A stretch of DNA of 64,000 nucleotides from Candidatus Limnocylindrales bacterium (lineage in GTDB: Bacteria; Verrucomicrobiota; Verrucomicrobiia; Limisphaerales; UBA11358), in the NCBI GenBank assembly GCA_035604955.1, contig DATNHM010000064.1, forward strand, positions 42,362-106,361, in the 5' to 3' direction. The notes under the pieces were generated by a model. The model made no database searches, was not told where the DNA came from, and saw only the letters and a program-made list of their open reading frames with translations. Shown here in pieces: positions 1-64,000 of the stretch. Numbering within the stretch: position 1 is the stretch's first letter; every line of letters begins with the position of its first letter. The position numbers were made by a program, and so were the translations under genes.

Positions 1-534
1 TTTTGGAGGTTATCGGGTGAAGGTTTGGCCAGAGTGGTGCTGGCTGGTGCCGGTTGGAGTCAGGCCGCTGTCTTTTGGGGTCGTTCTCCCGGTGCCGCAG
101 ACTTTTGAGGCTCGCTCCCAGCTCATGAATAACTTCGGATGACCTATATCTGGTCGTTCGGCGAGCGGGCAATGACATGAATATAGCTCCGCGTACATTG
201 CCCCATTGCCGGATTCAGGAGAGCACCGCCGGGCGCAGTTTGACATCCGCAGCGTAATGCAGCCGTCGCGGCTGCGAGTTCTAGCACCGTCCCGGTGCGC
301 AAACCAAAAACACGCGGCGGGACGCCACTTTTTCCCGCCGGCGAGGACGCCGGCGCTACGATGCTACCGCCGGCCAATGAATTTTTGGCGCGGGTCAAAT
401 TGCGCCCCACTAATCCGAGCAGAGCATCATTTTTCCATCATATATTTATTGACAAATAATGGCTGTTTTGATAAGATTTGCTACGAATTCAGATAACTCG
501 GTTAATATTAACAACTTGCTGCATAAACACACTT

Positions 535-1332
535 ATGAAAATTTCCACTTTTTCAGGGTTTTTAACAGCAATTGCGCTTCTGAGCGCCGGTTTGCTTCAG
601 GCACAATTGATTAATGTTAATTTCGTCGGCAATTCAGTCGGCACCGGTTACGGCGGCGGCGGCCCTGCTTCTCCCGGACCGAGCATGGCCGGTGCGGGAC
701 TGATTGGTTCCGCAGGGGATGCATGGAATAATGTCGGCGACAGCCAGCTCACTTTCGCCAGTTATCCAACCGGCATAACCACTCCCACGCCGATTGGTCT
801 GATGTACTCAACCGGCATTAACTCGCCGGTAACAATGAATATCACTGCCACCAGCACCTATAATGCAACTGAGCCGGGTTGGGGTAACACCAGCGCTTTT
901 GTAACGGCCGGAAGTCCCTACGCCAATCTGATGCAGGATTGCATAGTCGCGCAAGCTGCCGATAGCATCACGTTAAGCGGCCTTCCTGCAAATACCAGCT
1001 ACCAGTTGGTCCTCTATAACGCGAGCGACCAAAATGTCGGAACCGGTCGTACGAGTACTTTCACGGTCAATGGTGTTACTCAGACCAGTGTGTGGAACGG
1101 CACAACCAGCACGTTGGTAGCGGGAGTAACCTATGTTGATTATGCGTCAGCCATGACCGATGGCACCGGGACGCTGGTTATCAACTACGGGGTGGCCGGT
1201 GGCACTGGTGCCTTGGAGACCGACTTGAATGGTTTTCAACTGCAGCAAATTCCCGAACCCGCGAGTTTGGCCATGCTCGGCGTTGCCGGAATGATGTTCG
1301 TTGGCTGGCGCCGGCGGCTTGCCCGCGCTTGA
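535..1332 (+). CDS. PEP-CTERM sorting-domain secreted protein
   Basis: ORF 478..1332; the ATG at 535 gives signal peptide MKISTFSGFLTAIALLSAGLLQA. The C-terminus IPEPASLAMLGVAGMMFVGWRRRLARA is a PEP motif, TM helix and Arg-rich tail. Confidence 0.8.
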   Translation: MKISTFSGFLTAIALLSAGLLQAQLINVNFVGNSVGTGYGGGGPASPGPSMAGAGLIGSAGDAWNNVGDSQLTFASYPTGITTPTPIGLMYSTGINSPVTMNITATSTYNATEPGWGNTSAFVTAGSPYANLMQDCIVAQAADSITLSGLPANTSYQLVLYNASDQNVGTGRTSTFTVNGVTQTSVWNGTTSTLVAGVTYVDYASAMTDGTGTLVINYGVAGGTGALETDLNGFQLQQIPEPASLAMLGVAGMMFVGWRRRLARA

Positions 1333-1380
1333 ATTCCGAAAGCAACCGGCGACTGTTTTCATAGCTCATCCCTGATTTTG

Positions 1381-1417
1381 AAGCCAGCCTTTGTCAGTCG
1401 AGGCTGGCTTTTTATTT
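1381..1417 (+). terminator. Rho-independent terminator candidate
   Basis: AAGCCAGCCT (10-nt loop) AGGCTGGCTT followed by TTTATTT, about 50 nt after the stop at 1332. Confidence 0.55.
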
Positions 1418-1730
1418 GTGCCGATCTCAAAGGCTATGCGCCTGATACGACGCGGGTCGAGCTACGACGCGCCGGCAGCTTTGGATGGTCAGGCCACAAT
1501 GAACCGGCGCTTTCATTCCCATCGGGATGAAGTTTTCCAATCCCGGGTAAGGGCGCACGCGTCAACAGTGGCGGTGGTGTCGGAGGGACGAGTTCCACGA
1601 ATTCTGAACGCACTCGCCGAGGGGCAAAAGCAAACCAGGGAATTTTAACGGAGAAATCATCCTTTCTCCCTCAATCTGAACGCCTTGGCTGGATTGAAAG
1701 AGTTCCTACACTGTGGTACTGTTCCAGCTA

Positions 1731-2399
1731 ATGATTGGTGTTCACAAGGAACCTTGTCACCGGCACTGCGATGGAGGGTTCACTCTCATCGAACTGCTGG
1801 TCGTTATTGCCATCATCGCCCTCCTCGCGGCTCTATTGCTTCCAACCCTGGCCATGGCAAAGCAAAAGGGACAGCAGACGGCCTGCATCAACAATGTCAG
1901 ACAACTGACGCTGGCCGTCCTCATGTACGCCGATGAGCACGATGACACTCTTCCGCCCACTGCTTACGTTGATTCAAATGGCAATGAGGTGGATTGGCCA
2001 TCTTTGCTGGACTCCTACGTTGGGCATGTCGCCAAAATCCATCTTTGCCCGACCGACCGCCTGTCTCATGCGAACTCCTATGGCCTGAACGAACTGGCTT
2101 TTGTTGACCTGACGGATCCCAACCCTGGGCCGTTGACACGTCTGGCATCTTTCCACAGGCCGAGCCAGACGATTATGCAGGGCGATATTGGAACAGAGGA
2201 CGATTTTGTGACGCCGCGCCCTGACACATTGAAGTTGACGGCTCCCGGCTCTCCGCTTAACGACGATGAGGATGCCCGGCCTTCAACCCGCCATTCGGGC
2301 CGGTGTGATTTGGGTTTTATGGATGGGCACGAAGAGCATTGGTTTCTGTACCAATTCTATACCAATCAGGTTCCCACAAACGAATGGTTTACACCGTAG
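1731..2399 (+). CDS. prepilin-type N-terminal cleavage/methylation domain protein (H-X9-DG type)
   Basis: [23 protein letters not shown] motif after a short leader; C-terminal [13 protein letters not shown] fits H-X9-DG. Start uncertain (GTG 1713 or ATG 1731). Confidence 0.75.
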
Positions 2400-2502
2400 G
2401 CCGAGGTGGCCACGATGCGGCCCGACACTGCGCGGGCGTTCGCCGAGCCGAAAGGGCTACGGCCCTGCAGGCTGGGCCATGATCGGTTCAGCGAACTTTC
2501 GC

Positions 2503-4821
2503 TTATTCCTGCGGATAAACCAGAATGCGGTCGTGCACCACTACGATTAAATCGTTTTTCTTCCCGCCGGTCACATTGGCCACCAGCGCTTCGCGCGGTT
2601 CCGGCAACGCGTCCGTTGCGCCCCGGAAGGTGTGCTGTTCAAAGACCTGCCAGCGAATGGCCGGCGCCAGTTTGTGCTGCCGCGTAAAATTCACAATATC
2701 GAGATAATTTTTGGCCGTCTCCAAAAATATCAGTTCCTTGCGGCCGTCACCGTTTAAATCACCGGCCGACACGTCATTCAGATTACCGTCCTTGATGGGT
2801 GTGTCATAACCATCGAGCGCCTCCAGGTTCCACACTTCGCCACCCAACGGCATCCAGGCGACGGCGTTCTGGCCCAGAAAGGCAATACTGTGCGTGTCCG
2901 GACCGCCCAACGACACGGACTGCACGCCGTTGAAATCGGAGACCGGCAGTTGCACGTTGCGCCGGACCTGCCAGACCCCGGCGGCATCGCGCTCGCATAA
3001 CGTCAAACACCCGTGTTCGGCGTCGAGCAGAAAAATGGAAGGGGCCGGGTTGGTGCCGTTTCGCAACGCCGTGGCGCCGACGATGCGCGAATCACTCCAC
3101 GAACCGTTGATCTGGTCCTTCACGCGAAACACCCACTCCGACCGGTTGGTGGCGCCCGCGGTTTCCGTTTCCTTTTCGAGCACGACCGCGCGCACAAAAT
3201 TCTTTTGGGGCAACAACAATTCCGGCTTGCCATCGCCATCCACGTCCACCGACGTCAGCCAGGGCCGTTCCATCGCGCCGCCGGGCGGGTCCACATCTTT
3301 TTCATCAAAATTCCCGTCGGATTTTTGCAGCAGCACCTTGATTTTTTCATAGGGAATCAGCACCACCAGATCCGGCAACCCGTCCTGGTTCACGTCCTGA
3401 ATCGCCATCGCCACCGGGTTGGAGGTGAACGTTTCACTCAACTTTTGGGTCCGGATTTTGCCGTCCGCGGTGCGGATCACCAGAAAACGCTGTCCATTCT
3501 GATCCACAATCATCGCCAGGGCCGGCTTGGCGCCGGGACGCAGCGCGCCCACCGCCATCACCAGCGGCTTGCCGTCAATCGGCAGGAGCGCGGGAAACGG
3601 CAGCCGGCCGTTCTTATCAAATTGCGTCACGCCCACCGCGTTTTCGCTCTGGCTCAGGAGAAAAATTTCCGATTTGCCGTCGTCGTTCCAATCCGCCGCC
3701 GCCAACTGGCTCACCCCGGCCAGGGTGGAAAACGTCTGCGGTTCGGCCAGGGAACCGTCCGGTTGCTGCAAATACACCGAGATTTGCCCGCTGTCCGGCT
3801 GGGCCACGAGCAAATCCGGCCGGCCATCACCGTTGACATCGGCCCAAAGCACTCCGCGTTGCGCCGCATCCGTCTTGGTCAGCGGCAGGATTTGGAATTG
3901 CCCCTGGCGAAACGCGCCGGACAAAGGTTCGGCCGGTTTGCGGATAAACTGCGAAACTTCCGCCCGGCCGGAGCTTTGCGCGATGGTGACCACGTAATTT
4001 TTGGCGTCCCCTTCCAGATTGTCCGCCGTATACGAGCGGATGGGCGGTGATTTGAAATAAATCTCCGGGCCGAGCTGGCCGGAAGCGCTTTGCAGCCGGA
4101 ACCGAAACGGCGTCGGGCTGTCCCAATCCACCAACAACAAATCTTTCCGGCCATCGCCGTTCACGTCCACGATTTGCGCGGCCTCCGGTGTGCCCGAATA
4201 GGCGATTTTTTGCGGCTCACCCAGCGTGTGGTCCGCCAATTGCGGCAGAAAGTACAGCGAGCCGTTGTCGCCCAGCAAAACGAGGTCCGCGCGCCCGTCG
4301 CCGTTCAAATCACCCTCGGCCAGCGCGTTGGCGTCGGTCCGCCCGTTGTCAATGTGCCAGCGTTTGGGATCGCTCCAGCCGTTGGTTCCATGATTGTAAA
4401 CCACCTCCAGGTCCTTGCCGTCGCCATAAAAGGCAATATCCGGTTTGCCGTCCCCGTTGAGGTCAGTCACCACCATGGCGCTGATGTGTTCATCCACGGG
4501 AATGGAATCAATGCGAAAACGCGAGCCGGGCGGCAATTGATTGATCTCCAGCGGTTGTGATGAATCCACAACGGTTTTGGCATTGGTTTTTCCGGTCTGA
4601 TTGTAGAGCAACATGATTTTCGACCGCAGATTGTTGGCCACCACGAGATCGTTCAAGCCATCGCCGTTCAAATCCGCCGCGTGCAACAGGCTGATGGTCT
4701 GGTCAATCGGAAAGATTTCCGGGCCGGTAAACACCAGACCCGGCGCGGTGGTTTTGCCGTGACCGACGAAAACAAAATTGAAAATCAACGCCGTCAGGGC
4801 GGCATACCATGAAAATTTCAT
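2503..4821 (-). CDS. FG-GAP/VCBS repeat-containing secreted protein
   Basis: Many DxNGDGxxD repeats (DLNGDGKPD, DVNGDGRKD, DVDGDGKPE). The ATG at 4821 gives signal peptide MKFSWYAALTALIFNFVFVGHG. Confidence 0.8.
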   Translation of the reverse strand: MKFSWYAALTALIFNFVFVGHGKTTAPGLVFTGPEIFPIDQTISLLHAADLNGDGLNDLVVANNLRSKIMLLYNQTGKTNAKTVVDSSQPLEINQLPPGSRFRIDSIPVDEHISAMVVTDLNGDGKPDIAFYGDGKDLEVVYNHGTNGWSDPKRWHIDNGRTDANALAEGDLNGDGRADLVLLGDNGSLYFLPQLADHTLGEPQKIAYSGTPEAAQIVDVNGDGRKDLLLVDWDSPTPFRFRLQSASGQLGPEIYFKSPPIRSYTADNLEGDAKNYVVTIAQSSGRAEVSQFIRKPAEPLSGAFRQGQFQILPLTKTDAAQRGVLWADVNGDGRPDLLVAQPDSGQISVYLQQPDGSLAEPQTFSTLAGVSQLAAADWNDDGKSEIFLLSQSENAVGVTQFDKNGRLPFPALLPIDGKPLVMAVGALRPGAKPALAMIVDQNGQRFLVIRTADGKIRTQKLSETFTSNPVAMAIQDVNQDGLPDLVVLIPYEKIKVLLQKSDGNFDEKDVDPPGGAMERPWLTSVDVDGDGKPELLLPQKNFVRAVVLEKETETAGATNRSEWVFRVKDQINGSWSDSRIVGATALRNGTNPAPSIFLLDAEHGCLTLCERDAAGVWQVRRNVQLPVSDFNGVQSVSLGGPDTHSIAFLGQNAVAWMPLGGEVWNLEALDGYDTPIKDGNLNDVSAGDLNGDGRKELIFLETAKNYLDIVNFTRQHKLAPAIRWQVFEQHTFRGATDALPEPREALVANVTGGKKNDLIVVVHDRILVYPQE

Positions 4822-4872
4822 GCCGCGCAACCTGCCATCTGCCGATGCCCTTGGCCAGTTTATTCGCATGCC

Positions 4873-4955
4873 CATCGTCCTCGTCCTCGTTTTCGTAATC
4901 TTAATCTTAATCTTAATCGCAGCCGAAAATCCGGTCGAGAACGAGGAGGATGAGG
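4873..4955. repeat. composite palindrome with a central (AATCTTA)n heptamer array
   Basis: catcgtcctcgtcctcgttttcg / (taatctt)x3 at 4896..4918 / cgagaacgaggaggatgagg; the outer arms are imperfect inverted repeats. Confidence 0.7.
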
Positions 4956-4959
4956 AAAA

Positions 4960-5382
4960 TCATTCGCCGATGAAATGCAGCACGACGTGGCGCGCGTGCC
5001 CATGGAGGCGGTGTTCCCACAGGTAAATCCCCTGCCAGGTGCCCAGGGCCAGCCGGCCCTGACGCACAGGAAGGCTCAGATTTACCGTCGTGAGCGCTGT
5101 GCGGATGTGTGCCGGCATGTCATCGTCGCCTTCCAGAGTGTGCTCGAATAACGGGTCGCCATCGGGCACGAGCCGTTTGAAGAATGCGTCCAGATCGCGC
5201 CGCACCTCGGGGCTGGCGTTTTCCTGGATCAACAACGAAGCCGAGGTGTGTTGCAGATGAATCGTCAGCAAACCCTCTTTGAATCTGTTGTTGTCCACCC
5301 AGGCCTCAAGCTCAGGCGTAAACTCATAAAGGCCGCGCCCGCCCGTGGCAATGGTCAGTTCATGCGAAAGTTGCCGGAACAT
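4960..5382 (-). CDS. yjbQ: YjbQ/UPF0047 family protein (secondary thiamine-phosphate synthase-like)
   Basis: 140 aa; HLQHTSASLLIQENASPEVRRDL ... DDDMPAHIRTALT ... LGTWQGIYLWEHR is typical of YjbQ. Confidence 0.85.
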   Translation of the reverse strand: MFRQLSHELTIATGGRGLYEFTPELEAWVDNNRFKEGLLTIHLQHTSASLLIQENASPEVRRDLDAFFKRLVPDGDPLFEHTLEGDDDMPAHIRTALTTVNLSLPVRQGRLALGTWQGIYLWEHRLHGHARHVVLHFIGE

Positions 5383-5799
5383 TGTGCTGGATTGTTGGAT
5401 TGGTGGTGGTGTCTTGATTTGAAATTTGTTTCAAAATGATCATCGCACCACACTCATTACGATGATACGGCACCGCCCAAGCCACCAGAATTTCGGCAGT
5501 GCCCTGATTCGATTCATTAATGTAATCGTAAATAATTGCGGAGTGCGATCAGTGCTTCCATAGCGACCGCCAAAAGCAATGCCACCAGGACAACCCAGAA
5601 CATAATCTTCCTTTGTTGTTTTTGTCGCCATTTGTCCTTCATTTTCTGGCCTTTATGATTTGAAACGCCAACTCTTGCCGGATTAGTGGATAAATGGATT
5701 ATTGAGTGGAATTTTGCTGCCTTTGTTCTCCAGCCATCCACTCATCCAGCAACCCTCTTTTTGGTTCCTCGACGTTTTCAATGGAGTCAGGGTTCACGC

Positions 5800-5988
5800 C
5801 CGCCCTCACCCCGGCCCTCTCCCCGGGGGAGAGGGTGCGCCTCGGCGCGTCGCTGGACCTTTTCAGCGATCTTCGTCGCCGGCTCCGATTCTGTGTCATT
5901 GGCCGTGAGACGCACGAAAATCCGGCATCGCTCAAACGCGGCGAACGATTCTCCCTCTCCCGGGGGGAGAGGGCCGGGGTGAGGGCGG
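5800..5988. mobile_element. MITE-like element with about 35-bp terminal inverted repeats
   Basis: 5800..5835 ccgccctcaccccggccctctccccgggggagaggg is the reverse complement of 5954..5988. Each arm holds an internal CCCTCTCCCC/GGGGAGAGGG palindrome; the spacer is 118 bp. Confidence 0.5.
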
Positions 5989-6074
5989 ACCTCGTCACTG
6001 ATTTCCCGGTCACACCTGATGAAACTTGTTTCATACGCTGTCATCCGCGGAAAACATCGAGGAGCCTTTTTTCT

Positions 6075-7931
6075 TCACTGCGACACGGGCGCGCCTTTCT
6101 CGGCCAGCATTTTTTCCAGGGCCGGATTGTGCGGCTGGCCCGCGGCGAGCGCCTTTTCATAATGCCAGCGCGCCAGTTCCACCATCGGCGGCTGCTGGGT
6201 GAGGTAAATCACCGCCAGATTGTTGTGGGCCGCGCCATAGTTGGGATCCAGTTGCACCGCCCGGCGCAACGCCGTTTCCGCCTGGGTGCGCAACCCCTTT
6301 TGCGCCAGCGTCACCCCCAGATAATTCTCAATGTCCGGATTCTGCGGGTCGAGTTTCGCCGCGCGGCTCAACGCGTCGAGCGCCTCGTCATATTTGGCCT
6401 CCGCAAACTGGATGCGGCCCTGGACGGTCAGGTTATAGGCGTCATTCGGACTCTGCGCCAGCGCTCCCTGGATGTGTTTATCCGCGTCGTCCAGCTTGTT
6501 TTCCTCCAGCTCAATCGCGGCCAGATTGGCCAGGGCCAGTCCGTTGTTTTCGTCCTGTTTCAAAATTTGCTGGTAATCGGCCGCGGCCTTGCCGTATTCC
6601 CGGGCGGAAAAATAATTCTGCGCCTCGGCCACCAGGGAAGCCGCGCCGCCGGGCAGTTCATGAACCGATTTCTTCTCCGCGTTGGGATTGGCGGTCAGTG
6701 AGGGAGTTGATTGCTTGAACAAGGCCAGTTCCTCGGGTGTGTAGGGAACCGCCTGTGCCTCATCCACTGCTATCCGCGCACGCAAGGTGTCCACCTGTTG
6801 CGCCAGCGCGTCAATCTGCGCCGCCGCGTCCTGGCCCTTGGGACCGTAAAGTTTCTTGTTCGCATCGCCCAGCCGCGCCAGCAATTCATTGCGTTCCTGT
6901 TCCAACTCGCGGATGCGCGCCTCGTTTTCGGCCTGGCTCGGCCCCGTCACGGCCGGCGGCGGCTTCGGCGCCCTGCCTTGCAACTGATTCACGCGGTTTT
7001 CCAGCGCCAGTTTCTCCAGCAGGTTCACTTCCGACGCCGATTGCAGGGCGGCAATCCGCGTCTGGGCCCTGGCCAGCTCGGCCGCCGCGTTGCCGGTTCC
7101 CGTGACCGCGGCCGGGGCGGACTGGAGACTGGCCACCTGTTTCTTGAGCAGTTCGTTCTCCTGGCGCAAGGCCTCGGCGGCGTCCGCGCTGGCCAGCAGG
7201 GATTGCAGGCGCGTTTGCAGCGTCTGATTTTCCTGCGACAGCTTGTCGGCGCGCTCCGTTTGGCTGGCCAGTTTCTGGTTGGACTCGGCCAGCGCCTGTT
7301 TCAACAATTCGAAGGTCCTGGCGTCCACGCCCGCCGCCGCGCTGCCGTTTCCTCGCGCCAGGCTCACTTTCAGCAAATCATTTTCCTTCATCAAAAGCCG
7401 GAGCTGCTGCTGGACCTGGGCCAATTGGTCCGGTGACACCGCCGCCGGCTGCACCGCCAGCGCTTCCTTGAGTTTGGACTGCAACGTTTCATTGTCGCCC
7501 TGTAACCGCCTGACCTGCTCCTGCAAGGCGTTGAGCTGCGATTGCAAGGCAGCCGTGGCGGCGGCAGCGGCGTTGGTTGCCATTGGCGGGACGCCGGGCG
7601 CTGCCGGCACCGCTGCCGTTGGTGGAGGCGTATTGGTGGACGGAAGTTTGGCGGTCACCTCGGCGATTTTTGCCGCTAGATAATTCAATCGGAAATTGAC
7701 GATCCGGGGATTCCAATCCGGGAAAACCCTTTGGAAACTTTGCAGATCGTTCTGCGCCCCGGCATAATCGTCCAACGCGCGGCGGGGTTCACCCGAATTT
7801 TCGAACGCGTCCGCCTGCTGTATCAGGGCGTAAATAATGAGGTACTGATCGTCGGGATTTTCCTGCGCGCGCGCCCTCGGCGACAGCGACAGCGCGGCGA
7901 ACAAAACCGCAAACACAGCCAGGCATTTCAT
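6075..7931 (-). CDS. secreted TPR-repeat protein with long coiled-coil region
   Basis: The ATG at 7931 gives signal peptide MKCLAVFAVLFAALSLSPRARAQ. The middle is Q/L/A-rich coiled coil; C-terminal TPR units (AADYQQILKQDENNGLALANLAAIELE...). Confidence 0.75.
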   Translation of the reverse strand: MKCLAVFAVLFAALSLSPRARAQENPDDQYLIIYALIQQADAFENSGEPRRALDDYAGAQNDLQSFQRVFPDWNPRIVNFRLNYLAAKIAEVTAKLPSTNTPPPTAAVPAAPGVPPMATNAAAAATAALQSQLNALQEQVRRLQGDNETLQSKLKEALAVQPAAVSPDQLAQVQQQLRLLMKENDLLKVSLARGNGSAAAGVDARTFELLKQALAESNQKLASQTERADKLSQENQTLQTRLQSLLASADAAEALRQENELLKKQVASLQSAPAAVTGTGNAAAELARAQTRIAALQSASEVNLLEKLALENRVNQLQGRAPKPPPAVTGPSQAENEARIRELEQERNELLARLGDANKKLYGPKGQDAAAQIDALAQQVDTLRARIAVDEAQAVPYTPEELALFKQSTPSLTANPNAEKKSVHELPGGAASLVAEAQNYFSAREYGKAAADYQQILKQDENNGLALANLAAIELEENKLDDADKHIQGALAQSPNDAYNLTVQGRIQFAEAKYDEALDALSRAAKLDPQNPDIENYLGVTLAQKGLRTQAETALRRAVQLDPNYGAAHNNLAVIYLTQQPPMVELARWHYEKALAAGQPHNPALEKMLAEKGAPVSQ

Positions 7932-8196
7932 GCTGGCAAAATACTCCAAGCACACGTGATTTGGCAACGCCGACTCGTCACCGGTAATGGTATATTTTTG
8001 GACTTTCGGTGGGGCGGGCGTCCTCGCGAGCCGCTGCCCATTTTTGTCATCCACCCCCGGCTCGTCAGCAGCCTTCCACCCTCCGTAGCAAACTACTGCG
8101 GAGGACGGGCGCCCCACCAGAGCAGCCCACTACGGATTCCCCCGATTGACCTGTTCCGCCGGTTCTGCTATCTTTCCGCCACTCGAAAAACGCGCC

Positions 8197-8817
8197 ATGA
8201 ACACCGCGCTAAACCAGCACGTGCTTGTGTTAAACCGGTTGTGGCAGGCAGTCAACGTCTGCACCGCCCGGCGCGCCCTCACGTTGTTGTTCCAAGGCCA
8301 CGCCCAGGTCGTGCTCGACAGCAACGACGGCTCGTTTCACACGTTTGATTTTGACGAATGGCGCGATCTTTCGGAAAGTGCGCCCCACGAAGAATCGGTT
8401 CGCGCCATTTCCTTCCGCATCCGTGTGCCCCGCATCATCCTGCTGCTCATTTACGACCGGTTGCCGAAAAAGGAGGTCAAGTTCACGCGCCATAATATTT
8501 TTGAGCGGGACAAAAACACCTGCCAATACTGCGGCCGCGTGTACGACCGGAAGGACCTGAACCTGGACCACGTCATCCCGCGCGACCGCGGCGGCCCCAC
8601 GACGTGGGAGAACATTGTTTGTTCCTGCATCGAGTGCAACACCCAGAAGGCCAACCGCACGCCGCAGGAAGCCGCGCTGCATCTCATCCGCAAACCCAAG
8701 CGCCCGAAGTGGCGGCCGTTCGTGCAGATCAACTTCAGCCTGCACCGGCACGACAGTTGGAAACACTTCATTGACCTCGCCTACTGGAACGTCGAGCTGG
8801 GCGAAGACGTCGAGTAA
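8197..8817 (+). CDS. HNH endonuclease family protein
   Basis: CQYCGR...LNLDHVIPRDRGGPTTWENIVCSCIECNTQKANRTP is an HNH motif with a Cys4 zinc site. Confidence 0.8.
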   Translation: MNTALNQHVLVLNRLWQAVNVCTARRALTLLFQGHAQVVLDSNDGSFHTFDFDEWRDLSESAPHEESVRAISFRIRVPRIILLLIYDRLPKKEVKFTRHNIFERDKNTCQYCGRVYDRKDLNLDHVIPRDRGGPTTWENIVCSCIECNTQKANRTPQEAALHLIRKPKRPKWRPFVQINFSLHRHDSWKHFIDLAYWNVELGEDVE

Positions 8818-8901
8818 GCCGGAGGACAGTGGGCGGAGGCCAGAAGACAGAGACCGGACGACGGTGGGCGGAACCGGGAAGCCAGAAAGTTGAGGCAACT
8901 T

Positions 8902-9285
8902 ATGCCGGAACAAATTTTATCCTTCCGTGATTTGCGCGTTTATCAGAAAGCATTTGACCTGCAACAGGCCGTTTTTAAAATCTCCAAGACCTGGCCGCGC
9001 GAGGAAAAATTTGCCCTGACCGACCAAGTACGCCGATCCGCCCGCTCCATTGGCGCCAACCTGGCCGAATCGTGGGCGAAACGGAATTATCCGGCCCATT
9101 TTATCAGCAAGTTGACCGACGCGGACGGCGAATTGCAGGAAACTTCGCATTGGCTTTCCACCGCGGCGGCGTGTGAATACATCACAACCAGTGAACACGT
9201 GATATTTCAAAGTCATATTGCAGAAATCGGCAAAAAACTCGGCAAAATGCTGTCCATGCCGGAAAAATTCTCGCGTGACAACTGA
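8902..9285 (+). CDS. four-helix-bundle protein (23S rRNA intervening-sequence protein family)
   Basis: FRDLRVYQKAFDLQQAVFKISKTWPREEKFALTDQVRRSARSIGANLAESWAKR is characteristic of the family. Confidence 0.8.
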   Translation: MPEQILSFRDLRVYQKAFDLQQAVFKISKTWPREEKFALTDQVRRSARSIGANLAESWAKRNYPAHFISKLTDADGELQETSHWLSTAAACEYITTSEHVIFQSHIAEIGKKLGKMLSMPEKFSRDN

Positions 9286-9329
9286 CCCGGCTGGCATCAG
9301 ACTTCCGTACTCTGTTCTCTGAAACGGCC

Positions 9330-9404
9330 GGCGTGTTCGTCTATCGGTTAGGACGCTGGATTCTCAATCCGGAAAGACGGGTTCGATTCCCGTACGCGCT
9401 ACCA
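9330..9404 (+). tRNA. tRNA-Glu(CUC), CCA encoded
   Basis: Manual cloverleaf: acceptor GGCGTGT/ACGCGCT (2 G-U), D arm GTCT-ATCGGTTA-GGAC, anticodon arm CTGGA-TTCTCAA-TCCGG, variable AAAG, T arm ACGGG-TTCGATT-CCCGT, ACCA. Confidence 0.85.
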
Positions 9405-9591
9405 AACTGGAAAAGAATGCGTTTCATGTCATCTTCACGCCGACGAGCGACTTCTAGTCGCGAGCAGGCCTTGGCTCGACCAGATTATCTGTCGGCGCTG
9501 TGTCATGCCGTCCAGCGATTCAAAGCCCATGTTCCGGCTACACAATTGACGTGCTAAAGTTCCCGCTCTGCAGGTAATTTGGGGGAATACT

Positions 9592-11607
9592 ATGCGCAGA
9601 CCAGGATCGGAATCCAAGCACTCACCAGCGAGAGCACAAGCCTTGGGGACGGCTCCGCCGCGCTTTCCGGTGTGGCTGATGGCCGTCTTGCTGGGATTGA
9701 CGACCCTGGCCCTTTACTGGCCGGTGCTGCGCCATGAGTTTGTCAACTACGATGATCAGGCCTACGTCACCGAGAATCTTCAGGTCCAACAGGGGTTAAC
9801 CTGGGAAAACCTGAAATGGGCATTCGTTGCGCCTGTGATGGCCAATTGGCATCCGTTGACGATGGTGTCGCACATGCTGGACTGCCAGCTTTTCGGATTG
9901 AAGCCGTGGGGACACCACCTGACCAGCGTATTGCTGCACGCGCTCAACACGGTGCTGGTCTTCCTGTTTCTGCGCGGTCTGACCGGAGCGTTCTGGCGGA
10001 GCGCGCTGGTGGCGGCTTTGTTTGGGTGGCACCCGCTGCATGTGGAATCGGTGGCTTGGGTGGCGGAACGAAAGGATGTGTTAAGTGGCTGTTTTAGTCT
10101 GCTGGCGCTCATTTTTTACGGCCGGTACGCGCACAGGCGGTCGAGCGGCGAGTGCCAGGAGCCAATCGCAAAACCGGCACCAGGCCGCGCCCTTGGGCCG
10201 TTGATGCGGGACTACGGGCTGGCTCTGCTCTTCTTCGCGTTGGGTTTGATGAGCAAGCCGATGCTGGTGACGTGGCCATTCGTCCTGTTGTTGCTGGATT
10301 ACTGGCCGTTGAATCGAATGCGGAAATCAGAATTCGGAATTCGGAATTTCCAAAGGTTGTTGGTGGAAAAAGTTCCGTTTTTTACACTTTCCGCCGCGTC
10401 GTGCGTCGTCACCTATGCGGTGCAACGGCAGGCAGGCGCCATGACGGCGGGCGAACACCTGCCACTGGCTGCGCGCGGCGCGAACGCTTTGATTTCCTAC
10501 TGCCGCTACCTGGGGAAGCTGTGCTGTCCGACGGATCTGGCGGTGTTCTATCCGTATCGTGGGAATTGGCCGCTGGTGGAGGTGCTGCTGGCCGGCGGGT
10601 TGATCATGGGCCTTTCAGCGCTGCTTTTTGTGAAGAGACGGCGCTATCCATTTATGCCGATGGGGTGGCTGTGGTTTATCGGGACTTTGGTGCCGGTAAT
10701 TGGTTTGGTTCAGGTCGGCGGACAAGCGATGGCGGATCGGTACAGTTATCTTCCGTCAGTCGGACTTTTCATTCTGGTAATCTGGGGTGCGTATGAACTC
10801 ACCCTGCGTTGGCGGCATCAGGGTATGGCGTTGTCTGTGGCCGGTTCAGCGGCGCTCGTCGCATGCCTGGTGTTGACGCGGCAACAACTCGGCTATTGGA
10901 CGGACAGCGCAACGCTTTTTCGGCATGCACTCGCCGTCACGGAGAACAATTGGCTTGCCCACATCAAACTCGGCACCGCCCTCGTCAGGAAAGGCCAACT
11001 CGACGAGGCCGTCAGCCAATTTCAGGAAGCCCTCCGACTGAATCCGGACTACTTCGATGCGCTGGACAATCTGGGTTACGCTCTTGCCGCCAAGGGCAAG
11101 TTCGGTGAGGCTATCGAGGACTATCACATGGCCATCCAGATTGATTCAAACCGCCCCGAACCATTCCTTCATTTGGGCGTGGCACTTGGCCAACTGGGTC
11201 GCACCCGGGAAGCGGTTGTCCAATACCAGACGGCGCTGAGATTGAATCCCAACCTGGCGGGAGCGCTGAACAACCTGGCTTGGGCGCTGGCCACCAGTCC
11301 CGATGCGGTGCTTCGCAATGGGACCGAGGCGGTGCGTCTGGCTGAACACGCGTGTGAACTGACTCATGATAGCGAACCCTTGTTCGTTGGGACGTTGGCG
11401 GCGGCTTACGCCGAAGCTGGTCGTTTCCCCGAAGCGGTGGCCACAGCGGAAAAGGCGGAGCAACTCGCCACCGCCGCTGGTCAGTCGGCTGTGGCAGCGA
11501 AAAACCGGCAACTGCTCGGGCTTTACCAGGCCGGCAAACCTTATCATGAATCCTCGCCGGCAGCGTCATCATCTGTCCCAATGCCCTCACACAGCACGGA
11601 ACGGTGA
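9592..11607 (+). CDS. TMTC-like polytopic membrane protein with C-terminal TPR repeats (DUF1736-type putative glycosyltransferase)
   Basis: Multi-TM N-terminus with WHPLHVESVAWVAERKDVL motif; C-terminal TPRs (AHIKLGTALVRKGQLDEAVSQFQEALRLNPDY...). Confidence 0.75.
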   Translation: MRRPGSESKHSPARAQALGTAPPRFPVWLMAVLLGLTTLALYWPVLRHEFVNYDDQAYVTENLQVQQGLTWENLKWAFVAPVMANWHPLTMVSHMLDCQLFGLKPWGHHLTSVLLHALNTVLVFLFLRGLTGAFWRSALVAALFGWHPLHVESVAWVAERKDVLSGCFSLLALIFYGRYAHRRSSGECQEPIAKPAPGRALGPLMRDYGLALLFFALGLMSKPMLVTWPFVLLLLDYWPLNRMRKSEFGIRNFQRLLVEKVPFFTLSAASCVVTYAVQRQAGAMTAGEHLPLAARGANALISYCRYLGKLCCPTDLAVFYPYRGNWPLVEVLLAGGLIMGLSALLFVKRRRYPFMPMGWLWFIGTLVPVIGLVQVGGQAMADRYSYLPSVGLFILVIWGAYELTLRWRHQGMALSVAGSAALVACLVLTRQQLGYWTDSATLFRHALAVTENNWLAHIKLGTALVRKGQLDEAVSQFQEALRLNPDYFDALDNLGYALAAKGKFGEAIEDYHMAIQIDSNRPEPFLHLGVALGQLGRTREAVVQYQTALRLNPNLAGALNNLAWALATSPDAVLRNGTEAVRLAEHACELTHDSEPLFVGTLAAAYAEAGRFPEAVATAEKAEQLATAAGQSAVAAKNRQLLGLYQAGKPYHESSPAASSSVPMPSHSTER

Positions 11608-11713
11608 TTGGAAAAGCAAGGCTCCACCTGCCACCGCAGCAAGCGCCCACGCAAAGAAGAAACCTCAACCGCCTGCTTGACATTCAACCTTTAACTCTCA
11701 ACCCTCAAACGAA

Positions 11714-12079
11714 ATGCAGGCCTTTCAAATTATCTTCACCCCGACCAGCGCCGCCGAACTGGCGCGGATGCCCAAGGAACTGCAGCTGCAAATCCTCGGC
11801 GATTTCCACGGCCTGCCGCAACAGGTGCGCGGCACGGAACTGGATGAGTTCGGCAAATTGGAACGCGGCGGGCGCATCCTGCACCGGTTTCGCGTGGGCG
11901 ATTACCGCGTCTATTTTGAGCGGCACGAACTGGGCGTGCTGGTGCACCGGATCCTCAGCCGGCACACGCTCAAGGATTTCTATTTCCGTTCCGGCCTCAA
12001 GACGGCCGAGGATGAAGCGCTTCAGGAAAATCCCAAATTTTGGGAATTGATTGAAGCGGCGAAGACTTCCGCGAAATAA
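11714..12079 (+). CDS. RelE/ParE-superfamily toxin-like protein with C-terminal extension
   Basis: The HRFRVGDYRVYFERHELGVLVHRILSR core resembles RelE/ParE; no adjacent antitoxin ORF seen. Confidence 0.5.
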   Translation: MQAFQIIFTPTSAAELARMPKELQLQILGDFHGLPQQVRGTELDEFGKLERGGRILHRFRVGDYRVYFERHELGVLVHRILSRHTLKDFYFRSGLKTAEDEALQENPKFWELIEAAKTSAK

Positions 12080-12189
12080 AGATTCTGCACATGGTGACGA
12101 TGCGGCGACGGCGCCTTGAATTGGGCCCGCCTTTGGGATTCCATTGAAATGGCTTGACGCCGCCTGGCGGTTATGGGAAATTTCCCGTG

Positions 12190-12435
12190 ATGACGACAAT
12201 AGCCAAAGCGGACAAGAGCCGGCTGACGATCCGGGGATTGATTGATGGACACCAATACATCGTGCGCGAGCAACCCGGTGGCTGGTTCATCACGCCTGAA
12301 AAAAAACATCGGGTCAAAAAAAACGGCCTGAGCGCGGATGCCTTCGCAAAACTCTACGAAGCGCGCAAGCCTTTGGATGCCAGCACCGCGCGTGAAATCT
12401 CCGCCAACCTTGCCGCCATTGACCGGGCCAAATGA
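12190..12435 (+). CDS. AbrB/SpoVT-type antitoxin (VapB-like)
   Basis: MTTIAKADKSRLTIRGL...GGWFITPE swapped-hairpin-like N-terminus; ATGA overlap with the downstream PIN gene. Confidence 0.6.
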   Translation: MTTIAKADKSRLTIRGLIDGHQYIVREQPGGWFITPEKKHRVKKNGLSADAFAKLYEARKPLDASTAREISANLAAIDRAK

Positions 12436-12845
12436 GGATCCTCGTTGACACTTCCCTGCTCGTGGAAGGTGAACGGCGGAATTTTAACCTGGGCAAATGG
12501 GTCGCGGCGGGGCGGCATGAGGTCTTAATCTGCGATGCGACGATTGCCGAATACATCGCGGGCAAGCCGCTGAAAGACGCCGGCAAGGAGCAACGCTGGC
12601 AGGATTATTGGGACTCGTTCGTTTCGCTTTTGGTTTCCGTGCCGCTGGATCACCAGGTTTGTCAAAAAGCCGGGGAATTGCTCGCCGAAGCGCGGCGCAC
12701 AGGAACAACCGTGCCGCTGGGTGACGGCTTGCACGCTGCGGTTGCCGATCTGGAAGATTTGACCGTCGCCACAGTTGACCTCGCCCACTTCAAGGCGCTT
12801 CACGTCCGCGCCGTTAATCCGTTGAAATCTCTTTCCGCACGTTGA
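12432..12845 (+). CDS. vapC: PIN-domain ribonuclease toxin (VapC-like)
   Basis: MRILVDTSLLVEGERR N-terminus, acidic residues spaced as in a PIN fold, 4-nt overlap with the upstream antitoxin. Confidence 0.8.
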   Translation: MRILVDTSLLVEGERRNFNLGKWVAAGRHEVLICDATIAEYIAGKPLKDAGKEQRWQDYWDSFVSLLVSVPLDHQVCQKAGELLAEARRTGTTVPLGDGLHAAVADLEDLTVATVDLAHFKALHVRAVNPLKSLSAR

Positions 12846-12926
12846 GATGAGTCGAAATCCGCACCGGCAGCCACGGGTGTATTGAGAATCCAGAGCGTGC
12901 CGGCAAGCTGCCGGCGCTCCCGGGCA

Positions 12927-13469
12927 TTAAATTGCAAAATCGCTGAGCTGGGCCTCGGCGAGTTCCAGGATGGACGTGTAACAGCCCTCCACGTTTTGCG
13001 CCACGGTATCTATGAAGTTTTCGCGCTCCTGCGGCCGGGGAACTTCAAAGGGATAACTCAACAAATTCTGGACGTTCCCAGCCTTTGCCCGCTGATAAAG
13101 TCCCTTGGGATCGCGCGCGACGCAGACGTCCATTGGCGCATGGATATAAATCCAAACCAACCGGTTGCCTAAAATCCCGGACACGACATCCCGTTGACGG
13201 TGCTCCGGGGCCATGGTGGCGACGACCACGTTCATCCCCTGTTCGAGCGCCAGCTTGGCCACCTCGGCGATGCGCCGGTGATTTTCCAGCCTGGCTTCTG
13301 TGGAGAATCCCAGGTCGGAGGAAAGGCCGGACCGCATGTCGTCTCCATCCAGAAAAAAAACCGGTATGTCCCGGTCGGCAAACCCGCTGCGCAGTTTCCG
13401 CGCCAGAGTGGTTTTACCCGCGCCGCTACGCCCGAACAGCCAGAATACCTTCGTGATTTTCACACCCAA
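12927..13469 (-). CDS. cysC: adenylyl-sulfate (APS) kinase
   Basis: P-loop GRSGAGKTTLA, then LDGDDMRSGLSSDLGFS..ARLENHRRIAEVAKL and ARDPKGLYQRAKAG, canonical CysC motifs. Confidence 0.85.
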   Translation of the reverse strand: MGVKITKVFWLFGRSGAGKTTLARKLRSGFADRDIPVFFLDGDDMRSGLSSDLGFSTEARLENHRRIAEVAKLALEQGMNVVVATMAPEHRQRDVVSGILGNRLVWIYIHAPMDVCVARDPKGLYQRAKAGNVQNLLSYPFEVPRPQERENFIDTVAQNVEGCYTSILELAEAQLSDFAI

Positions 13470-13509
13470 GTGTGAAATGGAAGCGTTTCTCCGTCAAGAA
13501 AGAAGGCGG

Positions 13510-13664
13510 GAGACAGAGGCCGGATGACAGAGGTCAGAGGTCAGCAGGGGCAGAAGTCACGAGATCGCGCAGAATATGCGCTTTACGAGGCGTTCCCGAT
13601 TCAGACGTCCTCAAATCGTATATCGTAAATTGTAAATACCGGGACTCCTTACGTCGTCCCCTAC
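13510..13664. repeat. composite repeat: (GACAGAG/GTCAGAG) array, (TTTACGA)/(TCGTAAA)-type heptamer hairpin, REP-A half
   Basis: gagacagaggccggatgacagaggtcagaggtcagcagg; agaatatgcgctttacgag ... caaatcgtatatcgtaaattgtaaatac; ggactccttacgtcgtcccctac (13642..13664). Confidence 0.7.
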
Positions 13665-13720
13665 TATTCAAAAGAGAGGCTTGCGCGGGAGCCGATGGCA
13701 TTTATGATTATCTGGCCATC

Positions 13721-15271
13721 ATGAAGTTGAAGCGCCCACAGTTGGTCCCCAACAGCTCCGTGGCCCGAATGCTCCAAACGGCCGATCAAGCCTGGGAACG
13801 CCGCGATTTCCAGCAATGCTTTGAGCAGATGGAACGCGCCAGTCGTTTGGACCCGGCCAATGCCAGGATACTGCTGATCCTGGGCCAGCGATACGGATTG
13901 CGTTACGATTATGCCGCCGCCGAACGCTGCTTTGACAAGGCTCTGCGCGTGGCCATACGGAAGACCGACGCGCTGGCGGCTGCGTGCCGGCTGTGCGCAA
14001 ATTTTGTCAACCCCAAACTGCCCGAACGGTATTTTCAAAAGGCCCTGGAACAAAACAATGCGACGCCGGAAACCTTCGCCACAGTGGCGGAGTTCTACGA
14101 AGGCGTGCGGCGCGTTGAAGAGGCATCCAAATTGTTGGACCGGGCGTTGCAGTTGGATGCCAACTGTGCTTTGGCCCGCCTGACCCGCGCGCGGCTGAAC
14201 CGCAACGCAGGACATCTGGAGGAAGCCGAACAGATTTTGCGCCCCATTCTGGCCACCGCGGAGCCGCAGGTCCGGATCCGGGGGTATTATGAGCTGGGCG
14301 CCATTCTGGATCGGCAAGGGCGCTACGACGAGGCGATGGCGGCGTTTTTGGAAGCCAAGGCGATTTTGCTGGCGAAGAACCAACCGTTGCTCGACCAGGC
14401 GCGCACGCATCGCCTCCTCATGAAGACGTTGTGGGCCGACTATACGGCCGAAGCCATGCAACGCTGGTTTGATCTGGGCCCGGAACTCCAACCGCTCCGG
14501 CGCCTGGCGTTCCTGGGCGGCCATCCGCGTTCGGGAACCACTTTGTTGGAACAAGTGCTGGATTCGCACCCGGACGTTGTTTCAGCCGAAGAAACGCACG
14601 TTTTTGTGGACGATGTATACATGCCGCTTCGATCCAGGCTGCCGGGAAGCCCGCCGATGTTTGCCATTCTGGAAGCCGCACAGACGGATGCCTTGCAACA
14701 GTGCCGCGCCGGATATTTCCACTCCATGGAACTGTGCTTGAGCCAACCGATTGGCGACCGGCTGCTGGTTGACAAGAATCCTCCCATAACCCTTTACCTG
14801 CCGGCCCTGATCCGGGCATTTCCCGAAATCAAAATTTTGTTTGCCTTGCGGGATCCGCGGGACGTGGTGCTGAGTTGTTTCATGCAATCCTATCTGCCGG
14901 TGACGCTTCCGACCGTATCCTATCTGAGCCTCGAAGAGACGACTGAAGGTTACACGTACTTGTGCGAGGAATGGGGGCTTTTTTCGTCCATGATGAAAAA
15001 CGCCTGGCTGAAAGTGCGCTATGAAGACATGGTGGCGGATTTGGAAACAGTGTCCCGGCGCGTATTGGATTTTCTGGGAGTGTCCTGGGACCCGTCGGTA
15101 CTGCGTTTTGATGAACATGCCCGGGGCAAAACAGTGCGCACTCCGACCTATGCCGACGTGACCCAGCCGGTCTATAGACGCGCCCAGGGCCGCTGGCGGA
15201 ATTATCAGAAATATCTCGAACCGTGTTTGCCCAAACTGGAGCCTTTTGTAAAGGCATTGGGATATGAATGA
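13721..15271 (+). CDS. TPR-repeat sulfotransferase, paralog 1
   Basis: The start at 13721 (MKLKRPQL) aligns with the other paralogs. N-terminal TPR half; C-terminal half has the PAPS 5'-PSB motif GGHPRSGTTLLEQVLDSHPD and the 3'-PB motif LRDPRDVVLSCF. Confidence 0.85.
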   Translation: MKLKRPQLVPNSSVARMLQTADQAWERRDFQQCFEQMERASRLDPANARILLILGQRYGLRYDYAAAERCFDKALRVAIRKTDALAAACRLCANFVNPKLPERYFQKALEQNNATPETFATVAEFYEGVRRVEEASKLLDRALQLDANCALARLTRARLNRNAGHLEEAEQILRPILATAEPQVRIRGYYELGAILDRQGRYDEAMAAFLEAKAILLAKNQPLLDQARTHRLLMKTLWADYTAEAMQRWFDLGPELQPLRRLAFLGGHPRSGTTLLEQVLDSHPDVVSAEETHVFVDDVYMPLRSRLPGSPPMFAILEAAQTDALQQCRAGYFHSMELCLSQPIGDRLLVDKNPPITLYLPALIRAFPEIKILFALRDPRDVVLSCFMQSYLPVTLPTVSYLSLEETTEGYTYLCEEWGLFSSMMKNAWLKVRYEDMVADLETVSRRVLDFLGVSWDPSVLRFDEHARGKTVRTPTYADVTQPVYRRAQGRWRNYQKYLEPCLPKLEPFVKALGYE

Positions 15272-15280
15272 TCAAATTGG

Positions 15281-15455
15281 CCGAGGGACGAGAGTCGAGC
15301 GTCGAGAGCAGAAGCAGATACGATATGCGATCGGGGATTTACGAGCTTATTAACGGTGGGGCGAGCGTCCTCGCAAGCCGCAACACCTTTTGCCAAAGCC
15401 GGCTCGTCAGTAGCCTCGCCCCACCACAAATCGAATATCGTAAATCGAAAATGAC
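15281..15455. repeat. composite repeat: (GTCGAGR) array, heptamer hairpin with a REP-B palindrome nested in its loop
   Basis: ccgagggacgagagtcgagcgtcgagag; atacgatatgcgatcggggatttacgag; GGTGGGGCGAGCGTCCTCGCAAGCCG...CGGCTCGTCAGTAGCCTCGCCCCACC (15355..15425); aaatcgaatatcgtaaatcgaaaatgac. Confidence 0.75.
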
Positions 15456-15458
15456 AGC

Positions 15459-17003
15459 ATGAAACGAACGCAACTGGTTTCCCAGGGCTCGATCGCCCGT
15501 ATGCTGCAAGCCGCCAATGACGCGATACAGCGGCGAAACTTTCGGGAAGCGGCTGAAATCCTGGAACGCGCCAGCCGCCTGGACCCCGGCAATCCCGGCA
15601 TCCTCATGCAGTCAGGGAGCGCATGCGGAAGACACTATGACTACGCGGCTGCCGAACGCTGTTTTGAAAAGGCCGTTCGCCTCGCTTCCCGGAAGGCGGA
15701 AGCGCTCGCGGCGGCAGGCCAGCTTTGCAGTGATTTCGCCAATTATGAGATGGCCGAACACTACCTGCGGCGTGCCGTGGAGCAAAACGGCGCCACGCCG
15801 GAAATGAAGGTCAGGCTGGCGGAAGTCTATGAACGGTTGCGACGCCTGCCGGAGGCTGCCGCCCTGGTGGAACGGGTTTTGCAACGGGACAATACGTTTG
15901 GGCCGGCCCTGTTTTTGCAGGCCAAATTGGACCGCCAGGCCAACCGTTTGGAGCAGGCAGAAAGCCGGCTCCGCGAGTTGGCGGCCAAATCCGAACCGTC
16001 TCTCTGCGTGCGCAGTTGGTATGAACTGGGCGGAGTGTTGGACAAGCAGAAACGTTACGACGAAGCCATGTCGGCATTCCTGGTGGCCAAGTCGCTGTTG
16101 CGTCCCCAGTCCGCCGGCCCCATCGCGCAACTGCAAACGGTTCGTGGACGTCTTAAAACGATGCAAGCCGCCCTTTCCGCCGAACTGTTCCAGCGCTGGT
16201 TTGATGGCGGCCAGGCATTGGCGCCGATTCGCCGGCTGGCCTTGCTGGGCGGCCATCCCCGCTCCGGCACGACGCTGCTGGAAAAAGTGGTGGATTCGCA
16301 CCCGGACATCATCTCTGCCGAAGAAACACCCATTTTTCACGATGAGGCCTGCTCCCCCCTCACGCAAGGCATGATGGAAAATGCCTCCACGCTGTCCGTG
16401 GCCGAGTCGGCCACCGCCGACACCTTGCGCCAGTCGCGAGAACGCTATTTCGAGACCATGGGAATGTTTCTGGGCCAGCCGATTGGCAATCGGCTGTTGC
16501 TGGACAAGAACCCGTCGCTCACGTTCATGATTCCCATCCTGGTCCGTGTCTTCCCGGAAATCAAATTTCTCATCGCCTTGCGCGACCCGCGCGACGTGGT
16601 TCTAAGTTGTTTTATGCTGCCCCTGGTGCCGCTCAACCAGACCGCGGCCGCTTATTTAAGTCTGGAAAGCACCGTCGAGGAATACACCGCCTTGATGGGT
16701 GTTTGGCGGACCGTGGCGCCGCTAATGAAAAATGCCTGGCTCGAAGTGCGCTACGAGGACATGGTTAACGATTTGGAATCCGTGGCGCGACGGGCTCTCG
16801 ATTTCCTCGGAGTTTCCTGGGACCCTGCCGTATTGAAATTTGACGAACACGCCCGACAAACTGTTGTCCGTTCGCCGACCTACGCGGACGTAACCAGGCC
16901 GGTTTTTAAAACGGCCATCGCCCGCTGGCGGAATTATCGGAAATATCTGGAGCCGCACCTGCCCAGGCTCGAGCCGTTCGTCAAGGCCTTTGGGTACGAA
17001 TAA
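15459..17003 (+). CDS. TPR-repeat sulfotransferase, paralog 2
   Basis: 514 aa; GGHPRSGTTLLEKVVDSHPD and LRDPRDVVLSCF motifs; collinear with paralogs 1, 3 and 4. Confidence 0.85.
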   Translation: MKRTQLVSQGSIARMLQAANDAIQRRNFREAAEILERASRLDPGNPGILMQSGSACGRHYDYAAAERCFEKAVRLASRKAEALAAAGQLCSDFANYEMAEHYLRRAVEQNGATPEMKVRLAEVYERLRRLPEAAALVERVLQRDNTFGPALFLQAKLDRQANRLEQAESRLRELAAKSEPSLCVRSWYELGGVLDKQKRYDEAMSAFLVAKSLLRPQSAGPIAQLQTVRGRLKTMQAALSAELFQRWFDGGQALAPIRRLALLGGHPRSGTTLLEKVVDSHPDIISAEETPIFHDEACSPLTQGMMENASTLSVAESATADTLRQSRERYFETMGMFLGQPIGNRLLLDKNPSLTFMIPILVRVFPEIKFLIALRDPRDVVLSCFMLPLVPLNQTAAAYLSLESTVEEYTALMGVWRTVAPLMKNAWLEVRYEDMVNDLESVARRALDFLGVSWDPAVLKFDEHARQTVVRSPTYADVTRPVFKTAIARWRNYRKYLEPHLPRLEPFVKAFGYE

Positions 17004-17054
17004 TTTTTAACCGCAAAGAACGCATAGAACACAAAGCACTTCACCACCTCTTTT

Positions 17055-17465
17055 ATGAAAGACATGACATCGTTGAGCGACCAAATCCGGCAGACGGCGT
17101 ATGACATTCATGTTTACCATGGGCACGGTCATTTGGAGAAAGTGTATAAAAATGCGCTGGCGCATAGGCTACGGAAGGCCGGCTTGGACGTAAAGCAGCA
17201 GCATCCGCTCAAAGTGTTTGACGAGGATGGAACGCTGATTGGTGACTATCTGGCGGACCTGCTGGTGGAAGGAAAATTGATTATTGAATTGAAGACCGCC
17301 AAGGCGTTGGCTGCCGAACATGAAGCGCAAATCCTCGGCTACTTGAAATCGGCGCGCTTGGAGCACGGTTTGCTGATCAATTTCGGTTCTTACAAGTTTG
17401 AAATCCGCAAGTTCGCCTGGAATGAGAATCAATCGCGAAGAACGCAGAGAATCCCCGACTTTTAA
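17055..17465 (+). CDS. GxxExxY protein (PD-(D/E)XK-like family, often found with IVS-type cassettes)
   Basis: GHLEKVY fits GxxExxY; DLLVEGKLIIELK is a nuclease-like core. The gene is bounded by TTAACCGCAAAGARCGCA inverted repeats (17007..17037 / 17465..17497). Confidence 0.8.
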   Translation: MKDMTSLSDQIRQTAYDIHVYHGHGHLEKVYKNALAHRLRKAGLDVKQQHPLKVFDEDGTLIGDYLADLLVEGKLIIELKTAKALAAEHEAQILGYLKSARLEHGLLINFGSYKFEIRKFAWNENQSRRTQRIPDF

Positions 17466-17528
17466 TTCTCTGCGTTCTTTGCGCTCTTTGCGGTTAAATG
17501 AAGGGAAGCAATCGAGAATGATGAACGC

Positions 17529-19073
17529 ATGAAACGGCCACAATTAATCGCTCCCGGCTCGCTCAACCGGATGCTGCAAGAGGCAAACGAAGCCTGGGGA
17601 CGCTGTGACTACCAGCAAAGTTTTGAGTTGCTGGAACGCGCCAGTCGTTTGGATCCGGCCAATACCCGGATCCTGATGCAGTTGGGCCAGTCTTACGGGC
17701 GGCGTTACGATTATGCCGCGGCCGAGCGCTGTTTTGACAAAGCGGTGCGCGTGGCGACAAGAAAAGCCGAGGCACTGGCCGCCGCGGGCCAATTATGCGC
17801 CGATTTTCCCAGCCATCATCTGGCGGAACGATACTATCGGCAGGCGTTAACGCAGAAAGACGTGCCGCCGGAAACGTTCGTCCGATTGGCCGAACTCTGC
17901 GAACGTCTGCGCCGCACCGAAGAAGCCGCCGGGCTGGTGGAGCGGGCATTGGATTTGGACGCCAACTGCGCCTTGGCCCTCCTGACCCAGGCCAGGTTAA
18001 GTCGTCAGGCCGGAAATTTGGAGGAAGCAGAAAAGATTCTTCGCCCGGTCCTGGGATCAGCGCAGCGCGAGATGCGCGTACGTGGTTACTACGAACTGGG
18101 CGCGGTTCTGGACCGCCAGAGGCGCTACGATGAAGCCATGACAGCATTGCTCGAAGCCAAAAAACCGCTGGCCCCCGATGCACCGCCACTTCTGGCAGAG
18201 ATGAAGGTCGTCCGGGCACATGTGCGCCAGATGCTGGACACCCTCTCTGCCGATACAATGCGGCGTTGGTCCGAACGTGACACCGTTCTTGAGCCGCCAC
18301 TCCGGCTCTCCTTATTGTGCGGCCATCCCCGTGCCGGCACAACCTTGCTCGAACAAGTGCTCGACTCGCATCCTGACATCGTCTCAGCGGAAGAAACCGA
18401 GATTTTTCAGGTTGACGCCTATCGTCTGCTGGGACGTAATCTGCCTCCGGATGCGCCCATGCTGACCCTTCTGGATGGCGCACAGGCCGGGACTTTACAG
18501 CAGGCGCGGAAATGCTATTTAACCACAATGTCATCGCTGCTCGGCCAGCCGGTCGGCGCCCGCCTGTTGATTGACAAAAATCCCTCCTACAATGTCCTGA
18601 TTCCGGCGTTTGTTCGCATCTTTCCCGAAACCAGGTTCCTGGTCGCCTTGCGCGATCCCCGGGATATCTGCCTGAGCTGTTTTATGCAGGCGTACGTGCC
18701 ATTGACCAGGGCCAGCGCTCCCTGCATCACCCTGGAGAACACGGTGGAACTCTACCTCTGGCTGATGGGCACATGGCAGACGCTGAAGCCGCTGCTAAAA
18801 AATCCCTGGCTCGAAGTGCGCTATGAAGACATGGTGGAAAATCTGGAACTGTCCGCGCGCAAAACTTTGGATTTCCTCGGCGTCGCCTGGAACCCGGAGG
18901 TGCTAAAGTTTCACGCACATGCCCGGCAGAAAATGGTGCGCACACCCACTTACGCTGACGTGACCCAGCCGGTGTATAAACGCGCCGTCGGCCGCTGGCG
19001 GAATTATCAGAAATATTTCGAGCCGCATCTGGAAAAGCTCGAACCACTCGTGAAGGCGTTTGGGTATGAATAG
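17529..19073 (+). CDS. TPR-repeat sulfotransferase, paralog 3
   Basis: 514 aa; CGHPRAGTTLLEQVLDSHPD and LRDPRDICLSCF motifs. Confidence 0.85.
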   Translation: MKRPQLIAPGSLNRMLQEANEAWGRCDYQQSFELLERASRLDPANTRILMQLGQSYGRRYDYAAAERCFDKAVRVATRKAEALAAAGQLCADFPSHHLAERYYRQALTQKDVPPETFVRLAELCERLRRTEEAAGLVERALDLDANCALALLTQARLSRQAGNLEEAEKILRPVLGSAQREMRVRGYYELGAVLDRQRRYDEAMTALLEAKKPLAPDAPPLLAEMKVVRAHVRQMLDTLSADTMRRWSERDTVLEPPLRLSLLCGHPRAGTTLLEQVLDSHPDIVSAEETEIFQVDAYRLLGRNLPPDAPMLTLLDGAQAGTLQQARKCYLTTMSSLLGQPVGARLLIDKNPSYNVLIPAFVRIFPETRFLVALRDPRDICLSCFMQAYVPLTRASAPCITLENTVELYLWLMGTWQTLKPLLKNPWLEVRYEDMVENLELSARKTLDFLGVAWNPEVLKFHAHARQKMVRTPTYADVTQPVYKRAVGRWRNYQKYFEPHLEKLEPLVKAFGYE

Positions 19074-19074
19074 G

Positions 19075-19187
19075 TAGGGCGGGCAATCCCTTGCACGCCG
19101 GTTGTGGTTGGATGATGGCGGCGCGCACGGAGTGACGCGCCCTACCGGGTTTACGGATCACGGCACGCGCGGAGCGGAGCGCCCTAC
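19075..19187. repeat. cluster of GTAGGGCG-headed REP-like palindromes
   Basis: gtagggcgggcaatcccttgcacgcc; ...gcgcacggagtgacgcgccctac; ...gcgcggagcggagcgccctac. Confidence 0.65.
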
Positions 19188-19214
19188 CGACAAATCGCGC
19201 GCCTGACTCCGAAT

Positions 19215-19889
19215 TCACGCCAGCCTGCGGCGGAACAACATGAGCGCCGCCAAACCCAAACCGCCCAAAGCCAGCGTAGTTGGCTCAGGAATTGAAAAGA
19301 ATGCGAATGGTTGCATAGTGGTCATAAAACCGGGAGGCTGAATTCCCGTGGCAAGCTCTGGTATTGTAAATGGAGCCGATTGCCCCCTCCACATCCCGGC
19401 ACCCTCGGACGCCGCATAGCTCGATCCATTGTAGGCCTCCACTATGAACGTGATCGGGCCTGACGTATAACTTGGAATTTCTACAGCGCCTCCAAAGAAA
19501 TATCCTGGAGCGATTCCCGACGAATACACGCTGCCCGCGCTGGGCAGCGGACCGTCAACCGTGCTGCTGAAGAAGCCGAATGGAACCGGGTACCCACCGA
19601 AGCCTGCGGTACTTGCACCGGAATTGGCTTGCGTAAGCAATGTATAGGAAAAGCCATTCAGTGAATACAGAAGGTCGGCGGTGAATTCGGAACCGACGCC
19701 AAAACCAGCTACAGTAGTCGTCCCACCATTTACCGCTTGTCCCGATGACCCGAACGTGACCGGGGCATAGAAGCGCTCAGCGCCGCTGGCGTAATTTTGG
19801 AAATAAATAGACCCTCCGGCATTCGATGTCGCCACCATGGCCAACAGGCCTGCCAATCCAAGTATTGATGCCAAGATTGCTCTTTTCAT
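19215..19889 (-). CDS. PEP-CTERM sorting-domain secreted protein (Gly/Tyr/Ser-rich), paralog of 24367..25038
   Basis: Signal peptide MKRAILASILGLAGLLAMVATSNA; C-terminus IPEPTTLALGGLGLAALMLFRRRLA. Shares YFQNY, FIVEAYNGS and WRGQSAPF with 24367..25038. Confidence 0.8.
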   Translation of the reverse strand: MKRAILASILGLAGLLAMVATSNAGGSIYFQNYASGAERFYAPVTFGSSGQAVNGGTTTVAGFGVGSEFTADLLYSLNGFSYTLLTQANSGASTAGFGGYPVPFGFFSSTVDGPLPSAGSVYSSGIAPGYFFGGAVEIPSYTSGPITFIVEAYNGSSYAASEGAGMWRGQSAPFTIPELATGIQPPGFMTTMQPFAFFSIPEPTTLALGGLGLAALMLFRRRLA

Positions 19890-20129
19890 ATTGATCCCCT
19901 TCCGTTTTGGTTGATTGGCGATGGGTAAAGACGGATCTTTTCTGAACACAATCATCCTATCTCATTTACTGTGATAATTCAATCACAAACCATAATTTAT
20001 CGAAAAGGCATGGAGGACTGGGCCGGCCGTCGTACCTGCCAGACGGACTTTGTAACCCGATACTCCGCCTGTGTTCGGCGTCAGTGTTGAAAGCACGGAA
20101 AATTGGAGCGCATCCTGACACCGTTCTGG

Positions 20130-20257
20130 GTAGGGACGGCGCGTTGCGCCGTCCGCGCCGCGTCCAGCGGCGCGAGGTCGTGGAAACCCTGGATTCCCAA
20201 GTATTCCTTTCCGCCCGCTACTTCGCGGGCGGGGCCGCCGCAGCGCAGCGGCCCTAC
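20130..20257. repeat. GTAGGG...CCCTAC bounded multi-hairpin REP-like element
   Basis: gtagggacggcgcgttgcgccgtcc ... ggggccgccgcagcgcagcggccctac. Confidence 0.65.
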
Positions 20258-20286
20258 CGGCTAAGGACAGTGTCAAGATGCACGCG

Positions 20287-20372
20287 AAAATTGCGATATG
20301 CGATTTACCATTTACGAAGCTTGTTTGATAATGAGGGCGCGCGTAAATCGCAGATCGTAAATCGAAAATAAC
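20287..20372. repeat. heptamer hairpin module (TTTACGA)n / (TCGTAAA)n abutting a start codon
   Basis: aaaattgcgatatgcgatttaccatttacgaag ... cgtaaatcgcagatcgtaaatcgaaaataac, then caac-ATG (20376). Confidence 0.7.
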
Positions 20373-20375
20373 AAC

Positions 20376-21920
20376 ATGAATCAACCGCAACAGGTTGCTC
20401 AAGGTGCCGTGGCCAGAATGGTCCAAATGGCGGACGCAGCCTGGGAACAGCGCCATTTCCAGCCATGTTTTGAGTTGATGGAGCAGGCCAGCCGTTTGGA
20501 CCCGGCCAATTTTGGGATCCTGCTAAACCTGGGCCAGCGTTATGGGTTGCGCTATGACTACGCCGCGGCTGAACGCTGCTTTGAACAAGCCGTGCGCGTG
20601 GCCAAAGATAAGACCCACGTGCTGACCGCAGCGGGCGAGTTGTCCGACTTTTTCGCCAACCCCAAACTGCCTGAGCAGTATTTTAAAAAGGCCATGGAGC
20701 AACAAGACGCGCCGGCCGGAACTTTCGCCAAAGCGGCGGAATTCTACGAACGTCTGCGGCGGATGGAAGAGGCCTCCACGTCGTTGGACCGCGCATTGCA
20801 ATTGGACCCCAAGTGCGGCCTGGCCTGGCTGGCTCGCGCCCGGCTGCTTCGCCACGCGGGAAACCTGGAGGAAGCCGAAATGGTCCTTCGTCCCATTCTA
20901 ACCACCGCGGAGCGGGAAGTGCGGATTCGCGGCTACTATGAACTGGGCGCCATTCTGGATCGGCAAGGACGTTACGATGAGGCCATGGCGGCCTTTCTGG
21001 AGGCCAAGAAGATATTGCTGGAGAATGCCCGGCCCATGATTGCCAATTTGCTGGCGGGCCGCGCCGTCATCAGACCACGGCGAGCCGACATCAAGGCCGA
21101 GGCCATGCAGGGCTGGTTTGACGCCAGAGCCGAACTCCAGCCATTCCACCGGTTGGCCCTTCTCGCGGGCCATGCGCGCTCGGGGACAACGCTGCTCGAA
21201 CAAGTCCTGGATTCGCACCCGGACATCATCTCAGCGGAGGAAACAGAGATTTTTATGGATGACGCGTTCCTGCCTCTCCGGGCCGGTCTTCCGCCAAATA
21301 TCACCATGTTCGGCGTTCTGAAACTGGCGCAGACCTCCGCCTTGAGACAATCCCGCGAACGCTATTTCCGCACGATGGAGCTGCACTTGAACCAACCCAT
21401 CGGCAACAGGCTGCTGCTTGACAAGAATCCCACGGTCACCTATCGCGTTGCGGCTTTTGCCCGGATTTTCCCGGAAGCAAAGATTCTACTCATGTTGCGG
21501 GATCCGCGGGACGTGGTGATGAGTTGCTTCATGCAACCCTACCTGCACATTGAGGTAACCGGCCTGTCTTATCTCACCCTCGATCTTACCGTTGACGATT
21601 ACACCTTCGTGATGGAGGCGTGGAAAGCCCACGGCCCTTTACTCAAAAACCCGTGCCTGGAAGTGCGCTACGAAGACACCGTGGCCGATTTGGAATCAGT
21701 CTCCCGGCGCGTGCTGGACTTTCTGGGCGTGTCCTGGGACGCCTCGGTGCTGAAATTTGACGAGCACGCGCGAACCAGGAAGGTGAAGTCGCCCACCTAC
21801 GCCGATGTGACCCAGCCGGTCTATAAGCGCGCCCAGGGCCGCTGGCGGAATTATGAGAAATATCTGAAGCCGTATCTGCCCAAATTGGAGCCGTTCGTGA
21901 AGGCGTTTGGGTATCAATAG
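20376..21920 (+). CDS. TPR-repeat sulfotransferase, paralog 4
   Basis: 514 aa; AGHARSGTTLLEQVLDSHPD (P to A in the PSB loop) and LRDPRDVVMSCF. Confidence 0.85.
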   Translation: MNQPQQVAQGAVARMVQMADAAWEQRHFQPCFELMEQASRLDPANFGILLNLGQRYGLRYDYAAAERCFEQAVRVAKDKTHVLTAAGELSDFFANPKLPEQYFKKAMEQQDAPAGTFAKAAEFYERLRRMEEASTSLDRALQLDPKCGLAWLARARLLRHAGNLEEAEMVLRPILTTAEREVRIRGYYELGAILDRQGRYDEAMAAFLEAKKILLENARPMIANLLAGRAVIRPRRADIKAEAMQGWFDARAELQPFHRLALLAGHARSGTTLLEQVLDSHPDIISAEETEIFMDDAFLPLRAGLPPNITMFGVLKLAQTSALRQSRERYFRTMELHLNQPIGNRLLLDKNPTVTYRVAAFARIFPEAKILLMLRDPRDVVMSCFMQPYLHIEVTGLSYLTLDLTVDDYTFVMEAWKAHGPLLKNPCLEVRYEDTVADLESVSRRVLDFLGVSWDASVLKFDEHARTRKVKSPTYADVTQPVYKRAQGRWRNYEKYLKPYLPKLEPFVKAFGYQ

Positions 21921-22030
21921 TTGGTTGAATGTTGAGGGTTGAGAGTTGAGGGTGACGGCTCGTCAGTAGCCTCGCCCCACCAATGGCCACAGCAGCATCA
22001 TTCCGGTGTGGCGAGCGTACTCGCGAGCCG
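21921..22030. repeat. (TTGAGGG/TTGAGAG) array plus a tail-to-tail REP-B pair
   Basis: ttggttgaatgttgagggttgagagttgagggtgacgg; CGGCTCGTCAGTAGCCTCGCCCCACC (21957..21982) ... GTGTGGCGAGCGTACTCGCGAGCCG (22007..22030). Confidence 0.7.
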
Positions 22031-22078
22031 CATCTGCACCGGCTGGAACCATTTGTGAAGGCGTTTGGATACGGGTAA
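22027..22078 (+). pseudogene. orphan 3'-end fragment of a fifth TPR-sulfotransferase paralog
   Basis: gagccgcatctgcaccggctggaaccatttgtgaaggcgtttggatacgggtaa reads EPHLHRLEPFVKAFGYG*. This matches the last ~16 codons of paralogs 1-4 (..LEPFVKAFGYE*). Confidence 0.6.
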
Positions 22079-22082
22079 GGCA

Positions 22083-22195
22083 GTCGAGGGTCGAGGGACG
22101 AGAGTCAGAGAATTTACGATATACGATTGACGATTTACGACACCTTTCGACCAAATGGCACCGCGCGTAAATCGTATATCGTCAATCGCAAATAG
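22083..22195. repeat. (GTCGAGG) array plus heptamer hairpin module, left flank of the HigBA-like cassette
   Basis: gtcgagggtcgagggacgagagtcagag; aatttacgatatacgattgacgatttacga - 25 nt - cgtaaatcgtatatcgtcaatcgcaaatag. Confidence 0.75.
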
Positions 22196-22486
22196 TTATG
22201 CCGGCACCAATTCAATCTTCACCTTGCGTCCCAAAGCACGGGCGGCTTTGCCCAGCGTGTTCAGTGTAACCGAGGAGTTCGACGCGTCCAGCAACCGGTC
22301 CACCGCTGCGCGGCTCGTTTTCATGCGCGCGGCCATTTGCGTCTTGGTCAATTCCCTCTCTTTCAAGAGGCGATCCAATTGGAGACTCAACGCCTGTTTC
22401 AGCGCGCGTGCCTCGACTTCGCCCAGGATGCCTTGTTCTTTCAGGAAATCCCGGAAGTCACTGCCACGATGATTTCTTTTGCTCAT
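22196..22486 (-). CDS. higA: XRE-family HTH antitoxin (HigA-like)
   Basis: 96 aa; LTKTQMAARMKTSRAAVDRLL HTH. 4-nt overlap downstream of the toxin gene (toxin-first order as in higBA). Confidence 0.7.
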   Translation of the reverse strand: MSKRNHRGSDFRDFLKEQGILGEVEARALKQALSLQLDRLLKERELTKTQMAARMKTSRAAVDRLLDASNSSVTLNTLGKAARALGRKVKIELVPA

Positions 22487-22779
22487 AGGTTTTGCAGATA
22501 TTGTCTTTTACGTTTCCTGGCCAAATCCAGTTCATCTGGCGGCGTCTTTTGTTGTTTCTTGATGAAACCGTGCCGCAGGACAATTTCCTGATCCACCACC
22601 GCAAATAACGTTCGCGCGATGCGTTTATCCAACCGTGAACGGACTTCCCAAACGCCGTCACCCAAATTGGCAACCAGCGGCTTCCCGACCGGCCACGCAT
22701 ATTGCACCGTCAGAATGTCCGTGCCGATGGCCTGGCAGTCCTCTTTAGACAATGCTTTCAGATTCCCGCACAGGCTCAT
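22483..22779 (-). CDS. higB: RelE/ParE-superfamily toxin (HigB/Gp49-like)
   Basis: 98 aa; GDGVWEVRSRLDKRIARTLFAVVDQEIVLRHGFIKKQQKTP is typical of the Gp49/HigB family. Confidence 0.7.
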   Translation of the reverse strand: MSLCGNLKALSKEDCQAIGTDILTVQYAWPVGKPLVANLGDGVWEVRSRLDKRIARTLFAVVDQEIVLRHGFIKKQQKTPPDELDLARKRKRQYLQNL

Positions 22780-22913
22780 TGCCCGTCTCCGTCTTGAAAA
22801 AGACGACCTTGAGCGGGCGTTCAGCCTTCATCGGTAAAACACTGTATCAGAATTGATACATGTGTCAACCGGGAAGATATTCCGGAGGAAATGAGGTCAC
22901 GAGGTTCTGACGG

Positions 22914-22999
22914 GATTTACGATATACGATATACGATTTATGAGGCCCTTTCGATAAGGTAACGCAGCGCGTAAATCGTATATCGTCAATCGAAAATGA
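22914..22999. repeat. heptamer hairpin module, right flank of the HigBA-like cassette
   Basis: gatttacgatatacgatatacgatttatga - 26 nt - cgtaaatcgtatatcgtcaatcgaaaatga; a near-copy of 22111..22195. Confidence 0.75.
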
Positions 23000-23141
23000 T
23001 GGGACTCCTGGCGTCGTCCCCCACTATTTGGCAGTAGGCGCCGAGGTAACGAGGCGAGGACTCCTCACGTCGTCCCCTACTATCTTCAGTAGGCGCCGAG
23101 GTCACGAGGCCCTGGACTCCTTACGTCGTCCCCTACTTTCT

Positions 23142-24074
23142 TTACCGGGTTTTCCGCGAACTGCGGAACGGCAACTTTCGGTCGCCGGCCTCAGGCTGAC
23201 GTTGCCGCTGGTATAACTTCCAAAACTTCGGCCAGAAATCCTCCTGCCACGGATGCAACGTGGGATAGCCGGGAACAATGGCGCCACCATAGGGCCAATC
23301 AGTAGGAGCCGAGGTCACAAGGCTGGACTCCCCACGTCGTCCCCTACCATCTTCCGTAGGAGCCGAGGTCACGAGGCTGGACTCCTTACGTCGTCCCCTA
23401 CCATCTTCTGTAGGAGCCGAGGTCACGAGGCTGGACTCCCCACGTCGTCCCCTGCCATCTTCCGTAGGAGCCGAGGTCACGAGGCTGGACTCCTTACGTC
23501 GTCCCCTACTATCCCCTGCGGCGATCAATCCAGCCCGAACGGGATTGGCCAGGATGTAAAAACAGATCCTCGCAAAGGCATCGTGCTTCCTTTCCTCATC
23601 ACTCAAGACGTGGTCGTGCGCCTGCGGCTGAAATTTGTGCGGCGCCAAGCGCGGTTCCAGGTGCGTCCGTAAAAATGACATGGCGTTTCGCTGGTCCGTG
23701 TCGCACCGCAGTCCCAGCCACAGCAGATGAATGTGGTCGGGCATCAGACAGTAAGCCGGGCACAGCAACCCTTCCCGCGCGGCGGCGTGGAGCAACAGCT
23801 CACGGAATCCGCAGTGAAAGGCGGCATTCAACCAGCCGGTGGCCCGGTCAAATACCGTCAGGGTCCAGTGAACCGCGGCGTCGCCCCGATAAAATTCCGG
23901 GTCCAGGCGGGGAAGATGACCCGGATGTTTAGTAGGGGACGACGTAAGGAGTCCAGGCCTTGACGTGTCCAGTCTCTCCTCACGCCTCGTTACCTCGGCG
24001 CCTACTGGCCGCGGGGTACCAGTAGGGGACGACGTGAGGAGTCCGGGTCTGGGGATTTCCTGGTCCTCATTCAC
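23142..24074 (-). CDS. REP-associated tyrosine transposase (IS200/IS605-type Y1 HUH, RAYT-like), with REP-derived N-terminus and internal REP tract
   Basis: HUH motif in YCLMPDHIHLLW and catalytic-Tyr motif FYILANPVRAGL. About 48 N-terminal aa and 72 internal aa (4 x GRGRRKESSLVTSAPTED) are translations of REP-A; true start uncertain. Confidence 0.7.
   Translation of the reverse strand: MNEDQEIPRPGLLTSSPTGTPRPVGAEVTRREERLDTSRPGLLTSSPTKHPGHLPRLDPEFYRGDAAVHWTLTVFDRATGWLNAAFHCGFRELLLHAAAREGLLCPAYCLMPDHIHLLWLGLRCDTDQRNAMSFLRTHLEPRLAPHKFQPQAHDHVLSDEERKHDAFARICFYILANPVRAGLIAAGDSRGRRKESSLVTSAPTEDGRGRRGESSLVTSAPTEDGRGRRKESSLVTSAPTEDGRGRRGESSLVTSAPTDWPYGGAIVPGYPTLHPWQEDFWPKFWKLYQRQRQPEAGDRKLPFRSSRKTR
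23302..23509. repeat. four tandem REP-A units, 54-bp period, in frame within the RAYT CDS
   Basis: GTAGGAGCCGAGGTCACRAGGCTGGACTCCYYACGTCGTCCCCTRC + 8-bp linker; unit starts at 23302, 23356, 23410, 23464. Confidence 0.9.
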
Positions 24075-24300
24075 GAGGCCGATATAGCAGAGACTCGTTA
24101 CCTCGTCTCCTACTATTTTCAGTGGGAGCCGAGGTGACGAGGCTGGGACTCCTCACGTCGTCCCCTACTATTTTGGGAGGCAGTAGGCGCCGAGGTAACG
24201 AGACGGGGCAAGGGACTCCTTACGTCGTCCCCTACTATTTTCGGTAGGAGCCGAGGTAACGAGGCTCGGACTCCTTACGTCGTCCCCTACTGAGATAACG

Positions 24301-24337
24301 AAAAATAAAAAAACCCGCTCTCCCGAAGGAGAGCGGG
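24301..24337 (-). terminator. Rho-independent terminator of the PEP-CTERM gene
   Basis: CCCGCTCTCC-cgaa-GGAGAGCGGG (24314..24337) followed on the minus strand by TTTTTTTATTTTT. Confidence 0.75.
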
Positions 24338-24366
24338 GATGAAAAAAACAATCGCTTGTGGCGTGC

Positions 24367-25038
24367 TTAGACTTGCTTGCGGCGGAACGCCATCAGCGCG
24401 GCCAAGCCCAAACCAGCCAACGCAATCGTTGTCGGTTCAGGAACGCTGGTGACTGTAAATCCCCCCATACCGACCAAATATCCCGTCGGGGTCGTTCCCG
24501 TGGCAATCGAAGCCAACACGAATGGAGCCGATTGGCCTCTCCACAGACCGGCACCGGTCGAGCTGGCAAAGTCTGAGCCATTATAGGCTTCAACGATGAA
24601 TGCGATCGTGCCTGAGCTATATGCCGGAATCTTGATCCCAGCGCCAAGGAAATATCCCGCGTTGCCACCGGCCGGTGGTGCTGTAATTGCAGCATCCAAC
24701 CCGCTGCCATAAGCGAACGCTGCCGGGTAACCGAAAGCGCCCTGTGCAGTTGCGCCAGAATTGACAAATGTAAGCGCCGTATAGGTTCCGGTGTTACCAA
24801 CTGAGTACAGAAGGGCGGCAGTGAATTCCTTACCGACGCCGTGACCGGCTACGGAGGGACCAACGCCACCGGTTACAGGATTTGCCGATGACGCGAACGT
24901 GACCGGAGCGTTTATTTGAATGGAATTAAGAGCACTGGTGTAGTTCTGGAAATAAACGTTCCCTTGAGCATGGGATGTTGCCACCATGGCCACAGAGCCC
25001 GCGATTCCGAGTACTGATGCTACGATTGTTCTTTTCAT
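24367..25038 (-). CDS. PEP-CTERM sorting-domain secreted protein, paralog of 19215..19889
   Basis: Signal peptide MKRTIVASVLGIAGSVAMVATSHA; C-terminus VPEPTTIALAGLGLAALMAFRRKQV. Confidence 0.8.
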   Translation of the reverse strand: MKRTIVASVLGIAGSVAMVATSHAQGNVYFQNYTSALNSIQINAPVTFASSANPVTGGVGPSVAGHGVGKEFTAALLYSVGNTGTYTALTFVNSGATAQGAFGYPAAFAYGSGLDAAITAPPAGGNAGYFLGAGIKIPAYSSGTIAFIVEAYNGSDFASSTGAGLWRGQSAPFVLASIATGTTPTGYLVGMGGFTVTSVPEPTTIALAGLGLAALMAFRRKQV

Positions 25039-25092
25039 ATTATGTTATTGTTGTTCAGGTTGATTGTTATTTTCGGTAAATTTTTTGTTAGT

Positions 25093-25722
25093 TTATGGCA
25101 GTGACTGCACCCATGGATAGGTAGCACCGAGCGGCTGGACAAAGAAACCTTCGCCAGGCGTTACAGCCGGATTAGGCGAAAAGCTTGACGCAGTTTTGGT
25201 GCAACTTTGGTAACCTGAGCCTGTCCACACCAAAGCGTGACTTCCGGTTGGTATATGAAGATTCATATTGGTTCCACCCAACGTGTCCGAGAAGGGAACG
25301 GGTGAGCCTACCAAGGTGTAAGCACTGCCACCCGCCACGTTGTTGGTCACACTTCCGCTTGGAGGACAGATCACGTTGCCGACAAAAGTATTCGTTACAG
25401 GATTGGCTCCAAGAGGCTGGATGAAGAACCCTGCTCCCGGGGCAATCGTTGGATTCGGAGAAAAACTGCCTGCGGTCTTAGTACAACTTGTAAAACCTGA
25501 CCCAGTCCACACCAAGGCATGGGAGCCAGTTGGTTCTGTGACAAGGCTTGCCAAGGTGTTTGAACCGTTATCCAAGGGATTAGCCAGCAAGCTGTAAGCA
25601 CTACCACCGGGTGACACAACAGTGACATAACCAACGATGTTGGCTGAATAGACCTGTGCGTTTGAGGAGACAAGACCGGCAACGAGTGCAGCTGCAGCGG
25701 TCAATAGTATTTTAGTTCTCAT
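25093..25722 (-). CDS. secreted protein with an internal tandem duplication (no PEP-CTERM)
   Basis: Signal peptide MRTKILLTAAAALVAGLVSSNA; two ~70-aa repeats (TGSHALVWTGSGFTSCTKTAGSFSPNP.. / TGSHALVWTGSGYQSCTKTASSFSPNP..). Confidence 0.65.
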   Translation of the reverse strand: MRTKILLTAAAALVAGLVSSNAQVYSANIVGYVTVVSPGGSAYSLLANPLDNGSNTLASLVTEPTGSHALVWTGSGFTSCTKTAGSFSPNPTIAPGAGFFIQPLGANPVTNTFVGNVICPPSGSVTNNVAGGSAYTLVGSPVPFSDTLGGTNMNLHIPTGSHALVWTGSGYQSCTKTASSFSPNPAVTPGEGFFVQPLGATYPWVQSLP

Positions 25723-25820
25723 ATTCTGTTTCTGTTTTAGTTTTACCGTGTGTGTCACCAATATCTCAGAATGCAAGGGGGGTGTCAACGATTTTTTGAG
25801 ATTTTTTGAACGATTTTGAG

Positions 25821-26207
25821 GGTGACGGGTGACGGGTGACGTGTGACTAGAACTGATTGGCTATCAACGACTTGTGCTATAATCGTCTCACGCGTCAGAG
25901 GTCACATGTCACCGGGGAAAAGAGGAAAAAGCGCTTTGTAACCAGTTTGTAACCAGTTTTAAAGGAGTTGAGGGTTGAGAGTTGAGGGTTGAGAGAAAGG
26001 GAAAAAGTCCAGGAATGTCGCTAATGTGCGCTAATTATTAAGATTAATACAGGGTCATTGCCGCCAAAAGGCGCCCGTCTGCGTCAGCTCCCGTCTTCAC
26101 TGCGTTACGCCGCGGCGAGTCGAGGCGGCAAGGAGGGCGGTAGTCAGCAGTCAGTGGTCAGTAGTTGGTAGTCAGTAGTCAGTAGTTTTTAGCGGTTACC
26201 CGTCACA
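25821..26207. repeat. intergenic field of concatenated short-period arrays
   Basis: (GTGACGG)x3.5 25821..25847; tttgtaaccag x2; (TTGAGGG/TTGAGAG)x4 25967..25995; ctaat/attaag tract; (CAGYAGT)x6-TTTTT-agcggttacccgtcac 26140..26207. Confidence 0.85.
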
Positions 26208-26318
26208 TTTCAAAGGCGGAAGCGGAGGGCTGAATTGAACCATTTTTAACGCGAAGACGCCAGGACGCAACGAGGTGAAGGAATGCGGGGAAGATGAGAA
26301 TCGGCAGTATCCTGATTT

Positions 26319-26363
26319 GTAGGCGACGAGGTAACGAGTCGCACTCCTTACGTCGTGCCCTAC
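26319..26363. repeat. solitary REP-A copy
   Basis: gtaggcgacgaggtaacgagtcgcactccttacgtcgtgccctac. Confidence 0.75.
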
Positions 26364-26428
26364 CTTCAAATCAGGACATTACCTTAGATTCGCTTGACGG
26401 GCCGTATTCGTCGTGGTGTATTAATGTT

Positions 26429-27325
26429 ATGAAATTGGGTGGATTGATATTAGCCCTTGGAACGCTCGCTTCAACGATTCTCCCGACGGAATCGGCGCGG
26501 TCGGCCACGATACGGGATGACGAGCCGGACAGCAGTTATCTGGCGCTGGCCGCCAGTCCGCAATACGCCCCGGTGGGGACGTTTGTCAACAGTTGGGGCT
26601 ATACCGGCTGCGCCACGCTGATTGCGCCGGATTGGGTGCTGACGGCCGCGCATGTTCTGACCGCCGCCACTTCCGGCACTTTCACCATTAACGGAATGTC
26701 CTACGGCTCGACCCAGCTCATCAGCAATCCGGGCTGGAATGGCACTGCGTTCAACGGTTACGATTTCGGACTGGTGCAACTGAGCACGCCGGTTTCGGGC
26801 ATTACGCCCGCAACGCTCTACACGGGGTCTGCGGATTTGGGAGAAGACCTGACCGGGACGTATGTTGGATTCGGTTTTACCGGAACGGGCCTGACGGGGT
26901 GGCAATCAGGCACCGCCGGTCAGATGCGCGCTTTTCAAAATGTCCTGGATGGAGACGTAGGCAATCCTTCGCTGGTGTTGTGCAGCGATTTTGACAATCC
27001 CGCCGGCACGGCGAACACGTTTGGCAGCGCGACGCCCTTGACGCTGGAAGGCTGCGTGGCGCCGGGCGACAGCGGCGGCGGCGTGTTTATCACGGTTGAC
27101 TCGCAAACGTATCTGGAAGGCGTGATCTCCTTTGTGGCCGCCACCCATGCCAGCGCCGGCAATGCGAATTCCGTTTACGGCGACGTCAGCGGGTCCGGGA
27201 GAGTCTCGGCATTGGTTCCCTGGATAGACAGCATCACCGGAATTCCTGAGCCAACGACATCGGCGCTGCTGGCCGGCGCGGGTCTCGCCATGCTTTTGGG
27301 CTGGCGACGACGGCCAATTCCCTGA
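26429..27325 (+). CDS. trypsin-like (S1) serine protease with PEP-CTERM anchor
   Basis: His motif LTAAHVL, Ser motif GDSGGGVF, signal peptide MKLGGLILALGTLAST, C-terminus IPEPTTSALLAGAGLAMLLGWRRRPIP. Confidence 0.8.
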   Translation: MKLGGLILALGTLASTILPTESARSATIRDDEPDSSYLALAASPQYAPVGTFVNSWGYTGCATLIAPDWVLTAAHVLTAATSGTFTINGMSYGSTQLISNPGWNGTAFNGYDFGLVQLSTPVSGITPATLYTGSADLGEDLTGTYVGFGFTGTGLTGWQSGTAGQMRAFQNVLDGDVGNPSLVLCSDFDNPAGTANTFGSATPLTLEGCVAPGDSGGGVFITVDSQTYLEGVISFVAATHASAGNANSVYGDVSGSGRVSALVPWIDSITGIPEPTTSALLAGAGLAMLLGWRRRPIP

Positions 27326-27486
27326 GCAGCACACCCCGGTCATCATCGCGCTCCGCAGCGCGGCAACGGTTCCGGAAACCACTGGTGGCCTGGGGTTGCG
27401 CCGATATATTTTCCAAAAATTGACGTCATCGGCGTTTGACCTTTTAACCGCGGGTTACACGGATTTTTGACGCGAAGAGGGGAAGT

Positions 27487-27709
27487 CCGCGTAAAAGGCT
27501 GGCGCCTCACGCGGCGGGCCCCGTAAAAGGCGGATGCCTCACGCGGCGGGGCCAACCACGGAATTCAACCACGGATGAACACAGATGAACACGGATGAAC
27601 GCGGATTTTTAGACACGAATTGCACGAATTTTCACGGATAAAGCCGCAAAGCGGCACAAAAGGCACAAGGGCGGAAAGAAAAAGGTTGAAGGCTGAAGGC
27701 GGTGAAGGG
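27487..27709. repeat. tandem 32-bp repeat followed by four concatenated short-period arrays
   Basis: ccSCGTAAAAGGCKGRYGCCTCACGCGGCGGG x2 (27487..27551); (ACGGATGA/ACAGATGA) array ending TTTTT; (CACGAATT)x2; (GCRGCACAAA)x3; (GGYTGAAGG)x3. Confidence 0.8.
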
Positions 27710-27774
27710 AATGGGTGCAGGGTACAGTCAGAACATAGGTAACACTGTTCGGTTCACAGGTCGCCGCCGTGATT

Positions 27775-28101
27775 TCAAGCTGCCAAACCAAGCATACGGG
27801 CGCAAACGGTTTCAATCGCCACAAAGTTCTCTTTCGGAAAAGCGGCAATACGCCGAATGATTTTTGCGTTGTCCACCCCGGCGATGCCCAGCACATTCAC
27901 CACCGATTCCTGTTTGAGCCACGCGGGCTTGGGAAAGTGAACTTCACATTCCCCGCCACGAATCTCCGTGGTCATGGGAACCACGACGGACATGGCGCGT
28001 TCGGCATCGGGGCGGCGCACGGAAACAACCACACACGGTCTGATTTTGGCGGCCATACCCAAATCCACGATCACGACGTCGCCGCGATCAAATTTGGTCA
28101 T
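27775..28101 (-). CDS. mazF: PemK/MazF-family toxin
   Basis: MTKFDRGDVVIVDLG...IRPCVVVS...VVPMTTE is typical of MazF/PemK; 14-nt overlap with the upstream antitoxin. Confidence 0.75.
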   Translation of the reverse strand: MTKFDRGDVVIVDLGMAAKIRPCVVVSVRRPDAERAMSVVVPMTTEIRGGECEVHFPKPAWLKQESVVNVLGIAGVDNAKIIRRIAAFPKENFVAIETVCARMLGLAA

Positions 28102-28303
28102 AATCAATTTCGGGCGCGGGTCCGAGTTTGTTCCACGTATCGGCCACAATAGCTTCCCAGGCACGCGCCGGAGTTTTCACCCTGGGCGCGGGCATGACCC
28201 ACCAGCCGCCCTTTTGGGCGGTGACCAGGTATTGCTGTCCTTTCCGGGTACCGCGTATGGAAACCCGGCCCTTGTCGTCGGCTTTGACCAGCGTGGTTTG
28301 CAT
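28088..28303 (-). CDS. mazE: AbrB/MazE-type antitoxin
   Basis: MQTTLVKADDKGRVSIRGTRKGQQYLVTAQKGGWWVMP SpoVT/AbrB-like N-terminus; the ATG at 28303 lies inside ORF 28088..28489. Confidence 0.65.
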   Translation of the reverse strand: MQTTLVKADDKGRVSIRGTRKGQQYLVTAQKGGWWVMPAPRVKTPARAWEAIVADTWNKLGPAPEIDYDQI

Positions 28304-28406
28304 GTGGGAAAGTTCCCACGGCGCAGGGTGGGTGTCAAGCCAGAGAGCGGCGGGCCCCGTAAAAGGCGGGCGCCTCACGCGGTGGGCCCCGTAAATGGAC
28401 TGGTTT

Positions 28407-28534
28407 GGTGGGGCGAGGCTACTGACGAGCCGGGGTGAAGGGGAAAATCGGTTCAACAAAACGGCTCGCGAGGACGCTCGCCCCACCAAACCAAATCATC
28501 TCAACCGACGGCTCGCGAGGACGCTCGCCCCACC
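28407..28534. repeat. REP-B palindrome plus an extra half copy
   Basis: GGTGGGGCGAGGCTACTGACGAGCCG (28407..28432) ... CGGCTCGCGAGGACGCTCGCCCCACC (28462..28487) and again at 28509..28534. Confidence 0.8.
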
Positions 28535-28536
28535 CG

Positions 28537-29838
28537 TCAGCCATTACTCGCCTGCACCAAAATTTTAAGGGAATCCGAAGTTGGTTTGGCGGCCAAAGCC
28601 ACGGCTTCCGCGGTTTGTTCCAACGGAAAGCGATGCGTGATCAACCGGCGCACGTCGAGCCGGCGGGAAAAGACCAGACGCGCGACTTCGGACTGCAAAG
28701 TGAAATCCGACGAGTAGCTGCCGATGAGGTCTTTCTCGTCCAGACAAATTGACGCGAGGTCAATTGGGGAGATTGGGGATGGGAGTTGGGAGTTGGGAGG
28801 AATGGCCACCTCACCCGCATCAAATAATGTTTTCCCTTTAACCCTCACCCGACCTTTGGCCACCCTCTCCCGCTCCCGCGAGCGAGGGGTCTGGCTTTCT
28901 CCCCTGCCATCTGCCATCTGCCATCTGCCATCTGCTCTTTTGGTGTGAGCGAAAAGGAGGACCTGGCCGCCGCCGCGGACGAGGGCCAACGCCTGATGCA
29001 CGGCGGCATCGGAGGAAACGGCGATGATGGCGGCGTCCAAATTGGGAATTGTAGGAGACGAGGTGACGAGCCTCTTATTCATCCCAGGTTTTGGATTTCG
29101 GACTTCGAGTTTTTCAGTTAGAGCCTCGTCACCTCGGCTCCTACTGACATTAATCGTCCAGCGGGCGCCGAATTTTTTGGCGAGTTTCAACCTGGATTCG
29201 AGCAAATCGGTGGCGAGGACGCGCGCGCCGGCGAGTTGCAGCAAGCGCGTGAACATCAGGCCAATCGGCCCCTGCCCCGCCACCAACACAACGTCGCCGC
29301 GCAACAGGTTCAATCGCCGGACGGCCTTGAGCACGGTGTTGACGGGCTCCAACATCGCGCCTTCTTCAAAAGAGTTTTTCGCCGGGATTTTCACGACGCC
29401 GGGCAGGACGAAGGGCATGACGCAGACGTATTCGGCGTAGCCGCCGCCCGCCGGTTCGAAACCGGCGGTGATGCCGGTGCGTTTGTAGGTTTCGCATTGG
29501 GCAAAGGCGTGGTGCCGGCAATAATGGCAATCCAGGCAGGGCACGTGATGGTGGAGGGCGACGCGGTCGCCGACTTTGAGTGACGAGTGACGGGTGACGA
29601 GTGACGGGTTTCCGGCGCCGATCTGGACGATGGTGCCGGCGGTTTCGTGGCCGAAGATGCGCGGGGGCGGGACGGTGCCGTGCTGGATTTTTTTGATGTC
29701 GGTGGGGCAGACGCCGCAGACGGCGACCTTGACGAGCAGTTCATTCGGGCCGAGGCGCGGGACGGGGACGGTTTCGAGGCGCAGGTCGTTGACGCCGCGA
29801 TAAACGACGGCGCGCATGGTTTTGGGAATGGCGAACAC
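28537..29838 (-). CDS. zinc-dependent medium-chain alcohol/threonine dehydrogenase family protein carrying three in-frame repeat insertions
   Basis: GVCPTD, GHE, structural-Zn cluster CLDCHYCRHHAFAQC, Rossmann VAGQGPIG. It has extra segments relative to typical MDR dehydrogenases, encoded by repeats at 29578..29608, 29051..29144 and 28763..28935. Start at 29838 or 29817. Confidence 0.8.
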   Translation of the reverse strand: MFAIPKTMRAVVYRGVNDLRLETVPVPRLGPNELLVKVAVCGVCPTDIKKIQHGTVPPPRIFGHETAGTIVQIGAGNPSLVTRHSSLKVGDRVALHHHVPCLDCHYCRHHAFAQCETYKRTGITAGFEPAGGGYAEYVCVMPFVLPGVVKIPAKNSFEEGAMLEPVNTVLKAVRRLNLLRGDVVLVAGQGPIGLMFTRLLQLAGARVLATDLLESRLKLAKKFGARWTINVSRSRGDEALTEKLEVRNPKPGMNKRLVTSSPTIPNLDAAIIAVSSDAAVHQALALVRGGGQVLLFAHTKRADGRWQMADGRGESQTPRSRERERVAKGRVRVKGKTLFDAGEVAIPPNSQLPSPISPIDLASICLDEKDLIGSYSSDFTLQSEVARLVFSRRLDVRRLITHRFPLEQTAEAVALAAKPTSDSLKILVQASNG

Positions 29839-29850
29839 GGGGGAGTTTTA

Positions 29851-30104
29851 ACCGCGGATGACGCGGATGACACGGATTTTTTTGACGGAAAGACGACTAA
29901 CCGCAAAGAGGCAAAGACGCAGAGAACACTGGAAGATCAGGATTAAGAGTAAGATTAAGATTAAGATTTTTGGCGGAACCGTGAAAGACACGAAATTTTA
30001 GACACGGATTACACGGATAAACACGGATTTTTTGAAGGAGTCAGCAGTCAATAGTCAGTGGTCAGCAGCTTTTTACGCGTCACCTGTCACACGCCACATG
30101 TCAC
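29851..30104. repeat. field of six different short-period arrays, most ending in a T-run
   Basis: (CGGATGA) 29851..29883; (GCAAAGA/CGCAGAG) 29899..29934; (GATTAAG) 29938..29971; (ACACGGAT) 29985..30034; (GTCAGYA) 30040..30075; (CGYCACN) 30076..30104. Confidence 0.85.
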
Positions 30105-31922
30105 TCATTGGGGTGGCGGGGCCAAAAAGGTGTGGAGGCCGATCGGGAATTGGGGAGATTCCAACCAGTCGGCCAGAAGATTTAACTCGATACCGGTGAA
30201 ACCGATGGTGGATTTGCGGGTGAAGGACAGTTGATTGGGGCCGGTTTGGGTAATGACGGTGAGACTGGCGCCGAGCCTGGGAGCAATGTCTTTAAGCCAG
30301 AGCGTCGCCGGAGCACTGAATGGCAACTGGTCCTTATTGCAAACAAGGCGGGCAAACTGGCCCATGTAAAGCCATTGTTCGGTTCGCGGGCCGGTGATTT
30401 CCCAATCGTAATAGACCGCATTGGTCCGGTTCAAGACGGCTTGCAGCGATTGAAGCGACAGTGGCAGGGCAGGTGGTATTGGTTGGAACGCGCCGCCAAA
30501 AATGAAGCTCTGGCGGTTGATGTTCGTATAAAGCACGAATGGGTACATATATGGGACGCCCTTCCACTCCAAGCCGTTGAAGGCGGCAGATTTTTCGAAC
30601 TTTGAAAGACCGTTTGTCGGAAACCAGCGGTATTGCTTTCGCAAGACCAAATCGGTCAGCCTGGAAACCGTGTTGCTGGCTTCCGGGAGCGGCGTCGCGA
30701 AATAGCTGAGCATATTAAGCCCCGGCATCGCCCAAAAACAGATCTGATCCGGCGGCGGGCCGATTTGGAGATTAGTCCAGAATGGCGATGAGGCCAGCCA
30801 GGGCTGGAATCCCCGAATGGCAGTGAAACCGGACAGATGTTCATCAATCAGATTGGTGGGGATGTTCCACGGTTTCAGTTCGAGCGCCAGCGGCTCCGGA
30901 AAATCGACCGTGCCGTTCAACAAGACGTTGGTGACGTCACCGGTCGCGGACAGATGAAGGCGGTTGAGAGTGAAAATGTCTTTCGAACCCACCTCACCCC
31001 GGCCACTGGATTTGTTCTCATCCCCACCACCCTCAACCGCCCTGTGGGCACCTTCTCCCGCTCCCGCGAGCGAAGGAACTTCCCCCGCTGTACGGGCGGA
31101 GAGGGAGAAGACAGCGGCGAGTCGCGCCGGGTCGAGGTCGGCTTCGAGCCAGTCTCCCGGGTTCCGTACGTTCCAGGGCGGCAGGGCACGGTGCGTTCGG
31201 AGCCGCAGTTCGGCAATCAAACCATTGAAGTCTTCAGCCGCCCCCACGATGGTCCACGCGCCAATACGGGTCAGCTCAATGACGTTGGGGGAATGATGCT
31301 TTTTGAGCGACCAGCCGTATGAACCCTGAGGTGCCGGGACAGGCTGGAGGCTGGTCAATGATTCCAGGACCGCGGCGAGATTGGTCTGCCACAAGGCGGC
31401 GCGCTGGTCGTCCAGCCGGATGGCCAAGGCAAGCTCAGCCGGTTGATTGGCTACCTGACGAATTTCCAGATACGACTCACCGGCGACCAGATCGTCCAGC
31501 AACGGCCGCAAAAGAGCGGCGGCATTGGTGTCAAGGTTGCGATGCAGCAAAGGCCAGGGGGCGAGGGAAAGTTTGTCCAGGGTTTGTTGTTCGAGCCGCC
31601 GGCTTTCGGGCAGGTTCCAAATCGTCAGCAAAGAAGCCGCATTGGTCCCGCCGGAGAGCTGTTTCATTCCCGACCAGTGAACGCGGGCAACAATCGGCAT
31701 GGAAGCCGTCGGCGGCGTCTGGCCCGGAGGCGTGTTTTCGGCGGACTGGGCTGGCCGGGCGCCGGCCAGCAACATAACGGCGGCAAACAGGATGAATAGG
31801 TTTCCATTTTGCCCGGAAAATCGTTTGCCGTATAACGATTTTGCCGGATGCAAAAAGGCAACGCGTGGCATGTTCATTATCCGCTGTTTTATGCCAAAAC
31901 CAGGGGCCATCGGCAATTTCAA
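30105..31922 (-). CDS. hypothetical secreted protein (no recognised domain), contains one in-frame ~105-bp repeat element
   Basis: 605-aa ORF with a hydrophobic N-terminal segment LFILFAAVMLLAGARPAQS; start ambiguous among M1/M16/M18. Confidence 0.55.
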   Translation of the reverse strand: MKLPMAPGFGIKQRIMNMPRVAFLHPAKSLYGKRFSGQNGNLFILFAAVMLLAGARPAQSAENTPPGQTPPTASMPIVARVHWSGMKQLSGGTNAASLLTIWNLPESRRLEQQTLDKLSLAPWPLLHRNLDTNAAALLRPLLDDLVAGESYLEIRQVANQPAELALAIRLDDQRAALWQTNLAAVLESLTSLQPVPAPQGSYGWSLKKHHSPNVIELTRIGAWTIVGAAEDFNGLIAELRLRTHRALPPWNVRNPGDWLEADLDPARLAAVFSLSARTAGEVPSLAGAGEGAHRAVEGGGDENKSSGRGEVGSKDIFTLNRLHLSATGDVTNVLLNGTVDFPEPLALELKPWNIPTNLIDEHLSGFTAIRGFQPWLASSPFWTNLQIGPPPDQICFWAMPGLNMLSYFATPLPEASNTVSRLTDLVLRKQYRWFPTNGLSKFEKSAAFNGLEWKGVPYMYPFVLYTNINRQSFIFGGAFQPIPPALPLSLQSLQAVLNRTNAVYYDWEITGPRTEQWLYMGQFARLVCNKDQLPFSAPATLWLKDIAPRLGASLTVITQTGPNQLSFTRKSTIGFTGIELNLLADWLESPQFPIGLHTFLAPPPQ

Positions 31923-31933
31923 TTACGGTCGGC

Positions 31934-31993
31934 GGTCAGCAGTCAGTAGTCAGTAGTTTTTACCCGTCCCTTGTCACTCGTCACTCGTCACGC
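31934..31993. repeat. composite module (CAGYAGT)n-TTTTTA-(CCGTCAC-like)n
   Basis: ggtcagcagtcagtagtcagtagtttttacccgtcccttgtcactcgtcactcgtcacgc; same architecture as 30040..30104 and 26140..26207. Confidence 0.85.
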
Positions 31994-32064
31994 ACCAGGA
32001 TTTTCAACGGCATCCATTTCGCGAACGGCTTGTCATTCTCGCGCGCGGGATTATCCTTGGGGCT

Positions 32065-32679
32065 GTGAACAAAACGTGGCATCGCTGGCTGCCGGTGATT
32101 TTCGTGGCGCTGGTGGCGTTGAGCCGCTGGCCGGGGTTGTTGCCGCCTAATTTCAGCGCGGCCACGGCCCTGGCGTTTTGCGCGGGCGTTTATCTGTCCG
32201 GGGCCATGGCCTGGTGGCTGCCGCTGGGCACCATGGCCGTGACCGACGTGGCGCTGAACGTGTTCTATTATCACACGTCCCCGGTGGGCGGTTATCTGCT
32301 GTTGAATTACCTGGTTTACGCGGCCCTCATCTGGTTCGGACGGCAAATGGGAAGGCGCGCGTCCTTCCTCAAGCTGCTGGCGGGCGGGGTGCTGGGCGCG
32401 ATGGCATTTTATCTGATTACCAACACGCTGGCGTGGCTGGAAAACCCGGTCTATGCCCGGACCCTGGCCGGCTGGATCCAGGCGCTGACGAGCGGCCAAC
32501 CCGGTTTTCCGCCGACCTGGGAATTTTTCCGAAACACCCTCATGAGCGGCGGGCTGTTCACCGCCCTGTTCGTGGCGGCAATGAAACTGACCGCGCCGGC
32601 CGAATCGCCCGTGGAAAAGGAGGCGGGCGCGCGCCCGGCGCCGGAAACCGAGGAAGAACCGGAGGAGGCAAAGGCGTAA
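32065..32679 (+). CDS. hypothetical polytopic membrane protein
   Basis: 204 aa with five to six hydrophobic helices and an acidic C-terminal tail; no motif recognised. Confidence 0.55.
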   Translation: MNKTWHRWLPVIFVALVALSRWPGLLPPNFSAATALAFCAGVYLSGAMAWWLPLGTMAVTDVALNVFYYHTSPVGGYLLLNYLVYAALIWFGRQMGRRASFLKLLAGGVLGAMAFYLITNTLAWLENPVYARTLAGWIQALTSGQPGFPPTWEFFRNTLMSGGLFTALFVAAMKLTAPAESPVEKEAGARPAPETEEEPEEAKA

Positions 32680-32775
32680 CATGTGGCGAGTGGCGGGTGG
32701 CGAGAGACGCGATTTTGCCGCCGGCCGCCCACAGCTATCCCCTCTCGTCACCCGTCACCTGTCACCTGTCACTCT

Positions 32776-33240
32776 ATGAAGATAGGCGTCATTTCGGACA
32801 CGCATAACTTTTTGGACCCGAAAATCCCGGAACGGTTTGCGGGGGTGGGCCACATTCTGCACGCGGGCGACATCGGATTGCCGTGGATTTTGCAGGAGCT
32901 GGAACAGGTCGCGCCGGTCACGGCGGTGAGCGGCAACACAGACGATCCGGCGTTGCGTTATGCGGCAGCCAAAACCGTCGAACTCGCCGGCCGGAAATTC
33001 TTCATCCAGCATATCGTCCGGCCGCACGATTTGAATGAAGACCTGAAACGACGCCTCGCGCGCGAACGGCCAGACGTGGTGGTGTTCGGCCATACGCACC
33101 AGCGTTTTTGCGAGTCGCTGAACGGCGTGCTGTATTTCAACCCCGGTTATGCGGGCCAGCCGAAGTTGGGTGCGGAACGGAGCGTGGCCATTTTGCACTG
33201 CGACAGGAAGGGAATCCGTGCAGAATATGTGGAGTTGTGA
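32776..33240 (+). CDS. YfcE/MJ0936-family metallophosphoesterase
   Basis: MKIGVISDTHN, HAGDIG, GNTD, GHTH motifs in canonical order. The ATG follows directly after the (CGTCACY) array 32743..32774. Confidence 0.8.
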   Translation: MKIGVISDTHNFLDPKIPERFAGVGHILHAGDIGLPWILQELEQVAPVTAVSGNTDDPALRYAAAKTVELAGRKFFIQHIVRPHDLNEDLKRRLARERPDVVVFGHTHQRFCESLNGVLYFNPGYAGQPKLGAERSVAILHCDRKGIRAEYVEL

Positions 33241-33258
33241 TTCGCCCATGCCCCCCCC

Positions 33259-33368
33259 CGGCTCGTCAGTAGCCTCGCCCCACCGCCTAGCGGGATGTGA
33301 CGAGTGACGAGTGACGAGTGACATGAAAAGCGCGGACCGTTGACTGCTGACTACTGACTTTTGACTGC
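33259..33368. repeat. REP-B half copy, (GTGACGA)x4 array and (TGACTRC)x4 array
   Basis: cggctcgtcagtagcctcgccccacc 33259..33284; gtgacgagtgacgagtgacgagtgac 33297..33323; ttgactgctgactactgacttttgactgc 33340..33368. Confidence 0.8.
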
Positions 33369-33414
33369 AGCGTTTTTGCTTTCGCTGCCGCGCCGCCTTT
33401 GTTAAAGAAATCGC

Positions 33415-34344
33415 GTGCGCAAACTGTTTTGGATCATTTTAAGCCTGGGCCTTGGCGGCGGGTTCGCCACCACCCGCGCCGATACGCTTCAACTGGCGGA
33501 TGGCACCTCGGTTTCCGGCGACATTGTCATGATCAACGACAGCGGCGTCAAACTCCGGCTGCCGGACGACACCTATACCAACGTGGTATGGCCGAAGTTC
33601 TCCCAGGACGCGTTGAAGCAGCTCGGCAAAAACCCGAAAGCCAAATCGTTCGTCGAGCCGTTTATCGAAACCCCGCCGCCGCAACCCAAAAACGAGGCCA
33701 TCGAAATCCGCGACGTGTCGCGCCCGGAGTTGCCGCCGCCGGGTTCCCTGTTGGCAACGCTGCTGTCCTCGTCGGTGGGTTTTGTCGCCCTGTTGTTGAT
33801 TTACGCGGCCAACATCTACGCCGCCTATGAAATCGCCATCGTGCGCGCGCGACCCATCGGGATGGTGATGGGGGTGGCGGCGGTGTTGCCGATTCTGGGG
33901 CCGATTATTTTCCTTTCCCTGCCGATGCGCACGGAGGCGCCGCCGGATGAAACGCAAACCGAGGCGGAAGCACAGACCTACGCGGTGCCGGGCGCGGCGG
34001 CGCCGGTGGCGGCAGGCCTGTCCACGACGGGCATCCGCGTCGCCCCAGCGGGGGCGAAGGCCGGGCACCCGGAAGCCCAGGTGTTCCAGCGCGGCCAGTT
34101 CATGTTCAACCGCCGGTTTTTTGAAACGAAATTCTCCGGTTTCTTCAGTGTGATCCGGCGGCCGGCGGAAAAAGACCTGGTGCTCGTGATCAAAACCGCG
34201 CGCGCCCAGTTGATTGCCCAGCGCATCAGCCGCATCGCCGCCAACGAAGCGTACTTCGAGGTGGTCCAGGGCGGGAAGTCGCAGGAGGTCATGGTGCCGT
34301 TCGCCGACATCCAGGAAATTCAACTCAAACACAAGGACGCGTGA
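33415..34344 (+). CDS. hypothetical membrane protein
   Basis: GTG start; signal-like N-terminus MRKLFWIILSLGLGGGFA; two central TM helices; no motif recognised. Confidence 0.5.
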   Translation: MRKLFWIILSLGLGGGFATTRADTLQLADGTSVSGDIVMINDSGVKLRLPDDTYTNVVWPKFSQDALKQLGKNPKAKSFVEPFIETPPPQPKNEAIEIRDVSRPELPPPGSLLATLLSSSVGFVALLLIYAANIYAAYEIAIVRARPIGMVMGVAAVLPILGPIIFLSLPMRTEAPPDETQTEAEAQTYAVPGAAAPVAAGLSTTGIRVAPAGAKAGHPEAQVFQRGQFMFNRRFFETKFSGFFSVIRRPAEKDLVLVIKTARAQLIAQRISRIAANEAYFEVVQGGKSQEVMVPFADIQEIQLKHKDA

Positions 34345-34435
34345 AGAGTGACACGTGGCGAGTGACGGGTGACGTGAAGGACAGCCCGGTCCTGCGCCAA
34401 ATGTTCCCGTCACCCGCCACCCGTCACCCGGCACC
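34341..34435. repeat. inverted pair of (GTGACGR)/(CGTCACC) arrays forming a long hairpin
   Basis: gtgaagagtgacacgtggcgagtgacgggtgacgtgaagg - 26 nt - ccgtcacccgccacccgtcacccggcacc. It spans the upstream stop codon and ends 3 nt before the adk ATG. Confidence 0.8.
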
Positions 34436-34438
34436 CCT

Positions 34439-35017
34439 ATGAAATACCGCACGATTCTCATGTTTGGCGCGCCCGGCTCGGGCAAGGGCACGCATGGCCG
34501 GAACCTCGGCGTCATTCCGGGTTTTTTCCATTGCGCCTGCGGCGACGTCTTCCGCAACCTCCGTCCGGACAGTCCGCTCGGCAAAGTCTTTCTCGAACAT
34601 TCCAGCCAGGGCGAGCTGGTGCCGGACCAGCCGACGATTGAACTCTGGCGGCAATACATTGAAACCAGCACGAAAATCGGGCGGTTTCATCCCGGCGAGG
34701 ACACGCTGGTGCTCGACGGCATTCCCCGGAGCGTGCCGCAGGCTGAGATGTTGAGCGACACGCTCGACGTCGTGGCCATGTTTTACCTTACTTCCAGCCG
34801 GGAAAACCTCGTCGCCCGCATGCAGCGCCGCGCCATGAAGGACAACCGCCTCGACGACGCGAACCTCGACGTCATCCGCCAGCGCCTCAAGACTTACGAG
34901 AAGGAAACCAAGCCCGTCATCAATTTCTACGGCAAGAAGCTCGTCCACCGCATCAACACCGACCAGCCGCCGGTAAAGACGTTTCTCGACATCCTCAAAC
35001 AGGTCGTGAAGCTTTGA
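34439..35017 (+). CDS. adk: adenylate kinase family protein
   Basis: P-loop GAPGSGKGT, then CACGDVFR and LVLDGIPRS motifs. Confidence 0.75.
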   Translation: MKYRTILMFGAPGSGKGTHGRNLGVIPGFFHCACGDVFRNLRPDSPLGKVFLEHSSQGELVPDQPTIELWRQYIETSTKIGRFHPGEDTLVLDGIPRSVPQAEMLSDTLDVVAMFYLTSSRENLVARMQRRAMKDNRLDDANLDVIRQRLKTYEKETKPVINFYGKKLVHRINTDQPPVKTFLDILKQVVKL

Positions 35018-35030
35018 CCGCTCAAAAATT

Positions 35031-35094
35031 GTAGCAGCGGACGTGAGTCCGCTCCATATTTCTGAGAAATGAGCCGACTCATGTCGGCTGCTAC
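35031..35094. repeat. inverted REP doublet of a GTAGCAGC-headed class
   Basis: GTAGCAGCGGACGTGAGTCCGCTC (35031..35054) and its near-complement gagccgactcatgtcggctgctac (35071..35094); each arm has its own 6-bp hairpin. Confidence 0.75.
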
Positions 35095-35095
35095 G

Positions 35096-36097
35096 ATGAA
35101 AGAACTAAAGATCGTTTTCATGGGCACGGCGGAGTTGTCCTGTGCCAGTCTCGAAGCGCTGGCGCGCGACCAACAATTCCCGGTGGCCGCCGTCGTCACC
35201 CAGCCTGACCGGCCCAAAGGCCGCGAACTCAAACTGCAACCGTCACCGGTCAAGGCGCTGGCGCAGAAATTAAGCCTCCCGGTGCTGCAACCGGCAAAAG
35301 CGCGTGACGAAAAATTCATCGCGGAACTGCGCGGACTGGCGCCCGAGCTTATTGTGGTGGTCGCCTACGGCCAGATTTTGCCGCAGAGCATCCTGGATTT
35401 GCCGCGGCACGGCTGCCTGAACGTTCACACGTCGCTGCTGCCAAAGTATCGCGGCGCAGCGCCCATCCAATGGGCGATCGCCAACGGCGACGCTGAAACC
35501 GGGGCGACCCTCATGAAAATGGATGCCGGGCTGGACACCGGGCCGATCGTTGCCCAACGGCGCACGCCGATTCAACCGGCGGACGATTCCGCCACACTCC
35601 ACGACCGGCTGGCCAGACTCGGCGCCGAACTGCTCAGGGCAACCATTCCCGATTATGTCGCCGGCAAAATCCAGCCGCGACCGCAGCCGGTTGACGGCGT
35701 CAGTCACGCGCCGAAAATCAAAAAAGAGGACGGGCGGATTGACTGGAATCTGCCGGCGCAAACGATTGTGAACCGGCTTCGCGCCTTCACGCCGTGGCCG
35801 GGGGCTTACACGTTTTCGTTGGGAGTTCCGCCTTCAGACGGCAAGGCACAACTGCCTGAAGGCGGAACTCCAAACGTGGCGCATTCAACCCTTCTGAAAA
35901 TCTGGAAAGTTGAACCGGTTGAAAAATCCGGTGCGCCCGGAACGATTTTATCGGCGGACAAAAATGGGATTGTGGCCGCCTGCGGCCAGGGCGCATTGCG
36001 GATCCTGGAATTGCAACGAGAAGGCGGCCGGCGGATGAACACGGCGGAGTTTCTGGCGGGGCATCCGCTGACACCCGGCGCGAAATTTAAAAGGTAG
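35096..36097 (+). CDS. fmt: methionyl-tRNA formyltransferase
   Basis: KIVFMGTAE...VVTQPDRPKGRELKLQPSPVK...HTSLLPKYRGAAPIQWAI. Contains a 50-bp perfect-stem palindrome at 35822..35871; the ATG at 35096 lies just past the REP doublet. Confidence 0.85.
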   Translation: MKELKIVFMGTAELSCASLEALARDQQFPVAAVVTQPDRPKGRELKLQPSPVKALAQKLSLPVLQPAKARDEKFIAELRGLAPELIVVVAYGQILPQSILDLPRHGCLNVHTSLLPKYRGAAPIQWAIANGDAETGATLMKMDAGLDTGPIVAQRRTPIQPADDSATLHDRLARLGAELLRATIPDYVAGKIQPRPQPVDGVSHAPKIKKEDGRIDWNLPAQTIVNRLRAFTPWPGAYTFSLGVPPSDGKAQLPEGGTPNVAHSTLLKIWKVEPVEKSGAPGTILSADKNGIVAACGQGALRILELQREGGRRMNTAEFLAGHPLTPGAKFKR

Positions 36098-36184
36098 GGA
36101 CACCCGCGCTGCGGTGTCCACGGCGGTAAGGCCGCCGGAATCTTGCGCCCGTTGGGGCGCGGACAGCGCAGCGCGCGTCCCTAC
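36094..36184. repeat. GTAGGGAC...GTCCCTAC bounded multi-hairpin REP-like element between convergent genes
   Basis: gtagggacacccgcgctgcggtgtcc ... ggcggtaaggccgcc ... gcgcccgttggggcgc ... ggacagcgcagcgcgcgtccctac. The TAG stops of fmt (36095..36097) and arsC (36181..36183, minus) lie inside the two GTAG heads. Confidence 0.75.
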
Positions 36185-36615
36185 CCTGCCATCGCATCCT
36201 TCAACCCGGCGGCGTAAGCCTCAAACACGCGGCGCATCTCGTCGCGGACCCGGCGGAAGGAATTCAGAATTTCCTCCTCGCTGCCGGTCGCCCGGGCCGG
36301 ATCCAGAAACGGCCAATGATGGCGCTGCAACTGGCCGGGAAACACCGGGCAGCCCTGGTCCAGATTGCCGCAGACGGTGATGACGGTGCGAATCGGTTGG
36401 CCGAGAAATTCCTTCAGATGCTTCGAACGATGGCCGGAAAGGTCAATGCCCACCTCGGCCATGACCTTGATGGCCAGCGGATGAACGTAGCCGGTCGGGT
36501 GGGAACCGGCACTTTCAACGTTGACGAACTCGCCCGCCGCCGCTCGCAGAAAGCCTTCGGCGATATGGCTGCGGCAGGAGTTGCCGGTGCAAAGAATGAG
36601 GACAGTGGGTTTCAT
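36181..36615 (-). CDS. arsC: arsenate reductase, LMW-PTPase (thioredoxin-coupled) type
   Basis: VLILCTGNSCRSHIAEGF is a CX5R(S/T) P-loop; additional Cys later in the protein. Confidence 0.85.
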   Translation of the reverse strand: MKPTVLILCTGNSCRSHIAEGFLRAAAGEFVNVESAGSHPTGYVHPLAIKVMAEVGIDLSGHRSKHLKEFLGQPIRTVITVCGNLDQGCPVFPGQLQRHHWPFLDPARATGSEEEILNSFRRVRDEMRRVFEAYAAGLKDAMAG

Positions 36616-36717
36616 AAAATGGGAAAACATCGAACATTCAACGTTCAACTTCGAACTTCCAATTAAAGAAACCCAAGCTCCCTGGATATTGGGCGTTGAA
36701 TGTGGAATGTTGAATGT

Positions 36718-37800
36718 TCATGCGGTTATTTCGCCCGATTGGTACCAGCCGCGCGACTGGTTGCAGACGTGGCAGACGGACAGCATCACCGGCACTTCCA
36801 CCAGTACACCGACTACCGTGGCCAGCGCCGCGCCGGAGCCGGGGCCGAACAGGGTGATGGCCACGGCCACGGCCAGTTCAAAGAAGTTGCTGGCGCCGAT
36901 GAGCGCGCCAGGCGAGGCGACATTGTGCGGCACCTTGAACCGCCGCATCAGCAGGTAGGCCAGCGACGAATTGAAATACACCTGAATGACAATCGGCACG
37001 GCCAGCAACAGCACCGCGAACCATCGCGTCGTCAGGTTCTCGGCCTGAAAGGCGAAGATGAGCACCAGCGTCAACAGCAGCGCCCCGATCATTACCGGAT
37101 GAAATTTCGGCAGGAAATTTTGCTCAAACCAGCCTTTGCCGTGTGATTTCAAAAGCGCGGTGCGGGTCAGCCAGCCGGCGGTCAGCGGAATGACGATGAA
37201 CACCACAACCGAGGTGATGAGCACTTTGGCCGGCACAATGACATGGGCCACGCCGCACAGAAACATGACGATGGGCGCGAACGCAAACAGCATGATGAGG
37301 TCGTTCACCGCCACCTGCACGAGCGTGTAAGCCGGGTCACCGTCGGTGAGGTAGCTCCACACAAAGACCATGGCCGTGCACGGTGCGGCGGCGAGGATGA
37401 TGAGACCGGCGGTGTAATTTTTCGCCATTTCCGGCTCAATCCAGGCGGCAAAAATGTGCTGCATGAACAACCACGCCAGGAAGGCCATGCTGAACGGCTT
37501 GACCAGCCAGTTGACGAACAAGGTCACGGCGAGCCCCTTGGGTTTGCGCGCGATGCCGCCCAGCGCAGTAAAATCCACCTTGAGCATCATCGGATAAATC
37601 ATCAGCCAAAGCAGGACGCCGATGGGAACGTTGACCTGTGAACCCTGGCCGAATTGCAGCCGGCTCAGTTGGGCGGTGAAGGCGGGGGCGAGTTTGCCCA
37701 GCGCCACGCCGGCGACCATGCAGAGAAAAACCCAGACGGTCAGGTAACGCTCGAAGAACGCGAGACGTTTCGGGGCGGGTTTGTCGGTTTGATTATTCAT
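36718..37800 (-). CDS. acr3: ACR3-family arsenite efflux permease
   Basis: 360 aa, 10 TM; FFERYLTVWVFLCMVAGVALG and the conserved AAPCTAMV segment. Confidence 0.85.
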   Translation of the reverse strand: MNNQTDKPAPKRLAFFERYLTVWVFLCMVAGVALGKLAPAFTAQLSRLQFGQGSQVNVPIGVLLWLMIYPMMLKVDFTALGGIARKPKGLAVTLFVNWLVKPFSMAFLAWLFMQHIFAAWIEPEMAKNYTAGLIILAAAPCTAMVFVWSYLTDGDPAYTLVQVAVNDLIMLFAFAPIVMFLCGVAHVIVPAKVLITSVVVFIVIPLTAGWLTRTALLKSHGKGWFEQNFLPKFHPVMIGALLLTLVLIFAFQAENLTTRWFAVLLLAVPIVIQVYFNSSLAYLLMRRFKVPHNVASPGALIGASNFFELAVAVAITLFGPGSGAALATVVGVLVEVPVMLSVCHVCNQSRGWYQSGEITA

Positions 37801-37810
37801 GGTTCAGATT

Positions 37811-38506
37811 TCATGCCGTCCACAGCAGATAGCCACCCGCCAGCAGCACCAGCGCGCCGCAGACGAATTTCACGACGCTCACGCCTTTGGATTTTTCGTT
37901 CCAATGTAAAAAGCGTTGAACGATTTCGGTGGAGGTCCCGGCCAGCACAATCACCGCGCAATGGCCGACGCCGTAGGCCAGCAGCAGCGAAGCGCCGTAG
38001 AAGGGCGCGGTCTTTGCGAGCTTGAAAGTGACGCCGAGCATCGGGGCCATGTAGGCAAAGGTGCAAGGACCAAGCGCAATCCCAAAGACGAGACCGAGAA
38101 TCAAAGCGGCGAGCAGACCTTTGCGTTTCAAACCGACTTGCCCCGGCCCGGACCACGGCATGGGAATCAAGCCAAGCAGGTGCAGACCGACGGCGAAGAA
38201 AATGACCGCAACAAAGTAATTTCCGTAACGGCCGAGGTCGCCCAGCATCCGGCCCGCTGCCGCCGTGATCGCGCCAATCGCCGCAATCGTCACCAGGATG
38301 CCCACGGCGAAAAGCGTGGAAGTCCAAAACGCGCGCTTCGCCGTCGCCTGGCCTTGTTCGCTGATAAAGCCCACGATGAGGGGAATGCTCGCCAGATGGC
38401 ACGGGCTTAAAACGATGCTCAACACACCCCACGCCACCGCCGCCGCCAGCGCGATCGCTGGCACGCCTTCAACGGCATGACTCAAAGTGGTGAACAGCGT
38501 TTCCAC
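37811..38506 (-). CDS. ccdA: CcdA/DsbD-family transmembrane thiol-disulfide electron transporter
   Basis: 231 aa, six TM, with conserved Cys in TM1 (LSPCHLASIP) and TM4 (ALGPCTFAY). Confidence 0.75.
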   Translation of the reverse strand: METLFTTLSHAVEGVPAIALAAAVAWGVLSIVLSPCHLASIPLIVGFISEQGQATAKRAFWTSTLFAVGILVTIAAIGAITAAAGRMLGDLGRYGNYFVAVIFFAVGLHLLGLIPMPWSGPGQVGLKRKGLLAALILGLVFGIALGPCTFAYMAPMLGVTFKLAKTAPFYGASLLLAYGVGHCAVIVLAGTSTEIVQRFLHWNEKSKGVSVVKFVCGALVLLAGGYLLWTA

Positions 38507-38512
38507 GTCTGG

Positions 38513-38989
38513 TTATTTTGATTTTTTCAAATCCACGCCGAGTTCCTTCCACTGGGCGAGAATGTCGTCTTTGGAAAAGAATCCGATATGGCGGAACAGT
38601 TCGTTTCCCTTCGCATCGAAAAAGATTTGCGTGGGAATGATTTCGATTTTGAATGGCTTCCCGGCATCGGGATTTTTCCAGACATCAATAAACTCCACGT
38701 CCAGCTTGCCCGCGTAATCTTTTTTCAACTCCTCCAGAATGGGCGCCATCATTTTGCAGGGAATACACTTGTTCGCGCCGAGATCCAAAAGTTTGGGCAA
38801 CGCGTTCGTTTGCGGCGGCACGTCCGGCGCGTTGGTCAGGGCGACGGTGGAAAATGCCGTCAAGTTTGCCAGCATCGGGCAGCACGCGCCGCCTGATCCG
38901 GCGGGACGGCTCGCTTGCGTGAGTGCCAAGGCCGTGCCCACGACGGCCACCAATGCCAACGCCAATCCGATTCGAGTGTTTTTGTTCAT
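38513..38989 (-). CDS. secreted thioredoxin-fold protein (TlpA-like)
   Basis: Signal peptide MNKNTRIGLALALVAVVGTALA; active site CIPC in GANKCIPCKMMAP. Confidence 0.75.
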   Translation of the reverse strand: MNKNTRIGLALALVAVVGTALALTQASRPAGSGGACCPMLANLTAFSTVALTNAPDVPPQTNALPKLLDLGANKCIPCKMMAPILEELKKDYAGKLDVEFIDVWKNPDAGKPFKIEIIPTQIFFDAKGNELFRHIGFFSKDDILAQWKELGVDLKKSK

Positions 38990-38997
38990 AGCTTTTG

Positions 38998-39259
38998 TTA
39001 TTTGGTTGATGGTTCAGTTTGCGTTTGCCGGAGCATGATTTTAAGTTCATCCAGCGTCGGAACTTTGCCCGCCACCTTGACGGTGTTGTTCACCACCAGC
39101 GCGGGCGGTTGTCATCACGCCGAACAGCATGATGGTTTTCAAATCGCTGATCTTTTTAATTTCACAGGCCAGCCCGATTTCGCTGGCGGCTTGCGTCGTC
39201 AACGCTTGCAGCTTGGCGCATTTCGCACAGCCAGTTCCAAGGATGAGCAGAGTATTCAT
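38998..39259 (-). pseudogene. small thioredoxin-like protein (MTH_895/ArsE-type) with an apparent +1 frameshift
   Basis: MNTLLILGTGCAKCAKL...LFGVMTT, then the frame breaks. Deleting one base near 39106 restores PALVVNNTVKVAGKVPTLDELKIML..*. The gene is 262 nt long (3n+1). Confidence 0.65.
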
Positions 39260-39275
39260 GAGGGAAACCACAGCG

Positions 39276-39716
39276 TTAACAGCAACCGGCTCCGCACATT
39301 TCCGCGCACCACGCCTCAACCTTCGCATTGATCATGTCCCGAATTTCGCGGGTCCTGGCCAGTTTTTCCTCATGCGTGCCTGGCACGGCGGACGGATCGG
39401 GAAAACTCCATTGCAGCCGCTGGATGGCACCGGGGAAGATCGGGCAGCGTTCCGCGCTCGCCTCGTCACAAACGGTGATGACGCAGGCAAACATCTTGCC
39501 GGTCTTGAACAGGTCGAACACCGACTTGGTCGGATTGCCGGAAATATCAATGCCGATTTCCTGCATCGCCTCAACGACGACCGGATTCAATTTGCCTGGC
39601 TCCAGTCCCGCGCTCTGCGCTTCAAATTCATTCGGGCAAAGTTGGTTTAGAAACGCCTCGGCCATCTGGCTGCGGGCGCTGTTGTGGATGCAAACGAACA
39701 AGACACGATTTTTCAT
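39276..39716 (-). CDS. arsC: arsenate reductase, LMW-PTPase type (second copy)
   Basis: [20 protein letters not shown]-loop; redox Cys pair in [18 protein letters not shown]. Confidence 0.85.
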
Positions 39717-39721
39717 GGCGG

Positions 39722-41518
39722 CTATATTGGTTGAGTTGCGGTTTCAAAAAATTGCTGCAGTCGTTCCGGTCCGGCCGGTTCTTCTGTCACCCAGGGCACC
39801 AGCGCCGTGCGCTGGGAAAGTTTTTCGGTGACTTCGCGGATGAATGGGACTTCACCGTTCCCCCTCGCCACCAGCAGCGGATCGCGCGAGCCGCTTTCGG
39901 CAAAGCTCTGGTTGATTACCCAGCCGAACGGCTCGATGTGCGCCCGCCGCAAGTCCTCTTGCAGCGACGCCGCCTCGTGAACCGGCGTGGCTTCCGGCAG
40001 TGTCACCACCAGCACGCGGGTATAATCGGCATCCCGCAGGCGGGGGAGAAGTTGTTGCACTTCTTCCGGCAGATCGCTCGCCTTGCGCGCAATTTCGCGA
40101 TGATAAGACTCCGTCGCATCCAGCAGCAGCAGCGTGTGGCCGGTCGGGGCCGTGTCGAGCACCACAAACGCATCCTTGCCTTGCGCCACCGTCCGCGCGA
40201 ACGCCCGGAACACCGCGATTTCTTCCGTACAGGGCGAACGCAAATCTTCCTCCAGCAAGGCACGGCCATTGGCGTCGAGATTCTTTCCGGCCGTCGCCAT
40301 CACCTGCTCGACGTAGCTCCGCGTCTCGGCCTGCGGGTCAATCCGGCTGACGTACAAGCCTTCTGCTTTTCCCGCCGCCACGGCGATATGCGCCGCCGGA
40401 TCGGTCGTGCTCAAATATACCTGGTGCCCGCGCCGGACCAGCTCCGTCGCAATGGCCGCGGCAATGGTCGTCTTGCCCACGCCGCCTTTACCCATCGTCA
40501 TCACCACGCCGTTCCCCGCTTGAGCCAGTTCATCCACCAGTTCCGACAACGATTCAGTTGGCGGCAACACGCAACCGTTGGCTTCTTCGGCAGCAGCGAA
40601 AACCGGAACTGCCGGCGGCGCGACCAGCGCCCGCAAGGCCGGAATGCCGACGAGATTAAAAGAGCGCAGCGCCACTTTCGTAACCGGCATCCTTTTTAGA
40701 AAATCATTTGCTGCCGCCAGCGCAGCCTGCCCGCGTTGTTGCAACGCCAGTGCCACCGGATCACCTGCCACGGCCTGAAACAGCCCGTTCAAAATCAGCC
40801 GTTGGTTGCGCACGCCAATCGCCGCCAGTTCGTTGCTCGTGCGCTCCGCTTCGGTCAACGCCGCCCGTTGCGCCCGGCTGACGAGCACCAGCGCCGTGAG
40901 CCTGGCGTCCGCCAACGAGGCCACGGCCTTTTCATAAATCACCCGCTGTTTCTCCAATCCCGCCAGCGGCCCGAGACACGAATTGCCCGTCGTGTTGTTT
41001 TCAAAAAATCCCGTCCACGCTCCGGGCAATGACAAAAGCCGCAGCGTGTGGCCCGTTGGCGCGGTGTCAAAAATAACGTGGTCAAAATCCGCCGTTGCTT
41101 CGGGTTGGCCGAGCAAACGGGAAAATTCATCAAATGCCGCAATCTCCATTGTGCAGGCGCCGGAAAGTTGTTCCTCCATGCTTCGCACAATCGCGTCGGG
41201 CAGCTTGCCGCGATACGGCCCGACCAGCTTTTCACGATATGCCGCCGCCGCCGCTGCCGGATCAATGTTCAACGCCGCCAGCCGGGGCACGCCGGGAATT
41301 TCCGTCGGCACGGTCGTAAGTTTCACGCCGAGGACTTCATCCAGATTGGAGGCCGGATCGGTGCTGACCAGCAGCACGCGCCAGCCACGGTCGGCCAGGG
41401 CAATGGCTGCGGCGCACGCCAGCGAGGTTTTGCCCACGCCGCCTTTGCCCGTGAAAAACAGGAACCGCGTCGGCGATTCCAAAAATCGGGCGAGCGATGG
41501 TTCAGGGTTCGTGGTCAT
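39722..41518 (-). CDS. arsA: arsenite-stimulated ATPase ArsA (two-domain)
   Basis: Two P-loops ([18 protein letters not shown]) and two DTAPTGHTL signal-transduction motifs; ATGA overlap with arsD. Confidence 0.9.
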
Positions 41519-41892
41519 CAGCAATTGCCTCCGCCACAGCAGCAACTTGATTTCGCGGCCTTGCCGGACGCTGGAGCTTTCAGGTTGAGCAGTCCGGCCA
41601 GTTCCTTGCGGTCGAGGTAACGACCGGTCACCGCCACCTGGCCGTTCACCAGCAGGAGCGGCAGCGCCGCTTCGCCTTTTTCCGTGAGCGTCGCTTGCAC
41701 CAGTTTGTTTTCCACGAACGCCGCCGGGTTCTGCGCCAGGTTGTGCCGCTGGACAATCACGCCTTCCGACTTGAGCCAGTCCAGATCAGCGGCAAATTGG
41801 ACGAGTTTGGGGTCAACGTCCGGCCCGCAAACACCGGTCGAGCAGCACATGGCCGGGTCGAATACTTGAATGATTTGGGTGTTCAGTTTCAT
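41518..41892 (-). CDS. arsD: arsenic metallochaperone/repressor ArsD
   Basis: VFDPAMCCSTGVCGPDVDP is the N-terminal Cys12/13/18 motif. Confidence 0.9.
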   Translation of the reverse strand: MKLNTQIIQVFDPAMCCSTGVCGPDVDPKLVQFAADLDWLKSEGVIVQRHNLAQNPAAFVENKLVQATLTEKGEAALPLLLVNGQVAVTGRYLDRKELAGLLNLKAPASGKAAKSSCCCGGGNC

Positions 41893-41928
41893 AAATTTTA
41901 TGGTTTGCTTTGTTGCCGGCTGTTTACC

Positions 41929-43083
41929 TTACCCGCAGCACTGGCCGCCAGCCGGAGTCTCGCTCGCGGCTGGCGCGCCGCGGCACGGATCGCTCGCGTC
42001 CGCCGGTTGGCTCAATCCGGCACCGGTCAGCCGGGCCGCCAATCGTAAAACCGCCTGATGCGGCGAGTCCTGCACGGTTGCGCCAGTTTCCACCGCCCGC
42101 GCCATGACGGCCTTCGACACTCCGAGTTGCTGCGCCTGGTGATAGTGATGTTTCAGGCACGGTTCGCAGTTCGCCGCGATCGCCGAGCCGATGGCCACTA
42201 ATTCATTCACAGCCGCAGAGTAGTCCACGGTTGAGACCGGTTTGCGCGCCTGGATTTCCAGGCTGGTGACGAAATCGGCGGCGTTGGTTCCCACCGGCAG
42301 ATGTTTGGCGATTTTTTGGTAGAGCGGGTCCTTCCAATCCGCCTTGGCCTTGAGAAAACTGGATTTCTTCGTGAGTACGATGCCTGTCAAGCCCGCCGCG
42401 TGCGCCATGTGTTCGGTTTTCTCCACGAGCACGGCACCGGCCACGCAGCCGATGACCGCCTCGACCATTTCGCGGACGGCCGGCGGCAGCGGCCGCAGCA
42501 ACGCCAGATCGGAAACGGCAACCCGCCCGCCCGGTTTGAGCACACGGGCCAACTCGCGCCACACCTGCGGTTTATCCGGCGAAAGATTAATGACGCAATT
42601 GGAGATAACCACATCGACGCTGTGGTCGGCGACGGGCAGATGCTCAATTTCGCCGAGGCGGAACTCGACGTTATCCAGACCGGTCTGTTTGGCATAACTG
42701 GCAGCATTGCGGCGCGCCTTGCCGAGCATTTCCGGCGTCATGTCCACGCCGATAGCGCGGCCCGTCGCGCCGACTTTGCGTCCGGCGATGAACACGTCGA
42801 AACCGCCGCCACTGCCGAGGTCGAGCACGGTTTCGCCAGGTTTTAACGAGGCCAGGGCGGCCGGATTACCACAGGAAAGCCCCAGGTTCGCTCCTTCGGG
42901 CAGCGCGGTTAACTCCTCGGCCGAGTAGCCGATTTTTTGCGCCAGGTCCTGTGGGGTGATTTGCTTGCCGCCGCAGCCACAGGAACGGGACCGGCTGGAG
43001 GTTTTACGGGTCGCAATGGCGGCATAACCTTTGCGCACCATTTCGTGCACGGTTTGTTGAGCATGGGTTGCGGTTGTTTTCAT
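41929..43083 (-). CDS. arsM: arsenite S-adenosylmethionine methyltransferase fused to a C-terminal AhpD/CMD-like CxxC domain
   Basis: SAM motif VLDLGSGGGFD, ArsM Cys (SCGCGG, LSCGNP, NCVINL). The last ~110 aa contain IAANCEPCLKHHYHQAQQLGVS, typical of carboxymuconolactone-decarboxylase/AhpD-core proteins. Confidence 0.75.
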   Translation of the reverse strand: MKTTATHAQQTVHEMVRKGYAAIATRKTSSRSRSCGCGGKQITPQDLAQKIGYSAEELTALPEGANLGLSCGNPAALASLKPGETVLDLGSGGGFDVFIAGRKVGATGRAIGVDMTPEMLGKARRNAASYAKQTGLDNVEFRLGEIEHLPVADHSVDVVISNCVINLSPDKPQVWRELARVLKPGGRVAVSDLALLRPLPPAVREMVEAVIGCVAGAVLVEKTEHMAHAAGLTGIVLTKKSSFLKAKADWKDPLYQKIAKHLPVGTNAADFVTSLEIQARKPVSTVDYSAAVNELVAIGSAIAANCEPCLKHHYHQAQQLGVSKAVMARAVETGATVQDSPHQAVLRLAARLTGAGLSQPADASDPCRGAPAASETPAGGQCCG

Positions 43084-43101
43084 AAAATTGTCGGAAATTC
43101 A

Positions 43102-43464
43102 TCAACGGCATTGGCGGCGGCAGATTTCAGCCAGGTCGGTTTTCAACACCCGTTTCAATTTCCGGGCGTCGGCGACGGCCTCGTTGGTCCGGGCGAGCGA
43201 TTTTTTCACCCAGGCGAGCGCCTCGCGCACGGCCGCCGGCGCGGAGGGGCCGGGCAGCCGGTAATAGACCCAGCGCTCGGCTTTGCGGGACTGGATCAGC
43301 CCGGCGTGGTGCAGGATGGACAGGTGCCGGGAGACGGTGGAAAACGCCAGGCCAAATAATTCGGTGATCTGGCAGACGCACAGTTCGCCGCGGCGCAACG
43401 CCAGCAGGATCCGCACGCGGTTCGGGTCGGCCAGCGCCCGGGTGATGGACATGAATTCGCGCAT
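43102..43464 (-). CDS. arsR: ArsR/SmtB-family metalloregulator
   Basis: LADPNRVRILLAL..GELCVCQITELFGLAFSTVSRHLSILHHAGL, HTH with a CVC As(III) site. Start at 43464 or 43452. Confidence 0.85.
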   Translation of the reverse strand: MREFMSITRALADPNRVRILLALRRGELCVCQITELFGLAFSTVSRHLSILHHAGLIQSRKAERWVYYRLPGPSAPAAVREALAWVKKSLARTNEAVADARKLKRVLKTDLAEICRRQCR

Positions 43465-43470
43465 GATTTG

Positions 43471-43494
43471 TTATTTCGTCAAATGACGAAATAA
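43471..43494. promoter_or_regulatory. candidate ArsR operator (perfect 11-2-11 inverted repeat)
   Basis: TTATTTCGTCA-aa-TGACGAAATAA immediately upstream of arsR. The architecture resembles the 12-2-12 operators of ArsR/SmtB repressors. Confidence 0.5.
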
Positions 43495-43547
43495 TAATTC
43501 CATGAACGACGGCGGGCGTCAAGCAGAATTTCAGGAGTCCGCCGGGG

Positions 43548-44225
43548 TTACACCACGGGCTTTTCGGCGGCTTTGGCTCCGGGGTGGCGGATGTCCTGGG
43601 CTTCGCAGAGGTAAACGACTTCCTCGGCCACGTTTTTGGCGTGGTCGGCAATGCGTTCGAGGCTTTTGGAGGCGACCATCCAGTTCAGGCAGCGGCCGAT
43701 GGTGTCGGGGTTGGCGACCATGTGCTGGGCAATGGCTTCATGGATCTGTTTGTTCAGGGCATCCACCTCCTTGTCGCGTGGGATGATGGCGCGGGCGGCG
43801 GCGGAGTCGCGGTTCACGAAGGCGTCCAGCGCCGCCTTGAGCATGTCGAGCGCCATCCCGGCCATGCGCGGCAGGTCGAGATTGATTTTGACGGGTGGTT
43901 CCCGGCTTAAATCGCGCGCGCGTTTGGCGATTTTGGTGGCCTCGTCGCCGACCCGTTCGAGGTTCTGGGAAATTTTCATCGCCACGGTAACGAGGCGCAG
44001 GTTCGTGGCCAGCGGCGCTTTGGTAAGCAGTTGAATGACCAGATCGTCAATCTCCACCTCGAACTGGTCAATGATGCGGTCGTCGTCTTTGACCCGCAAC
44101 GCAAGGTCGTGATTGCGCTGGACGAGTGCCTGCACGGCCTGGTTCACGGCGGTTTCGGCGTGGCTGGCCATCAGCAGCAGTTTCTGCCGCAACCCGTCCA
44201 GTTCGATGTCGAAGTGGGTTTCCAT
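43548..44225 (-). CDS. phoU: phosphate-transport regulator PhoU
   Basis: 225 aa; two-repeat helical protein with E(D)xxxD motifs (RVGDEATKIAKR, RIADHAKNVAEE). Confidence 0.85.
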   Translation of the reverse strand: METHFDIELDGLRQKLLLMASHAETAVNQAVQALVQRNHDLALRVKDDDRIIDQFEVEIDDLVIQLLTKAPLATNLRLVTVAMKISQNLERVGDEATKIAKRARDLSREPPVKINLDLPRMAGMALDMLKAALDAFVNRDSAAARAIIPRDKEVDALNKQIHEAIAQHMVANPDTIGRCLNWMVASKSLERIADHAKNVAEEVVYLCEAQDIRHPGAKAAEKPVV

Positions 44226-44332
44226 AGTTTTAATTCTTAACCGGCTTATTCATAATCTTTGTCCTCATCCTGACCACCATGCCCGCAATTGCAAATGAGA
44301 TTATGAGGAGGAGCAGGATTGGGACCAGGATT

Positions 44333-45145
44333 TTAGCCGAACCGGCCGGTCACATAATCTTCCGTGCGTTTTTGCGAGGGGCTGGTGAAAATTTTTACCG
44401 TCGGGCCGAACTCGACCAGTTCGCCCAGATAAAAGAACGCCGTGTAATCCGACGCGCGCGCCGCCTGCTGCATGTTGTGCGTCACAATCACAATCGTGTA
44501 CTCCTTTTTCAATTCCACAATCAAGTCTTCGATTTTGGAGGTGGCCAGCGGGTCAAGCGCCGACGCCGGCTCGTCCATGAGCAACACTTCCGGTTCCACC
44601 GCCAGGGCGCGGGCGATGCACAGGCGCTGTTGCTGGCCGCCGGACAAACTGACGGCCGGCGCGTGCAGGCGGTCCTTCACCTCGTCCCAAAGGGCGGCCA
44701 TGCGGAGTGATTGTTCGGTGCGTTCGGCGAGCAGCTTTCGGTTGCCGATGCCGTTCAAACGCAACCCGACGGTGACGTTTTCAACAATGGACATGGTCGG
44801 GAACGGATTTGACTTTTGAAACACCATGCCGACCCGGCGGCGGACCGTAACCGGCTCGACGTTACGCGAGTAGATATCGTCGTCAAACAGGCGAATCTCG
44901 CCTTCCATGCGCGCTTCGGGATTCAACTCGTGCATCCGGTTGAGCGCGCGCAGAAAGGTGGATTTGCCGCAACCGCTGGGGCCGATGATGGCGGTGACGG
45001 CCCGGGCGGCGACGTCGAGCGAAACGTTTTTGACCGCGGCGGTGTTGCCGAAGAACACCGAGAGATGGCGCACGGTCAGGGCCGGCGCTCCCACGGATTT
45101 GGATTCCGGCTGGACATTGAGCGGTGGCATGGCGGTTTCAGGCAT
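44333..45145 (-). CDS. pstB: phosphate ABC transporter ATP-binding protein PstB
   Basis: Walker [10 protein letters not shown], signature [14 protein letters not shown], Walker B LLMDEP. Confidence 0.9.
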
Positions 45146-45159
45146 GGCGTTGCAAAATT

Positions 45160-46008
45160 TCAGGCTTTGCGTTGGAACCGGTCGCGGGTGAAAAAGCGCA
45201 CGCCGACGTTGATGGCCAGCACCAGCAGGAGCAGAACGAAGGCGCCCGCCCAGGCCTGCCGATGCCAGTCGTCATAGGGGGAGATGGCATAAACGTAAAT
45301 CTGCAGGGGGATGGCCGCGATGGGTTCGGTCAGTTTGTGCGCCCAGCCGAGATTGCCGGTGGTGAACAGCAGCGGTGCCGTTTCGCCGGCGACGCGCGCG
45401 AGGGCCAGCAACACACCGGTCACAATGCCTTTGAGCGCGGTGCGGATGACGATTTGCACGATGGTCCGCCATTTGGCAATGCCCAGCGCCAGCGCGGCTT
45501 CGCGGTAGCCGCCGGGCACCAGTTGCAGCACCTCTTCGGTCGTCCGCATCACGAGCGGAATCATCATCAGTCCCAGCACCACGCCGCCCGCCAGCGCGGA
45601 CGCGCCGTGCATGGGCACGACCATCAGGGCATAGACCACCACGCCCCAGGTGATGGATGGCACGCCGTTGAGAATGTCGGCGCCGAACCGGATTCCCCAG
45701 TTTAACCTGGTCCCGCCGTATTCGGAGAGGAACACGCCGCCCAGCACACCAATCGGGACGCCGACGACCGCCGCCTCCGCGAGCAAAACAAATGTTCCGA
45801 CGATGGCGTTGGCCATGCCGCCGCCTTTTTCACCGAGGGGCTTCGGCAGTTGCGTGAAGAACGCAAGATTGATTGAACTGAACCCTTCCTTTACGATGTG
45901 ATAAAAAATCAAAATGAGCGGCGTGACCACCAGAATGGCGCAGGCGAACGTGATGACCTGCATCAGGATGTCCTTGAACTGGCGCCAGTAATGGTTCGGG
46001 GCGGTCAT
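45160..46008 (-). CDS. pstA: phosphate ABC transporter permease PstA
   Basis: Permease with an EAA-like loop ([14 protein letters not shown]). The ATG at 46008 is chosen because the 36 upstream codons of ORF 45160..46116 only translate heptamer arrays. Confidence 0.8.
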
Positions 46009-46009
46009 G

Positions 46010-46110
46010 CGAGTGACGAGTGACGAGTGACGAGTGGCGAGTGCGACCGGACGGAGCAGGAGCCACGTGGAGCCAGCCTGATCGTAAATCGTAAATCGTA
46101 AATCATAAAT
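46010..46110. repeat. two heptamer arrays inside the pstC-pstA intergenic gap
   Basis: (GTGACGA)x4.5 at 46010..46046 and (TCGTAAA)x4 at 46081..46110. Confidence 0.85.
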
Positions 46111-46112
46111 GT

Positions 46113-47084
46113 TCAATGTTGTGGCTTCACGCTGGGTCCGGCGAAGGTTTTCAAAAGCAATTGAGCAAAAATATTCACGAGCATGGTCACGCCGAGCAGG
46201 ACCAGCCCCAGTTCAAACAGCGAGCTGTAAAACAAATCACCGATGGCTTCGGTGAATTGATTGGCAATCCAACTGGCCAAGGTGCTGCCAGGCGCAAAAA
46301 GCGATTTGACGAATTGCGGCGAATTGCCGACGACCATCGTCACGGCCATCGTTTCGCCCAGCGCGCGGCCCAGCCCCAGAATGACCGCGCCGAACAGGCC
46401 CTTTTTCGCGTAGCTCAGCACGGCGATGCGTGTGACTTCCCAGCGCGTCGCGCCGAGGGCATAGGCGGCTTCGCGCTGCAAACCGGGAACCGAGCGCAGG
46501 ATTTCCCGCGAGACCGACGTGATGATGGGCACAGCCATGATGGCGAGGATGATTCCGGCAGCCAGCATGCACGGGCCGTAATCTGGCCCTTGAAAGAATG
46601 GCAGAAAGCCGAGCGTCGTCCGCAGCGCTGGATAAAGATGATTGTGCAGCCACGGAACCATGACAAAGAATCCCCAAAAGCCCAGAATGACGCTGGGAAT
46701 GGCGGCAAGCAATTCGATGAACATGATGAGCGGCTGGCGCATCCAGAGCGGCGCAAGTTCGGTGAGATAAACGGCGGTGGCGACGCTGATGGGCACGGCG
46801 ATGATGAGCGCAATGAGTGATGAGGCCAGCGTGCCGAGGATGAAGGGCAGCGCGCCATAGTTGTCGTTGCCCGGGTCCCAGTCGCTGCTGATGAGAAAGT
46901 GCCAGCCGAATTTGTGCAGCGCCGGCTGCGAACCGCGGGCCAGTTCGTAGCCGATGAGCGCGATGAGCACAAAAACGGACAGCGCCATGAGCAGCGTCAG
47001 CCATTTGAAGGCGCGGTCGCCGAAGTGGGAGCCGCCGCGCATTCGCGCGGAGGCGGTGGCTGCCATGACCGAAGATTCACTCAC
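46113..47084 (-). CDS. pstC: phosphate ABC transporter permease PstC
   Basis: 323 aa, six TM, EAA loop REAAYALGATRWEV. Confidence 0.85.
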   Translation of the reverse strand: MSESSVMAATASARMRGGSHFGDRAFKWLTLLMALSVFVLIALIGYELARGSQPALHKFGWHFLISSDWDPGNDNYGALPFILGTLASSLIALIIAVPISVATAVYLTELAPLWMRQPLIMFIELLAAIPSVILGFWGFFVMVPWLHNHLYPALRTTLGFLPFFQGPDYGPCMLAAGIILAIMAVPIITSVSREILRSVPGLQREAAYALGATRWEVTRIAVLSYAKKGLFGAVILGLGRALGETMAVTMVVGNSPQFVKSLFAPGSTLASWIANQFTEAIGDLFYSSLFELGLVLLGVTMLVNIFAQLLLKTFAGPSVKPQH

Positions 47085-47171
47085 GGTTTCTTAAAATCAA
47101 ACGGCGGGCGGAGTAATGATCGCACACTCCGGCACTCTCCGGTTCCCATGTTCTGTCCATTTGTTTCCATG

Positions 47172-47216
47172 CAAAACCAAAAGGACGAAGAGCGGGAGGA
47201 ACAACGCTCTTCGTCC
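47172..47216 (-). terminator. intra-operon terminator/attenuator after pstS
   Basis: GGACGAAGAGCG-(10 nt)-CGCTCTTCGTCC followed on the minus strand by TTTTGGTTTTG. Confidence 0.6.
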
Positions 47217-47254
47217 AGCTCACGCCCGCAAAAATACCGGGCGCCGGAGCGAAG

Positions 47255-48343
47255 TCAGTATTTTATTGTATCGAGCAACTGTAATTCACGCTGCTGGACG
47301 TTGTCCGGCAGCGGCGCATAATCCAGCGTGGACGAAATTTTCTGGCCCTCCGTGACCGCCCACCTCAAAAAGGCCACGAGCTTTTTACCATGGTCGGCGT
47401 TTTTCTGCTGCTGATAAACCAGCACCCAACTCGCACCGGCGATGGGATAAGCCTGGTCGCCGGGCGGGTTAACCATGGAGAAACGGAAGTCGCCCGGGAT
47501 GTGGGCGGTGGCCAGCGCGGCGCTGACGGAAGCCGGCGCGGGCGAAATGAAATTGCCCGACGAATTTTTCATGTCGGCATAGGGGATTTTGCTCTGGTCG
47601 GCATAAGCCAGTTCGCCGTAGCCAATGGCGCCGGAAATCTGTTTGACCTGGCCGGCCACGCCTTCGCTGCCCTTGGCGCCCAGGCCAATGCCGGCAGGCC
47701 ATTTCACCGAAGTGCTCTTGCCCACCGTATCGGCCCAAACCGGGTTTACGGCGCTCAAGTAATCGGTGAAAATGAACGTGGTGCCGCTGCCTTCGGTGCG
47801 ATAAACCGGAACAATTGCCAGGTCCGGCAAATCAACGCCCGGATTGAGCGCGGTAATTTTGGGATCATTCCATTTCTTGATGTTGCCGAGGTAAATGTTG
47901 GCCAGGGTATCGCCGTCGAGCTTCAGTTTGGGATTGCCGGGCAGGTTGTACATAATGGCCACGCCGCCGGCCACGACCGGGAAATGCAGAATTTTGCCCG
48001 GCGCCTTGGCCATGGCGGCGTCGGTCATCGGCGCGTCGGAAGCGCCAAAGTCCACCGTTTGATTGAGCAATTGTTTCTGCCCGCCGCCGGAGCCGATGGA
48101 TTGATAATTGAAGCGGACGTCAGGATGATTCTGGCCGTAGGCCTCAAACCATTTGGTGAAGGCCGGATAGTCGAACGTCGAACCGGCGCCGTTGATGAGC
48201 GTTTGTGCCGGCACATTGGTGGCAACGAGTAAGGCCGCCGTGCCGACGACCGCCAGATGCCGCTTCGCGTTTAGAATGGCCACGGTCGCGGCGACCACGG
48301 CGCCAAGGCCGAGAAAGGAGAGGATGATTTTTTTCATTTTCAA
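47255..48343 (-). CDS. pstS: phosphate-binding protein PstS
   Basis: GAGSTFDYPAFTKW, SIGSGGG and FGASDAP motifs of PBP-type phosphate binders. Confidence 0.9.
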   Translation of the reverse strand: MKMKKIILSFLGLGAVVAATVAILNAKRHLAVVGTAALLVATNVPAQTLINGAGSTFDYPAFTKWFEAYGQNHPDVRFNYQSIGSGGGQKQLLNQTVDFGASDAPMTDAAMAKAPGKILHFPVVAGGVAIMYNLPGNPKLKLDGDTLANIYLGNIKKWNDPKITALNPGVDLPDLAIVPVYRTEGSGTTFIFTDYLSAVNPVWADTVGKSTSVKWPAGIGLGAKGSEGVAGQVKQISGAIGYGELAYADQSKIPYADMKNSSGNFISPAPASVSAALATAHIPGDFRFSMVNPPGDQAYPIAGASWVLVYQQQKNADHGKKLVAFLRWAVTEGQKISSTLDYAPLPDNVQQRELQLLDTIKY

Positions 48344-48398
48344 TTTTCAAGTTTGGAGTGTAGTCGGTTTCTTATTGGTTGTTCACGTTACAATCAGG

Positions 48399-49763
48399 TT
48401 AAAATTTCCACATCAGGTCAGCCATGGCATGGACCGCGCCGGTTTTGACGCCGGGCACGGGATTATTGATGAGGTCGTTGATATAACAGGTGAATGAGAA
48501 GGTCAGCGAGTCAAAGATCGAATAGTTGAATTTGACCAGGTGGCCTTTGATGTTGGTGCCACCGACCGCGGTGCCGGTTTCGGGGACAACCGCCGGTGTC
48601 GTGGGCGTGACGGCGATATTGTCGTCATCCACGATCTGGTCCCACCACGCATCCGCCTCCAATCGTTGATAACGATAGGAAATGTCCCAAGCACCCCTCT
48701 TACCGGATTTGCCGAAGGTCACCCCGCCCCACCAGCCTTTGTTGTTGCTGCCGGCGCCGGGGTTGTCCAGGTATTCGCCCGCCAGCTTGACGGGAAACGC
48801 CCCGGGATAAAGCGGGAAGCTGTCCAGCGTGTAGGTCAGGCTGCCGCTGACGGCAATGGGATTGAAGTCGTAGGCATAGCTCCCGGCGGTCAGCGTGTTC
48901 CCCAGGTTTGTATCATAAGTGGTCTTCAAATTCGCCTTGTCCACGATGTCATAGGCGGCAACGCCCAGGGCGGAAGCGAGCTTTGGCGTCCAACTCGCGT
49001 TCCAGATGGCCTGGCCGCCATAAAGGAAGGGACCGCGGGTGTTTACCTGGTCGAGCACAAACGCCGCGCTGTTGAACGCAAGCGAATTCCGGTCATTGAT
49101 ATTGTAGGTCGCCTGCAATGCCGCACCTTCCGGGGTATAATCGGGATCGAACAGCATGTACGACTCCTGAAACGGCTGGTCCATCTTGCCGATGGTTCCG
49201 GCCACCATCCAGGTTTCGTTGTTGATCGGCGTCCATTTGCCGTAGGCGGTATCCACATAAATATATTTTTTGGAGGCGTTCCCCTGGAGGGTCGTGTTGT
49301 TGGACAGCGGATTTCCGCCCGTGGGGTTGCCGGCCGACGGCGCGTCACCGGTGCCCAGCCGGAAGCCCACCTGCAAATTGTCCTTCATGTTGACAATCAA
49401 GCCGGCCCGCAGGCGATAACGCAAGCGGATATTGTTGTCGTGACCGCCAAAGGCCGGAATTTCCGTGCTGACATCGTCGAACCGTCCGCGGAAATCACCG
49501 TACAGCTTGTAACTCGTTATCCAATCCGACATCGGGAAGCGGGAATTCATCGCCTTGTTGAAATCTGCGACCGAATTCGTCGCGTTCTCGGCCTTCAGTT
49601 CGTCCGCTTCATTTGGCGTCAGAATGCCTTTTTGTTCCAGTTTGTTGAGCAGGTTGTCCACGGACGTTTGCGCGTGGGTGTTGGGGGTCAACGCCATCAG
49701 CGCAGCGGCGCCGGCAACAATGGCAGCTTGGGTGGTGGTCTGATGATTTTTGAGTTTTTTCAT
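48399..49763 (-). CDS. outer-membrane porin (putatively phosphate-regulated)
   Basis: Signal peptide ..AAALMALTPNTHAQ, an N-terminal coiled segment, then alternating beta-strand-like sequence ending in ...DLMWKF. Placed first in the pst operon. Confidence 0.6.
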   Translation of the reverse strand: MKKLKNHQTTTQAAIVAGAAALMALTPNTHAQTSVDNLLNKLEQKGILTPNEADELKAENATNSVADFNKAMNSRFPMSDWITSYKLYGDFRGRFDDVSTEIPAFGGHDNNIRLRYRLRAGLIVNMKDNLQVGFRLGTGDAPSAGNPTGGNPLSNNTTLQGNASKKYIYVDTAYGKWTPINNETWMVAGTIGKMDQPFQESYMLFDPDYTPEGAALQATYNINDRNSLAFNSAAFVLDQVNTRGPFLYGGQAIWNASWTPKLASALGVAAYDIVDKANLKTTYDTNLGNTLTAGSYAYDFNPIAVSGSLTYTLDSFPLYPGAFPVKLAGEYLDNPGAGSNNKGWWGGVTFGKSGKRGAWDISYRYQRLEADAWWDQIVDDDNIAVTPTTPAVVPETGTAVGGTNIKGHLVKFNYSIFDSLTFSFTCYINDLINNPVPGVKTGAVHAMADLMWKF

Positions 49764-49791
49764 GGTTGTCGTTTGCTGTGCGACGGCAGGC

Positions 49792-49842
49792 TGAGACAAC
49801 ATTGTTACAATCAAGCGGAGGAAATGTTACATTCGCGTGACA
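49792..49842 (-). promoter_or_regulatory. Pho-box-like direct repeats upstream of the porin-pst operon
   Basis: Minus strand: TGTCACG-cgaa-TGTAACA (49842..49825) and TGTAACA-atgt-TGTCTCA (49809..49792). These are 7-bp repeats at 11-bp spacing, as in PhoB boxes. Confidence 0.45.
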
Positions 49843-49942
49843 AGACAACCTGGTCACGATTCCGCGGAGAACAGGTGACAGCCAGATGGCCGACCGGAAT
49901 TGGCGGGAAAAGAAAAAACGTGTGCGATGAAATGTCCGGAAA

Positions 49943-50497
49943 TTACATCGCGCGGAAAGCGGTCAGGCCCAGCAGCACGATAAAAATCGCAAACGCCAGT
50001 CGGATGGTGCTGGTCACGCGGATGCGCGTCTCGGTGGCGGTGGCCCAATTGATAAAATCACGCACCCGCCACGGCGTCACGGTGAACCAGATGCCCGCGA
50101 CGACGAGCACGTAGGCCCACGTTTGAATCACCCACACCCAATGTGTCTCACCCAGATGCGGTCGCCCGGTATCCACCATCAATTTCGCCAGCAATAGCAT
50201 CACCACCGCCAGCCCGCGCACGGCCAGAAAGTCCTGAATAAAAAAACAGCTCAAAATGCCCACCGCCACAAAACCCGCCATCATTGCCGGTTTGAAGGCC
50301 GCGAAATCGGACACCGACTCGATGTGGACGTTCCAGACAAACCAAGCCGTGCCCAGCAACATAAGCGCGACGCCGAGCGGCAGATTGCGGGGAAACTTGC
50401 GGGCCGCCACCGCGAATTTCTGCGGCTGCGTAATGCCATAAAACTGCGGCACGGCCATGCCGAGTCCGAGCAAAATGGTCAGCAACGACAATTTCAT
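49943..50497 (-). CDS. hypothetical membrane protein
   Basis: 184 aa with five to six hydrophobic helices; no motif recognised. Confidence 0.5.
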   Translation of the reverse strand: MKLSLLTILLGLGMAVPQFYGITQPQKFAVAARKFPRNLPLGVALMLLGTAWFVWNVHIESVSDFAAFKPAMMAGFVAVGILSCFFIQDFLAVRGLAVVMLLLAKLMVDTGRPHLGETHWVWVIQTWAYVLVVAGIWFTVTPWRVRDFINWATATETRIRVTSTIRLAFAIFIVLLGLTAFRAM

Positions 50498-50595
50498 CGC
50501 GGGGAATTAAACATGAATCCCGATGAATCGCGAGCAAATTGACGCGGAAAAATTCAATCTGGACAACCCTCCGTGCGAAAAATAGCGTGGCCCGG

Positions 50596-51366
50596 ATGAA
50601 TTCAGGCGGAGCAAAAATGCATTTTGCAGTTTCGGGCTCCGGCGACATCCCGTTGATTTGCACCCACGGCTGGGCCTGCAACGGTGAACAATTCATCGAG
50701 TTGAGCCGGCTGCTGGCAAAGGATTTTTGCATTTTCCGCCCGGATCTGCCGGGGCATGGTCAAACTTCATTGAACGGATTTAAACCCGGATTTGAACGAT
50801 ATGCCGATGTGATCGTGGATTTTGCACTACAACATGGGCTGAAGCACCCGGTGCTGCTTGGACACAGCATGGGCGGCGTACTGTCATTGATGGCCGCAGC
50901 CACCGGCCGGCTTGGACCCCAGGCGGTCATCAATTTCGATGGCAGCCTGCCGGCGACAGAAAAAACCCTGGCCGGTCAGATGCAGATTCGTCGCTGGCTC
51001 GACAAGCCGGATTTTCGAAAGCGGTTGGCCAAGTTGTTGCGGAAGGCATTCTTTCTGCCATCCGAACGCGGCGCCGGTTGTGAGGCCATTCTTCAAACGA
51101 TGTGTTCCGCGCCGGAGGCCGTGTTGCGTTTCCTGCCGGAACAGATCGGCGAGCTACACCCGCATCGCATTTTACCCGAGGTGACCGCCCCGGTTTTATT
51201 CGTCGGCAGTGCTGCTCCGCGGTTTGACGCTCAGGAAGCATCGAGGTTGCTTCCCCAACTTCGGTTCGAACGGGTTCCGGACGCCGGCCATTTTCTGCAT
51301 GTTTACGCTGTTAACAAGGTGGCGACCGTCGTCAGACAGTTCTTGATGCCGTTGCTTGTGCGCTGA
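50596..51366 (+). CDS. alpha/beta-fold hydrolase
   Basis: HGW oxyanion region, nucleophile elbow GHSMGG, C-terminal PDAGHF. Start at 50596 or 50617. Confidence 0.75.
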   Translation: MNSGGAKMHFAVSGSGDIPLICTHGWACNGEQFIELSRLLAKDFCIFRPDLPGHGQTSLNGFKPGFERYADVIVDFALQHGLKHPVLLGHSMGGVLSLMAAATGRLGPQAVINFDGSLPATEKTLAGQMQIRRWLDKPDFRKRLAKLLRKAFFLPSERGAGCEAILQTMCSAPEAVLRFLPEQIGELHPHRILPEVTAPVLFVGSAAPRFDAQEASRLLPQLRFERVPDAGHFLHVYAVNKVATVVRQFLMPLLVR

Positions 51367-51372
51367 GCTGAT

Positions 51373-51457
51373 TTACAAATTCACAATCGCCGGGTCGCCG
51401 TAGAGCGTGATGGAACCGGCGCGGGTGATTTTTACGTCCATGAGCTGGCCGCGATGC
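51373..51457 (-). pseudogene. orphan duplicate of the miaB 3' end
   Basis: 51386..51457 matches 52002..52073 with 4 mismatches in 72 nt. It reads HRGQLMDVKITRAGSITLYGDPAIVNL*, against HRGQLMDVKITRAGSFTLYGDPAILE* in miaB. Confidence 0.8.
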
Positions 51458-51462
51458 TCGAT

Positions 51463-51789
51463 TCAGAAGCGCAATTGAATCCGGCTTCCCCAAATCTTCT
51501 TAATCTCTTGCGCGTCGCTGGCCGAAAGCACGCCAAGTTTGCGGCGAAGAAGAATCTGCTCCAGACAATCCAAGCGGGAAAGCCTCACCGTGGACGCGAC
51601 TCGCAACCCTTCAGATTGCCAATCTGTCAAAGGGACGTCAGTGGATGAGCGCGGCGGCGCAGAAGTGACGGCGGCAACAACAACGTCCGAAGCGTCAAGC
51701 CAAAGCACCAGAACCGGCCGTATTTTGGATGCTGCGCCGCTGGTAAATGGAATATCCGCAAGCCAGATTTCACCGGGTTGCAGCGTCAT
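51463..51789 (-). CDS. PemK/MazF-family toxin
   Basis: MTLQPGEIWLADIPF...KIRPVLVL resembles the MazF/PemK N-terminus; overlaps the upstream small ORF by 20 nt. Confidence 0.65.
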   Translation of the reverse strand: MTLQPGEIWLADIPFTSGAASKIRPVLVLWLDASDVVVAAVTSAPPRSSTDVPLTDWQSEGLRVASTVRLSRLDCLEQILLRRKLGVLSASDAQEIKKIWGSRIQLRF

Positions 51790-51949
51790 CGTAGAGTCCT
51801 TCGTCTCCCGGAGCGTAGCTGTTCAGAAATGCGCTGTGGTCACGGGCAGGTTGAGTTTGTCGCTTCCGATCAATCCAAGCAACCAGTCTTGAAAAATCCT
51901 TTGGCGGCAGTTGTTCAACCGCTTGCTCAATTTCCTCAACTTTGCTCAT
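51770..51949 (-). CDS. small antitoxin candidate (addiction-module component)
   Basis: Not in the ORF track (59 aa). MSKVEEIEQAVEQLPPKDFSRLVAWIDRKRQ... was translated by hand; ATG at 51949, TGA at 51770. Confidence 0.55.
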   Translation of the reverse strand: MSKVEEIEQAVEQLPPKDFSRLVAWIDRKRQTQPARDHSAFLNSYAPGDEGLYDDAATR

Positions 51950-51991
51950 GCTGAAAAGATACAGCCGCCAATCCGCTGTTGCAAGAATCCA

Positions 51992-53428
51992 TTACTCTAA
52001 AATCGCTGGGTCGCCGTAGAGCGTGAAGGAACCGGCACGGGTAATTTTTACGTCCATGAGCTGGCCGCGATGCCGTTCCGAGCCGTCGAATACCACAATC
52101 CGGTTACACCGCGTCCGGCCGGTCATTCGCGCCGGATTTTTTTTGCTCGGCCCTTCCACCAGAATCTGCAGCTGCCGCCCGACCAACGCGCTGTATCTGC
52201 ATTTGGCGATCTCGTTGATGATTTCCAGCAACCGCTGGTTGCGTTCCTCGCGTACTTTTTGCGGCACCTGGTCGGGCAACGCGGCGGCAGGGGTGTCGCG
52301 CCGCTGCGAGTATTTAAAAATGTACGCCTGGTCAAACTCCACTTCGCGCGCGAGTGAAAGCGTTTCCTTAAAATCGTCTTCGGTTTCACCGGGAAACCCG
52401 ACGATGAAGTCGGTGCTGACACCGATGTCCGGTTTGGCAGCACGCAGTTTCTCGACGATGCCGAGGTAACGTTCGCGCGTGTAACCGCGGTGCATCAATT
52501 TCAGCACGCGGTTGCTGCCGCTCTGGACGGGCAGATGCGCGCTTTCGACCAGTTTCGGCAGTCGCGTGTAAGCCTCGATTAAATCGTCGCCGTAACCCTT
52601 GGGATGCGGCGAGGTGAACCGGATGCGTTCCAGTCCCTCGATTGCGTGAACGGCTTCGAGGAGTTGAACAAATGGAGAAAGTGACGGGTGACGGGTGACG
52701 GGTGACGAGACACTCGCGTCACGCGTCACGCGCCACTCGTCACGTTTTTCGTGTTTCCCATAACTCGTCACAATCTGGCCAAGCAGGGTGATTTCCTTCA
52801 CGCCCTGCGCCACCAACTGGCGGCACTCGGACACGATGTCCGGAATGCTGCGGCTGCGTTCCCCGCCGCGCGTGTAAGGCACAATGCAAAACGTGCAGTA
52901 TTGATTGCAGCCCTGCATGATGCTGACAAACGCCGTCACCGGTAGCGGTGGTCTATGACCGTCGCCATCTCCCCCGCCATTCTTTGCGCCATTTCCGTAT
53001 AGCAGATGCTCGCGAATGGTCGCTTCGCTCCCCTGCTCTTCCGCCACGTCCACGATTTTTTCCGCGCGACCGGCCAGGATTTCGCCGAGGCAATCCGCCG
53101 CGCGATGAAATTTCTGCGTGCCGAGGACCAGATCCACGTCCGGCAACCGGTCAATGAGCTCCTGCCCGCGGCTTTGGGCCATGCACCCCATGAACCCGAG
53201 CACGACGTCGGGCCGGTCGCGGCGGACGTCCGCGGCCAGGTTTTCCATTTTCCGGAGGGCCTTTTGCTCGGCGAGGTCGCGCACGCTGCACGTGTTGAGC
53301 AGGATCACATCCGCCACAGTTTCGGACGGCGCGAGCGTGTAACCCTTGGCCACGAGTTGTGCGGCGACGGCTTCGCTGTCGCGCTCGTTCATCTGGCAAC
53401 CGTAGGTCTTGATGTAAACACTCGGCAT
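51992..53428 (-). CDS. miaB: tRNA-i6A37 methylthiotransferase MiaB, with an in-frame heptamer-hairpin insertion
   Basis: N-terminal YIKTYGCQMN, radical-SAM CNQYCTFCIVP, C-terminal TRAM domain. Insertion RVTRDASVSSPVTRHPSLS is encoded by 52681..52744. Confidence 0.9.
   Translation of the reverse strand: MPSVYIKTYGCQMNERDSEAVAAQLVAKGYTLAPSETVADVILLNTCSVRDLAEQKALRKMENLAADVRRDRPDVVLGFMGCMAQSRGQELIDRLPDVDLVLGTQKFHRAADCLGEILAGRAEKIVDVAEEQGSEATIREHLLYGNGAKNGGGDGDGHRPPLPVTAFVSIMQGCNQYCTFCIVPYTRGGERSRSIPDIVSECRQLVAQGVKEITLLGQIVTSYGKHEKRDEWRVTRDASVSSPVTRHPSLSPFVQLLEAVHAIEGLERIRFTSPHPKGYGDDLIEAYTRLPKLVESAHLPVQSGSNRVLKLMHRGYTRERYLGIVEKLRAAKPDIGVSTDFIVGFPGETEDDFKETLSLAREVEFDQAYIFKYSQRRDTPAAALPDQVPQKVREERNQRLLEIINEIAKCRYSALVGRQLQILVEGPSKKNPARMTGRTRCNRIVVFDGSERHRGQLMDVKITRAGSFTLYGDPAILE
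52681..52744. repeat. inverted heptamer arrays (GTGACGG)x4 / (CGTCACG)x3 inside miaB
   Basis: gtgacgggtgacgggtgacgggtgacgag-aca-ctcgcgtcacgcgtcacgcgccactcgtcac. Confidence 0.9.
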
Positions 53429-53497
53429 GGGGACGAGAGAAGCGGCAATTTAGGCCATTCCGATCGCCTTGGAAAGGTGGAAAGACGCGGGCATTCC

Positions 53498-53564
53498 GGG
53501 AGCGCCGGCATCTTGCCGGCGAGTTCTACTGTCTGAGACACGCGGGCAAGATGCCGGCGCTCCC
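53498..53564. repeat. 20-bp perfect inverted repeat with 27-nt loop
   Basis: GGGAGCGCCGGCATCTTGCC ... GGCAAGATGCCGGCGCTCCC; a compact relative lies at 12891..12923. Confidence 0.8.
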
Positions 53565-53754
53565 ATAAAGGGTTTTCCCCGTGCTTTAGAGGCAGCGGCC
53601 AATCCCGGTAAAATTATTCCCAAAATTTGATTGGCAAGTTTGGACAAGTTGGGCTTTATTATCAGCAGGTCATGGGAACCAACCGAGCAGTTCGACGACC
53701 CGCTTTCGCCGCAGTCCGGCGCAGCCATCCAAACCTTCAACCGGAGGACTTCCA

Positions 53755-54009
53755 ATGGACATACATCATCCCTTCGTGACGGAATTCCCCGAACATCGCG
53801 AAACCATCCGTTCGCTCAAGCTGGCGAACACCCAGTTCCGCGCGATGTTCGAGGAATATCACAAACTCGACGACGAAATCTGCCGCATCGAAGAAGACAT
53901 CGAGTACGCCACCGATCAGGAACTCGACGAACTGAAGTTCAAGCGCGCCAAACTGAAGGACGCGCTTTATTCCGCCGTGCGCAAGCACGAGACGGCGCTC
54001 GTGCACTGA
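53755..54009 (+). CDS. DUF465 (YdcH-like) protein
   Basis: 84 aa; FRAMFEEYHKLDDEICRIEE...ELDELKFKRAKLKD is typical of DUF465. Confidence 0.7.
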   Translation: MDIHHPFVTEFPEHRETIRSLKLANTQFRAMFEEYHKLDDEICRIEEDIEYATDQELDELKFKRAKLKDALYSAVRKHETALVH

Positions 54010-54098
54010 GCGCCGGACGATTTGATTTGGCGGACCGCATTTTCGCCACGCTGATTTCGCCATCAAGGCTTGAAAGCGCTTGAGCCGATTTCAGTTTT

Positions 54099-56189
54099 CT
54101 AGTGCGTTTCCACCGCGGCTTTCCGCTTTTTGGCTTCCTCAATCACTTTCTCCGTCGCCTCGCGCGGCATTTCTTCGTAGTGGCTGAATTCCTCGGTGTG
54201 AACACCGCGGCCGCCGGTCAGCGACCGGAGTGTGCTCGAATAATGGTAAAGCTCCTTGGCCGGCACGCTGGCCTTGATGAGCTGAAACGCGCCGTCGGTG
54301 TCCATGCCGATGATTTTGCCGCGCCGCGATGACAGGTCGCCCATCACCTTGCCCATGCAATCCTCGGGGATGCGGATTTCGACCGTTTCAATCGGCTCCA
54401 GCAAAACCGGCCGGGCCGCCATGAACGCCTCCTTGAACGCGAAGTAGCCGGCGATTTGAAACGCGATGTCCTTCGAGTCCACCGGGTGCATCTTGCCGTC
54501 GTAAAAGTCAATCTTCACGTCGGTCACGCGGCAGCCGGCGAGGATGCCCTCGGTGCAGGCCTGATTCACCCCTTTCTCCACGGACGGCACGAAGACGCGG
54601 TCCACGTTCTGGCCGACGAGCGAGTTGTTGAACTCAACGCCGGTGTCGCGCGGCTTCGGTTCGATGCGCATCCAGACCTCGGCGAACTGGCCCGCGCCAC
54701 CGGTCTGCTTCTTGTGCCGGTATTTTGAATCGCCCTTGCCCTTGATGGTTTCGCGGTATTTGACGCGTGGCTCGCCCAATTCGACATGCACATTGTGCCG
54801 GCGGCGCAAGCGGTCGGCGACCACTTCCAGGTGCAATTCGCCCTGCGCGGAAATGATGGTCTGGTGCAATTCCGCGTCCACGACGTAAAGGAACGTCGGG
54901 TCCTCATGGTGCAAGGCGGCCAATCCGGACGCGACTTTATCTTCCTCGCCCTTCACCCTGGTCACGAGCGCGGCGTGGATGTTCGGCTTGGGATAAGCCA
55001 CCCTGGGCAGCGTCACCGGATGCTTGGCGTTGCAGAGCGTATTGCCGCTGTGGCTGTCCTTGAGCTTCACCGTCGCGGCGATGTCGCCGGGGCCGAGCGT
55101 GGGAACGGCCTCGCGGGTCTGGCCGTTGAGCAGATAAATCTGCCCGATGCGTTCGCTGACCTTGCGGTCGCTGTTGAACAAATCCATGCCGGTGGAAATC
55201 GAGCCGGCATAGACGCGAAAGAACGACAGTTCGCCGAAGTGCGCCTCGGCCATCGTTTTGAAGATGTAAACCACCGGCTCGCCGCTTTCGAGCGCCACCT
55301 CGACGTCCTTGCCATTGCCGTCCATCGCCTTGACCTTTTTGCGGTCCACCGGCGACGAACCGTATTTGGCAATGAAATCCATCAGCCGCGCCACGCCGAT
55401 GTTGTTTTCCGCCGAGACGGCGAACAGCGGAATCAACAGTTCCTTCTGCACCGCCGCGTGGATACCGGCGCGGAACTCCTCCTCGGAAAGACTGCCCTGC
55501 TCGAAAAATTTGTTCATGAGCTCGTCATCGGACTCGGCGATGTGTTCAATAAGCTGGCCGTGCAATTCCTTGACCCGGGCCTCCCATTCGCCGGTGGCCG
55601 GTTCCTCCTGATACTTGCCGGAACCGTCCGTCGCATAGGTGACGATTTCATTGCGCAGCACGTCAAGGACCTTGTTGAAGCCGGGCCCGGCGTTCACCGG
55701 CACGGCCAACGGAAACACGTGCCGGCCAAAATGCTCCTGCAATTGCCTGACCACGGCGTCAAAATCCACGTTCTCCCTGTCCACGGCATTGATTACAATC
55801 ATTTTCGGAATGCCATAGCCGGTCGCGTAATTCCAGACGCGGTCCGTGCCGACGCCGAGGCCATGATTGGCGTGGACAACCACCAGCGCGAAATCACCGA
55901 CGCGCAACGCGCCCAGACCTTCGCTGATGAAATCGAGGTAGCCGGGCGTGTCAATGATATTGAACTTCTTGCCCGCCCATTCCGTGTGCAACAAGGACGC
56001 CGAGACGGAAATCTGCCGGTTTTTCTCGCTGACGTGATAATCCGAGACGGTGGAGCCGTCGGCGATGCGGCCCATGCGGTTGATGACGCCGCCGCACAGG
56101 AGCATCGCCTCGCTGAGCATCGTCTTGCCCGACGAAGCGTGGCCGACGACGGCAAAGTTCCGGATGTCTGCTGGCTGATAGGTTTTCAT
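54099..56189 (-). CDS. elongation factor G family GTPase (EF-G2-like paralog)
   Basis: G1 GHASSGKT, G3 DTPGYLDF; domain order as in EF-G, but the N-terminus diverges from canonical fusA (AHIDAGKTT). Confidence 0.8.
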   Translation of the reverse strand: MKTYQPADIRNFAVVGHASSGKTMLSEAMLLCGGVINRMGRIADGSTVSDYHVSEKNRQISVSASLLHTEWAGKKFNIIDTPGYLDFISEGLGALRVGDFALVVVHANHGLGVGTDRVWNYATGYGIPKMIVINAVDRENVDFDAVVRQLQEHFGRHVFPLAVPVNAGPGFNKVLDVLRNEIVTYATDGSGKYQEEPATGEWEARVKELHGQLIEHIAESDDELMNKFFEQGSLSEEEFRAGIHAAVQKELLIPLFAVSAENNIGVARLMDFIAKYGSSPVDRKKVKAMDGNGKDVEVALESGEPVVYIFKTMAEAHFGELSFFRVYAGSISTGMDLFNSDRKVSERIGQIYLLNGQTREAVPTLGPGDIAATVKLKDSHSGNTLCNAKHPVTLPRVAYPKPNIHAALVTRVKGEEDKVASGLAALHHEDPTFLYVVDAELHQTIISAQGELHLEVVADRLRRRHNVHVELGEPRVKYRETIKGKGDSKYRHKKQTGGAGQFAEVWMRIEPKPRDTGVEFNNSLVGQNVDRVFVPSVEKGVNQACTEGILAGCRVTDVKIDFYDGKMHPVDSKDIAFQIAGYFAFKEAFMAARPVLLEPIETVEIRIPEDCMGKVMGDLSSRRGKIIGMDTDGAFQLIKASVPAKELYHYSSTLRSLTGGRGVHTEEFSHYEEMPREATEKVIEEAKKRKAAVETH

Positions 56190-56643
56190 AAATGAAAGGA
56201 AGAGGTTGAGGTTTGACCAAAAGCCGTTGGCGAGAGGAGTTCAATGCGACAGACGAAAGAAAGAAAATTAACCCCGTGAAAGTCCGTTCGCCGTTGCATT
56301 TGGCGATTGAATCAGAAATCCAACGGTTGCGCAACCCACTTGCAATGGGAAACGGGCCTTTCGCGACTGGCGGAGCGCGGAGCATCGTTCCGCGCGTTTC
56401 AAAGGTTGCGTTCCGGCGAAGCAATGCTCCGCGCCCATCAAACCGGCCCATTACTGCAAGGCGTCTGTTTGTGAATAGTGCGGTTTCCCGTCAACTTGCG
56501 GTGCGGCGGCGTAAACGGGCAACTCCAAAGCAAATCGGCCTGCCATCGCAACTCACTTGCGGTGGCGCGTTAATTTCGTATGTTCATGGCCGGACGGGTC
56601 GAACTGAACCGGCCCAGGCAGGTGGGCGGGCCCGGTTCACATT

Positions 56644-58659
56644 ATGGAATCTGAATTGTTGAAAGTATTGTTGATTGCCGGCGACGGGCGTTTGGCGCAG
56701 GCCGTGGGAGAGAAGTTGCGCAAAGAAGGACAACCCGTTGAAATCGCTACGGCGTCGGCGCTGGACGCCGGCGTGGCCAGGCTGTCGGCCGGTTCATTTG
56801 ATGTCGTTTTGTTCGAGCTTCCCTCGGCCAATGCCGCCGGCCTCTTTCAAGTCACCTTCCTCGCCACCAAGGCGCCGGGCGTGCCGATGGTGGTTTTAGG
56901 CCCCAACCAGGATGAAGCGTTCGCCGTGGAAGTCATTCGCGCCGGCGCTCAGGAGTATTTTGCCAGGGAGGAATTGGGCGAACGCGCGCTGGAACCGGTG
57001 ATCCGCTGCGCGTTGGAGCGCCACCTGGAACAAGCCGCTTTGCTTCGGGAAAAGGAAAATTACTACGGCCTGTTTGATCACCTGGTGGAAGGTATTTTTC
57101 GCACCACGCCGGACGGGCATTATCTGCTGGCGAACGTCGCGCTGGCGCGCATCTACGGCTACGACTCACCCGTGGAATTAATGGCCAGCATCAAGGACAT
57201 TGGCCGCAGCCTTTATGTAAATCCGGCCCGGCGCGAGGAGTTCATCCGGCTGATGCAAACCAGCGACACCATCACCGACTTTGAATCCCAGATTTATCGC
57301 AAGGACGGCACGGTCATTTGGATTTCAGAAAATTGCCGGGCCGTCCGCGATGCGCAGGGCAAACTGCTGTACTACGAAGGCACAGTCCAGGACATCACCG
57401 AGCACCAGCAAACGGAGATGAGCCTGCGGAATTCGGAGTCCCTTTACCATTCGCTGGTCGAGACGATGCCGCAAAACGTGTTTCGGAAGGATTTGCAGAG
57501 CCGGTTCACGTTTGCCAACCAGCAATACTGCAAACATTACAAGTGCAAGCTGGAGGACATCCTCGGCAAAACGGATTTCGATTTTTTTCCAAAGGAACTG
57601 GCGGAAAAATACCTGAGAGACGACCGGCGCGTCATGGAAACCGGCCAGACCTACGAAATCATCGAGGAACATCACCCGTTGGGTCAGGAGAAAACCATCG
57701 TTCAGGTCGTCAAAACACCGCTCTACGGCGCGGATGGCAGCATCATCGGGTTGCAGGGGATTTTCTGGGACATTACGGCGCAAAAACTTGCCGAGGAACA
57801 AATCCACCGGGCCAACGTCGAGCTGGCCCGCAGCCGCGAGGAGTTGCGCACCAAAAATCTGCTGATGGAGGAAAACCTCCACATGGCGCGGGAAATCCAG
57901 TTTGCCATGCTGCCCCAGCAGTATCCGGTGTTCCCCCACACCGTTCCGGTGGAACAAAGCGCCTTCCAGTTCGTACACCGCTATCAGCCGGCAGAAACGG
58001 TCAGCGGCGATTTCTTCAACGTTTCGGCGCTCTCGGAGGACGAAGCGGCCGTCTTCATTTGTGATGTGACCGGACACGGCATGCGCGCGGCGCTGGTCAC
58101 CGCCATGATTCGCGCGCTGGTGGAGGAACTGAAACCCATTGCGCGCGATCCGGGGATATTTTTGCGCAAGGTCAACGCCGACCTGTTTACCATTCTTAAA
58201 ACCACCGGCTCGCCGATGCTCACCACGGCGTTTTATCTCGTCGCCAACTGGCGCACCGGCGTCATGCGCTTTGCCAACGCCGGCCATCCCAAACCTCTGC
58301 TCGTGCGCCGCTCGGCCGGCCGCATCGAACCGCTGGTCAACGCCTCCGGCAAAAGCCAGCCCGCCCTCGGCCTGTTCGAGGATCCGCCGTATCAAACCAC
58401 CGAAATCAACCTCGCGCCCGGCGATCTCATGATGCTGTTCACCGACGGCCTCTACGAAGTGCAGGGACCGAACGAGGAATTATATTCCCAGGAACGGCTG
58501 ATCATGGACGTGAAGGACCGCCTGCAAAAGCCCGCCGGCCAGTTGTTCGACGAATTGTTGGCGGCCATCGGCAATTTCTCCGTGGACCAGAAATTCGCCG
58601 ACGACGTCTGTCTGGTCGGCCTGGAATACAACGGAAATCCGCCGCCGAAAAAACCGTAG
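56644..58659 (+). CDS. degenerate receiver domain - PAS x2 - PP2C/SpoIIE phosphatase
   Basis: REC-like fold at the N-terminus. PAS segments (GIFRTTPDGHYLLAN.., LVETMPQNVFRKD..). SpoIIE region with GDFFNV, CDVTGHGMRAAL, LFTDGLYE. Confidence 0.8.
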   Translation: MESELLKVLLIAGDGRLAQAVGEKLRKEGQPVEIATASALDAGVARLSAGSFDVVLFELPSANAAGLFQVTFLATKAPGVPMVVLGPNQDEAFAVEVIRAGAQEYFAREELGERALEPVIRCALERHLEQAALLREKENYYGLFDHLVEGIFRTTPDGHYLLANVALARIYGYDSPVELMASIKDIGRSLYVNPARREEFIRLMQTSDTITDFESQIYRKDGTVIWISENCRAVRDAQGKLLYYEGTVQDITEHQQTEMSLRNSESLYHSLVETMPQNVFRKDLQSRFTFANQQYCKHYKCKLEDILGKTDFDFFPKELAEKYLRDDRRVMETGQTYEIIEEHHPLGQEKTIVQVVKTPLYGADGSIIGLQGIFWDITAQKLAEEQIHRANVELARSREELRTKNLLMEENLHMAREIQFAMLPQQYPVFPHTVPVEQSAFQFVHRYQPAETVSGDFFNVSALSEDEAAVFICDVTGHGMRAALVTAMIRALVEELKPIARDPGIFLRKVNADLFTILKTTGSPMLTTAFYLVANWRTGVMRFANAGHPKPLLVRRSAGRIEPLVNASGKSQPALGLFEDPPYQTTEINLAPGDLMMLFTDGLYEVQGPNEELYSQERLIMDVKDRLQKPAGQLFDELLAAIGNFSVDQKFADDVCLVGLEYNGNPPPKKP

Positions 58660-58675
58660 GATCGAAGCGGCGGCT

Positions 58676-61600
58676 TTACCGGGCGCTCAACGCCGAACCG
58701 ACGGCGTCCTGGATCCCGGTGCCCCGCAGGTTCTGCGCAATGATTTTGCCGTCGGGGCCAATCAGGAAAATCGAAGGAATGCCATAAACCGCGTAATCCT
58801 TCGTCACATTATCTTTCGACCAGTCACCGAGGAAACCCTGCACCCATTTGATGTCCTTGTCCTGCGCGAATTTTTGGGGCGCTTCCACCTTCGGGTCCAG
58901 GCTCAGGCTGATCATCACAAACCGGCTGTCCTTGCCAAAGGCGTCATGGGTCGCCTTGAGATTCGGCGTCTCCGCCACGCATGGCCCGCACCACGTCGCC
59001 CAGAAATCCAACAGCACATATTTGCCGCGGAAATCGGAAAGTTTCAGCGGCTGGCCGTCCAGCGTCTTTACATTGAAATCCGGTGCCACGTCGCCGTTGT
59101 TCACATGCTTCACCGCTCTTAACGTGACTTCGCCGATGTCATATGGCGCGTCCGGAGCATTCGTGTCGGCTTCCGGCACGGTCACTTCCTTCGCGTCCAC
59201 CTGCGCCTGCATCACCCCGTTTTGCCAGATATTGCCGGTCAATGTGTATTTTCCAGGCACGACCGTATCCGCGCGGAAAGTGCCGTCGGCCTTTACCTGC
59301 AATTGGCGCCGATCTCTCATGGCCCCGGCATATTTTTTGCCCGCGTCGGTTTTCATCCAGTCCTGGTACCATTTTTGAACTTTTTCCTGGGTGTTCATTT
59401 CCTTCGGGACCGGCGGCGGGGTCACGGCCGGTTGCAACGTAATACTGCATTGCTGTAAATCCGCGTCCGCGGCCAAAGCGGCATCGTGTTTCAGATGGCC
59501 GGTAACCGTCCGGCCGCTTAAATTGATTTGCACCGTATTCGTCCCGCCGGGCTGGACGTCTTCCGATTGCAATTCCAGGTAACTCCATGACCGCTCGCTG
59601 ATCGGCTGTTTCAATTCGAGGCGGACGGTTCCCGGGGGAACCTGTGCGAAAGTGAAATGCCCCTGCGCGTCCGTCGCCACCGGTTCCTGTCCCCACACGT
59701 TGATTTGCGCGGCGGCGTCGCCGGCAAAGAAGTAAAGCTCTTGACCAGGCATCGGTTTGCCATGATTGAGGACCACGCCTCCAATTCGGCCCCACGGCTG
59801 CAAGGTGATGGTCGCCGTGTTCGTGAAGTCGGCCTTGGACGCCATTGCAAAACCCGCGTCGGACGCGGCAATCAGGATGAAATCTCCATCCTGTGGTGGC
59901 ATTTCAAAATGACCGTCGCTGGCGGTTTCATAACTGTCGTTGTTCTGGTTCTGGTTGCGAATCATCGTGCCGTTCAACTGCAGGTAATCCCGCTGGCCGG
60001 CCGGAATGACCGTCACCCCGGCGGCAGGTTTGCCGTCTGCCGTTTTGACCAGGCCGATGAGGTCCGGGGTCTTTTTCAGTTTCACGTCCCAGGTCACTTC
60101 GCCCTCGCCCGGCTTGATGGCGCGGGATTTTACCGGCGCGTAGCCGGGCGCCGAGATTTGAAAGACAAAATCAAACGCCGACGAACTGATGATGATGGGG
60201 CTTTCGAAATGGACTTCGTAATGGCCCGCCGACCCGGTGCTGGCCCGTTGCCGCTCAAACCGCGCGCCGTCGCCTTCCGGCCATCCCGGGGTGATTTTGA
60301 AACCGGCCACCGGCTCGCCGCTGTCCGCGTCCGTTACCGAGCCTTTCACCGTCAATGGCGGGCCGAGCTTAAATACGGTTTCGTTGGTGAGGTCGGTTTC
60401 AACCCTGGTCCATTCCAAACCCATGTAACCGCCTTTCATGATCGTCAAAAGCATTGGCTGGTCGGGGGCCGAGTTCCACGTGAAGGCGCCGTCGGTGTCG
60501 GTTTCGGTTTTCCAATCCAGGGTTCGCCCGGTGGAAATGCCGTTGCGGTCGGCCAGACCGTCATACGAAACCGCTGCGCCAACAACCGGTTGGCCCGCGG
60601 AATCCACCACCCGGCCGCGAATCGTCCGTCCCGGTTTCAACACGACTTCCAGCGGCCCATTCGTTGCCATCACCGTAACCGTGCGAAAATCCGGCGCATA
60701 GCCATCAGCGCTGAAGGTCAGGTAATTGTCGCCGCGGCTGAGGTTTTTCAGGTGAAATTGTCCGCCGTCATCCGTGCTGGTCTTGAGCGCGCCGCTCATG
60801 TAACGGTCGAAGCCGACAAACACCGTGGCATTGGTCAAAAGGTTCCCCGCCGGGTCGCGCACCGTGCCGCCCAGGGCGAAACCCCGGCTCAACTTCAACA
60901 CGGCCATCCCATCGAAGAAATCCACCGTGCGGATGTGATTGCCGGTAAGTCCGCGCTGGCTTGGTCCGTCCGCGTAAAATTGTGCCTGGGGAAAATCAGG
61001 ATGCGTCACCGTTACCCCGAAATCCTGATAACCTTCCGGCAAACCCTGGATACGCCAATGGCCGGAGGCATCGGTCCCGGTGGTCTGGCTGGGCAGGTAA
61101 GCCCGATCGCTCATATCACCAAAGTACATACTGTTGAAACTGACCTGAGCCCCAGCCACCGGTTGGTCCTGTTCATCCAGTACCACGCCCCAAATTGACG
61201 CGCGGCTCTCCGTGAGCTGATAGGTGATTTCAGCCGGAATGCTGCCGCTCTGCCAGTTCCCGCTGCGGCCCGAATAACCCGGCTTGGACACCGAGACACC
61301 CACGTCGCTGGTCCGGCTGGCCGCATATTTCACCAGCGCCACCCCGTCGGTTGAAGTCAAAATCGGATCGGCGACCACGCCTTCATCGTCCACGGTCATG
61401 CCGGGGGAAACATCCGCGCCGGCGATGGCCGCGCCCGTTTCCTTGTCCACCACGCGCACCTTCAAAACCCCGTCAAAATGAAGGCTCGGCTCCAGGGGCA
61501 TGGGCGCGGTGACTTCCCGCTGCGGATCACTTTTAGCCACGGTGGCCGCCACCAGCGCGTAGGACGCGCGGCTGCGGGTGGATATCAGGTCCAGACTGTC

Positions 61601-62218
61601 CACCATTTTGTCCGGAAACGGATTACGCAGCACGCTCTCGAACAAACGCCCCGTGCCTTTGTAAACGCCCGGCCCGCGCCAGATGATTTTTGTGTCCGGA
61701 TCGGCAACAATCTCCTGCTCCTCGGACAACAACCGGGCCCAGTCGATGACCTGATAATTGTAGCGGAGGGTGAAATCATGGCTCGTGCCATCCGCGTAAT
61801 GCAGGCGGAGTGTGGCAACCGGACAGCCATAATACTCCCGCCACTGCACGGCGTGGATCAAATGCAGCTCGTCGAATTTCCGCCCGATTTTGATTCCCGT
61901 CACCTCGTTCCGGCGAACATCCCCGCGATCGGCCGGGCTTTTGCCATAAAGGTATATCTCACCGTCCACATCAAATGGCAGACCATCGATGGTCTTTCGT
62001 CCAAAATAACCCGAGTAACTGCTGTTGGTGCCGTCGGGTCCCACAAACACCTTGCTGTAGAACGGTTTTAGATCAAGAACGTAGGGCAGTGCGTCCATTG
62101 ACGCCGGGGCCGTTCTTTTACTCTGCGTCGCGTCCGTCCGGCAGCCGGCGGCGATTAAAGCCAACCAAAGCAAAGCCGGCGTGGACCAACCAATAGCCAA
62201 TTTAAAGCGGGCAATCAT
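58676..62218 (-). CDS. 1180-aa lipoprotein: repeated carboxypeptidase-regulatory-like beta-sandwich domains plus a C-terminal TlpA/ResA-type thioredoxin domain
   Basis: Lipobox LIAAGC. Repeated G-x-V-x-D-x-x-G-x-P-V-x-G-A-x-V signatures (GVVLDEQDQPVAGAQVS, GRVVDSAGQPVVGAAVS, GSVTDADSGEPVAGFKIT). C-terminal YVLLDFWATWCGPCVAETP. Confidence 0.7.
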   Translation of the reverse strand: MIARFKLAIGWSTPALLWLALIAAGCRTDATQSKRTAPASMDALPYVLDLKPFYSKVFVGPDGTNSSYSGYFGRKTIDGLPFDVDGEIYLYGKSPADRGDVRRNEVTGIKIGRKFDELHLIHAVQWREYYGCPVATLRLHYADGTSHDFTLRYNYQVIDWARLLSEEQEIVADPDTKIIWRGPGVYKGTGRLFESVLRNPFPDKMVDSLDLISTRSRASYALVAATVAKSDPQREVTAPMPLEPSLHFDGVLKVRVVDKETGAAIAGADVSPGMTVDDEGVVADPILTSTDGVALVKYAASRTSDVGVSVSKPGYSGRSGNWQSGSIPAEITYQLTESRASIWGVVLDEQDQPVAGAQVSFNSMYFGDMSDRAYLPSQTTGTDASGHWRIQGLPEGYQDFGVTVTHPDFPQAQFYADGPSQRGLTGNHIRTVDFFDGMAVLKLSRGFALGGTVRDPAGNLLTNATVFVGFDRYMSGALKTSTDDGGQFHLKNLSRGDNYLTFSADGYAPDFRTVTVMATNGPLEVVLKPGRTIRGRVVDSAGQPVVGAAVSYDGLADRNGISTGRTLDWKTETDTDGAFTWNSAPDQPMLLTIMKGGYMGLEWTRVETDLTNETVFKLGPPLTVKGSVTDADSGEPVAGFKITPGWPEGDGARFERQRASTGSAGHYEVHFESPIIISSSAFDFVFQISAPGYAPVKSRAIKPGEGEVTWDVKLKKTPDLIGLVKTADGKPAAGVTVIPAGQRDYLQLNGTMIRNQNQNNDSYETASDGHFEMPPQDGDFILIAASDAGFAMASKADFTNTATITLQPWGRIGGVVLNHGKPMPGQELYFFAGDAAAQINVWGQEPVATDAQGHFTFAQVPPGTVRLELKQPISERSWSYLELQSEDVQPGGTNTVQINLSGRTVTGHLKHDAALAADADLQQCSITLQPAVTPPPVPKEMNTQEKVQKWYQDWMKTDAGKKYAGAMRDRRQLQVKADGTFRADTVVPGKYTLTGNIWQNGVMQAQVDAKEVTVPEADTNAPDAPYDIGEVTLRAVKHVNNGDVAPDFNVKTLDGQPLKLSDFRGKYVLLDFWATWCGPCVAETPNLKATHDAFGKDSRFVMISLSLDPKVEAPQKFAQDKDIKWVQGFLGDWSKDNVTKDYAVYGIPSIFLIGPDGKIIAQNLRGTGIQDAVGSALSAR

Positions 62219-62440
62219 TTGAAGGTGTCGTGTGATGTGCGCCCGGCCCCCAGAATGCCAACCTGTGCGGGTCGGGTCGCCCGAAACGGTGAATCCTCAC
62301 GCCAATGTAAAATCGTTCGCCCATATCTTCAGAGCCATGACATCCAGACACTGCTTACGAGGGTGATTCAATGCCGAAACTACTCCGGCGGCCGCAAACG
62401 TCAACCCCATTAAATAATGGTCCAGTTTGGTAAGACGAGG

Positions 62441-62533
62441 CTGCTGGCGGCCATCGGTGAGTTCCCGGTGGACCACGAATTCGCCGACGACGTTTGTCTG
62501 GCAGGAATGGAATACGCCGGCAAGCCGGCCTGA
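62441..62533 (+). pseudogene. orphan 3'-end fragment of a SpoIIE-phosphatase gene
   Basis: Reads LLAAIGEFPVDHEFADDVCLAGMEYAGKPA*. The end of 56644..58659 reads LLAAIGNFSVDQKFADDVCLVGLEYNGNPPPKKP*, roughly 80% nt identity by eye. Confidence 0.65.
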
Positions 62534-62549
62534 AAAGTTGACGGCATCG

Positions 62550-64000
62550 TTACTCGGTCAGGATTTTTATCACGCGCGATTTCTCGGCGCGTTTGCGCCG
62601 GGTCTCGTCGAGGATTTTCTTGCGGAGCCGGAGATTCTTCGGCGTGGCCTCCACGTATTCGTCGGAACCGATGTATTCCAACGCACGTTCGAGTGAGAGC
62701 TTGAACGGCGGACTGAGTTGGATGCCCTTGCCATCACCCACCGAACGCATATTGGTCAATCGCTTCGCCTTGCAGGGATTCACGGGAATGTCGTTTTCGC
62801 GCGCGTTTTCACCCACAATCATGCCGGCATAAATGGCTTCGCCCGGCTCCACCATCAGGCGGCCGCGCTCCTGAATCATGTTCAGCGCGTAGGCCATGGC
62901 CTGGCCGCTTTCCATGCTCACCAGCGAGCCGTTCTTGCGCGCCGCAATTTCGCCGCGGTCCGGGCCGTATTCGTGAAACAGATGGCTCATCACACCCAGG
63001 CCGCGTGTCTGGTTGACGAGGTCGGTCTCAAATCCAATCAACCCGCGCATGGGAATCAGCGCTTCGATGGTCACCTGGTCGGCGTGATGGTTCATGTGGA
63101 TGATTTCAGCTTTGCGGCCGGAAAGGTTTTCCATGATGGCGCCCATGAATTCCTGCGGGATTTCGAGGAACAACTTTTCAATCGGCTCCAGCATGTTGCC
63201 GTTGGCGTCCTTTTTGTAGAGGACTTCGGGACGCGACACCAGCACCTCGTGGCCCTCGCGCCGCATTTGCTCGACCAGGATGGCAATCTGCATTTCACCG
63301 CGGCCTTCGACCTCGAAAATCTTCGGGTCATTGGTCTGTTTGATGCGCAAGGCGACGTTGGTGCGGATTTCCTTTTGCAACCGTTCCCAGATGTGCCGCG
63401 CAGTGACAAGCTTGCCGTCCTGACCGGCGAGCGGGCCGTCGTTCACGGCAAATTCCATCTGGATGGTCGGCGGATCAATCGGGATGTACGGCAACGCGCC
63501 ACGTTCCGGTTTGTCCGCAATCGTTTCGCCGATGAACACCTCCTCGAACCCGGTGATGCCGACGATGTCGCCCGCGTGGGCTTCCTGCACTTCAATGCGT
63601 TTCAGGCCTTCGAAGTGATAAATCATCGTGATTTTGCCCTGTGAAATTTTGCCGTGGCCATGCAAACAAACCGCCGGGTCACCCACCTTCACCTTGCCCG
63701 CCATGATTTTGCCGAACGCGATGCGGCCCAGGTAATCCGAGTAATCCAGATTGGCGACGAGAATCTGGAAACCGTCGCCGGCCTTGGCGCGCGGTGACGG
63801 AATGTGTTTCACAATCGCGTCGAATAACGGCTCCATAGTCCCACTGACATGACTCAAATCCATCTTCGCGTAACCGGCCTTGGCCGAGCAATAGACGAAT
63901 GGAAAATCGAGCTGTTCGTCCGTCGCGTTCAGCGAAATGAACAATTCAAAAACCTGGTCGAGCACCTTCTTCGGGTTCGCGTTTTCGCGGTCAATCTTGT
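62550..64000 (-). CDS. typA: translational GTPase BipA/TypA (N-terminus beyond the window)
   Basis: LDFPFVYCSAKAGYA..., ...RLRKKILDETRRKRA C-terminal region; the ORF runs off the window end. Confidence 0.85.
   Translation of the reverse strand, partial: KIDRENANPKKVLDQVFELFISLNATDEQLDFPFVYCSAKAGYAKMDLSHVSGTMEPLFDAIVKHIPSPRAKAGDGFQILVANLDYSDYLGRIAFGKIMAGKVKVGDPAVCLHGHGKISQGKITMIYHFEGLKRIEVQEAHAGDIVGITGFEEVFIGETIADKPERGALPYIPIDPPTIQMEFAVNDGPLAGQDGKLVTARHIWERLQKEIRTNVALRIKQTNDPKIFEVEGRGEMQIAILVEQMRREGHEVLVSRPEVLYKKDANGNMLEPIEKLFLEIPQEFMGAIMENLSGRKAEIIHMNHHADQVTIEALIPMRGLIGFETDLVNQTRGLGVMSHLFHEYGPDRGEIAARKNGSLVSMESGQAMAYALNMIQERGRLMVEPGEAIYAGMIVGENARENDIPVNPCKAKRLTNMRSVGDGKGIQLSPPFKLSLERALEYIGSDEYVEATPKNLRLRKKILDETRRKRAEKSRVIKILTE

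Follow-up and report, generated by a model that had tools for sequence, protein, structure and literature searches.

The 64-kb window, the whole stretch of DNA analysed here, comes from a subdivision 3 Verrucomicrobium of soil or peat (Pedosphaera/Limisphaerales-like) and contains a RAYT gene that is bracketed on both sides by arrays of GTAG-headed REP repeats and that carries copies of the same repeat, in frame, within its own coding sequence (Table 1). Its neighbours encode a PEP-CTERM protein and a Gp49/HTH toxin–antitoxin pair, and no tnpB was found among them.

Table 1. Positions in the window of the RAYT gene, its domains and the REP repeats
Feature	Position	Strand	Details
RAYT ORF, longest form	23142..24074	-	310 aa + stop; stop codon 23142-23144
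Catalytic HUH/Y1 core, residues 54-184	23523..23915	-	LPRL... to ...NPVRAGLI
HIH motif (H114, H116)	23727-23735	-	within HUH/Y1 core
Catalytic Tyr173	23556-23558	-	within Y---NP motif 23526-23561
Linker codons 1-4, AAGD	23511..23522	-	DNA GCCGCAGGGGAT; common to all insert-bearing orthologs
In-frame REP insert	23301..23510	-	210 nt / 70 aa (residues 189-258)
Four internal 46-nt units	23302-23347, 23356-23401, 23410-23455, 23464-23509		8-nt spacers
Linker codon 5 (D259) and conserved C-terminal domain (residues 260-310)	23145..23300	-	domain reads WPYGGAIVPGYP...FWPKFWKLY...RKLP
REP-derived codons, N-terminal tail	23932..24044	-	arms R 24022-24044, L 23985-24005, R 23932-23954
Conserved 5′ flank	24082..24113	-	REP arm GTAGGAGACGAGGTAACGAGT 24093-24113, then TGCTATAT box 24082-24089
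Downstream REP array	23002..23136	+	half unit 23002-23024; full units 23034-23080, 23089-23136
Upstream REP array, three units	24122..24290	+	24122-24168, 24183-24235, 24244-24290; loops 3-9 nt
Degenerate L arm and perfect R arm, 77 nt apart	13544..13664	+	upstream of likely true start of ORF 13472-15271
Solitary degenerate REP unit	26319..26363	+	just upstream of likely true start of secreted PEP-CTERM protease-like gene
In-frame repeat copy	29051..29144	.	L arm, 52 nt, inverted L arm; inside zinc alcohol-dehydrogenase-family gene 28537-29838 (-)

The RAYT gene and its repeat arrays

An earlier sequence-only reading had described this ORF as carrying the HIH and Y(x3)NP motifs of IS200-type Y1 transposases, and both motifs are present: the stretch holding the catalytic tyrosine, FYILANPVRAGL (FYILANP), reads Y173-ILA-N177-P178, and in an alignment of 114 homologs H114, H116, Y173 and N177 are invariant, while P178 is more than 90% conserved. 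The assignment to the Y1 transposases holds by profile and by fold. Specifically, a profile of the RAYT family finds E. coli TnpA_REP as its best PDB match (4ER8, E = 2.5e-4), with the HIH of the window RAYT aligned opposite the HMH of 4ER8, and the predicted structure (AlphaFold, AF2) has 4er8_A as its top Foldseek match (E = 3e-7, TM 0.65), with the IS200/IS605 transposases ISDra2 and IS608 TnpA next. The core and the C-terminal domain are modelled at pLDDT >90, and the insert and the N-terminal tail at <50. Domain-library matching does not bear the assignment out, as the match to Pfam Y1_Tnp (PF01797), whose absence the same reading had named as evidence against itself, is non-significant (11.9 bits against a cut-off of 23, E = 0.26), and the NCBIfam REP_Tyr_transpos model (NF047646) scores 37.3 bits, under its cut-off of 80. 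The window RAYT nevertheless has the features of class 2 TnpA_Y1 enzymes, namely HUH, the Y---NP signature of that class (PMC6006769), a TnpA_REP-like fold and GTAG repeats on two sides, and is a divergent HUH/Y1 enzyme of TnpA_REP type. A protein search found 1782 homologs; most of those among the matches listed are 188–200 aa long, 70–84% identical and colinear with the window protein once the repeat tract is deleted from it.

The repeat units run GTAG...CTAC and are thus of the ‘double-foot’ form. Their arms, GTAGGAGCCGAGGTNACGAGG and GGACTCCTYACGTCGTCCCCTAC, each have 14 matches in the window at up to 3 mismatches (0 in shuffled sequence), concentrated at 23002-24290. Tandem Repeats Finder recovers the four internal copies at the exact 54-nt period reported earlier, with 0% indels, and for the flanking arrays it gives 56 nt and, with indels, 55 nt; every internal unit is 46 nt long, as against 46–54 nt for the flanking units. 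The 7.5 flanking copies of the earlier count were likewise found again, as 2.5 downstream, three upstream and two split units in the 5′ end of the ORF (minus-strand arms 23932-23954, 23985-24005, 24022-24044 and 24093-24113). The gene-proximal end of the downstream array, at 23136, lies 5 nt past the RAYT stop codon. Of the imperfect palindrome of about 46 bp that had been proposed, the 46-nt GTAG...CTAC unit stands and the palindrome is weak: the unit is only about 75% self-complementary and has no predicted stable hairpin, its single-stranded DNA minimum free energy of -6 to -7 kcal/mol being at the shuffled level (z ~0). Elements of 71 nt in related genomes, built as arm, 25 nt and arm, fold at -32 kcal/mol (z = -11). 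The 46-nt unit is more aptly seen as two related GTAG-headed repeats of 21–23 nt arranged head-out. An Rfam scan of window positions 20000-30000 gave zero family matches.

Repeat-derived sequence also makes up part of the N-terminal tail, where the REP codons translate to GLLTSSPT...VGAEVTRR...GLLTSSPT. The first in-frame start codon is a GTG at 24072-24074 and not the ATG earlier placed at 24074; ahead of the conserved core it is the sole in-frame start, with none between the N-terminal REP codons and the core. The conserved 5′ flank is present in all orthologs, and its TGCTATAT box ends 7 nt before the GTG. A conserved TGnTATAA box is visible by ortholog alignment only: a sigma-70 promoter scan gave no RAYT promoter, and the GTG start has neither a recognisable canonical promoter nor a Shine–Dalgarno sequence. 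When the 5′ region is folded as RNA, the arm upstream of the start codon pairs with the nearest arm downstream of it, and the fold is only marginally better than that of shuffles (z = -1.8). The NCBI gene model for this RAYT (P0008) is truncated at residue 82.

That the repeat and the RAYT form a cognate pair, as had been suggested, is supported because repeat type co-varies with RAYT clade: all 15 loci with orthologs at ≥72% identity have the repeat of the window in their flanks, and three relatives at 56–61% identity have different GTAG-headed hairpins there, in inverted orientation. In Verrucomicrobiota genomes the repeat is scattered across many contigs and present in more than 119 blocks of 8 kb, and PSRM01, the genome of a related species, has its arm in at least 60 blocks. 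Besides the RAYT locus the window has only three further sites, of which the dehydrogenase site alone is truly intragenic; we rejected the 13.6-kb and 26.3-kb sites as intragenic, both lying in spurious N-terminal ORF extensions. More broadly, 34–46% of 166 repeat sites are spanned by long open frames, six such ORFs checked with Pfam are real genes, as is the dehydrogenase gene of the window, and in related genomes the same repeat lies in frame in genes for kinase, TPR and AsmA-like proteins. ‘Extragenic’ therefore describes this repeat family poorly.

The in-frame insert and its alleles

The sequence-only reading had proposed a comparison with orthologs lacking the tract, and this comparison gives a clean in-frame insert at the same site in six genes. 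Measured against the empty orthologs the insert adds 70 residues, where 72 had been claimed, and is composed of a 48-nt first unit (A + 46 nt + T) and three periods of 54 nt. It lies between the tyrosine-bearing helix and the conserved C-terminal domain, with a five-residue linker retained around it (AAGD|D); the empty orthologs have the linker xExEx in place of AAGD. An insertion of 50 nt with a compensating 2-nt deletion, based on a GGAGAT common to empty and filled sites, was considered and dropped, as the count gave a clean 48-nt insertion with the five-codon linker kept. The internal units are GTAG-first on the plus strand, hence antisense to the RAYT gene, and in the orientation of the insert just one reading frame of the unit's three lacks stop codons, as read directly from the sequence. 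The four copies are in ABAB order, which is consistent with duplication of a 108-nt doublet. Structure modelling places the insert in a putative disordered loop outside the folded core. As a side observation, the linker GCAGGGGAT resembles the REP head GTAGGGGAC, and we considered whether the linker is itself a degenerate REP head.

All six insert-bearing genes have the insert in the same orientation and always with the frame kept, and the number of units at the identical codon varies: four in the window gene, two in L001, L003 and L004, and one in L005 and L012. One L003 unit has a frame-preserving internal duplication of 21 nt. Between these six genes dN/dS is 0.07–0.19 (dS 0.18 to >1), so that the insert-bearing RAYTs appear to be functional genes and not wrecks. 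Their internal units are 90–93% identical to each other across lineages with saturated synonymous sites. Most orthologs are without the insert and are conserved to an equal degree. A protein query of junction plus insert returned short insert-free proteins only, missing the known insert-bearing orthologs as well.

Inheritance of the insert within one clade was dropped, as neighbour-joining trees placed insert-bearing and empty genes interleaved and gave 0 of 200 bootstraps for monophyly of the former; a single origin therefore needs recombination. The clearest case is that of L012 (filled) and L011 (empty), which are about 90% identical and derive from one sample series. They differ at 30 of 288 distal positions and at 17 of 60 positions adjacent to the insert (Fisher p = 7e-4), whereas L012 and the insert-bearing L005 differ at 65 of 288 distal and only 8 of 60 proximal positions. 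Common to all filled alleles are the linker DNA GCCGCAGRGGAY and a fifth codon for D or E. Between L012 and its closest empty relative, L011, 8 of 15 linker positions differ, and over the 45 nt left of its insert L012 resembles other filled alleles. Such a pattern is as expected of a recombination patch imported into L012, as judged from this one clear mosaic pair of short sequences; all of the ortholog sequences are metagenome assemblies.

Origin of the insert and alternative readings

We consider it probable that the locus is a REPtron, that is, a single RAYT gene with arrays of its cognate GTAG...CTAC double-foot repeat, in which the linker insert was acquired and has been kept in frame. 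Both the 48-nt form and the 54-nt period are multiples of three, and read antisense the unit has one open frame, encoding SRGRRKESSLVTSAPT(ED), a hydrophilic peptide predicted to be disordered. With such lengths and an open antisense frame, units can persist inside genes at tolerant, flexible segments, as they appear to do in many genes of these genomes, where the peptide would act as a tolerated, passive spacer. The RAYT itself would have absorbed units at two places, the N-terminal tail past the start codon and the five-residue linker between the tyrosine helix and the C-terminal domain. For the linker insertion, one origin together with the AAGD|D/E linker is most likely, after which the insertion may have passed between RAYT alleles by homologous recombination; copy number would shift as units of 54 or 108 nt were duplicated in tandem or deleted (one, two or four being seen), with frame-breaking variants purged by selection for an intact protein. 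Several observations sit less easily with this explanation: the curated HMM cut-offs are missed (Pfam E = 0.26; NCBIfam 37 bits against 80), the 46-nt unit is without a predicted stable hairpin, the insert-bearing genes are not monophyletic as a single origin might have them, and the GTG start is without canonical promoter or Shine–Dalgarno sequence.

It might be supposed that the gene is a decaying pseudogene, invaded by its own repeats and no longer making active enzyme, as 70 residues have been added beside the catalytic helix, the N-terminus too is full of repeat-derived codons, the only start is a GTG lacking a Shine–Dalgarno sequence, and the NCBI model is truncated. Against this, the ORF is intact with all catalytic and invariant residues present, the frame is intact at each copy number, dN/dS is low among the six insert-bearing genes and the insert is predicted to loop out of the folded core, such that decay seems highly improbable; the RAYT is likely still active, given the intact ORF, the invariant catalytic residues and the dN/dS values. 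Assembly error could also be invoked for the four-copy tract, a 216-nt tandem array of near-identical ABAB units from a short-read metagenome bin, and its copy number could indeed have been mis-assembled. However, five other assemblies from different projects have the same junctions with one or two units, so that the insertion itself is real and only the exact copy number in the window is uncertain; that the tract is an artefact we regard as very unlikely. Recurrent insertion, with the RAYT homing independently to one preferred target in its own gene in place of a single ancestral insertion, is unlikely in our view. IS200/IS605-type enzymes insert at short specific target sequences, a habit that would fit such homing, as would the interleaving of filled and empty genes in the tree and the closeness of L012 to L011. 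A plain insertion, however, would retain the linker of its host, and the linker DNA and D/E fifth codon that the filled alleles share, with the 8 of 15 differences between L012 and L011, argue against it, as does the resemblance of the 45 nt beside the L012 insert to other filled alleles, as in an imported patch.

The tract might also be functional and not merely tolerated, either as a variable-length tether for the reach of the C-terminal domain or with its internal REPs as sites of self-regulation in cis, a reading that we judge quite unlikely. In E. coli TnpA_REP the C-terminal tail after the tyrosine helix is autoinhibitory and its removal yields a hyperactive enzyme (PMC3479197), and by analogy the position of the insert, exactly between the tyrosine helix and the C-terminal domain, is suggestive, as are the conservation of the internal units across lineages with saturated synonymous sites and the polymorphic copy number. 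Yet the insert is absent from most orthologs, which are equally conserved, the flanking and dispersed copies are as well conserved as the internal ones, and the C-terminal domain of about 50 aa is likened to the E. coli tail by position, an analogy at most suggestive; the presence of the same repeat in unrelated genes argues for passive tolerance. A stronger form, in which the tract is a substrate-derived module of variable copy number that sets RAYT activity and in which linker and REP cassette spread because they are favoured, we give very little credence; such a module might work through a longer tether to the autoinhibitory-like C-terminal domain, or through binding sites for the enzyme in its own gene or mRNA. 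We favour the REPtron with a tolerated in-frame insert. How REPs spread and how RAYTs are restrained are still-open questions. What the locus contributes is a large and so far uncharacterised RAYT clade of the Verrucomicrobia, with about 1800 relatives in databases, and a feature of this clade is the enzyme's own repeat in frame at a defined site adjoining the catalytic helix. Natural alleles with zero, one, two or four units, all apparently under purifying selection, form a ready allelic series for asking how a flexible insert affects nuclease activity and whether the enzyme acts on repeats in its own gene. The locus is also a caution for annotation, as gene callers mis-start these RAYT genes, as in the truncated NCBI model, and over-extend other ORFs through repeats.

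Comparison with known systems

The locus resembles the TnpA_REP/RAYT REPtrons (E. coli YafM, PDB 4ER8; Nunvar, 2010; Messing, 2012; Ton-Hoang, 2012) in its HUH motif, Y---NP tyrosine and fold, and in GTAG-headed repeats that bracket the gene, are dispersed in the genome (here, in related genomes) and co-vary in type with the enzyme clade. It differs from E. coli TnpA_REP in having only about 17% identity to 4ER8, in scoring below curated HMM cut-offs and in a conserved C-terminal domain of about 50 aa with many W, F and P residues; the repeats of the locus are double-foot units of 46 nt that pair only weakly with themselves, in contrast to the bulged 12-bp hairpin of those REPtrons. With IS200/IS605 elements (TnpA of IS608 and ISDra2) it shares the fold, probably the catalytic chemistry, subterminal structured DNA on both sides of the gene and a 5′ structured arm fused to the promoter region. 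Unlike them, it has Y---N in place of Y---Q, no tnpB, no sign of multiple identical copies, and repeat arrays instead of defined left and right ends.

Colonisation of a RAYT by its own REPs had been called unusual, a view that does not survive the literature or the occurrence of the same repeat, likewise in frame, within other genuine genes. Opitutus terrae, a Verrucomicrobium, has been reported to contain many GTAG REPs that lie in frame within genes (Di Nocera et al., 2013; PMC3733652), and that paper also cites the Rickettsia palindromic elements (Ogata et al., 2000). As in these systems, so far as the latter are described there, short palindromic repeats lie in frame in functional genes, where they code for short hydrophilic peptides located in loops or linkers, with the Verrucomicrobia especially rich in them. 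The list of intragenic REPs of Di Nocera and colleagues is without a transposase entry, whereas here the host gene is that of the presumed mobilising enzyme of the repeat.

The closest precedent comes from Quentin, Siguier, Chandler and Fichant (2018; PMC6006769), who described in-frame REPs inside tnpA_REP genes as a predominant trait of subclass 2.4, which some subclass 2.8 members also have. As in subclass 2.4, the gene contains its own REPs with the frame kept, the REPs are double-foot (GT[AG]G...C[TC]AC) and the insert forms a variable, peripheral and probably harmless segment (PMC6006769). The motifs differ, being DHIH, FQ (FQPQ) and YILANP in the window and NH[IFV]H, WQ and YIxNNP in subclass 2.4 (Table 1 of PMC6006769), and Verrucomicrobiota, the host phylum here, are unmentioned in that survey. 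The window units are, in contrast to those of subclass 2.4, amplified in tandem to as many as four copies. The phenomenon is thus already in the literature, and what is new is the site of insertion: the insert of the window RAYT follows the Y motif, with a second set of units in the N-terminal tail, which sets it apart from subclass 2.4.

The transposase gene and its repeats

The RAYT gene (310 aa) opens with GTG and not with the ATG assigned to it by an earlier sequence-only reading. Searching with the window protein, its internal tract deleted, we found 1782 relatives, most of the matches listed being 188–200 aa long and 70–84% identical over 95–100% of the query; Verrucomicrobiae bins are the main source and many relatives carry the JGI label RayT. 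The HUH (HIH) and Y motifs of Y1 transposases that had been pointed out are sound: none of H114, H116, Y173 and N177 varies among 114 aligned relatives. That reading had also staked its case on a Y1_Tnp match. The Pfam match is not significant (E = 0.26) and NCBIfam REP_Tyr_transpos scores 37 bits, below its cut-off of 80, so that on this rule the REP–RAYT case would be open. The best PDB match of the family profile is E. coli TnpA_REP (4ER8, E = 2.5e-4), with HMH opposite HIH and YIYINPVKHGWVKQVSDWPFS opposite FYILANPVRAGLI...WPY, and an AlphaFold model from the 114-relative alignment (pLDDT >90 for residues about 56–186 and 256–305) has 4ER8 as its top fold match (E = 3e-7, TM 0.65), with the ISDra2 and IS608 transposases next. 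Profile and predicted fold identify the window protein as a divergent TnpA_REP/RAYT of class 2 (Y---NP); a further conserved domain of ~50 aa is present at its C-terminus.

Features of the RAYT locus and other repeats (window positions)
Feature	Position	Strand	Remarks
RAYT gene	23142–24074	−	
NCBI model VN784_14505 (P0008)	23142–23831		begins at Leu82
3′ REP array	23002–23136		2.5 units, 3′ of RAYT
Internal REP tract	23302–23509		four units, within RAYT
Whole insert	23301–23510		210 nt, 70 aa
Split REP units	23932–24113		two units, first 50 RAYT codons
Conserved 5′ flank	24082–24113		just upstream of start; also in L001, L003–L006, L008, L009, L011–L014, L130
5′ REP array	24122–24290		three units, 5′ of RAYT
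Degenerate left arm; right arm	22884–22904; 23002–23024		97 nt between
Heptamer-repeat palindrome	22914–22997		84 nt, in the 97-nt gap
HTH antitoxin gene	22196–22486	−	
Gp49/HigB-like toxin gene	22483–22779	−	
Sigma-70-like promoter	22868–22841		TTGACA-16-TACAGT
PEP-CTERM genes	24367–25038; 26294–27325		
Zinc alcohol-dehydrogenase-family gene	28537–29838	−	Pfam ADH_N, ADH_zinc_N
Arm–52 nt–inverted arm element	29051–29144		in frame in dehydrogenase gene
Heptamer-bounded insert	28767–28950		~180 nt, in frame in dehydrogenase gene; CTGCCAT x4.6, GGGAGTT x4.7
Heptamer arrays (examples)	25820–25847; 25965–25995; 26140–26186; 29578–29609; 46010–46110; 52681–52744		last: GTGACGG x4 facing GCGTCAC x4
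Paralogous ORFs	13472–15271; 20376–21920		about 500–600 aa

Each of the two arms named in the sequence-only reading has 14 matches in the window (≤3 mismatches) and none in shuffled sequence, nearly all of them concentrated at 23002–24290. Its description of REP copies flanking the gene, with four inside at an exact 54-bp period, agrees with this census and with Tandem Repeats Finder, by which the period is exactly 54 nt in the internal tract, with no indels, and 56 and 55 nt in the flanking arrays, with indels in the second. Internal units are 46 nt long and have a 2-nt loop in every case; loops of the flanking units range from 2 to 10 nt. The four internal units are two alternating variants (ABAB), units 2 and 4 on the + strand being identical, which suggests that a 108-nt doublet was duplicated. 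The unit had been called a ~46-bp imperfect palindrome; it is indeed ~75% complementary, but its predicted ssDNA hairpin (−6 to −7 kcal/mol) is no better than that of shuffled sequence, so that it is no strong palindrome, and we best read it as two related GTAG-headed repeats arranged head-out.

The same repeat forms arrays on both sides of the gene in all 15 orthologous loci with at least 72% protein identity, and is absent from three relatives at 56–61% identity, where other GTAG-headed hairpins in inverted orientation (e.g. GTAGCGGCTTTCGGCAGAAAGCCGC) bracket the gene. Co-variation of repeat type with enzyme is the classical argument for a REP–RAYT pair, and because the repeat here co-varies with RAYT relatedness, the cognate pairing proposed from sequence is supported. 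Among genomes scanned at one per species, the right arm occurs in >119 8-kb blocks (at least 60 in one Amazon bin), almost all of the matches listed being from Verrucomicrobiota of subdivision 3, Pedosphaera or Limisphaerales; the repeat is thus dispersed and abundant in these groups.

The deposited NCBI protein is N-terminally truncated, the conserved LPRL...HWTLTVFDR strand being cut off. Although the bin is named Candidatus Limnocylindrales, the evidence of the repeat, the PEP-CTERM genes and the RAYT relatives points to Verrucomicrobiota. Directly downstream lies a toxin–antitoxin pair with a sigma-70-like promoter beside it, and loci L002 and L005 likewise have a Gp49-like toxin gene after the RAYT. 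In the stretch 22884–23024, a small element of another kind seems to have split a REP unit. In L130, from one Verrucomicrobiia bin, a complete RAYT of the family (4665–5219) is accompanied at 2 kb distance by a fragment of a second copy, residues 129–186 only (2455–2631).

In-frame repeats in the linker and at the N-terminus

Orthologs without internal units (‘empty’) join NPVRAGL(I/V) to WP(Y/F) by a 5-residue linker (RETEI, KETEV and similar). At this identical site REP units are present, always in frame and in one orientation, in six genes of independent assemblies: four units in the window RAYT; one each in L012 and L005, the latter syntenic, with 93.5% core identity and the same Gp49 toxin gene downstream; and two each in L001, L004 and L003, one of those in L003 with a 21-nt internal duplication. 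The insertion is clean: linker codons 4 and 5 are separated by 16 codons (48 nt, made up of A + 46 nt + T), and every extra unit contributes 54 nt. Counted against empty orthologs the window gene has gained 70 aa, not the 72 first proposed, and its frame is unbroken as had been stated. In insert orientation the unit is stop-free in one of three frames only (GTAG gives TAG; TCGTGA gives TGA). The frame holds in all six loci, at each of the three copy numbers and through the one internal duplication, as would be expected if selection maintains an intact protein. Codon substitutions likewise indicate that insert-bearing genes are under strong purifying selection, since dN/dS is 0.07–0.19 in all 15 pairs (Nei–Gojobori, 163 shared codons; dS 0.18 for the window versus L005, 0.8–2.1 for other pairs). 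The insert, which separates the Tyr helix from the C-terminal domain, is modelled as disordered, as is the N-terminal tail (AlphaFold pLDDT <50).

Nearly all orthologs examined share a 5′ layout of REP arm GTAGGAGACGAGGTAACGAGTCTC, TGnTATAA box, 8–9 nt and start codon (ATG or GTG); the box is not evident in L059, and the 5′ flanks compared have no Shine–Dalgarno sequence at the starts. The layout resembles an extended −10 promoter that would yield a leaderless or nearly leaderless mRNA. The start had been placed within an expanded REP loop; arms do lie on both sides, but the upstream arm and promoter-like box are a conserved ortholog feature, and the downstream arms are in-frame insertions after about codon 6–11. 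Orthologs without repeat-derived codons keep the ancestral N-terminus MNGKPRAYYLPRL. Such codons (e.g. GLLTSSPT) form as many as six arm-derived blocks in L008, and in the window, L003, L004, L005, L006 and L008 the sole in-frame start lies upstream of them with the frame open throughout; purifying selection on the core makes it probable that they are translated.

In every insert-bearing (‘filled’) allele the linker DNA is GCCGCAGRGGAY with D or E at the fifth codon; empty alleles, with their xExEx linkers, differ from this at most positions. We infer that a linker-plus-REP cassette most likely originated once, or rarely, and then passed between alleles via homologous recombination. Filled alleles are not monophyletic (0/200 bootstraps), and the filled L012 is ~90% identical to the empty L011 of the same sample series, as recurrent targeted insertion at the linker site, the less likely rival, would also allow. 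The shared linker speaks against recurrent insertion, however, as does the proximal stretch of L012 (45 nt beside the insert and 15 linker positions), which differs from L011 at 17/60 positions (distal 30/288; Fisher p = 7e-4) but from the filled L005 at only 8/60 (distal 65/288). These sequences are short and offer one clear pair; they favour a single or rare cassette origin with spread by recombination.

Repeats elsewhere in genes

Long open frames span 34–46% of 166 repeat sites (window and census loci), against 67–81% of random positions. In the intragenic examples checked, Pfam domains flank the repeat on either side and the genes are genuine; they encode kinase–WD40 proteins, a DUF748/AsmA-like protein, TPR proteins and a PSCyt2/PSD1 protein; in the window, the dehydrogenase gene holds an in-frame arm element. 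Two other window REP sites proved to sit in spurious N-terminal ORF extensions.

Related genomes (L028, L030, L035, L039, L050, L069, L084, L103) contain, as the dispersed element, a 71-nt perfect hairpin of 23-nt arm, 25-nt loop and inverted arm, the loop constant in length and different in sequence at each site; these arm–25 nt–arm elements have a predicted fold of −32 kcal/mol (z = −11) and lie in frame within large proteins, usually encoding VGDDVRSP-x8-(G)LLTSSPT. Dozens of short 7-bp-unit tandem arrays (3–7 copies, many different heptamers, some paired inverted) are scattered across the window, mostly intergenic by eye, and the dehydrogenase gene has a second, heptamer-bounded insert. 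The paralogous ORFs share long near-identical stretches (e.g. ...DPANxxILLxLGQRYGLRYDYAAAERCF...), and a REP pair lies upstream in the first.

Comparison with known REP–RAYT systems

A RAYT carrying its own in-frame REPs is less unusual than the sequence-only reading supposed. Di Nocera et al. (2013, PMC3733652) found in-frame intragenic GTAG REPs, in greatest number in the Verrucomicrobium Opitutus terrae, and noted that either end of a RAYT gene, 5′ or 3′, can be overlapped by REPs; their list of REP host genes includes no transposase. REPs within tnpA_REP genes, frame kept, are a predominant trait of subclass 2.4 and occur in some subclass 2.8 members (Quentin et al., 2018, PMC6006769), a survey in which Verrucomicrobia are unmentioned. 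The principle is thus already known; the RAYT family and the insertion site are new, and the natural allele series of 0, 1, 2 and 4 units is a useful resource. Subclass 2.4 motifs (NH[IFV]H/WQ/YIxNNP) do not match those of the window family (DHIH/FQ/YILANP), whose insert, unlike that of subclass 2.4, follows the Y motif. In E. coli TnpA_REP the segment after the Tyr helix is an autoinhibitory tail whose removal yields a hyperactive enzyme (PMC3479197); the window RAYT has its insert and C-terminal domain there, a likeness in position. The 46-nt unit itself is of the same type as the ‘double foot’ REPs described by Quentin and colleagues (2018).

Follow-up and report, generated by a model that had tools for sequence, protein, structure and literature searches.

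In-frame repeat sequences at three variable sites of a zinc-dependent dehydrogenase gene in Verrucomicrobiota

Introduction

How can a conserved enzyme contain repetitive DNA in its reading frame at several places and still be an enzyme? The question is raised by a dehydrogenase gene within a 64-kb stretch of verrucomicrobial DNA, which was analyzed as a whole and is called the window here. A first-pass annotation of this DNA had described an intact dehydrogenase gene with three extra repeat segments, and had compared these segments with the palindromic elements of Rickettsia (RPEs).

RPEs are Rickettsia-specific and about 150 bp long in their classical form (Ogata et al. 2000, as summarised in PMC10969869), and the small RPE-4 and RPE-6 units are presented in PMC3733652 as CGTC-tagged and without a dedicated transposase. 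Intragenic GTAG-tagged REPs, which are presumed to be mobilised by RAYT, were described by Di Nocera et al. 2013 (PMC3733652). Their highest numbers are reached in Opitutus terrae, itself a verrucomicrobium, in which genes of known proteins contain in-frame dimers coding for about 20-30 aa, and in related Xanthomonas species different REPs are located at about the same site of recB (PMC3733652). Heptanucleotide simple sequence repeats (SSRs) are over-represented in bacteria, with cyanobacterial, Xanthomonas and Beggiatoaceae cases (Mrazek et al. 2007, as cited in PMC4679880 and PMC4692102). MITE, ERIC and BOX elements are small non-autonomous repeats able to make in-frame fusions with host ORFs (review PMC10969869). 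Our literature search on heptamer repeats in Verrucomicrobia found nothing specific.

Results

The host gene

The ORF of 433 aa starts with a GTG at 29838, which is a plausible start because the upstream sequence xFxIPKT is often kept in orthologs. Residues are numbered from an internal ATG at 29817, which gives MRAVVYRG. Pfam identified ADH_N (GroES-like, 4.6e-24) and the Rossmann domain ADH_zinc_N (9.4e-12) and no domains besides these, and the sequence matches in the PDB included 1e3j (1.3e-38) and 1pl6. Two alignments were used: A1, which is shallow and near-identical, and A2, which consists of A1 and 105 arthropod sorbitol dehydrogenases. In A2 the catalytic residues Cys37/His57/Glu58, the structural-zinc residues Cys94/97/100/108, the G181-x-G183-x-x-G186 motif and the NAD-binding Asp204 are invariant or present, with Cys37, His57 and the Glu58/Glu152 region as zinc ligands. 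The columns of the catalytic zinc, the structural zinc, GxGxxG and Asp204 are invariant or nearly so in both alignments. Both domains, the zinc ligands and the predicted fold (see below) are those of a zinc-dependent alcohol/polyol dehydrogenase of the MDR type, and Pfam, PDB homologs and invariant ligand columns bear out the first description of an intact MDR dehydrogenase that has kept its motifs. All NCBIfam equivalogs were far under their cut-offs, the best being IolM with 142 vs 450 bits; the JGI label 'L-iditol 2-dehydrogenase' is an automatic annotation. Comparison with orthologs gave a core dN/dS of 0.10-0.18 at a dS of 0.35-0.83, which points to purifying selection on the core. Judged by its sequence, the gene most probably encodes a functional cytoplasmic zinc-dependent MDR dehydrogenase of a Limisphaerales/Pedosphaera-type verrucomicrobium. 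The host organism is a soil or freshwater verrucomicrobium.

An assembly chimera, a mis-called ORF or a decaying pseudogene could also produce extra segments, the more so as the assembly is of metagenome type, repeats are a classic source of misassembly and several related bins carry implausible taxon labels. An identical 426/433-aa protein is, however, catalogued on about five contigs (JGI and NCBI), every catalytic and zinc ligand is present, and a tblastn analysis of 80 orthologous loci found one unbroken frame in 80/80, so that the repeats introduce neither stop nor frameshift, as had been claimed. Because the core shows purifying selection, the loci are unbroken and the same protein occurs on several independently catalogued contigs, a pseudogene or a misassembly can be regarded as practically excluded.

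Ancestral state of the three sites

For the ortholog comparison 72 ORFs were extracted out of the 80 orthologous Verrucomicrobiota loci, and the site boundaries were taken from MAFFT-anchored regions. Extraction of the sites by regular expressions was dropped, as it missed 8/80 loci and wrongly delimited site 3. Sites 1, 2 and 3 have ancestral lengths of 8, 24 and 12 aa and comprise 15, 42 and 64 aa in the window; short segments of exactly the ancestral lengths are found in 21/72 orthologous ORFs. At the same three sites, orthologs with more than 82% core identity (about 90% in some) contain other repeat-derived sequences which cannot be aligned with each other. The orthologs range from 339 to 447 aa, and this length variation among true dehydrogenase orthologs is repeat-driven. 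Because the short ancestral forms persist in 21/72 ORFs and closer relatives carry unalignable content, the segments are not a conserved native domain, which was the outcome that the proposed ortholog alignment was meant to distinguish. Some segments, namely LVTRHSS at site 1 and the REP dimer at site 2, are common to many related orthologs and would therefore be old or recurrent, rather than private to the genome of the window.

TRF and an inverted-repeat search confirmed that the repeats lie in frame at the positions first reported (Table 1). Of the three extra segments the in-frame repeats stand, but they are not clean insertions: compared with the ancestral protein, 12 aa stand in place of 5 at site 1, a native segment of 24 aa has been replaced at site 2, and site 3 is nested.

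Table 1. Position of the dehydrogenase gene, its variable sites and related repeats in the window
Feature	Position	Strand	Basis and remarks
Host gene, Zn-dependent medium-chain dehydrogenase/reductase (sorbitol/threonine-DH-like)	28537..29838	(-)	ORF list, Pfam, PDB homologs
Variable site 1, residues 68-82 (AGNPSLVTRHSSLKV)	29572..29616	(-)	ortholog comparison; ancestral 8 aa ARVRGFKV
Heptanucleotide array of site 1, YCGTCAC on coding strand, ~4 units	29578..29609	(-)	TRF
Variable site 2, residues 219-260	29038..29163	(-)	ortholog comparison
GTAG-tagged REP unit, dimer arm 1 (GTAG + GAGAC..10 nt..GCCTC)	29051..29075	(+)	inverted repeat I2, REP-unit family
Variable 44-nt REP-dimer spacer	29076..29119	(-)	sequence
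GTAG-tagged REP unit, dimer arm 2 (perfect GAGCC/GGCTC stem)	29120..29144	(-)	inverted repeat, REP-unit family
Variable site 3, residues 293-356, 64 aa	28750..28941	(-)	ortholog comparison; ancestral 12 aa KRGAxxxxDLAS
Heptamer array of site 3, CAGATGG on coding strand, x4.6, read ADGRWQMADGR	28904..28935	(-)	TRF (CTGCCAT, 100%)
GC-rich dispersed element, ~80-104 nt, read GESQTPRSRERERVAKGRVRVKGKTLFDAGEV, between two heptamer arrays	28800..28903	(-)	ortholog presence/absence
Heptamer array of site 3, AACTCCC-type on coding strand, x4.7, read PPNSQLPSPIS	28767..28799	(-)	TRF (GGGAGTT)
Second GC-rich element core, in neighbouring 605-aa gene (30105..31922), different frame (PSLAGAGEGAHRAVEG)	31029..31076	(-)	blastn 87.5% over 48 nt
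Intergenic repeat cluster just downstream of dehydrogenase, two copies of ACGGCTCGCGAGGACGCTCGCCCCACC	28401..28534	(.)	repeats D1, I1, I3
Intergenic GTAG-REP cluster, 54-56-nt periodic arrays, source family of site-2 arms	23002..24291	(.)	TRF; 11 REP units
Junction peptides spanning inserts in window protein: ADGRWQMADGR, LVTSSPTIPNLDAAIIAVSSDAAVHQALALVR, IGAGNPSLVTR			

Site 1 contains a heptamer array

The array at site 1 is reported by TRF either with period 7 (GAGTGAC x4.1) or as the 14-mer GTGACGAGTGACGG x2.1 at 100%. The net gain is 21 nt, equal to 3 units or 7 aa (LVTRHSS), and the orthologs L001 and L003 contain a perfect (CTCGTCA)x4 at this site. Arrays of the GTGACGR type have 28 matches in the window, compared with 0.43 expected. 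In other orthologs site 1 reads GGASVLASR, which is the translated intergenic element ACGGCTCGCGAGGACGCTCGCCCCACC; in L018, 26/27 nt are identical to the intergenic element of the window. Beside the cluster just downstream of the dehydrogenase, elements of this type are located at 8008, 15355, 15399, 21956, 22005 and 33256.

Site 2 contains a dimer of GTAG-tagged REP units

At site 2 the native 24-aa segment 'xxALRGDAxDLxxQVxxLTRGRGL' between the Rossmann strands betaC and betaD is replaced; by homology this segment would be a helix. The two arms of the inverted repeat are 25 nt long and 92% complementary. Their position agrees with the inverted REP pair first described, but the loop between them measures 44 nt instead of 46 nt. 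The REP unit GTAG-GAGCC-(10 nt)-GGCTC is present in 14 copies in the window vs 0 in shuffles, the arm has 3 matches vs 0 expected, and the stem variants GCGCC/GGCG, GAGAC/GTCTC and GCGAC/GTCGC co-vary in a compensatory manner. The spacer includes a degenerate heptamer-like tract, GAAGTCC GAAATCC AAAACCT, read EVRNPKP, where orthologs read SEIRNPKSE, and spacer length varies from about 10 nt to 44 nt (L003, L005, L006 and the window). A terminal GTAG on a short stem-loop, a multicopy family and inverted dimers with variable spacer are the properties of GTAG-REPs, and the site-2 element is a tail-to-tail dimer of such units. It shares with RPEs the in-frame palindromic insertion, but it belongs to no RPE family, lacks the CGTC tag and a Rickettsia host, and gave no Rfam or other match. 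The element works like an RPE, yet it does not belong to this group.

A search of the 64-kb window by tblastn, using an E. coli RAYT query of approximate sequence, found no RAYT gene. RAYT-like genes adjoin the ADH orthologs in L074, L002 and L016. The ORF L074:94-750 matched NF047646 with an E-value of 7e-20 and 71 bits, below the curated NCBIfam cut-off of 80 bits, and the Pfam search gave no match to it; the matches in L002 and L016 were weaker. REP units of the site-2 family were not found flanking the RAYT-like ORFs of these three loci.

The whole site-2 segment including the dimer has a folding energy of -49 kcal/mol. Such a stable RNA hairpin, together with the location of the inserts exactly between conserved blocks, would fit a removal of the segments before or after translation in an intron- or intein-like manner, leaving a mature enzyme of ancestral type. 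However, every insert in every ortholog has a length divisible by 3 nt and is free of stops, and this constraint would be needless if the inserts were excised from the RNA. Furthermore, no intron or ribozyme was matched in Rfam, intein motifs are missing, the size of 7-52 aa is too small for an intein, and Pfam sees ADH domains only. Excision is for these reasons extremely improbable. At the gathering threshold the only Rfam match in the whole window was a tRNA, and the E-value mode applied to 28300-30100 gave only sub-threshold chance matches (eukaryotic miRNA/lncRNA and a Pseudomonas cis-regulatory RNA), so the repeats are not accounted for by any known RNA family.

Site 3 is composite, and its GC-rich element is shared with a neighbouring gene

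The two heptamer arrays of site 3 are separated by 104 nt. In P0004 the CAGATGG array is exactly 21 nt (3 units) shorter and the GC-rich element is 9 nt longer; in P0027 this element is absent, though both arrays are kept. The AACTCCC-type array is common to P0004, P0003 and P0027, and related GC-rich cores are found at sites 1, 2 or 3 of other orthologs. Site 3 is made up of at least three nested events.

The neighbouring 605-aa gene has a 37-aa insertion which is absent in 7/8 orthologs. The two adjacent genes read the GC-rich element in different frames, which argues that the peptide sequence of the insert is incidental. Since the inserts are dispersed repeats of the genome and one element has two frames of translation, the DNA of the insert, rather than the peptide, is the unit.

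Predicted structure of the three sites

A first AF2 model built on A1 was discarded (pLDDT 41). The model built on A2 reached a pLDDT of 81 and showed an MDR fold, with a Foldseek TMt of 0.83 to 1e3j. For site 1 the model gives an extended beta-hairpin at pLDDT >90; values <50 were obtained for residues 230-242 and 249-253 at site 2 and for residues 299-346 at site 3. Sites 2 and 3 thus come out as loops of low confidence between Rossmann strands; a location in surface loops was what the first-pass annotation had proposed to test. It is on this predicted model that the loop location of the inserts rests; site 1 is predicted as an extended hairpin instead. The added loop of ~52 aa would lie near the subunit interface.

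The ordered hairpin of site 1 (pLDDT >90), and the recurrence of LVTRHSS and of SRSRRxEAL...LVTSSPT (site 2) in the same frame in many orthologs, would be compatible with lineage-specific functional loops that are merely repeat-like and were selected for their peptide as an oligomerisation, localisation or regulatory module. This explanation is nevertheless very improbable: orthologs whose cores are about 90% identical have site contents that cannot be aligned, insert DNA is identical or nearly identical to intergenic repeats, the reading frame of the GC-rich element changes from one gene to another, and pLDDT is <50 at sites 2 and 3. In addition, the arrays are perfect at synonymous positions despite a dS of 0.35-0.83, which indicates conservation at the level of DNA rather than of the peptide. 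For LVTRHSS, which many orthologs have kept and to which the model gives high confidence, some constraint at the protein level or a co-option may exist.

Heptamer arrays in the window and in related loci

Period 7 is the modal tandem-repeat period of the window (28+5 of 73 arrays), and 157 arrays with period 7 plus 24 with period 14 were counted among about 507 arrays of the related loci. With head-to-tail units, at least 3 copies and over-representation of period 7, these arrays correspond to heptanucleotide SSRs (STRR-like). The units of the window include GTGACGR, CTGCCAT, GGGAGTT, GAATTCG and GGTTGAG and others, and 50 distinct units were found among the 59 ortholog arrays. Most heptamer arrays of the window are intergenic; repeats inside genes are also present in MiaB (arrays at 52681-52744), a glycosyltransferase/TPR protein and the neighbouring 605-aa gene. 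In the related loci, 59 period-7 arrays are located inside the 72 ADH genes (about 0.7/kb) vs 92 in the flanks (about 0.24/kb). On the coding strand 57/59 of the ADH arrays are stop-free in all frames, compared with 29/59 on the opposite strand. Heptamer density in the flanks and insert load of the ADH gene show a modest correlation (Spearman 0.35, p 0.002), for which flanks of 6 kb are short for a strong test.

A unit of 7 nt is no multiple of three, and 4-5 pure units are prone to slippage. The arrays could for this reason be contingency switches, in which adding or dropping one unit changes the reading frame and so switches the enzyme in part of the population. The arrays appear to be kept pure. 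The indels in 21-nt steps among close relatives would be expected if alleles with one unit more or less were transient. On the other hand, no frameshifted allele was found in the 80 orthologous loci, about 120 orthologous proteins and the cluster of the window protein. The hosts are housekeeping cytoplasmic enzymes (ADH, MiaB) and not surface or restriction genes, most arrays of the window are intergenic, and the REP and GC-rich elements occupy the same sites without any switching logic. Phase variation is accordingly a very improbable function of the arrays.

Discussion

The most probable explanation, to which we assign a probability of roughly 85%, is that the three connecting segments were colonised by the non-coding repeat families of the genome itself, which would be translated within a working enzyme. 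At site 1, a heptanucleotide microsatellite would have added 7 aa to a beta-hairpin loop in the catalytic domain; at site 2, a GTAG-REP dimer with a heptamer-bearing spacer would have taken the place of the native betaC-betaD helix; and at site 3, two heptamer arrays with a nested GC-rich element of ~80-100 nt would add ~52 aa after betaE. The REP units may spread by single-strand transposition of the RAYT type, and the GC-rich element presumably spreads in the genome as well, while heptamer arrays could be born and kept pure by replication slippage or gene conversion. Most insertions into genes would be lethal or frameshifting and would be purged. The survivors would have a length divisible by 3 nt, contain no stop in the frame that is read, and lie in loops which the structure permits to vary. 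A colonised loop might remain a sink for further insertion and turnover, so that throughout the order the hypervariable hot spots are the same three. Only three loops were ever used, which random insertion plus a filter does not obviously predict.

Among the known systems, the site-2 element resembles the GTAG-REPs of PMC3733652 in its terminal GTAG, short stem-loop, inverted dimers with variable spacer and intergenic clusters. It differs from those of O. terrae in its peptides (SRSRGDEAL/RLVTSSPT vs VAGVADPG.., VGPALAAG), in the heptamer tract of the spacer and in the replacement of a native helix by the dimer, and its connection with RAYT is an indirect one. With RPEs, as portrayed in PMC10969869 and PMC3733652, it has in common that palindromic selfish repeats lie in frame in unrelated housekeeping genes; RPEs are translated there and are argued to sit at positions tolerated by the fold; unlike RPEs, the element of the window is GTAG-tagged, occurs in Verrucomicrobiota and is accompanied by microsatellites and a third class of elements. 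The view of the first-pass annotation that the repeats are selfish DNA tolerated in coding sequence is supported, but the element of site 2 is a GTAG-tagged REP and no RPE. Of its alternative, that the repeats were selected to stay open, it holds that broken alleles are not seen, but this amounts to no more than a trivial filter.

The heptamer arrays agree with the bacterial heptamer SSRs reported in PMC4679880 and PMC4692102 in the dominance of period 7, in arrays of ~4 units that are mostly intergenic and in a minority intragenic, and in the possibility of translation solely in the stop-free orientation. The units differ from the TAACTGA, GGGAATC and GGGGAYT given in these two sources. In contrast to the arrays described there, many unit sequences occur here instead of one dominant unit, with 21-nt steps in conserved enzymes, in the same loops across the order and nested with REPs. 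Like MITE, ERIC and BOX elements, the small repeats of the window are fused in frame with a host ORF, but they are much shorter, and neither terminal inverted repeats nor target-site duplications were identified for the elements of the window.

The inserts of the dehydrogenase clearly add one more case to a phenomenon already known, the tolerance of selfish repeats inside genes, and are no new kind of system. For annotation this means that low-complexity stretches in conserved enzymes of Limisphaerales MAGs are real and not assembly errors. To the literature on RPEs and intragenic REPs the case adds a phylogenetically resolved example, in which three repeat classes, gained stepwise and in part one within another, share three sites of one enzyme with known ancestral state, and in which an element of the native secondary structure was replaced. 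The ortholog series is a natural experiment on MDR-fold loops that tolerate insertions of 7-60 aa, which is useful for protein engineering, and it shows the birth of disordered segments from non-coding DNA.

What deserves further study is that the hot spots recur and that the arrays evolve in concert. Perfect heptamer arrays at a dS of 0.35-0.83 point to an active homogenising process at the DNA level in bacterial heptamer repeats. We tentatively consider, as a possibility with the odds against it, that the three hot spots are more than permissive loops, and that the repeat in a colonised loop attracts further repeats (REP into REP, array into array, gene conversion with other copies) and is kept pure by concerted evolution far faster than synonymous drift. 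If this were true, housekeeping enzymes across a verrucomicrobial order would carry self-perpetuating hypervariable cassettes. These would amount to natural loop-insertion mutagenesis throughout the lineage and would keep supplying new disordered protein segments.

Integrity of the dehydrogenase gene

The ORF 28537..29838 on the minus strand encodes 433 amino acids from a GTG codon; an internal ATG at 29817 gives MRAVVYRG... and was used for residue numbering. The protein contains the Pfam domains ADH_N and ADH_zinc_N, and its closest solved structures are the ketose reductase / sorbitol dehydrogenases 1e3j, 3qe3 and 1pl6. The catalytic residues Cys37, His57 and Glu58, the four structural-zinc cysteines, the GxGxxG motif and Asp204 are retained and (nearly) invariant in ortholog alignments, which confirms the first-pass annotation of an MDR Zn-dehydrogenase (ADH) with all catalytic and structural motifs. 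Comparison of the window gene with insert-bearing orthologs revealed a dN/dS of 0.10-0.18 at dS 0.35-0.83 for the core, the part outside the three variable sites; the gene is under purifying selection. The repeats had also been said to cause no stop or frameshift, and the reading frame is indeed unbroken in 80 of 80 orthologous loci. Since catalogues list the identical protein for about five contigs (JGI and NCBI, including HXR48649.1), an assembly chimera, the misassembly to be checked for, is ruled out.

Orthologs and ancestral state

A protein search with the ADH found relatives in the thousands. Among the best 120, overall identity is 67-81%, a range that leaves out the window's own cluster P0001 (100%), and lengths are 363-458 amino acids; their taxon labels, where given, are almost all Verrucomicrobiae/Verrucomicrobiota. 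An alignment of 32 of these 120 placed all internal gaps at the same three places, designated site 1 (29572..29616), site 2 (29038..29163) and site 3 (28750..28941). The 80 orthologous loci came from a scan of GTDB genomes, nearly all Verrucomicrobiota, Limisphaerales or Pedosphaera MAGs; 72 ORFs were extracted, and the remaining 8 are also full-length and single-frame.

Measured between fixed anchors, sites 1, 2 and 3 comprise 15, 42 and 64 amino acids in the window and exactly 8, 24 and 12 in 21 orthologs, all with 75-82% core identity to the window. These short forms read ARVRGFKV, xxALRGDAxDLxxQVxxLTRGRGL and KRGAxxxxDLAS. Orthologs above about 82% core identity are nearly all expanded, with contents varying from genome to genome: LVTRHSS, GGASVLASR, KTQNSKLKIQN or LEIPSPIGWERVAAGRVRV at site 1; the REP hairpin, heptamer-coded QSPKSKVQS or LSTLNPQL, or GC-rich PSPAGAGEGG... 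elements at site 2; and SEVGSRK, ADGRWQM or LNPQPST repeats, among others, at site 3. In a neighbor-joining tree of the core, site 2 was independently invaded in several otherwise ancestral lineages, and repeat types are patchy inside the derived clade. The short orthologs, the varying contents and the tree together demonstrate that the segments are derived and not native, as the ortholog comparison proposed in the first-pass annotation was meant to reveal. The three positions are recurrent hot spots.

HXR48649.1 is labelled Limnocylindrales. Bins with labels such as Bifidobacteriaceae, Klebsiella, Chitinophaga, Methylomirabilota, Limnocylindrales and others (L012, L025, L035, L038, L040, L050, L055, L057, L060, L070, L073, L080) also hold this clearly verrucomicrobial gene; the non-verrucomicrobial labels likely reflect mis-binned or mislabelled MAGs.

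Repeats in the dehydrogenase gene and its surroundings

The earlier description of repeats at the three segments was accurate: heptamer arrays and inverted arms were found again. The window has 28 matches to GTGACGR-type arrays (0.43 expected) and three to the site-2 REP arm (0 expected), so the repeats in the ADH are not due to chance.

Repeat features and associated genes in the window
Feature	Position	Strand	Description	Source
Heptamer array, site 1	29578-29609		GTGACGR type, ~4 units	Tandem Repeats Finder
Inverted arms, site 2	29051-29075 and 29120-29144		25 nt, 92% complementary, 44 nt between	Repeat search
Heptamer array, site 3	28904-28935		CTGCCAT x4.6, 100% matches	Tandem Repeats Finder
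Heptamer array, site 3	28767-28799		GGGAGTT x4.7	Tandem Repeats Finder
GC-rich element copy	31029-31076	-	in syntenic 605-aa gene of unassigned function, 30105..31922	
MiaB gene	51992..53428	-	in-frame arrays 52681-52744: GTGACGG x3.9, CGCGTCA x4.3; read ...RVTRDASVSSPVTRHPSLSP...	
Membrane glycosyltransferase-like/TPR protein	9592..11607	+	in-frame GAATTCG x4.7, 10312-10348; read RKSEFGIRNFQ	
MazF/PemK toxin gene	27775..28164	-	immediately downstream of ADH	

The site-1 array is one among many GTGACGR arrays of the window. The site-2 arms belong to a family of 14 window copies with the unit GTAG + GAGCC + 10 nt + GGCTC and co-varying stems (GCGCC/GGCG, GAGAC/GTCTC, GCGAC/GTCGC); an intergenic cluster of 1.3 kb (23.0-24.3 kb) accounts for 11 of these copies. 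Judged from this sequence anatomy, the units are GTAG-tagged REPs and the pair is a tail-to-tail dimer. The same REP dimer also occupies site 2 of three orthologous loci (L003, L005, L006), and spacers range from ~10 nt up to the 44 nt of the window.

Site 3 is nested, with a GC-rich element (28800..28903) between its two arrays. The orthologous protein P0027 has both arrays without ~78 nt of the element, and P0004 has the element (+9 nt) but lacks exactly three CAGATGG units (21 nt). Other orthologs carry the core of the element at one of the three sites. With 87.5% identity over 48 nt, it also occurs in the neighboring 605-aa gene of the window, where it is read in another frame as PSLAGAGEGAHRAVEG, compared with PRSRERERVAKGRVRV in the ADH. 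One element translated in different frames shows that DNA, not peptide, is the unit. Seven of eight orthologs of the neighboring gene lack the 37-aa insertion that the element forms there; L009 has a shorter one in this position. The repeat directly downstream of the window ADH (28461-28534) is the element read as GGASVLASR at site 1 in other orthologs. Its site-1 copy in L018, a genome with only 86% identity in the ADH core, matches the intergenic window copy 28508-28534 at 26 of 27 nt; the consensus of the 27-nt repeat is conserved far better than unique DNA.

Seven is the modal tandem-repeat period, both in the window (28+5 of 73 arrays) and in related loci (157 period-7 and 24 period-14 of about 507 arrays). 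The majority of window arrays are intergenic, and window genes other than the ADH also hold in-frame heptamer arrays; the array loop of MiaB is ~17 amino acids longer than that of Bacteroides MiaB (7mjv).

Several further repeat locations were observed. The spacer 46010-46110 between pstC-like (46113..47084, minus) and pstA-like (start ~46008) genes consists almost entirely of CGAGTGA x4.9 and ATCGTAA x4.3 arrays. The intergenic GTAG-REP cluster (23002-24291) shows BIME-like 54-56-nt periodic arrays; the 310-aa ORF running through it (23142..24074, minus) has no Pfam match and is probably spurious. In the longest ORF for a trypsin-like protease (26294..27325, plus), a GTAG-REP unit (26319-26342) falls among the first codons; translation may in fact start downstream of this unit. 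Four tandem TPR + sulfotransferase paralogs, three of exactly 514 amino acids (15459-17003, 17529-19073, 20376-21920), occupy 13472-21920, with GGGGCGAGCGTCCTCGCGAGCC-type copies between paralogs at 15355-15426 and 21956-22030. The 32-nt repeat CGTAAAAGGCGGACGCCTCACGCGGCGGGCCC is present on both sides of the MazF/PemK gene (27490-27550 and 28347-28398). A weak PemK-toxin match is also located downstream of the ADH in L082, and in L083 the ADH is flanked by other toxin-antitoxin genes (ParE toxin, PIN).

Structural context of the insertions

An AlphaFold model from a shallow alignment reached pLDDT 41; with a set of 135 sequences that included distant sorbitol dehydrogenases, pLDDT was 81 and pTM 0.82, and the model matched MDR crystal structures (1e3j, TMt 0.83). 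Site 1 is predicted to form a lengthened beta-hairpin (E72-74/E79-81) with pLDDT >90. Site 2 falls between betaC (E220-223) and betaD (E260-265), where, from the alignment with solved relatives and general MDR topology, we take it to replace a helix of homologous Rossmann folds; site 3 follows betaE (E280-289). Because pLDDT is <50 at residues 230-253 and 299-346, between Rossmann strands, sites 2 and 3 are probably disordered surface loops. As to the proposed surface-loop location of the insertions, the predicted model shows low-confidence loops at these two sites and an extended hairpin at site 1.

Maintenance and proposed spread of the repeats

The ADH segments are derived, identical to repeats, independent of reading frame and kept in frame in a gene under purifying selection. 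Within the 72 ADH genes, 57 of 59 period-7 arrays are stop-free in all three frames of the coding strand, against 29 of 59 on the opposite strand, which is the excess expected from a survivorship filter. Flanking arrays are stop-free in 73/92 and 60/92 cases, roughly as for random heptamers (own estimate, (61/64)^7 ~0.72). With ~0.7 arrays per kb in ADH genes versus ~0.24 in flanks, the three sites are strongly enriched sinks.

REP units would have spread by RAYT-type transposition. RAYT-like ORFs, for putative REP-associated tyrosine transposases, are located within 3 kb of the ADH ortholog in three related genomes (L074:94-750, L002:4516-4893, L016:4602-4907), that of L074 matching NF047646 with E 7e-20 and 71 bits, below the curated 80-bit cut-off; no RAYT-like gene was found within the 64-kb window. 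Slippage may create and homogenise the heptamer arrays. At site 1, L001 and L003 have perfect (CTCGTCA)x4 arrays despite dS 0.35-0.83 from the window gene, which argues for concerted evolution or re-creation of in-gene arrays at the DNA level and disfavors passive decay or peptide-level selection. Restriction to three loops is compatible both with strict structural permissiveness and with nesting in which repeats attract repeats; the nested build of sites 2 and 3 favors some contribution of the latter.

Relation to known systems

Palindromic repeats in frame within housekeeping genes are the paradigm of Rickettsia palindromic elements (RPEs; summarised in PMC10969869). Di Nocera et al. (PMC3733652) distinguished two REP superfamilies, GTAG- and CGTC-tagged, with GTAG repeats in the PVC superphylum, and reported that related species can carry different REPs at roughly one position of a given gene. 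Over-represented heptamer repeats are known from bacteria, mainly between genes and in some cases within them (PMC4679880, PMC4692102); the window arrays share this period, whereas many of their unit sequences are new. Site 2 has the structure of a GTAG REP dimer and differs from RPEs in its tag (GTAG, not CGTC) and lineage (not Rickettsia). The proposal of RPE-type selfish DNA tolerated in coding sequence is supported in refined form: the repeats are derived and kept in frame, and site 2 is a GTAG REP dimer, not an RPE. In the literature we found no description of a Limisphaerales case, of three repeat classes sharing fixed hot spots, or of replacement of a native helix.

Taken together, the ADH is a well-resolved case of selfish repeats tolerated in frame inside genes. 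Such tolerance is in principle no surprise to the specialist. Three features merit dedicated study: hot spots that recur, nested repeats, and heptamer arrays inside genes that apparently evolve in concert across an order.

Follow-up and report, generated by a model that had tools for sequence, protein, structure and literature searches.

The window, that is, the whole 64,000-nt stretch of DNA analysed here, holds two copies (A and B) of one repeat element, each inside one of two neighbouring protein-coding genes of a verrucomicrobium from soil or peat (Table 1). As the first-pass annotation had proposed, the two hosts are unrelated: host gene 1 encodes an alcohol dehydrogenase (ADH) with ADH_N and ADH_zinc_N domains, and host gene 2 belongs to no Pfam family. 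Solved homologues of the ADH are about 80 aa shorter. The pair of REP units in the ADH is kin to a cluster at 22.9-24.3 kb of the window. Heptanucleotide arrays number 26 across the window and, when they lie in genes, are read as peptides with a 7-aa period (LVTRHSS, NSQLPTP, ADGRWQM).

The pairing of 28806..28905 with ~30988..31090 as homologous copies was correct, with 77% column identity over 131 nt in a MAFFT alignment and roughly 87% in the best-matching stretch of about 48 nt. Copy A keeps the limits first drawn; copy B starts at 30989 instead of 30988, and its compound extends to ~31109. The 21-mer core CTCTCCCGCTCCCGCGAGCGA, with up to 3 mismatches allowed, occurs only at the places of copy A and copy B, and none is expected from 100 dinucleotide shuffles. 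The copies also share the orientation reported for them. In each, the G-rich strand of the triplex motif (TM) is the minus strand, the coding strand of both host genes.

Table 1. Positions of the host genes, the element and associated repeats in the window
Feature	Position	Strand	Remarks
Host gene 1, Zn-dependent alcohol / L-iditol dehydrogenase (ADH)	28537..29838	-	433 aa; three in-frame insertion hot spots
Heptanucleotide array adjoining copy A, downstream in the gene	28767..28800	-	unit CCCAACT (gene strand), read PPNSQLPSPISP
Copy A, subfamily I, nested triplex-motif element in the ADH	28806..28905	-	read as GESQTPRSRERERVAKGRVRVKGKTLFDAGEV
Copy A, third-strand block S3 (GGGTGAGGG)	28842..28850	-	its TGA shuts one frame
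Copy A, mini-hairpin GGCC-AAA-GGTC	28851..28861	-	replaces the short S2-S3 linker of the canonical TM
Copy A, hairpin 1 (S1 and S2)	28863..28889	-	CCCCTCGCTCGC[GGGA]GCGGGAGAGGG on the minus strand; minimum-free-energy fold
Heptanucleotide array adjoining copy A, upstream in the gene	28904..28935	-	GCAGATG x4 (gene strand), read ADGRWQMADGR
ADH hot spot 2, in-frame inverted pair of GTAG-type REP units	29051..29152	-	contains ..EALTEKLEVRNPKPGMNKRLVTSSPT..
ADH hot spot 1, heptanucleotide array	29578..29609	-	unit GTGACGR on the plus strand, read PSLVTRHSSL
Host gene 2, conserved hypothetical protein of Verrucomicrobiae	30105..31922	-	one hypervariable in-frame site, filled by copy B
Copy B compound, outer TM unit with a subfamily-II TM element nested between outer S2 and S3	30989..31109	-	read FSLSARTAGEVPSLAGAGEGAHRAVEGGGDENKSSGRGEV
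Copy B, outer unit	S1 and loop ~31081-31109; S3-like block 30989-30999	-	S3-like block GGGTGAGGTGG
Copy B, mini-hairpin GCCC-ACA-GGGC and S3 block GGTTGAGGG	31030..31049	-	T*A-T triad at the co-varying position
Copy B, hairpin 1	31052..31077	-	CCTTCGCTCGC[GGGA]GCGGGAGAAGG; co-varying T-A version of the copy A pair
Canonical TM unit, left arm of the intergenic inverted pair	5802..5835	-	
Canonical TM unit, right arm of the inverted pair	5953..5986	+	CCCTCTCCCGGGGGGAGAGGGCCGGGGTGAGGGC; TMECO type B, Table 1 of PMC4666352

Reading frames of the two copies

The core of the element is read one nucleotide apart in the two genes, as the first-pass annotation had pointed out. In the ADH the codons CGC TCG CGG GAG CGG GAG AGG give RSRERER, and in host gene 2 TCG CTC GCG GGA GCG GGA GAA give SLAGAGE. 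The shift does not hold for the distal end. For the CCACCTCACC end, common to both copies, the two genes use one and the same frame (GGT GAG GTG, GEV). Its distance to the core is 59 nt in copy A and 64 nt in copy B, so the frames differ in the inner part only. This 5-nt difference in the stretch from the shared outer block to the core, copy A being of subfamily I and copy B of subfamily II, produces the two-frame reading in the window.

Near-identical relatives of copy A (89-98%) were found in two ADH orthologues (L052 and L004), a gene 2 orthologue (L003) and two RluA orthologues (L037 and L067), and a full-length near-twin of copy B in L054. L003 carries a subfamily-I element at the same site as copy B, read in another frame. 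We dropped the idea that copy B is a frameshifted descendant of that L003 copy (-8/+5 nt), since the census places it in a distinct, co-varying subfamily with a near-twin of its own.

That the element is freer of stop codons than its composition predicts, as had been proposed, is refuted by the very comparison suggested for it. Over 100 nt, 73 copies had 3.64 of six frames open, against 3.81 ± 0.11 in dinucleotide shuffles, and over the 47-nt core 4.9, against 5.48 ± 0.07 expected. One frame of the G-rich strand is shut in about 90% of the copies by the conserved TGA of GGGTGAGGG. At least two open frames on the gene strand, claimed for both copies, were found in copy B (two of three); copy A has only one of three. 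The element is as open as it is because of its 67% G+C content.

The triplex motif family and its covariation

Judged by its sequence, the element is a compound non-autonomous DNA repeat of G/C-rich intrastrand triplex motif units (TM, TMECO, PIT). A TM unit has three blocks: the pyrimidine block S1 (CCYTCGCYC), the complementary purine block S2 (GGGAGARGG) and the mirror G-rich block S3 (GGRTGAGGG). Copies A and B have all three in succession, as do 72 members of the family. The window copies are nested TM/TMECO family members with the formula CCCTCGCCC-loop-GGGAGAGGG-linker-GGGTGAGGG. In their inner TM unit, which is nested beside or inside an outer one, a GGCC-GAA-GGCC mini-hairpin serves as the S2-S3 linker. 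In copies A and B, loop 1 has 4 nt past the extended stem, but the linker, a mini-hairpin of 11-12 nt, lies outside the short-loop range of ITxF (1-6 nt), within which the canonical units at 5802-5835 and 5953-5986 fall.

The suspected link to the intergenic inverted pair at 5800..5988 held, this pair being the canonical form of the same motif family. It can form a long hairpin within 5787-6001 (z = -6.9), and positions 5948-5992 have 38-nt matches of 90-97% identity in 4517 of 5426 E. coli genomes, located where nothing is annotated. The label "MITE-like" once given to it was imprecise: neither terminal inverted repeats nor target-site duplications were found, and the motif is the published intrastrand triplex TM.

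A family census returned about 72 copies in two subfamilies from about 60 metagenome-assembled genomes (MAGs), almost all Verrucomicrobiae, a pattern-selected sample of MAG loci rather than one complete genome. Copies A and B are thus not the only ones. Stop-free stretches of at least 900 nt surround 21 of the 47 testable copies (45%), against 56% of random segments. According to Pfam, the hosts include PurL, DnaE, an RluA-type synthase, DNA methylases and ADH.

In the alignment of these copies, base pairing is held in 99% of 1008 pair cells (72 copies). The ten pairs of hairpin 1 are 99% conserved and include a C-G to U-A covariation, and at pair 37-54 of alignment A4, in the mini-hairpin, 53 copies have GC, 12 have CG and seven have GU. 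Covariation occurs at two pairs of the alignment, mostly from the two subfamilies and therefore from few independent events; every one-sided change (39 in all) gives G.U/G.T on the TM strand. When single copies were folded as RNA, the z-scores for the two strands went no lower than -1.4 (range -0.6 to -1.4, with -1.4 and -1.1 among the values). These are not significant, so folding energy by itself does not support the structure.

S3 takes part in the covariation according to class II triad rules. Among nine triad columns, the variable one carries C-G*G in 42 copies, T-A*A in 22, T-A*T in five and others in three, which makes allowed, co-varying triads in 69 of 72 copies. S3 also tracks S2 when the TM finder searches by hairpin alone. 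With the gathering and E-value thresholds of the Rfam 15 covariance models, the element had no match, and the sole match in the window was a tRNA at 9330-9401. The Rfam matches obtained with local E-values were discarded as chance matches to miRNA models. Neither a GTAG nor a CGTC tag marks the stem; hairpin 1 is preceded on its 5' side by four variable bases and followed by TGGCC.

Permissive sites and the proposed spread of the element

The ADH orthologues were found by tblastn and conserved motifs rather than by gene calls. In this metagenomic set, the best 80 tblastn loci, among which intact genes may be favoured, the insert was in frame and stop-free in 68 of 68 cases at site 1, 61 of 61 at site 2 and 60 of 60 at site 3, with 14, 33 and 28 distinct insert lengths, respectively. 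Although the inserts fall into 14-33 length classes, no site loses its frame or gains a stop, which suggests that the inserts are translated. The smallest version of site 3 is 39 nt. This site corresponds to a short connecting segment in the nearest solved homologue, by pairwise alignment to PDB 1e3j; an AlphaFold2 model of the ADH (30-sequence alignment) had a mean pLDDT of 45.5, too poor for surface placement of the inserts. Many orthologues have no element at the equivalent site. The ADH orthologue L105 has both arrays that flank copy A, and the element is absent. Between L105 and the window, site 3 shows neither a clean empty site nor a target duplication; it is a mosaic of heptamers and mini-hairpin, without a footprint.

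The element is read in frames alpha (PRPRERERVAEGRVRV) and beta (PSPAGAGEGGRRPDEG) of its own strand and on the complementary strand (PSPGLRPPSPAPAGEG). It changes frame even at one and the same site, in gene 2 (the window versus L003), in the ADH (the window, L004 and L052 versus L085) and in RluA (L067 versus L050). The divergence of element and host does not run in parallel. Window and L052 are 98% identical in the element and 89% and 77% in the flanks, whereas L052 and L004 are 89% identical in the element and 98.5% and 95% in the flanks.

In our view, with a probability of about 0.7, these observations are best explained by TM repeats that occupy permissive protein sites, are selected for their reading frame only and spread by recombination and slippage. 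A few such sites in conserved verrucomicrobial proteins are filled by TM units, heptanucleotide arrays and GTAG-type REPs. Selection would keep the frame open and leave the peptide itself free to change, and this would be why the element is met in varied frames, in both orientations and in different subfamilies, even at one orthologous site. Structure-prone repeats may stall or derail replication and repair. Stalling could lead to slippage, the likely source of the heptamer arrays, and to template switching or gene conversion between dispersed copies, by which sites would be rewritten again and again. In genes, the survivors would be variants with a length that is a multiple of three and without stops in the host frame. 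We identified no donor-recipient pair, excision footprint or enzyme for the spread.

A classical non-autonomous transposon (MITE or REPIN), moved by an IS- or RAYT-type transposase encoded elsewhere and purged wherever it lands out of frame, seems to us improbable. It would account for dispersed copies 89-98% identical in unrelated genes and for the inverted pair with its long hairpin, and it gains from the GTAG-type REPs in the window and inside the ADH, as well as from the REPs in genes of the verrucomicrobium O. terrae (PMC3733652). However, the ~100-bp unit, with ends GGGGAGARRGCC.. and ..GCGGGTGAGGTGG, lacks terminal inverted repeats, no target-site duplication shows when filled sites are aligned with unfilled ones, and no GTAG or CGTC tetranucleotide abuts the stem. 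Furthermore, copies sit within other TM units and not at a sequence-defined target, and no association of TM with mobile elements was found in E. coli (PMC4666352).

The strand asymmetry of the one-sided stem changes could instead point to selection on RNA, with the insertions being functional in mRNAs (in stability, processing or translational pausing between folding units) rather than tolerated. The strand with the G.U changes is the mRNA sense for both window copies, and Di Nocera et al. argued from G-T pairing that REPs are transcribed (PMC3733652). Yet a triplex or hairpin in single-stranded DNA predicts the same asymmetry, eight of the 23 ORF-spanning copies are antisense to their host gene, and neither the many orthologues without the element nor the missing Rfam match fits, so that we rate this reading as quite unlikely.

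A functional peptide gained by two genes is already contradicted and has very little left in its favour: QTPR(S/P)RERERVA(K/E)GRVRV.GKTLFDAGEV does recur in ADH, gene 2 and RluA orthologues, but other hosts read this DNA in three or more other frames or orientations, orthologues use another frame for it at one and the same site, its conservation is at the nucleotide level and obeys base-pairing rules, and many orthologues do without it. Untranslated inserts (RNA-excised intervening sequences, pseudogenes or assembly artefacts) would fit the extra length of the ADH and can practically be set aside, contradicted by 189 of 189 site instances in frame and stop-free over many length classes, by an identical ADH protein in two independent metagenomes, by strongly conserved flanking domains and by the lack of a match to any intron or ribozyme family.

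Within the preferred reading of TM repeats in permissive sites, a bolder joint version can be formulated, which we consider doubtful. TM repeats might be built-in hot spots of instability, by which surface loops of conserved and in part essential proteins (DnaE, PurL, RluA and ADH) are rewritten continuously in Verrucomicrobiae, with heptamer slippage supplying ±1 frame corrections, and the S1/S2/S3 covariation might, as the first evidence of an evolutionary kind, indicate that the intrastrand triplex, beyond the hairpin, forms and matters in vivo. If true, this would be what biophysical work could not show.

Relation to known repeat systems

Small palindromic repeats are known to settle in protein loops, as Rickettsia RPEs and Opitutus REPs do, and the element is a fresh example of this habit. 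It joins two separate literatures, on triplex instability motifs between E. coli genes and on in-frame "selfish" palindromes such as RPEs and Opitutus REPs. In a large group of uncultured Verrucomicrobiae from soil and peat, these motifs appear to be tolerated and translated in several frames in housekeeping enzymes. For annotators, this explains the strange stretches of low complexity (…RERERVAEGRVRV…, …SLVTRHSS…) and why orthologues in these MAGs differ in length. The hundreds of independently filled sites form a natural data set on which loops tolerate insertions, and allow a covariation test of selection on the third strand of the motif. In the literature we found no account of the heptamer arrays or of this element in Verrucomicrobia.

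The arrays resemble other bacterial heptanucleotide repeats in being abundant, period-7, mostly intergenic and of many different units. Cyanobacterial STRR are heptanucleotide tandem repeats. Others are the TAACTGA repeats of Beggiatoaceae (PMC4679880) and the G-rich heptamers of Xanthomonas and Nostoc (PMC4692102). Unlike these, the arrays described here border TM elements and are also found within genes, in frame.

With REPINs and their RAYTs (PMC3116915, PMC3337134) the family shares short inverted palindromes that yield a long hairpin, as at 5787-6001, yet the element lacks their GTAG head. The intragenic GTAG/CGTC REPs of Di Nocera et al. 2013 (PMC3733652) are also small in-gene palindromes, many of them in replication and repair genes, with DnaE and pseudouridine synthase genes among the hosts and G-T pairs in the stems. 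The element differs from them by the missing GTAG or CGTC tag, the third-strand block and the nested architecture, whereas the pair in ADH hot spot 2 (29051-29152) does belong to the GTAG kind.

In its behaviour, a dispersed palindromic repeat within ORFs of unrelated genes with the frame kept, the element resembles the Rickettsia palindromic elements (Ogata et al. 2000, summarised in PMC10969869). These are repeats of ~100-150 bp, in frame in unrelated housekeeping genes and apparently compatible with protein function. The likeness is one of behaviour, and a sequence relation is not expected; the host here is a verrucomicrobium. Each RPE is described in PMC10969869 as encoding a conserved peptide, whereas the present element is read in three or more frames or orientations, and orthologues can differ in frame at one site.

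In sequence, the element is TM/TMECO, the PIT motif of Holder et al. 2015 (NAR 43:10126, PMC4666352). The blocks CCCTC(G/T)CCC, GGGAGAGGG and GGGTGAGGG are identical, including the G.A mismatch ("A mm" type; Table 1 of PMC4666352), inverted pairs occur in both, and the window segment 5953-5986 is 90-97% identical to E. coli copies. Both are tied to locally hypervariable DNA, TM loci in E. coli being hot spots of local rearrangement, and the triplex itself went undetected in vivo (PMC4666352). For E. coli K-12, TM was reported to lie between genes in every case and to have loops of 1-6 nt (PMC4666352). Here, in contrast, the units are nested, an 11-12-nt mini-hairpin forms the second loop, and in Verrucomicrobiota 45% of the sampled copies lie in ORFs and are probably translated.

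Two repeat copies and their reading frames

A repeat of about 100 bp occurs in two homologous copies, each on the coding strand of its host: copy A in the alcohol dehydrogenase (ADH) gene, copy B in a conserved hypothetical gene (gene 2). They share a column identity of 77% over 131 nt in our alignment, which bears out the homology and common orientation proposed in the first-pass annotation. The extent given there for copy A was also correct. Copy B starts one nucleotide later than the proposed 30988 and belongs to a longer, compound structure. A 21-mer core common to both copies had no third site in the 64-kb window at up to three mismatches, and the expected number of further matches was 0 (100 dinucleotide-preserving shuffles).

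As had been proposed, the core is read one nucleotide apart, as RSRERER in the ADH and as SLAGAGE in gene 2, within the insert-derived peptide stretches HTKRADGRWQMADGRGESQTPR and SLAGAGEGAHR. The two-frame reading holds for this inner core, but not for a distal block that had been overlooked (CCACCTCACC), which both copies contain and which is translated as GEV in both genes. It lies 59 nt from the core in copy A versus 64 nt in copy B, and the shift in frame is therefore confined to the inner part.

Coordinates of the repeat copies, their host genes and related features in the window
Feature	Position	Strand	Description
ADH	28537..29838	-	433-aa Zn-dependent alcohol/L-iditol dehydrogenase; ADH_N and ADH_zinc_N domains
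Gene 2	30105..31922	-	605-aa protein
Copy A	28806-28905	-	repeat inside ADH, content of site 3
Copy B	start 30989, compound structure to about 31109	-	repeat inside gene 2
ADH site 1	29578-29609		in-frame heptanucleotide array (unit GTGACGR on + strand), read PSLVTRHSSL
ADH site 2	29051-29152		in-frame inverted pair of GTAG-type REP units, related to the REP cluster at 22.9-24.3 kb
Canonical TM inverted pair	5802-5835 and 5953-5986	- and +	intergenic; fold z = -6.9

The repeat had also been thought to be depleted in stop codons, an idea that failed against the shuffled control. Open frames numbered 3.64 per 100-nt copy versus 3.81 +/- 0.11 in dinucleotide shuffles, and 4.9 versus 5.48 +/- 0.07 for the 47-nt core, and thus there is no depletion beyond what its 67% G+C content provides. 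A conserved TGA within GGGTGAGGG shuts one frame in about 90% of the copies, and in copy A the sole open frame is the one in use.

A triplex motif as the identity of the repeat

A full-text literature search with the repeat sequence pointed to Holder et al. 2015 (PMC4666352), who described TMECO, a G/C-rich class II intrastrand triplex motif (TM). Its blocks CCCTC(G/T)CCC, GGGAGAGGG and GGGTGAGGG, and its G.A mismatch (Table 1, PMC4666352), are the same as in our repeat. The non-coding element at 5800..5988, suspected earlier to be related, is indeed the canonical TM form, present as an inverted pair. A 45-nt query from this pair (window 5948-5992) matched 4517 of the 5426 complete E. coli genomes (83%), with 90-97% identity over 38 nt, at about six unannotated intergenic places per genome. 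As an aside, this places a verrucomicrobial stretch and an E. coli intergenic repeat in a case of cross-phylum conservation.

A search for the 20-mer GGGAGCGGGAGARGGTGSCC in 185,579 species genomes yielded 100 loci, of which about 72 carry true family members, nearly all in Verrucomicrobiae ('subdivision 3') MAGs; the repeat is thus not limited to two copies. Two subfamilies were recognized, I, with copy A (CCCTCGC…GAGAGGGTGGCC…GGCCGGGTGAGGG), and II, with copy B (CCTTCGC…GAGAAGGTGSCC…GGSCGGATGAGGG). In a 72-sequence alignment, 99.0% of 1008 cells are paired in a two-hairpin structure, versus about 50% when the partners are slid. At pair 7-28, 42 copies have C-G and 27 have U-A; at pair 37-54, 53 have G-C, 12 C-G and 7 G-U. 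The stems show 39 one-sided changes, all of them to G.U and on the same strand. Furthermore, the G-rich third block (S3) co-varies with the duplex of the pyrimidine (S1) and purine (S2) blocks following class II triad rules: at the variable position, 42 copies have C-G*G, 22 T-A*A and 5 T-A*T, and the remaining 3 have other combinations. A hairpin-only finder run on 1.04 Mb of fetched loci again showed S3 to depend on S2, and retrieved a third, rarer variant. The block sequences, the canonical pair and the triad covariation together identify copies A and B as inner TM units whose second loop is a mini-hairpin and which lie nested inside an outer TM unit or alongside it. In other genomes, the loop of the outer hairpin harbours the inner unit (e.g. 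at loci L020, L022 and L099). No Rfam family matched the repeat; the sole match at gathering score in the window was a tRNA gene (9330-9401).

Probable translation and turnover inside conserved genes

In related MAGs both host genes are conserved, and their synteny is retained. An identical ADH protein is encoded in JGI metagenome 3300010379 (58.7-kb contig) and on a contig from 3300000567, and its nearest relatives are annotated to Verrucomicrobiae MAGs. No Pfam family was found for the gene 2 protein. A PemK-type toxin gene with a small upstream ORF adjoins the ADH (27775-28489), and the syntenic loci hold several toxin-antitoxin pairs (PemK, ParE, Gp49/HTH).

The length of ADH orthologues varies from 363 to 458 aa, and the alignment confines this variation to three sites, after IGAG, KFGAKWT and LLFAHTKR. 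Relative to PDB 1e3j, the window ADH has about 68 additional residues (query positions 239-358). Many orthologues retain PSLVTRHSSL at site 1, while others carry different heptamer-derived or GGASVPASRSNS repeat peptides. In orthologues, site 2 holds related RLVTSSPT or SRLTSAAT peptides or unrelated fillers. In the window, copy A at site 3 has a heptanucleotide array on either side, one GCAGATG x4 and the other CCCAACT-like. Copy B occupies the single hypervariable site of gene 2, where many orthologues have only a translated heptamer array (TLNFELSTLN).

In 80 ADH orthologues from metagenome contigs (tblastn), with conserved flanking motifs located in any frame, the inserts were in frame and stop-free at site 1 in 68/68 (14 different lengths), at site 2 in 61/61 (33 lengths) and at site 3 in 60/60 cases (28 lengths, the shortest 39 nt, KRGAVTELDLASI). 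The minimal loop in place of the ADH insert is 5 aa long (GAVTE). Neither excision of the inserts at the RNA level nor decay of the ADH into a pseudogene would impose such a constraint, and we consider both very unlikely.

Among 47 copies with sufficient flanking sequence, 21 (45%) lie in stop-free stretches that span 900 nt or more and extend 150 nt or more beyond the copy on either side, compared with 56% of random 90-nt segments of the same loci. Hosts confirmed by Pfam, with domain matches stretching across the insert, are PurL, DnaE, an RluA-type pseudouridine synthase, Eco57I-like and other DNA methylases, and ADH orthologues. On its own strand the repeat reads PRPRERERVAEGRVRV or PSPAGAGEGGRRPDEG, and on the opposite strand PSPGLRPPSPAPAGEG. 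Frames differ even between orthologues that carry the repeat at one and the same site. This is so for gene 2 (window versus L003), for ADH site 3 (window, L004 and L052 versus L085) and for RluA (L067 versus L050), and each time subfamily I uses one frame and subfamily II the other. DnaE (L061:4988-7999, L089:1658-4015), PurL (L007:4231-6909) and Eco57I-like (L009:2-4129) genes of related MAGs also contain several further in-frame repeat-derived segments, for example PLTPTLSPGERENQ, SPSPSGRGIKG and GRAGLPPGQDAQQRVPT, and the colonization of ORFs by repeats therefore looks genome-wide in this clade, judging from these sequences.

The window itself is rich in other repeats. At least 14 GTAG-type REP units (ACTCCTTACGTCGTCCCCTACT / GTAGGAGCCGAGGTCACGAGGCT) are densely clustered at 22870-24300 (also 13644 and 26315-26367), in both orientations and with 54-56-nt spacing. 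Period-7 tandem arrays of many different units occur at 26 places, mainly intergenic (e.g. 22112-22193, 25819-25992, 31927-31991, 46009-46043, 52680-52742). Often two different arrays flank TTTTT(A) (30039-30089, 31927-31991). No description of such arrays in Verrucomicrobia was found in the literature searched. A further dispersed repeat (GGTGGGGCGAGGCTACTGACGAGCCGG and a variant; 28405-28534, 15399-15426, 21955-21983, 33256-33284, 8005-8083) has copies 100% complementary across up to 13 kb, and an inverted pair of it lies directly downstream of the ADH. In the annotation of the overlapping JGI locus, four tandem paralogous genes at 13700-22100 (60-77% identity, start spacing 1732, 2070 and 2847 nt) have TPR and sulfotransferase domains.

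The divergence of the repeat and that of its host gene disagree. Between the window and L052 the repeat is 98% identical, but the flanking coding DNA only 89% and 77%; between L052 and L004 the flanks are 98.5% and 95% identical, but the repeat 89%. Filled and unfilled sites showed no target duplication when compared, the sites being mosaics. This mismatch and the mosaics fit an overwriting of sites through gene conversion, or through template switching from one dispersed copy to another, together with slippage in the heptamer arrays, a step that we infer. Spread driven by a transposase is also possible. The ADH gene itself looks mosaic (28537-28760 versus 29040-29450). Its middle part is 89-90% identical to L052 and L004 (third codon positions 74-76%), and 3' of the TM insert identity drops to 77% (third positions about 50%), which suggests a recombination junction at the insert.

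Comparison with known systems

TM motifs are already published, and so are in-frame palindromic repeats. New are the nesting of TM-type units and their predicted translation inside conserved genes, the use of several frames, even at orthologous sites, the association of heptamer arrays with TM-type units, and the three-way S1/S2/S3 covariation. A more speculative reading is that the triplex itself may be under selection and may promote the diversification of protein loops. The TM triplex is stable in vitro and was not detectable in vivo; in E. coli K-12 the motif is exclusively intergenic and without association with mobile elements (PMC4666352). Rickettsia RPEs (PMC10969869) are, like our repeat, in-frame palindromic repeats. 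GTAG/CGTC REPs are likewise known in frame within genes, and intragenic GTAG units are most numerous in the verrucomicrobium O. terrae; DnaE and pseudouridine synthase genes host both these REPs (PMC3733652) and the TM elements described here. Finally, local rearrangement is raised at TM loci in E. coli (PMC4666352), an instability that agrees with the proposed overwriting.
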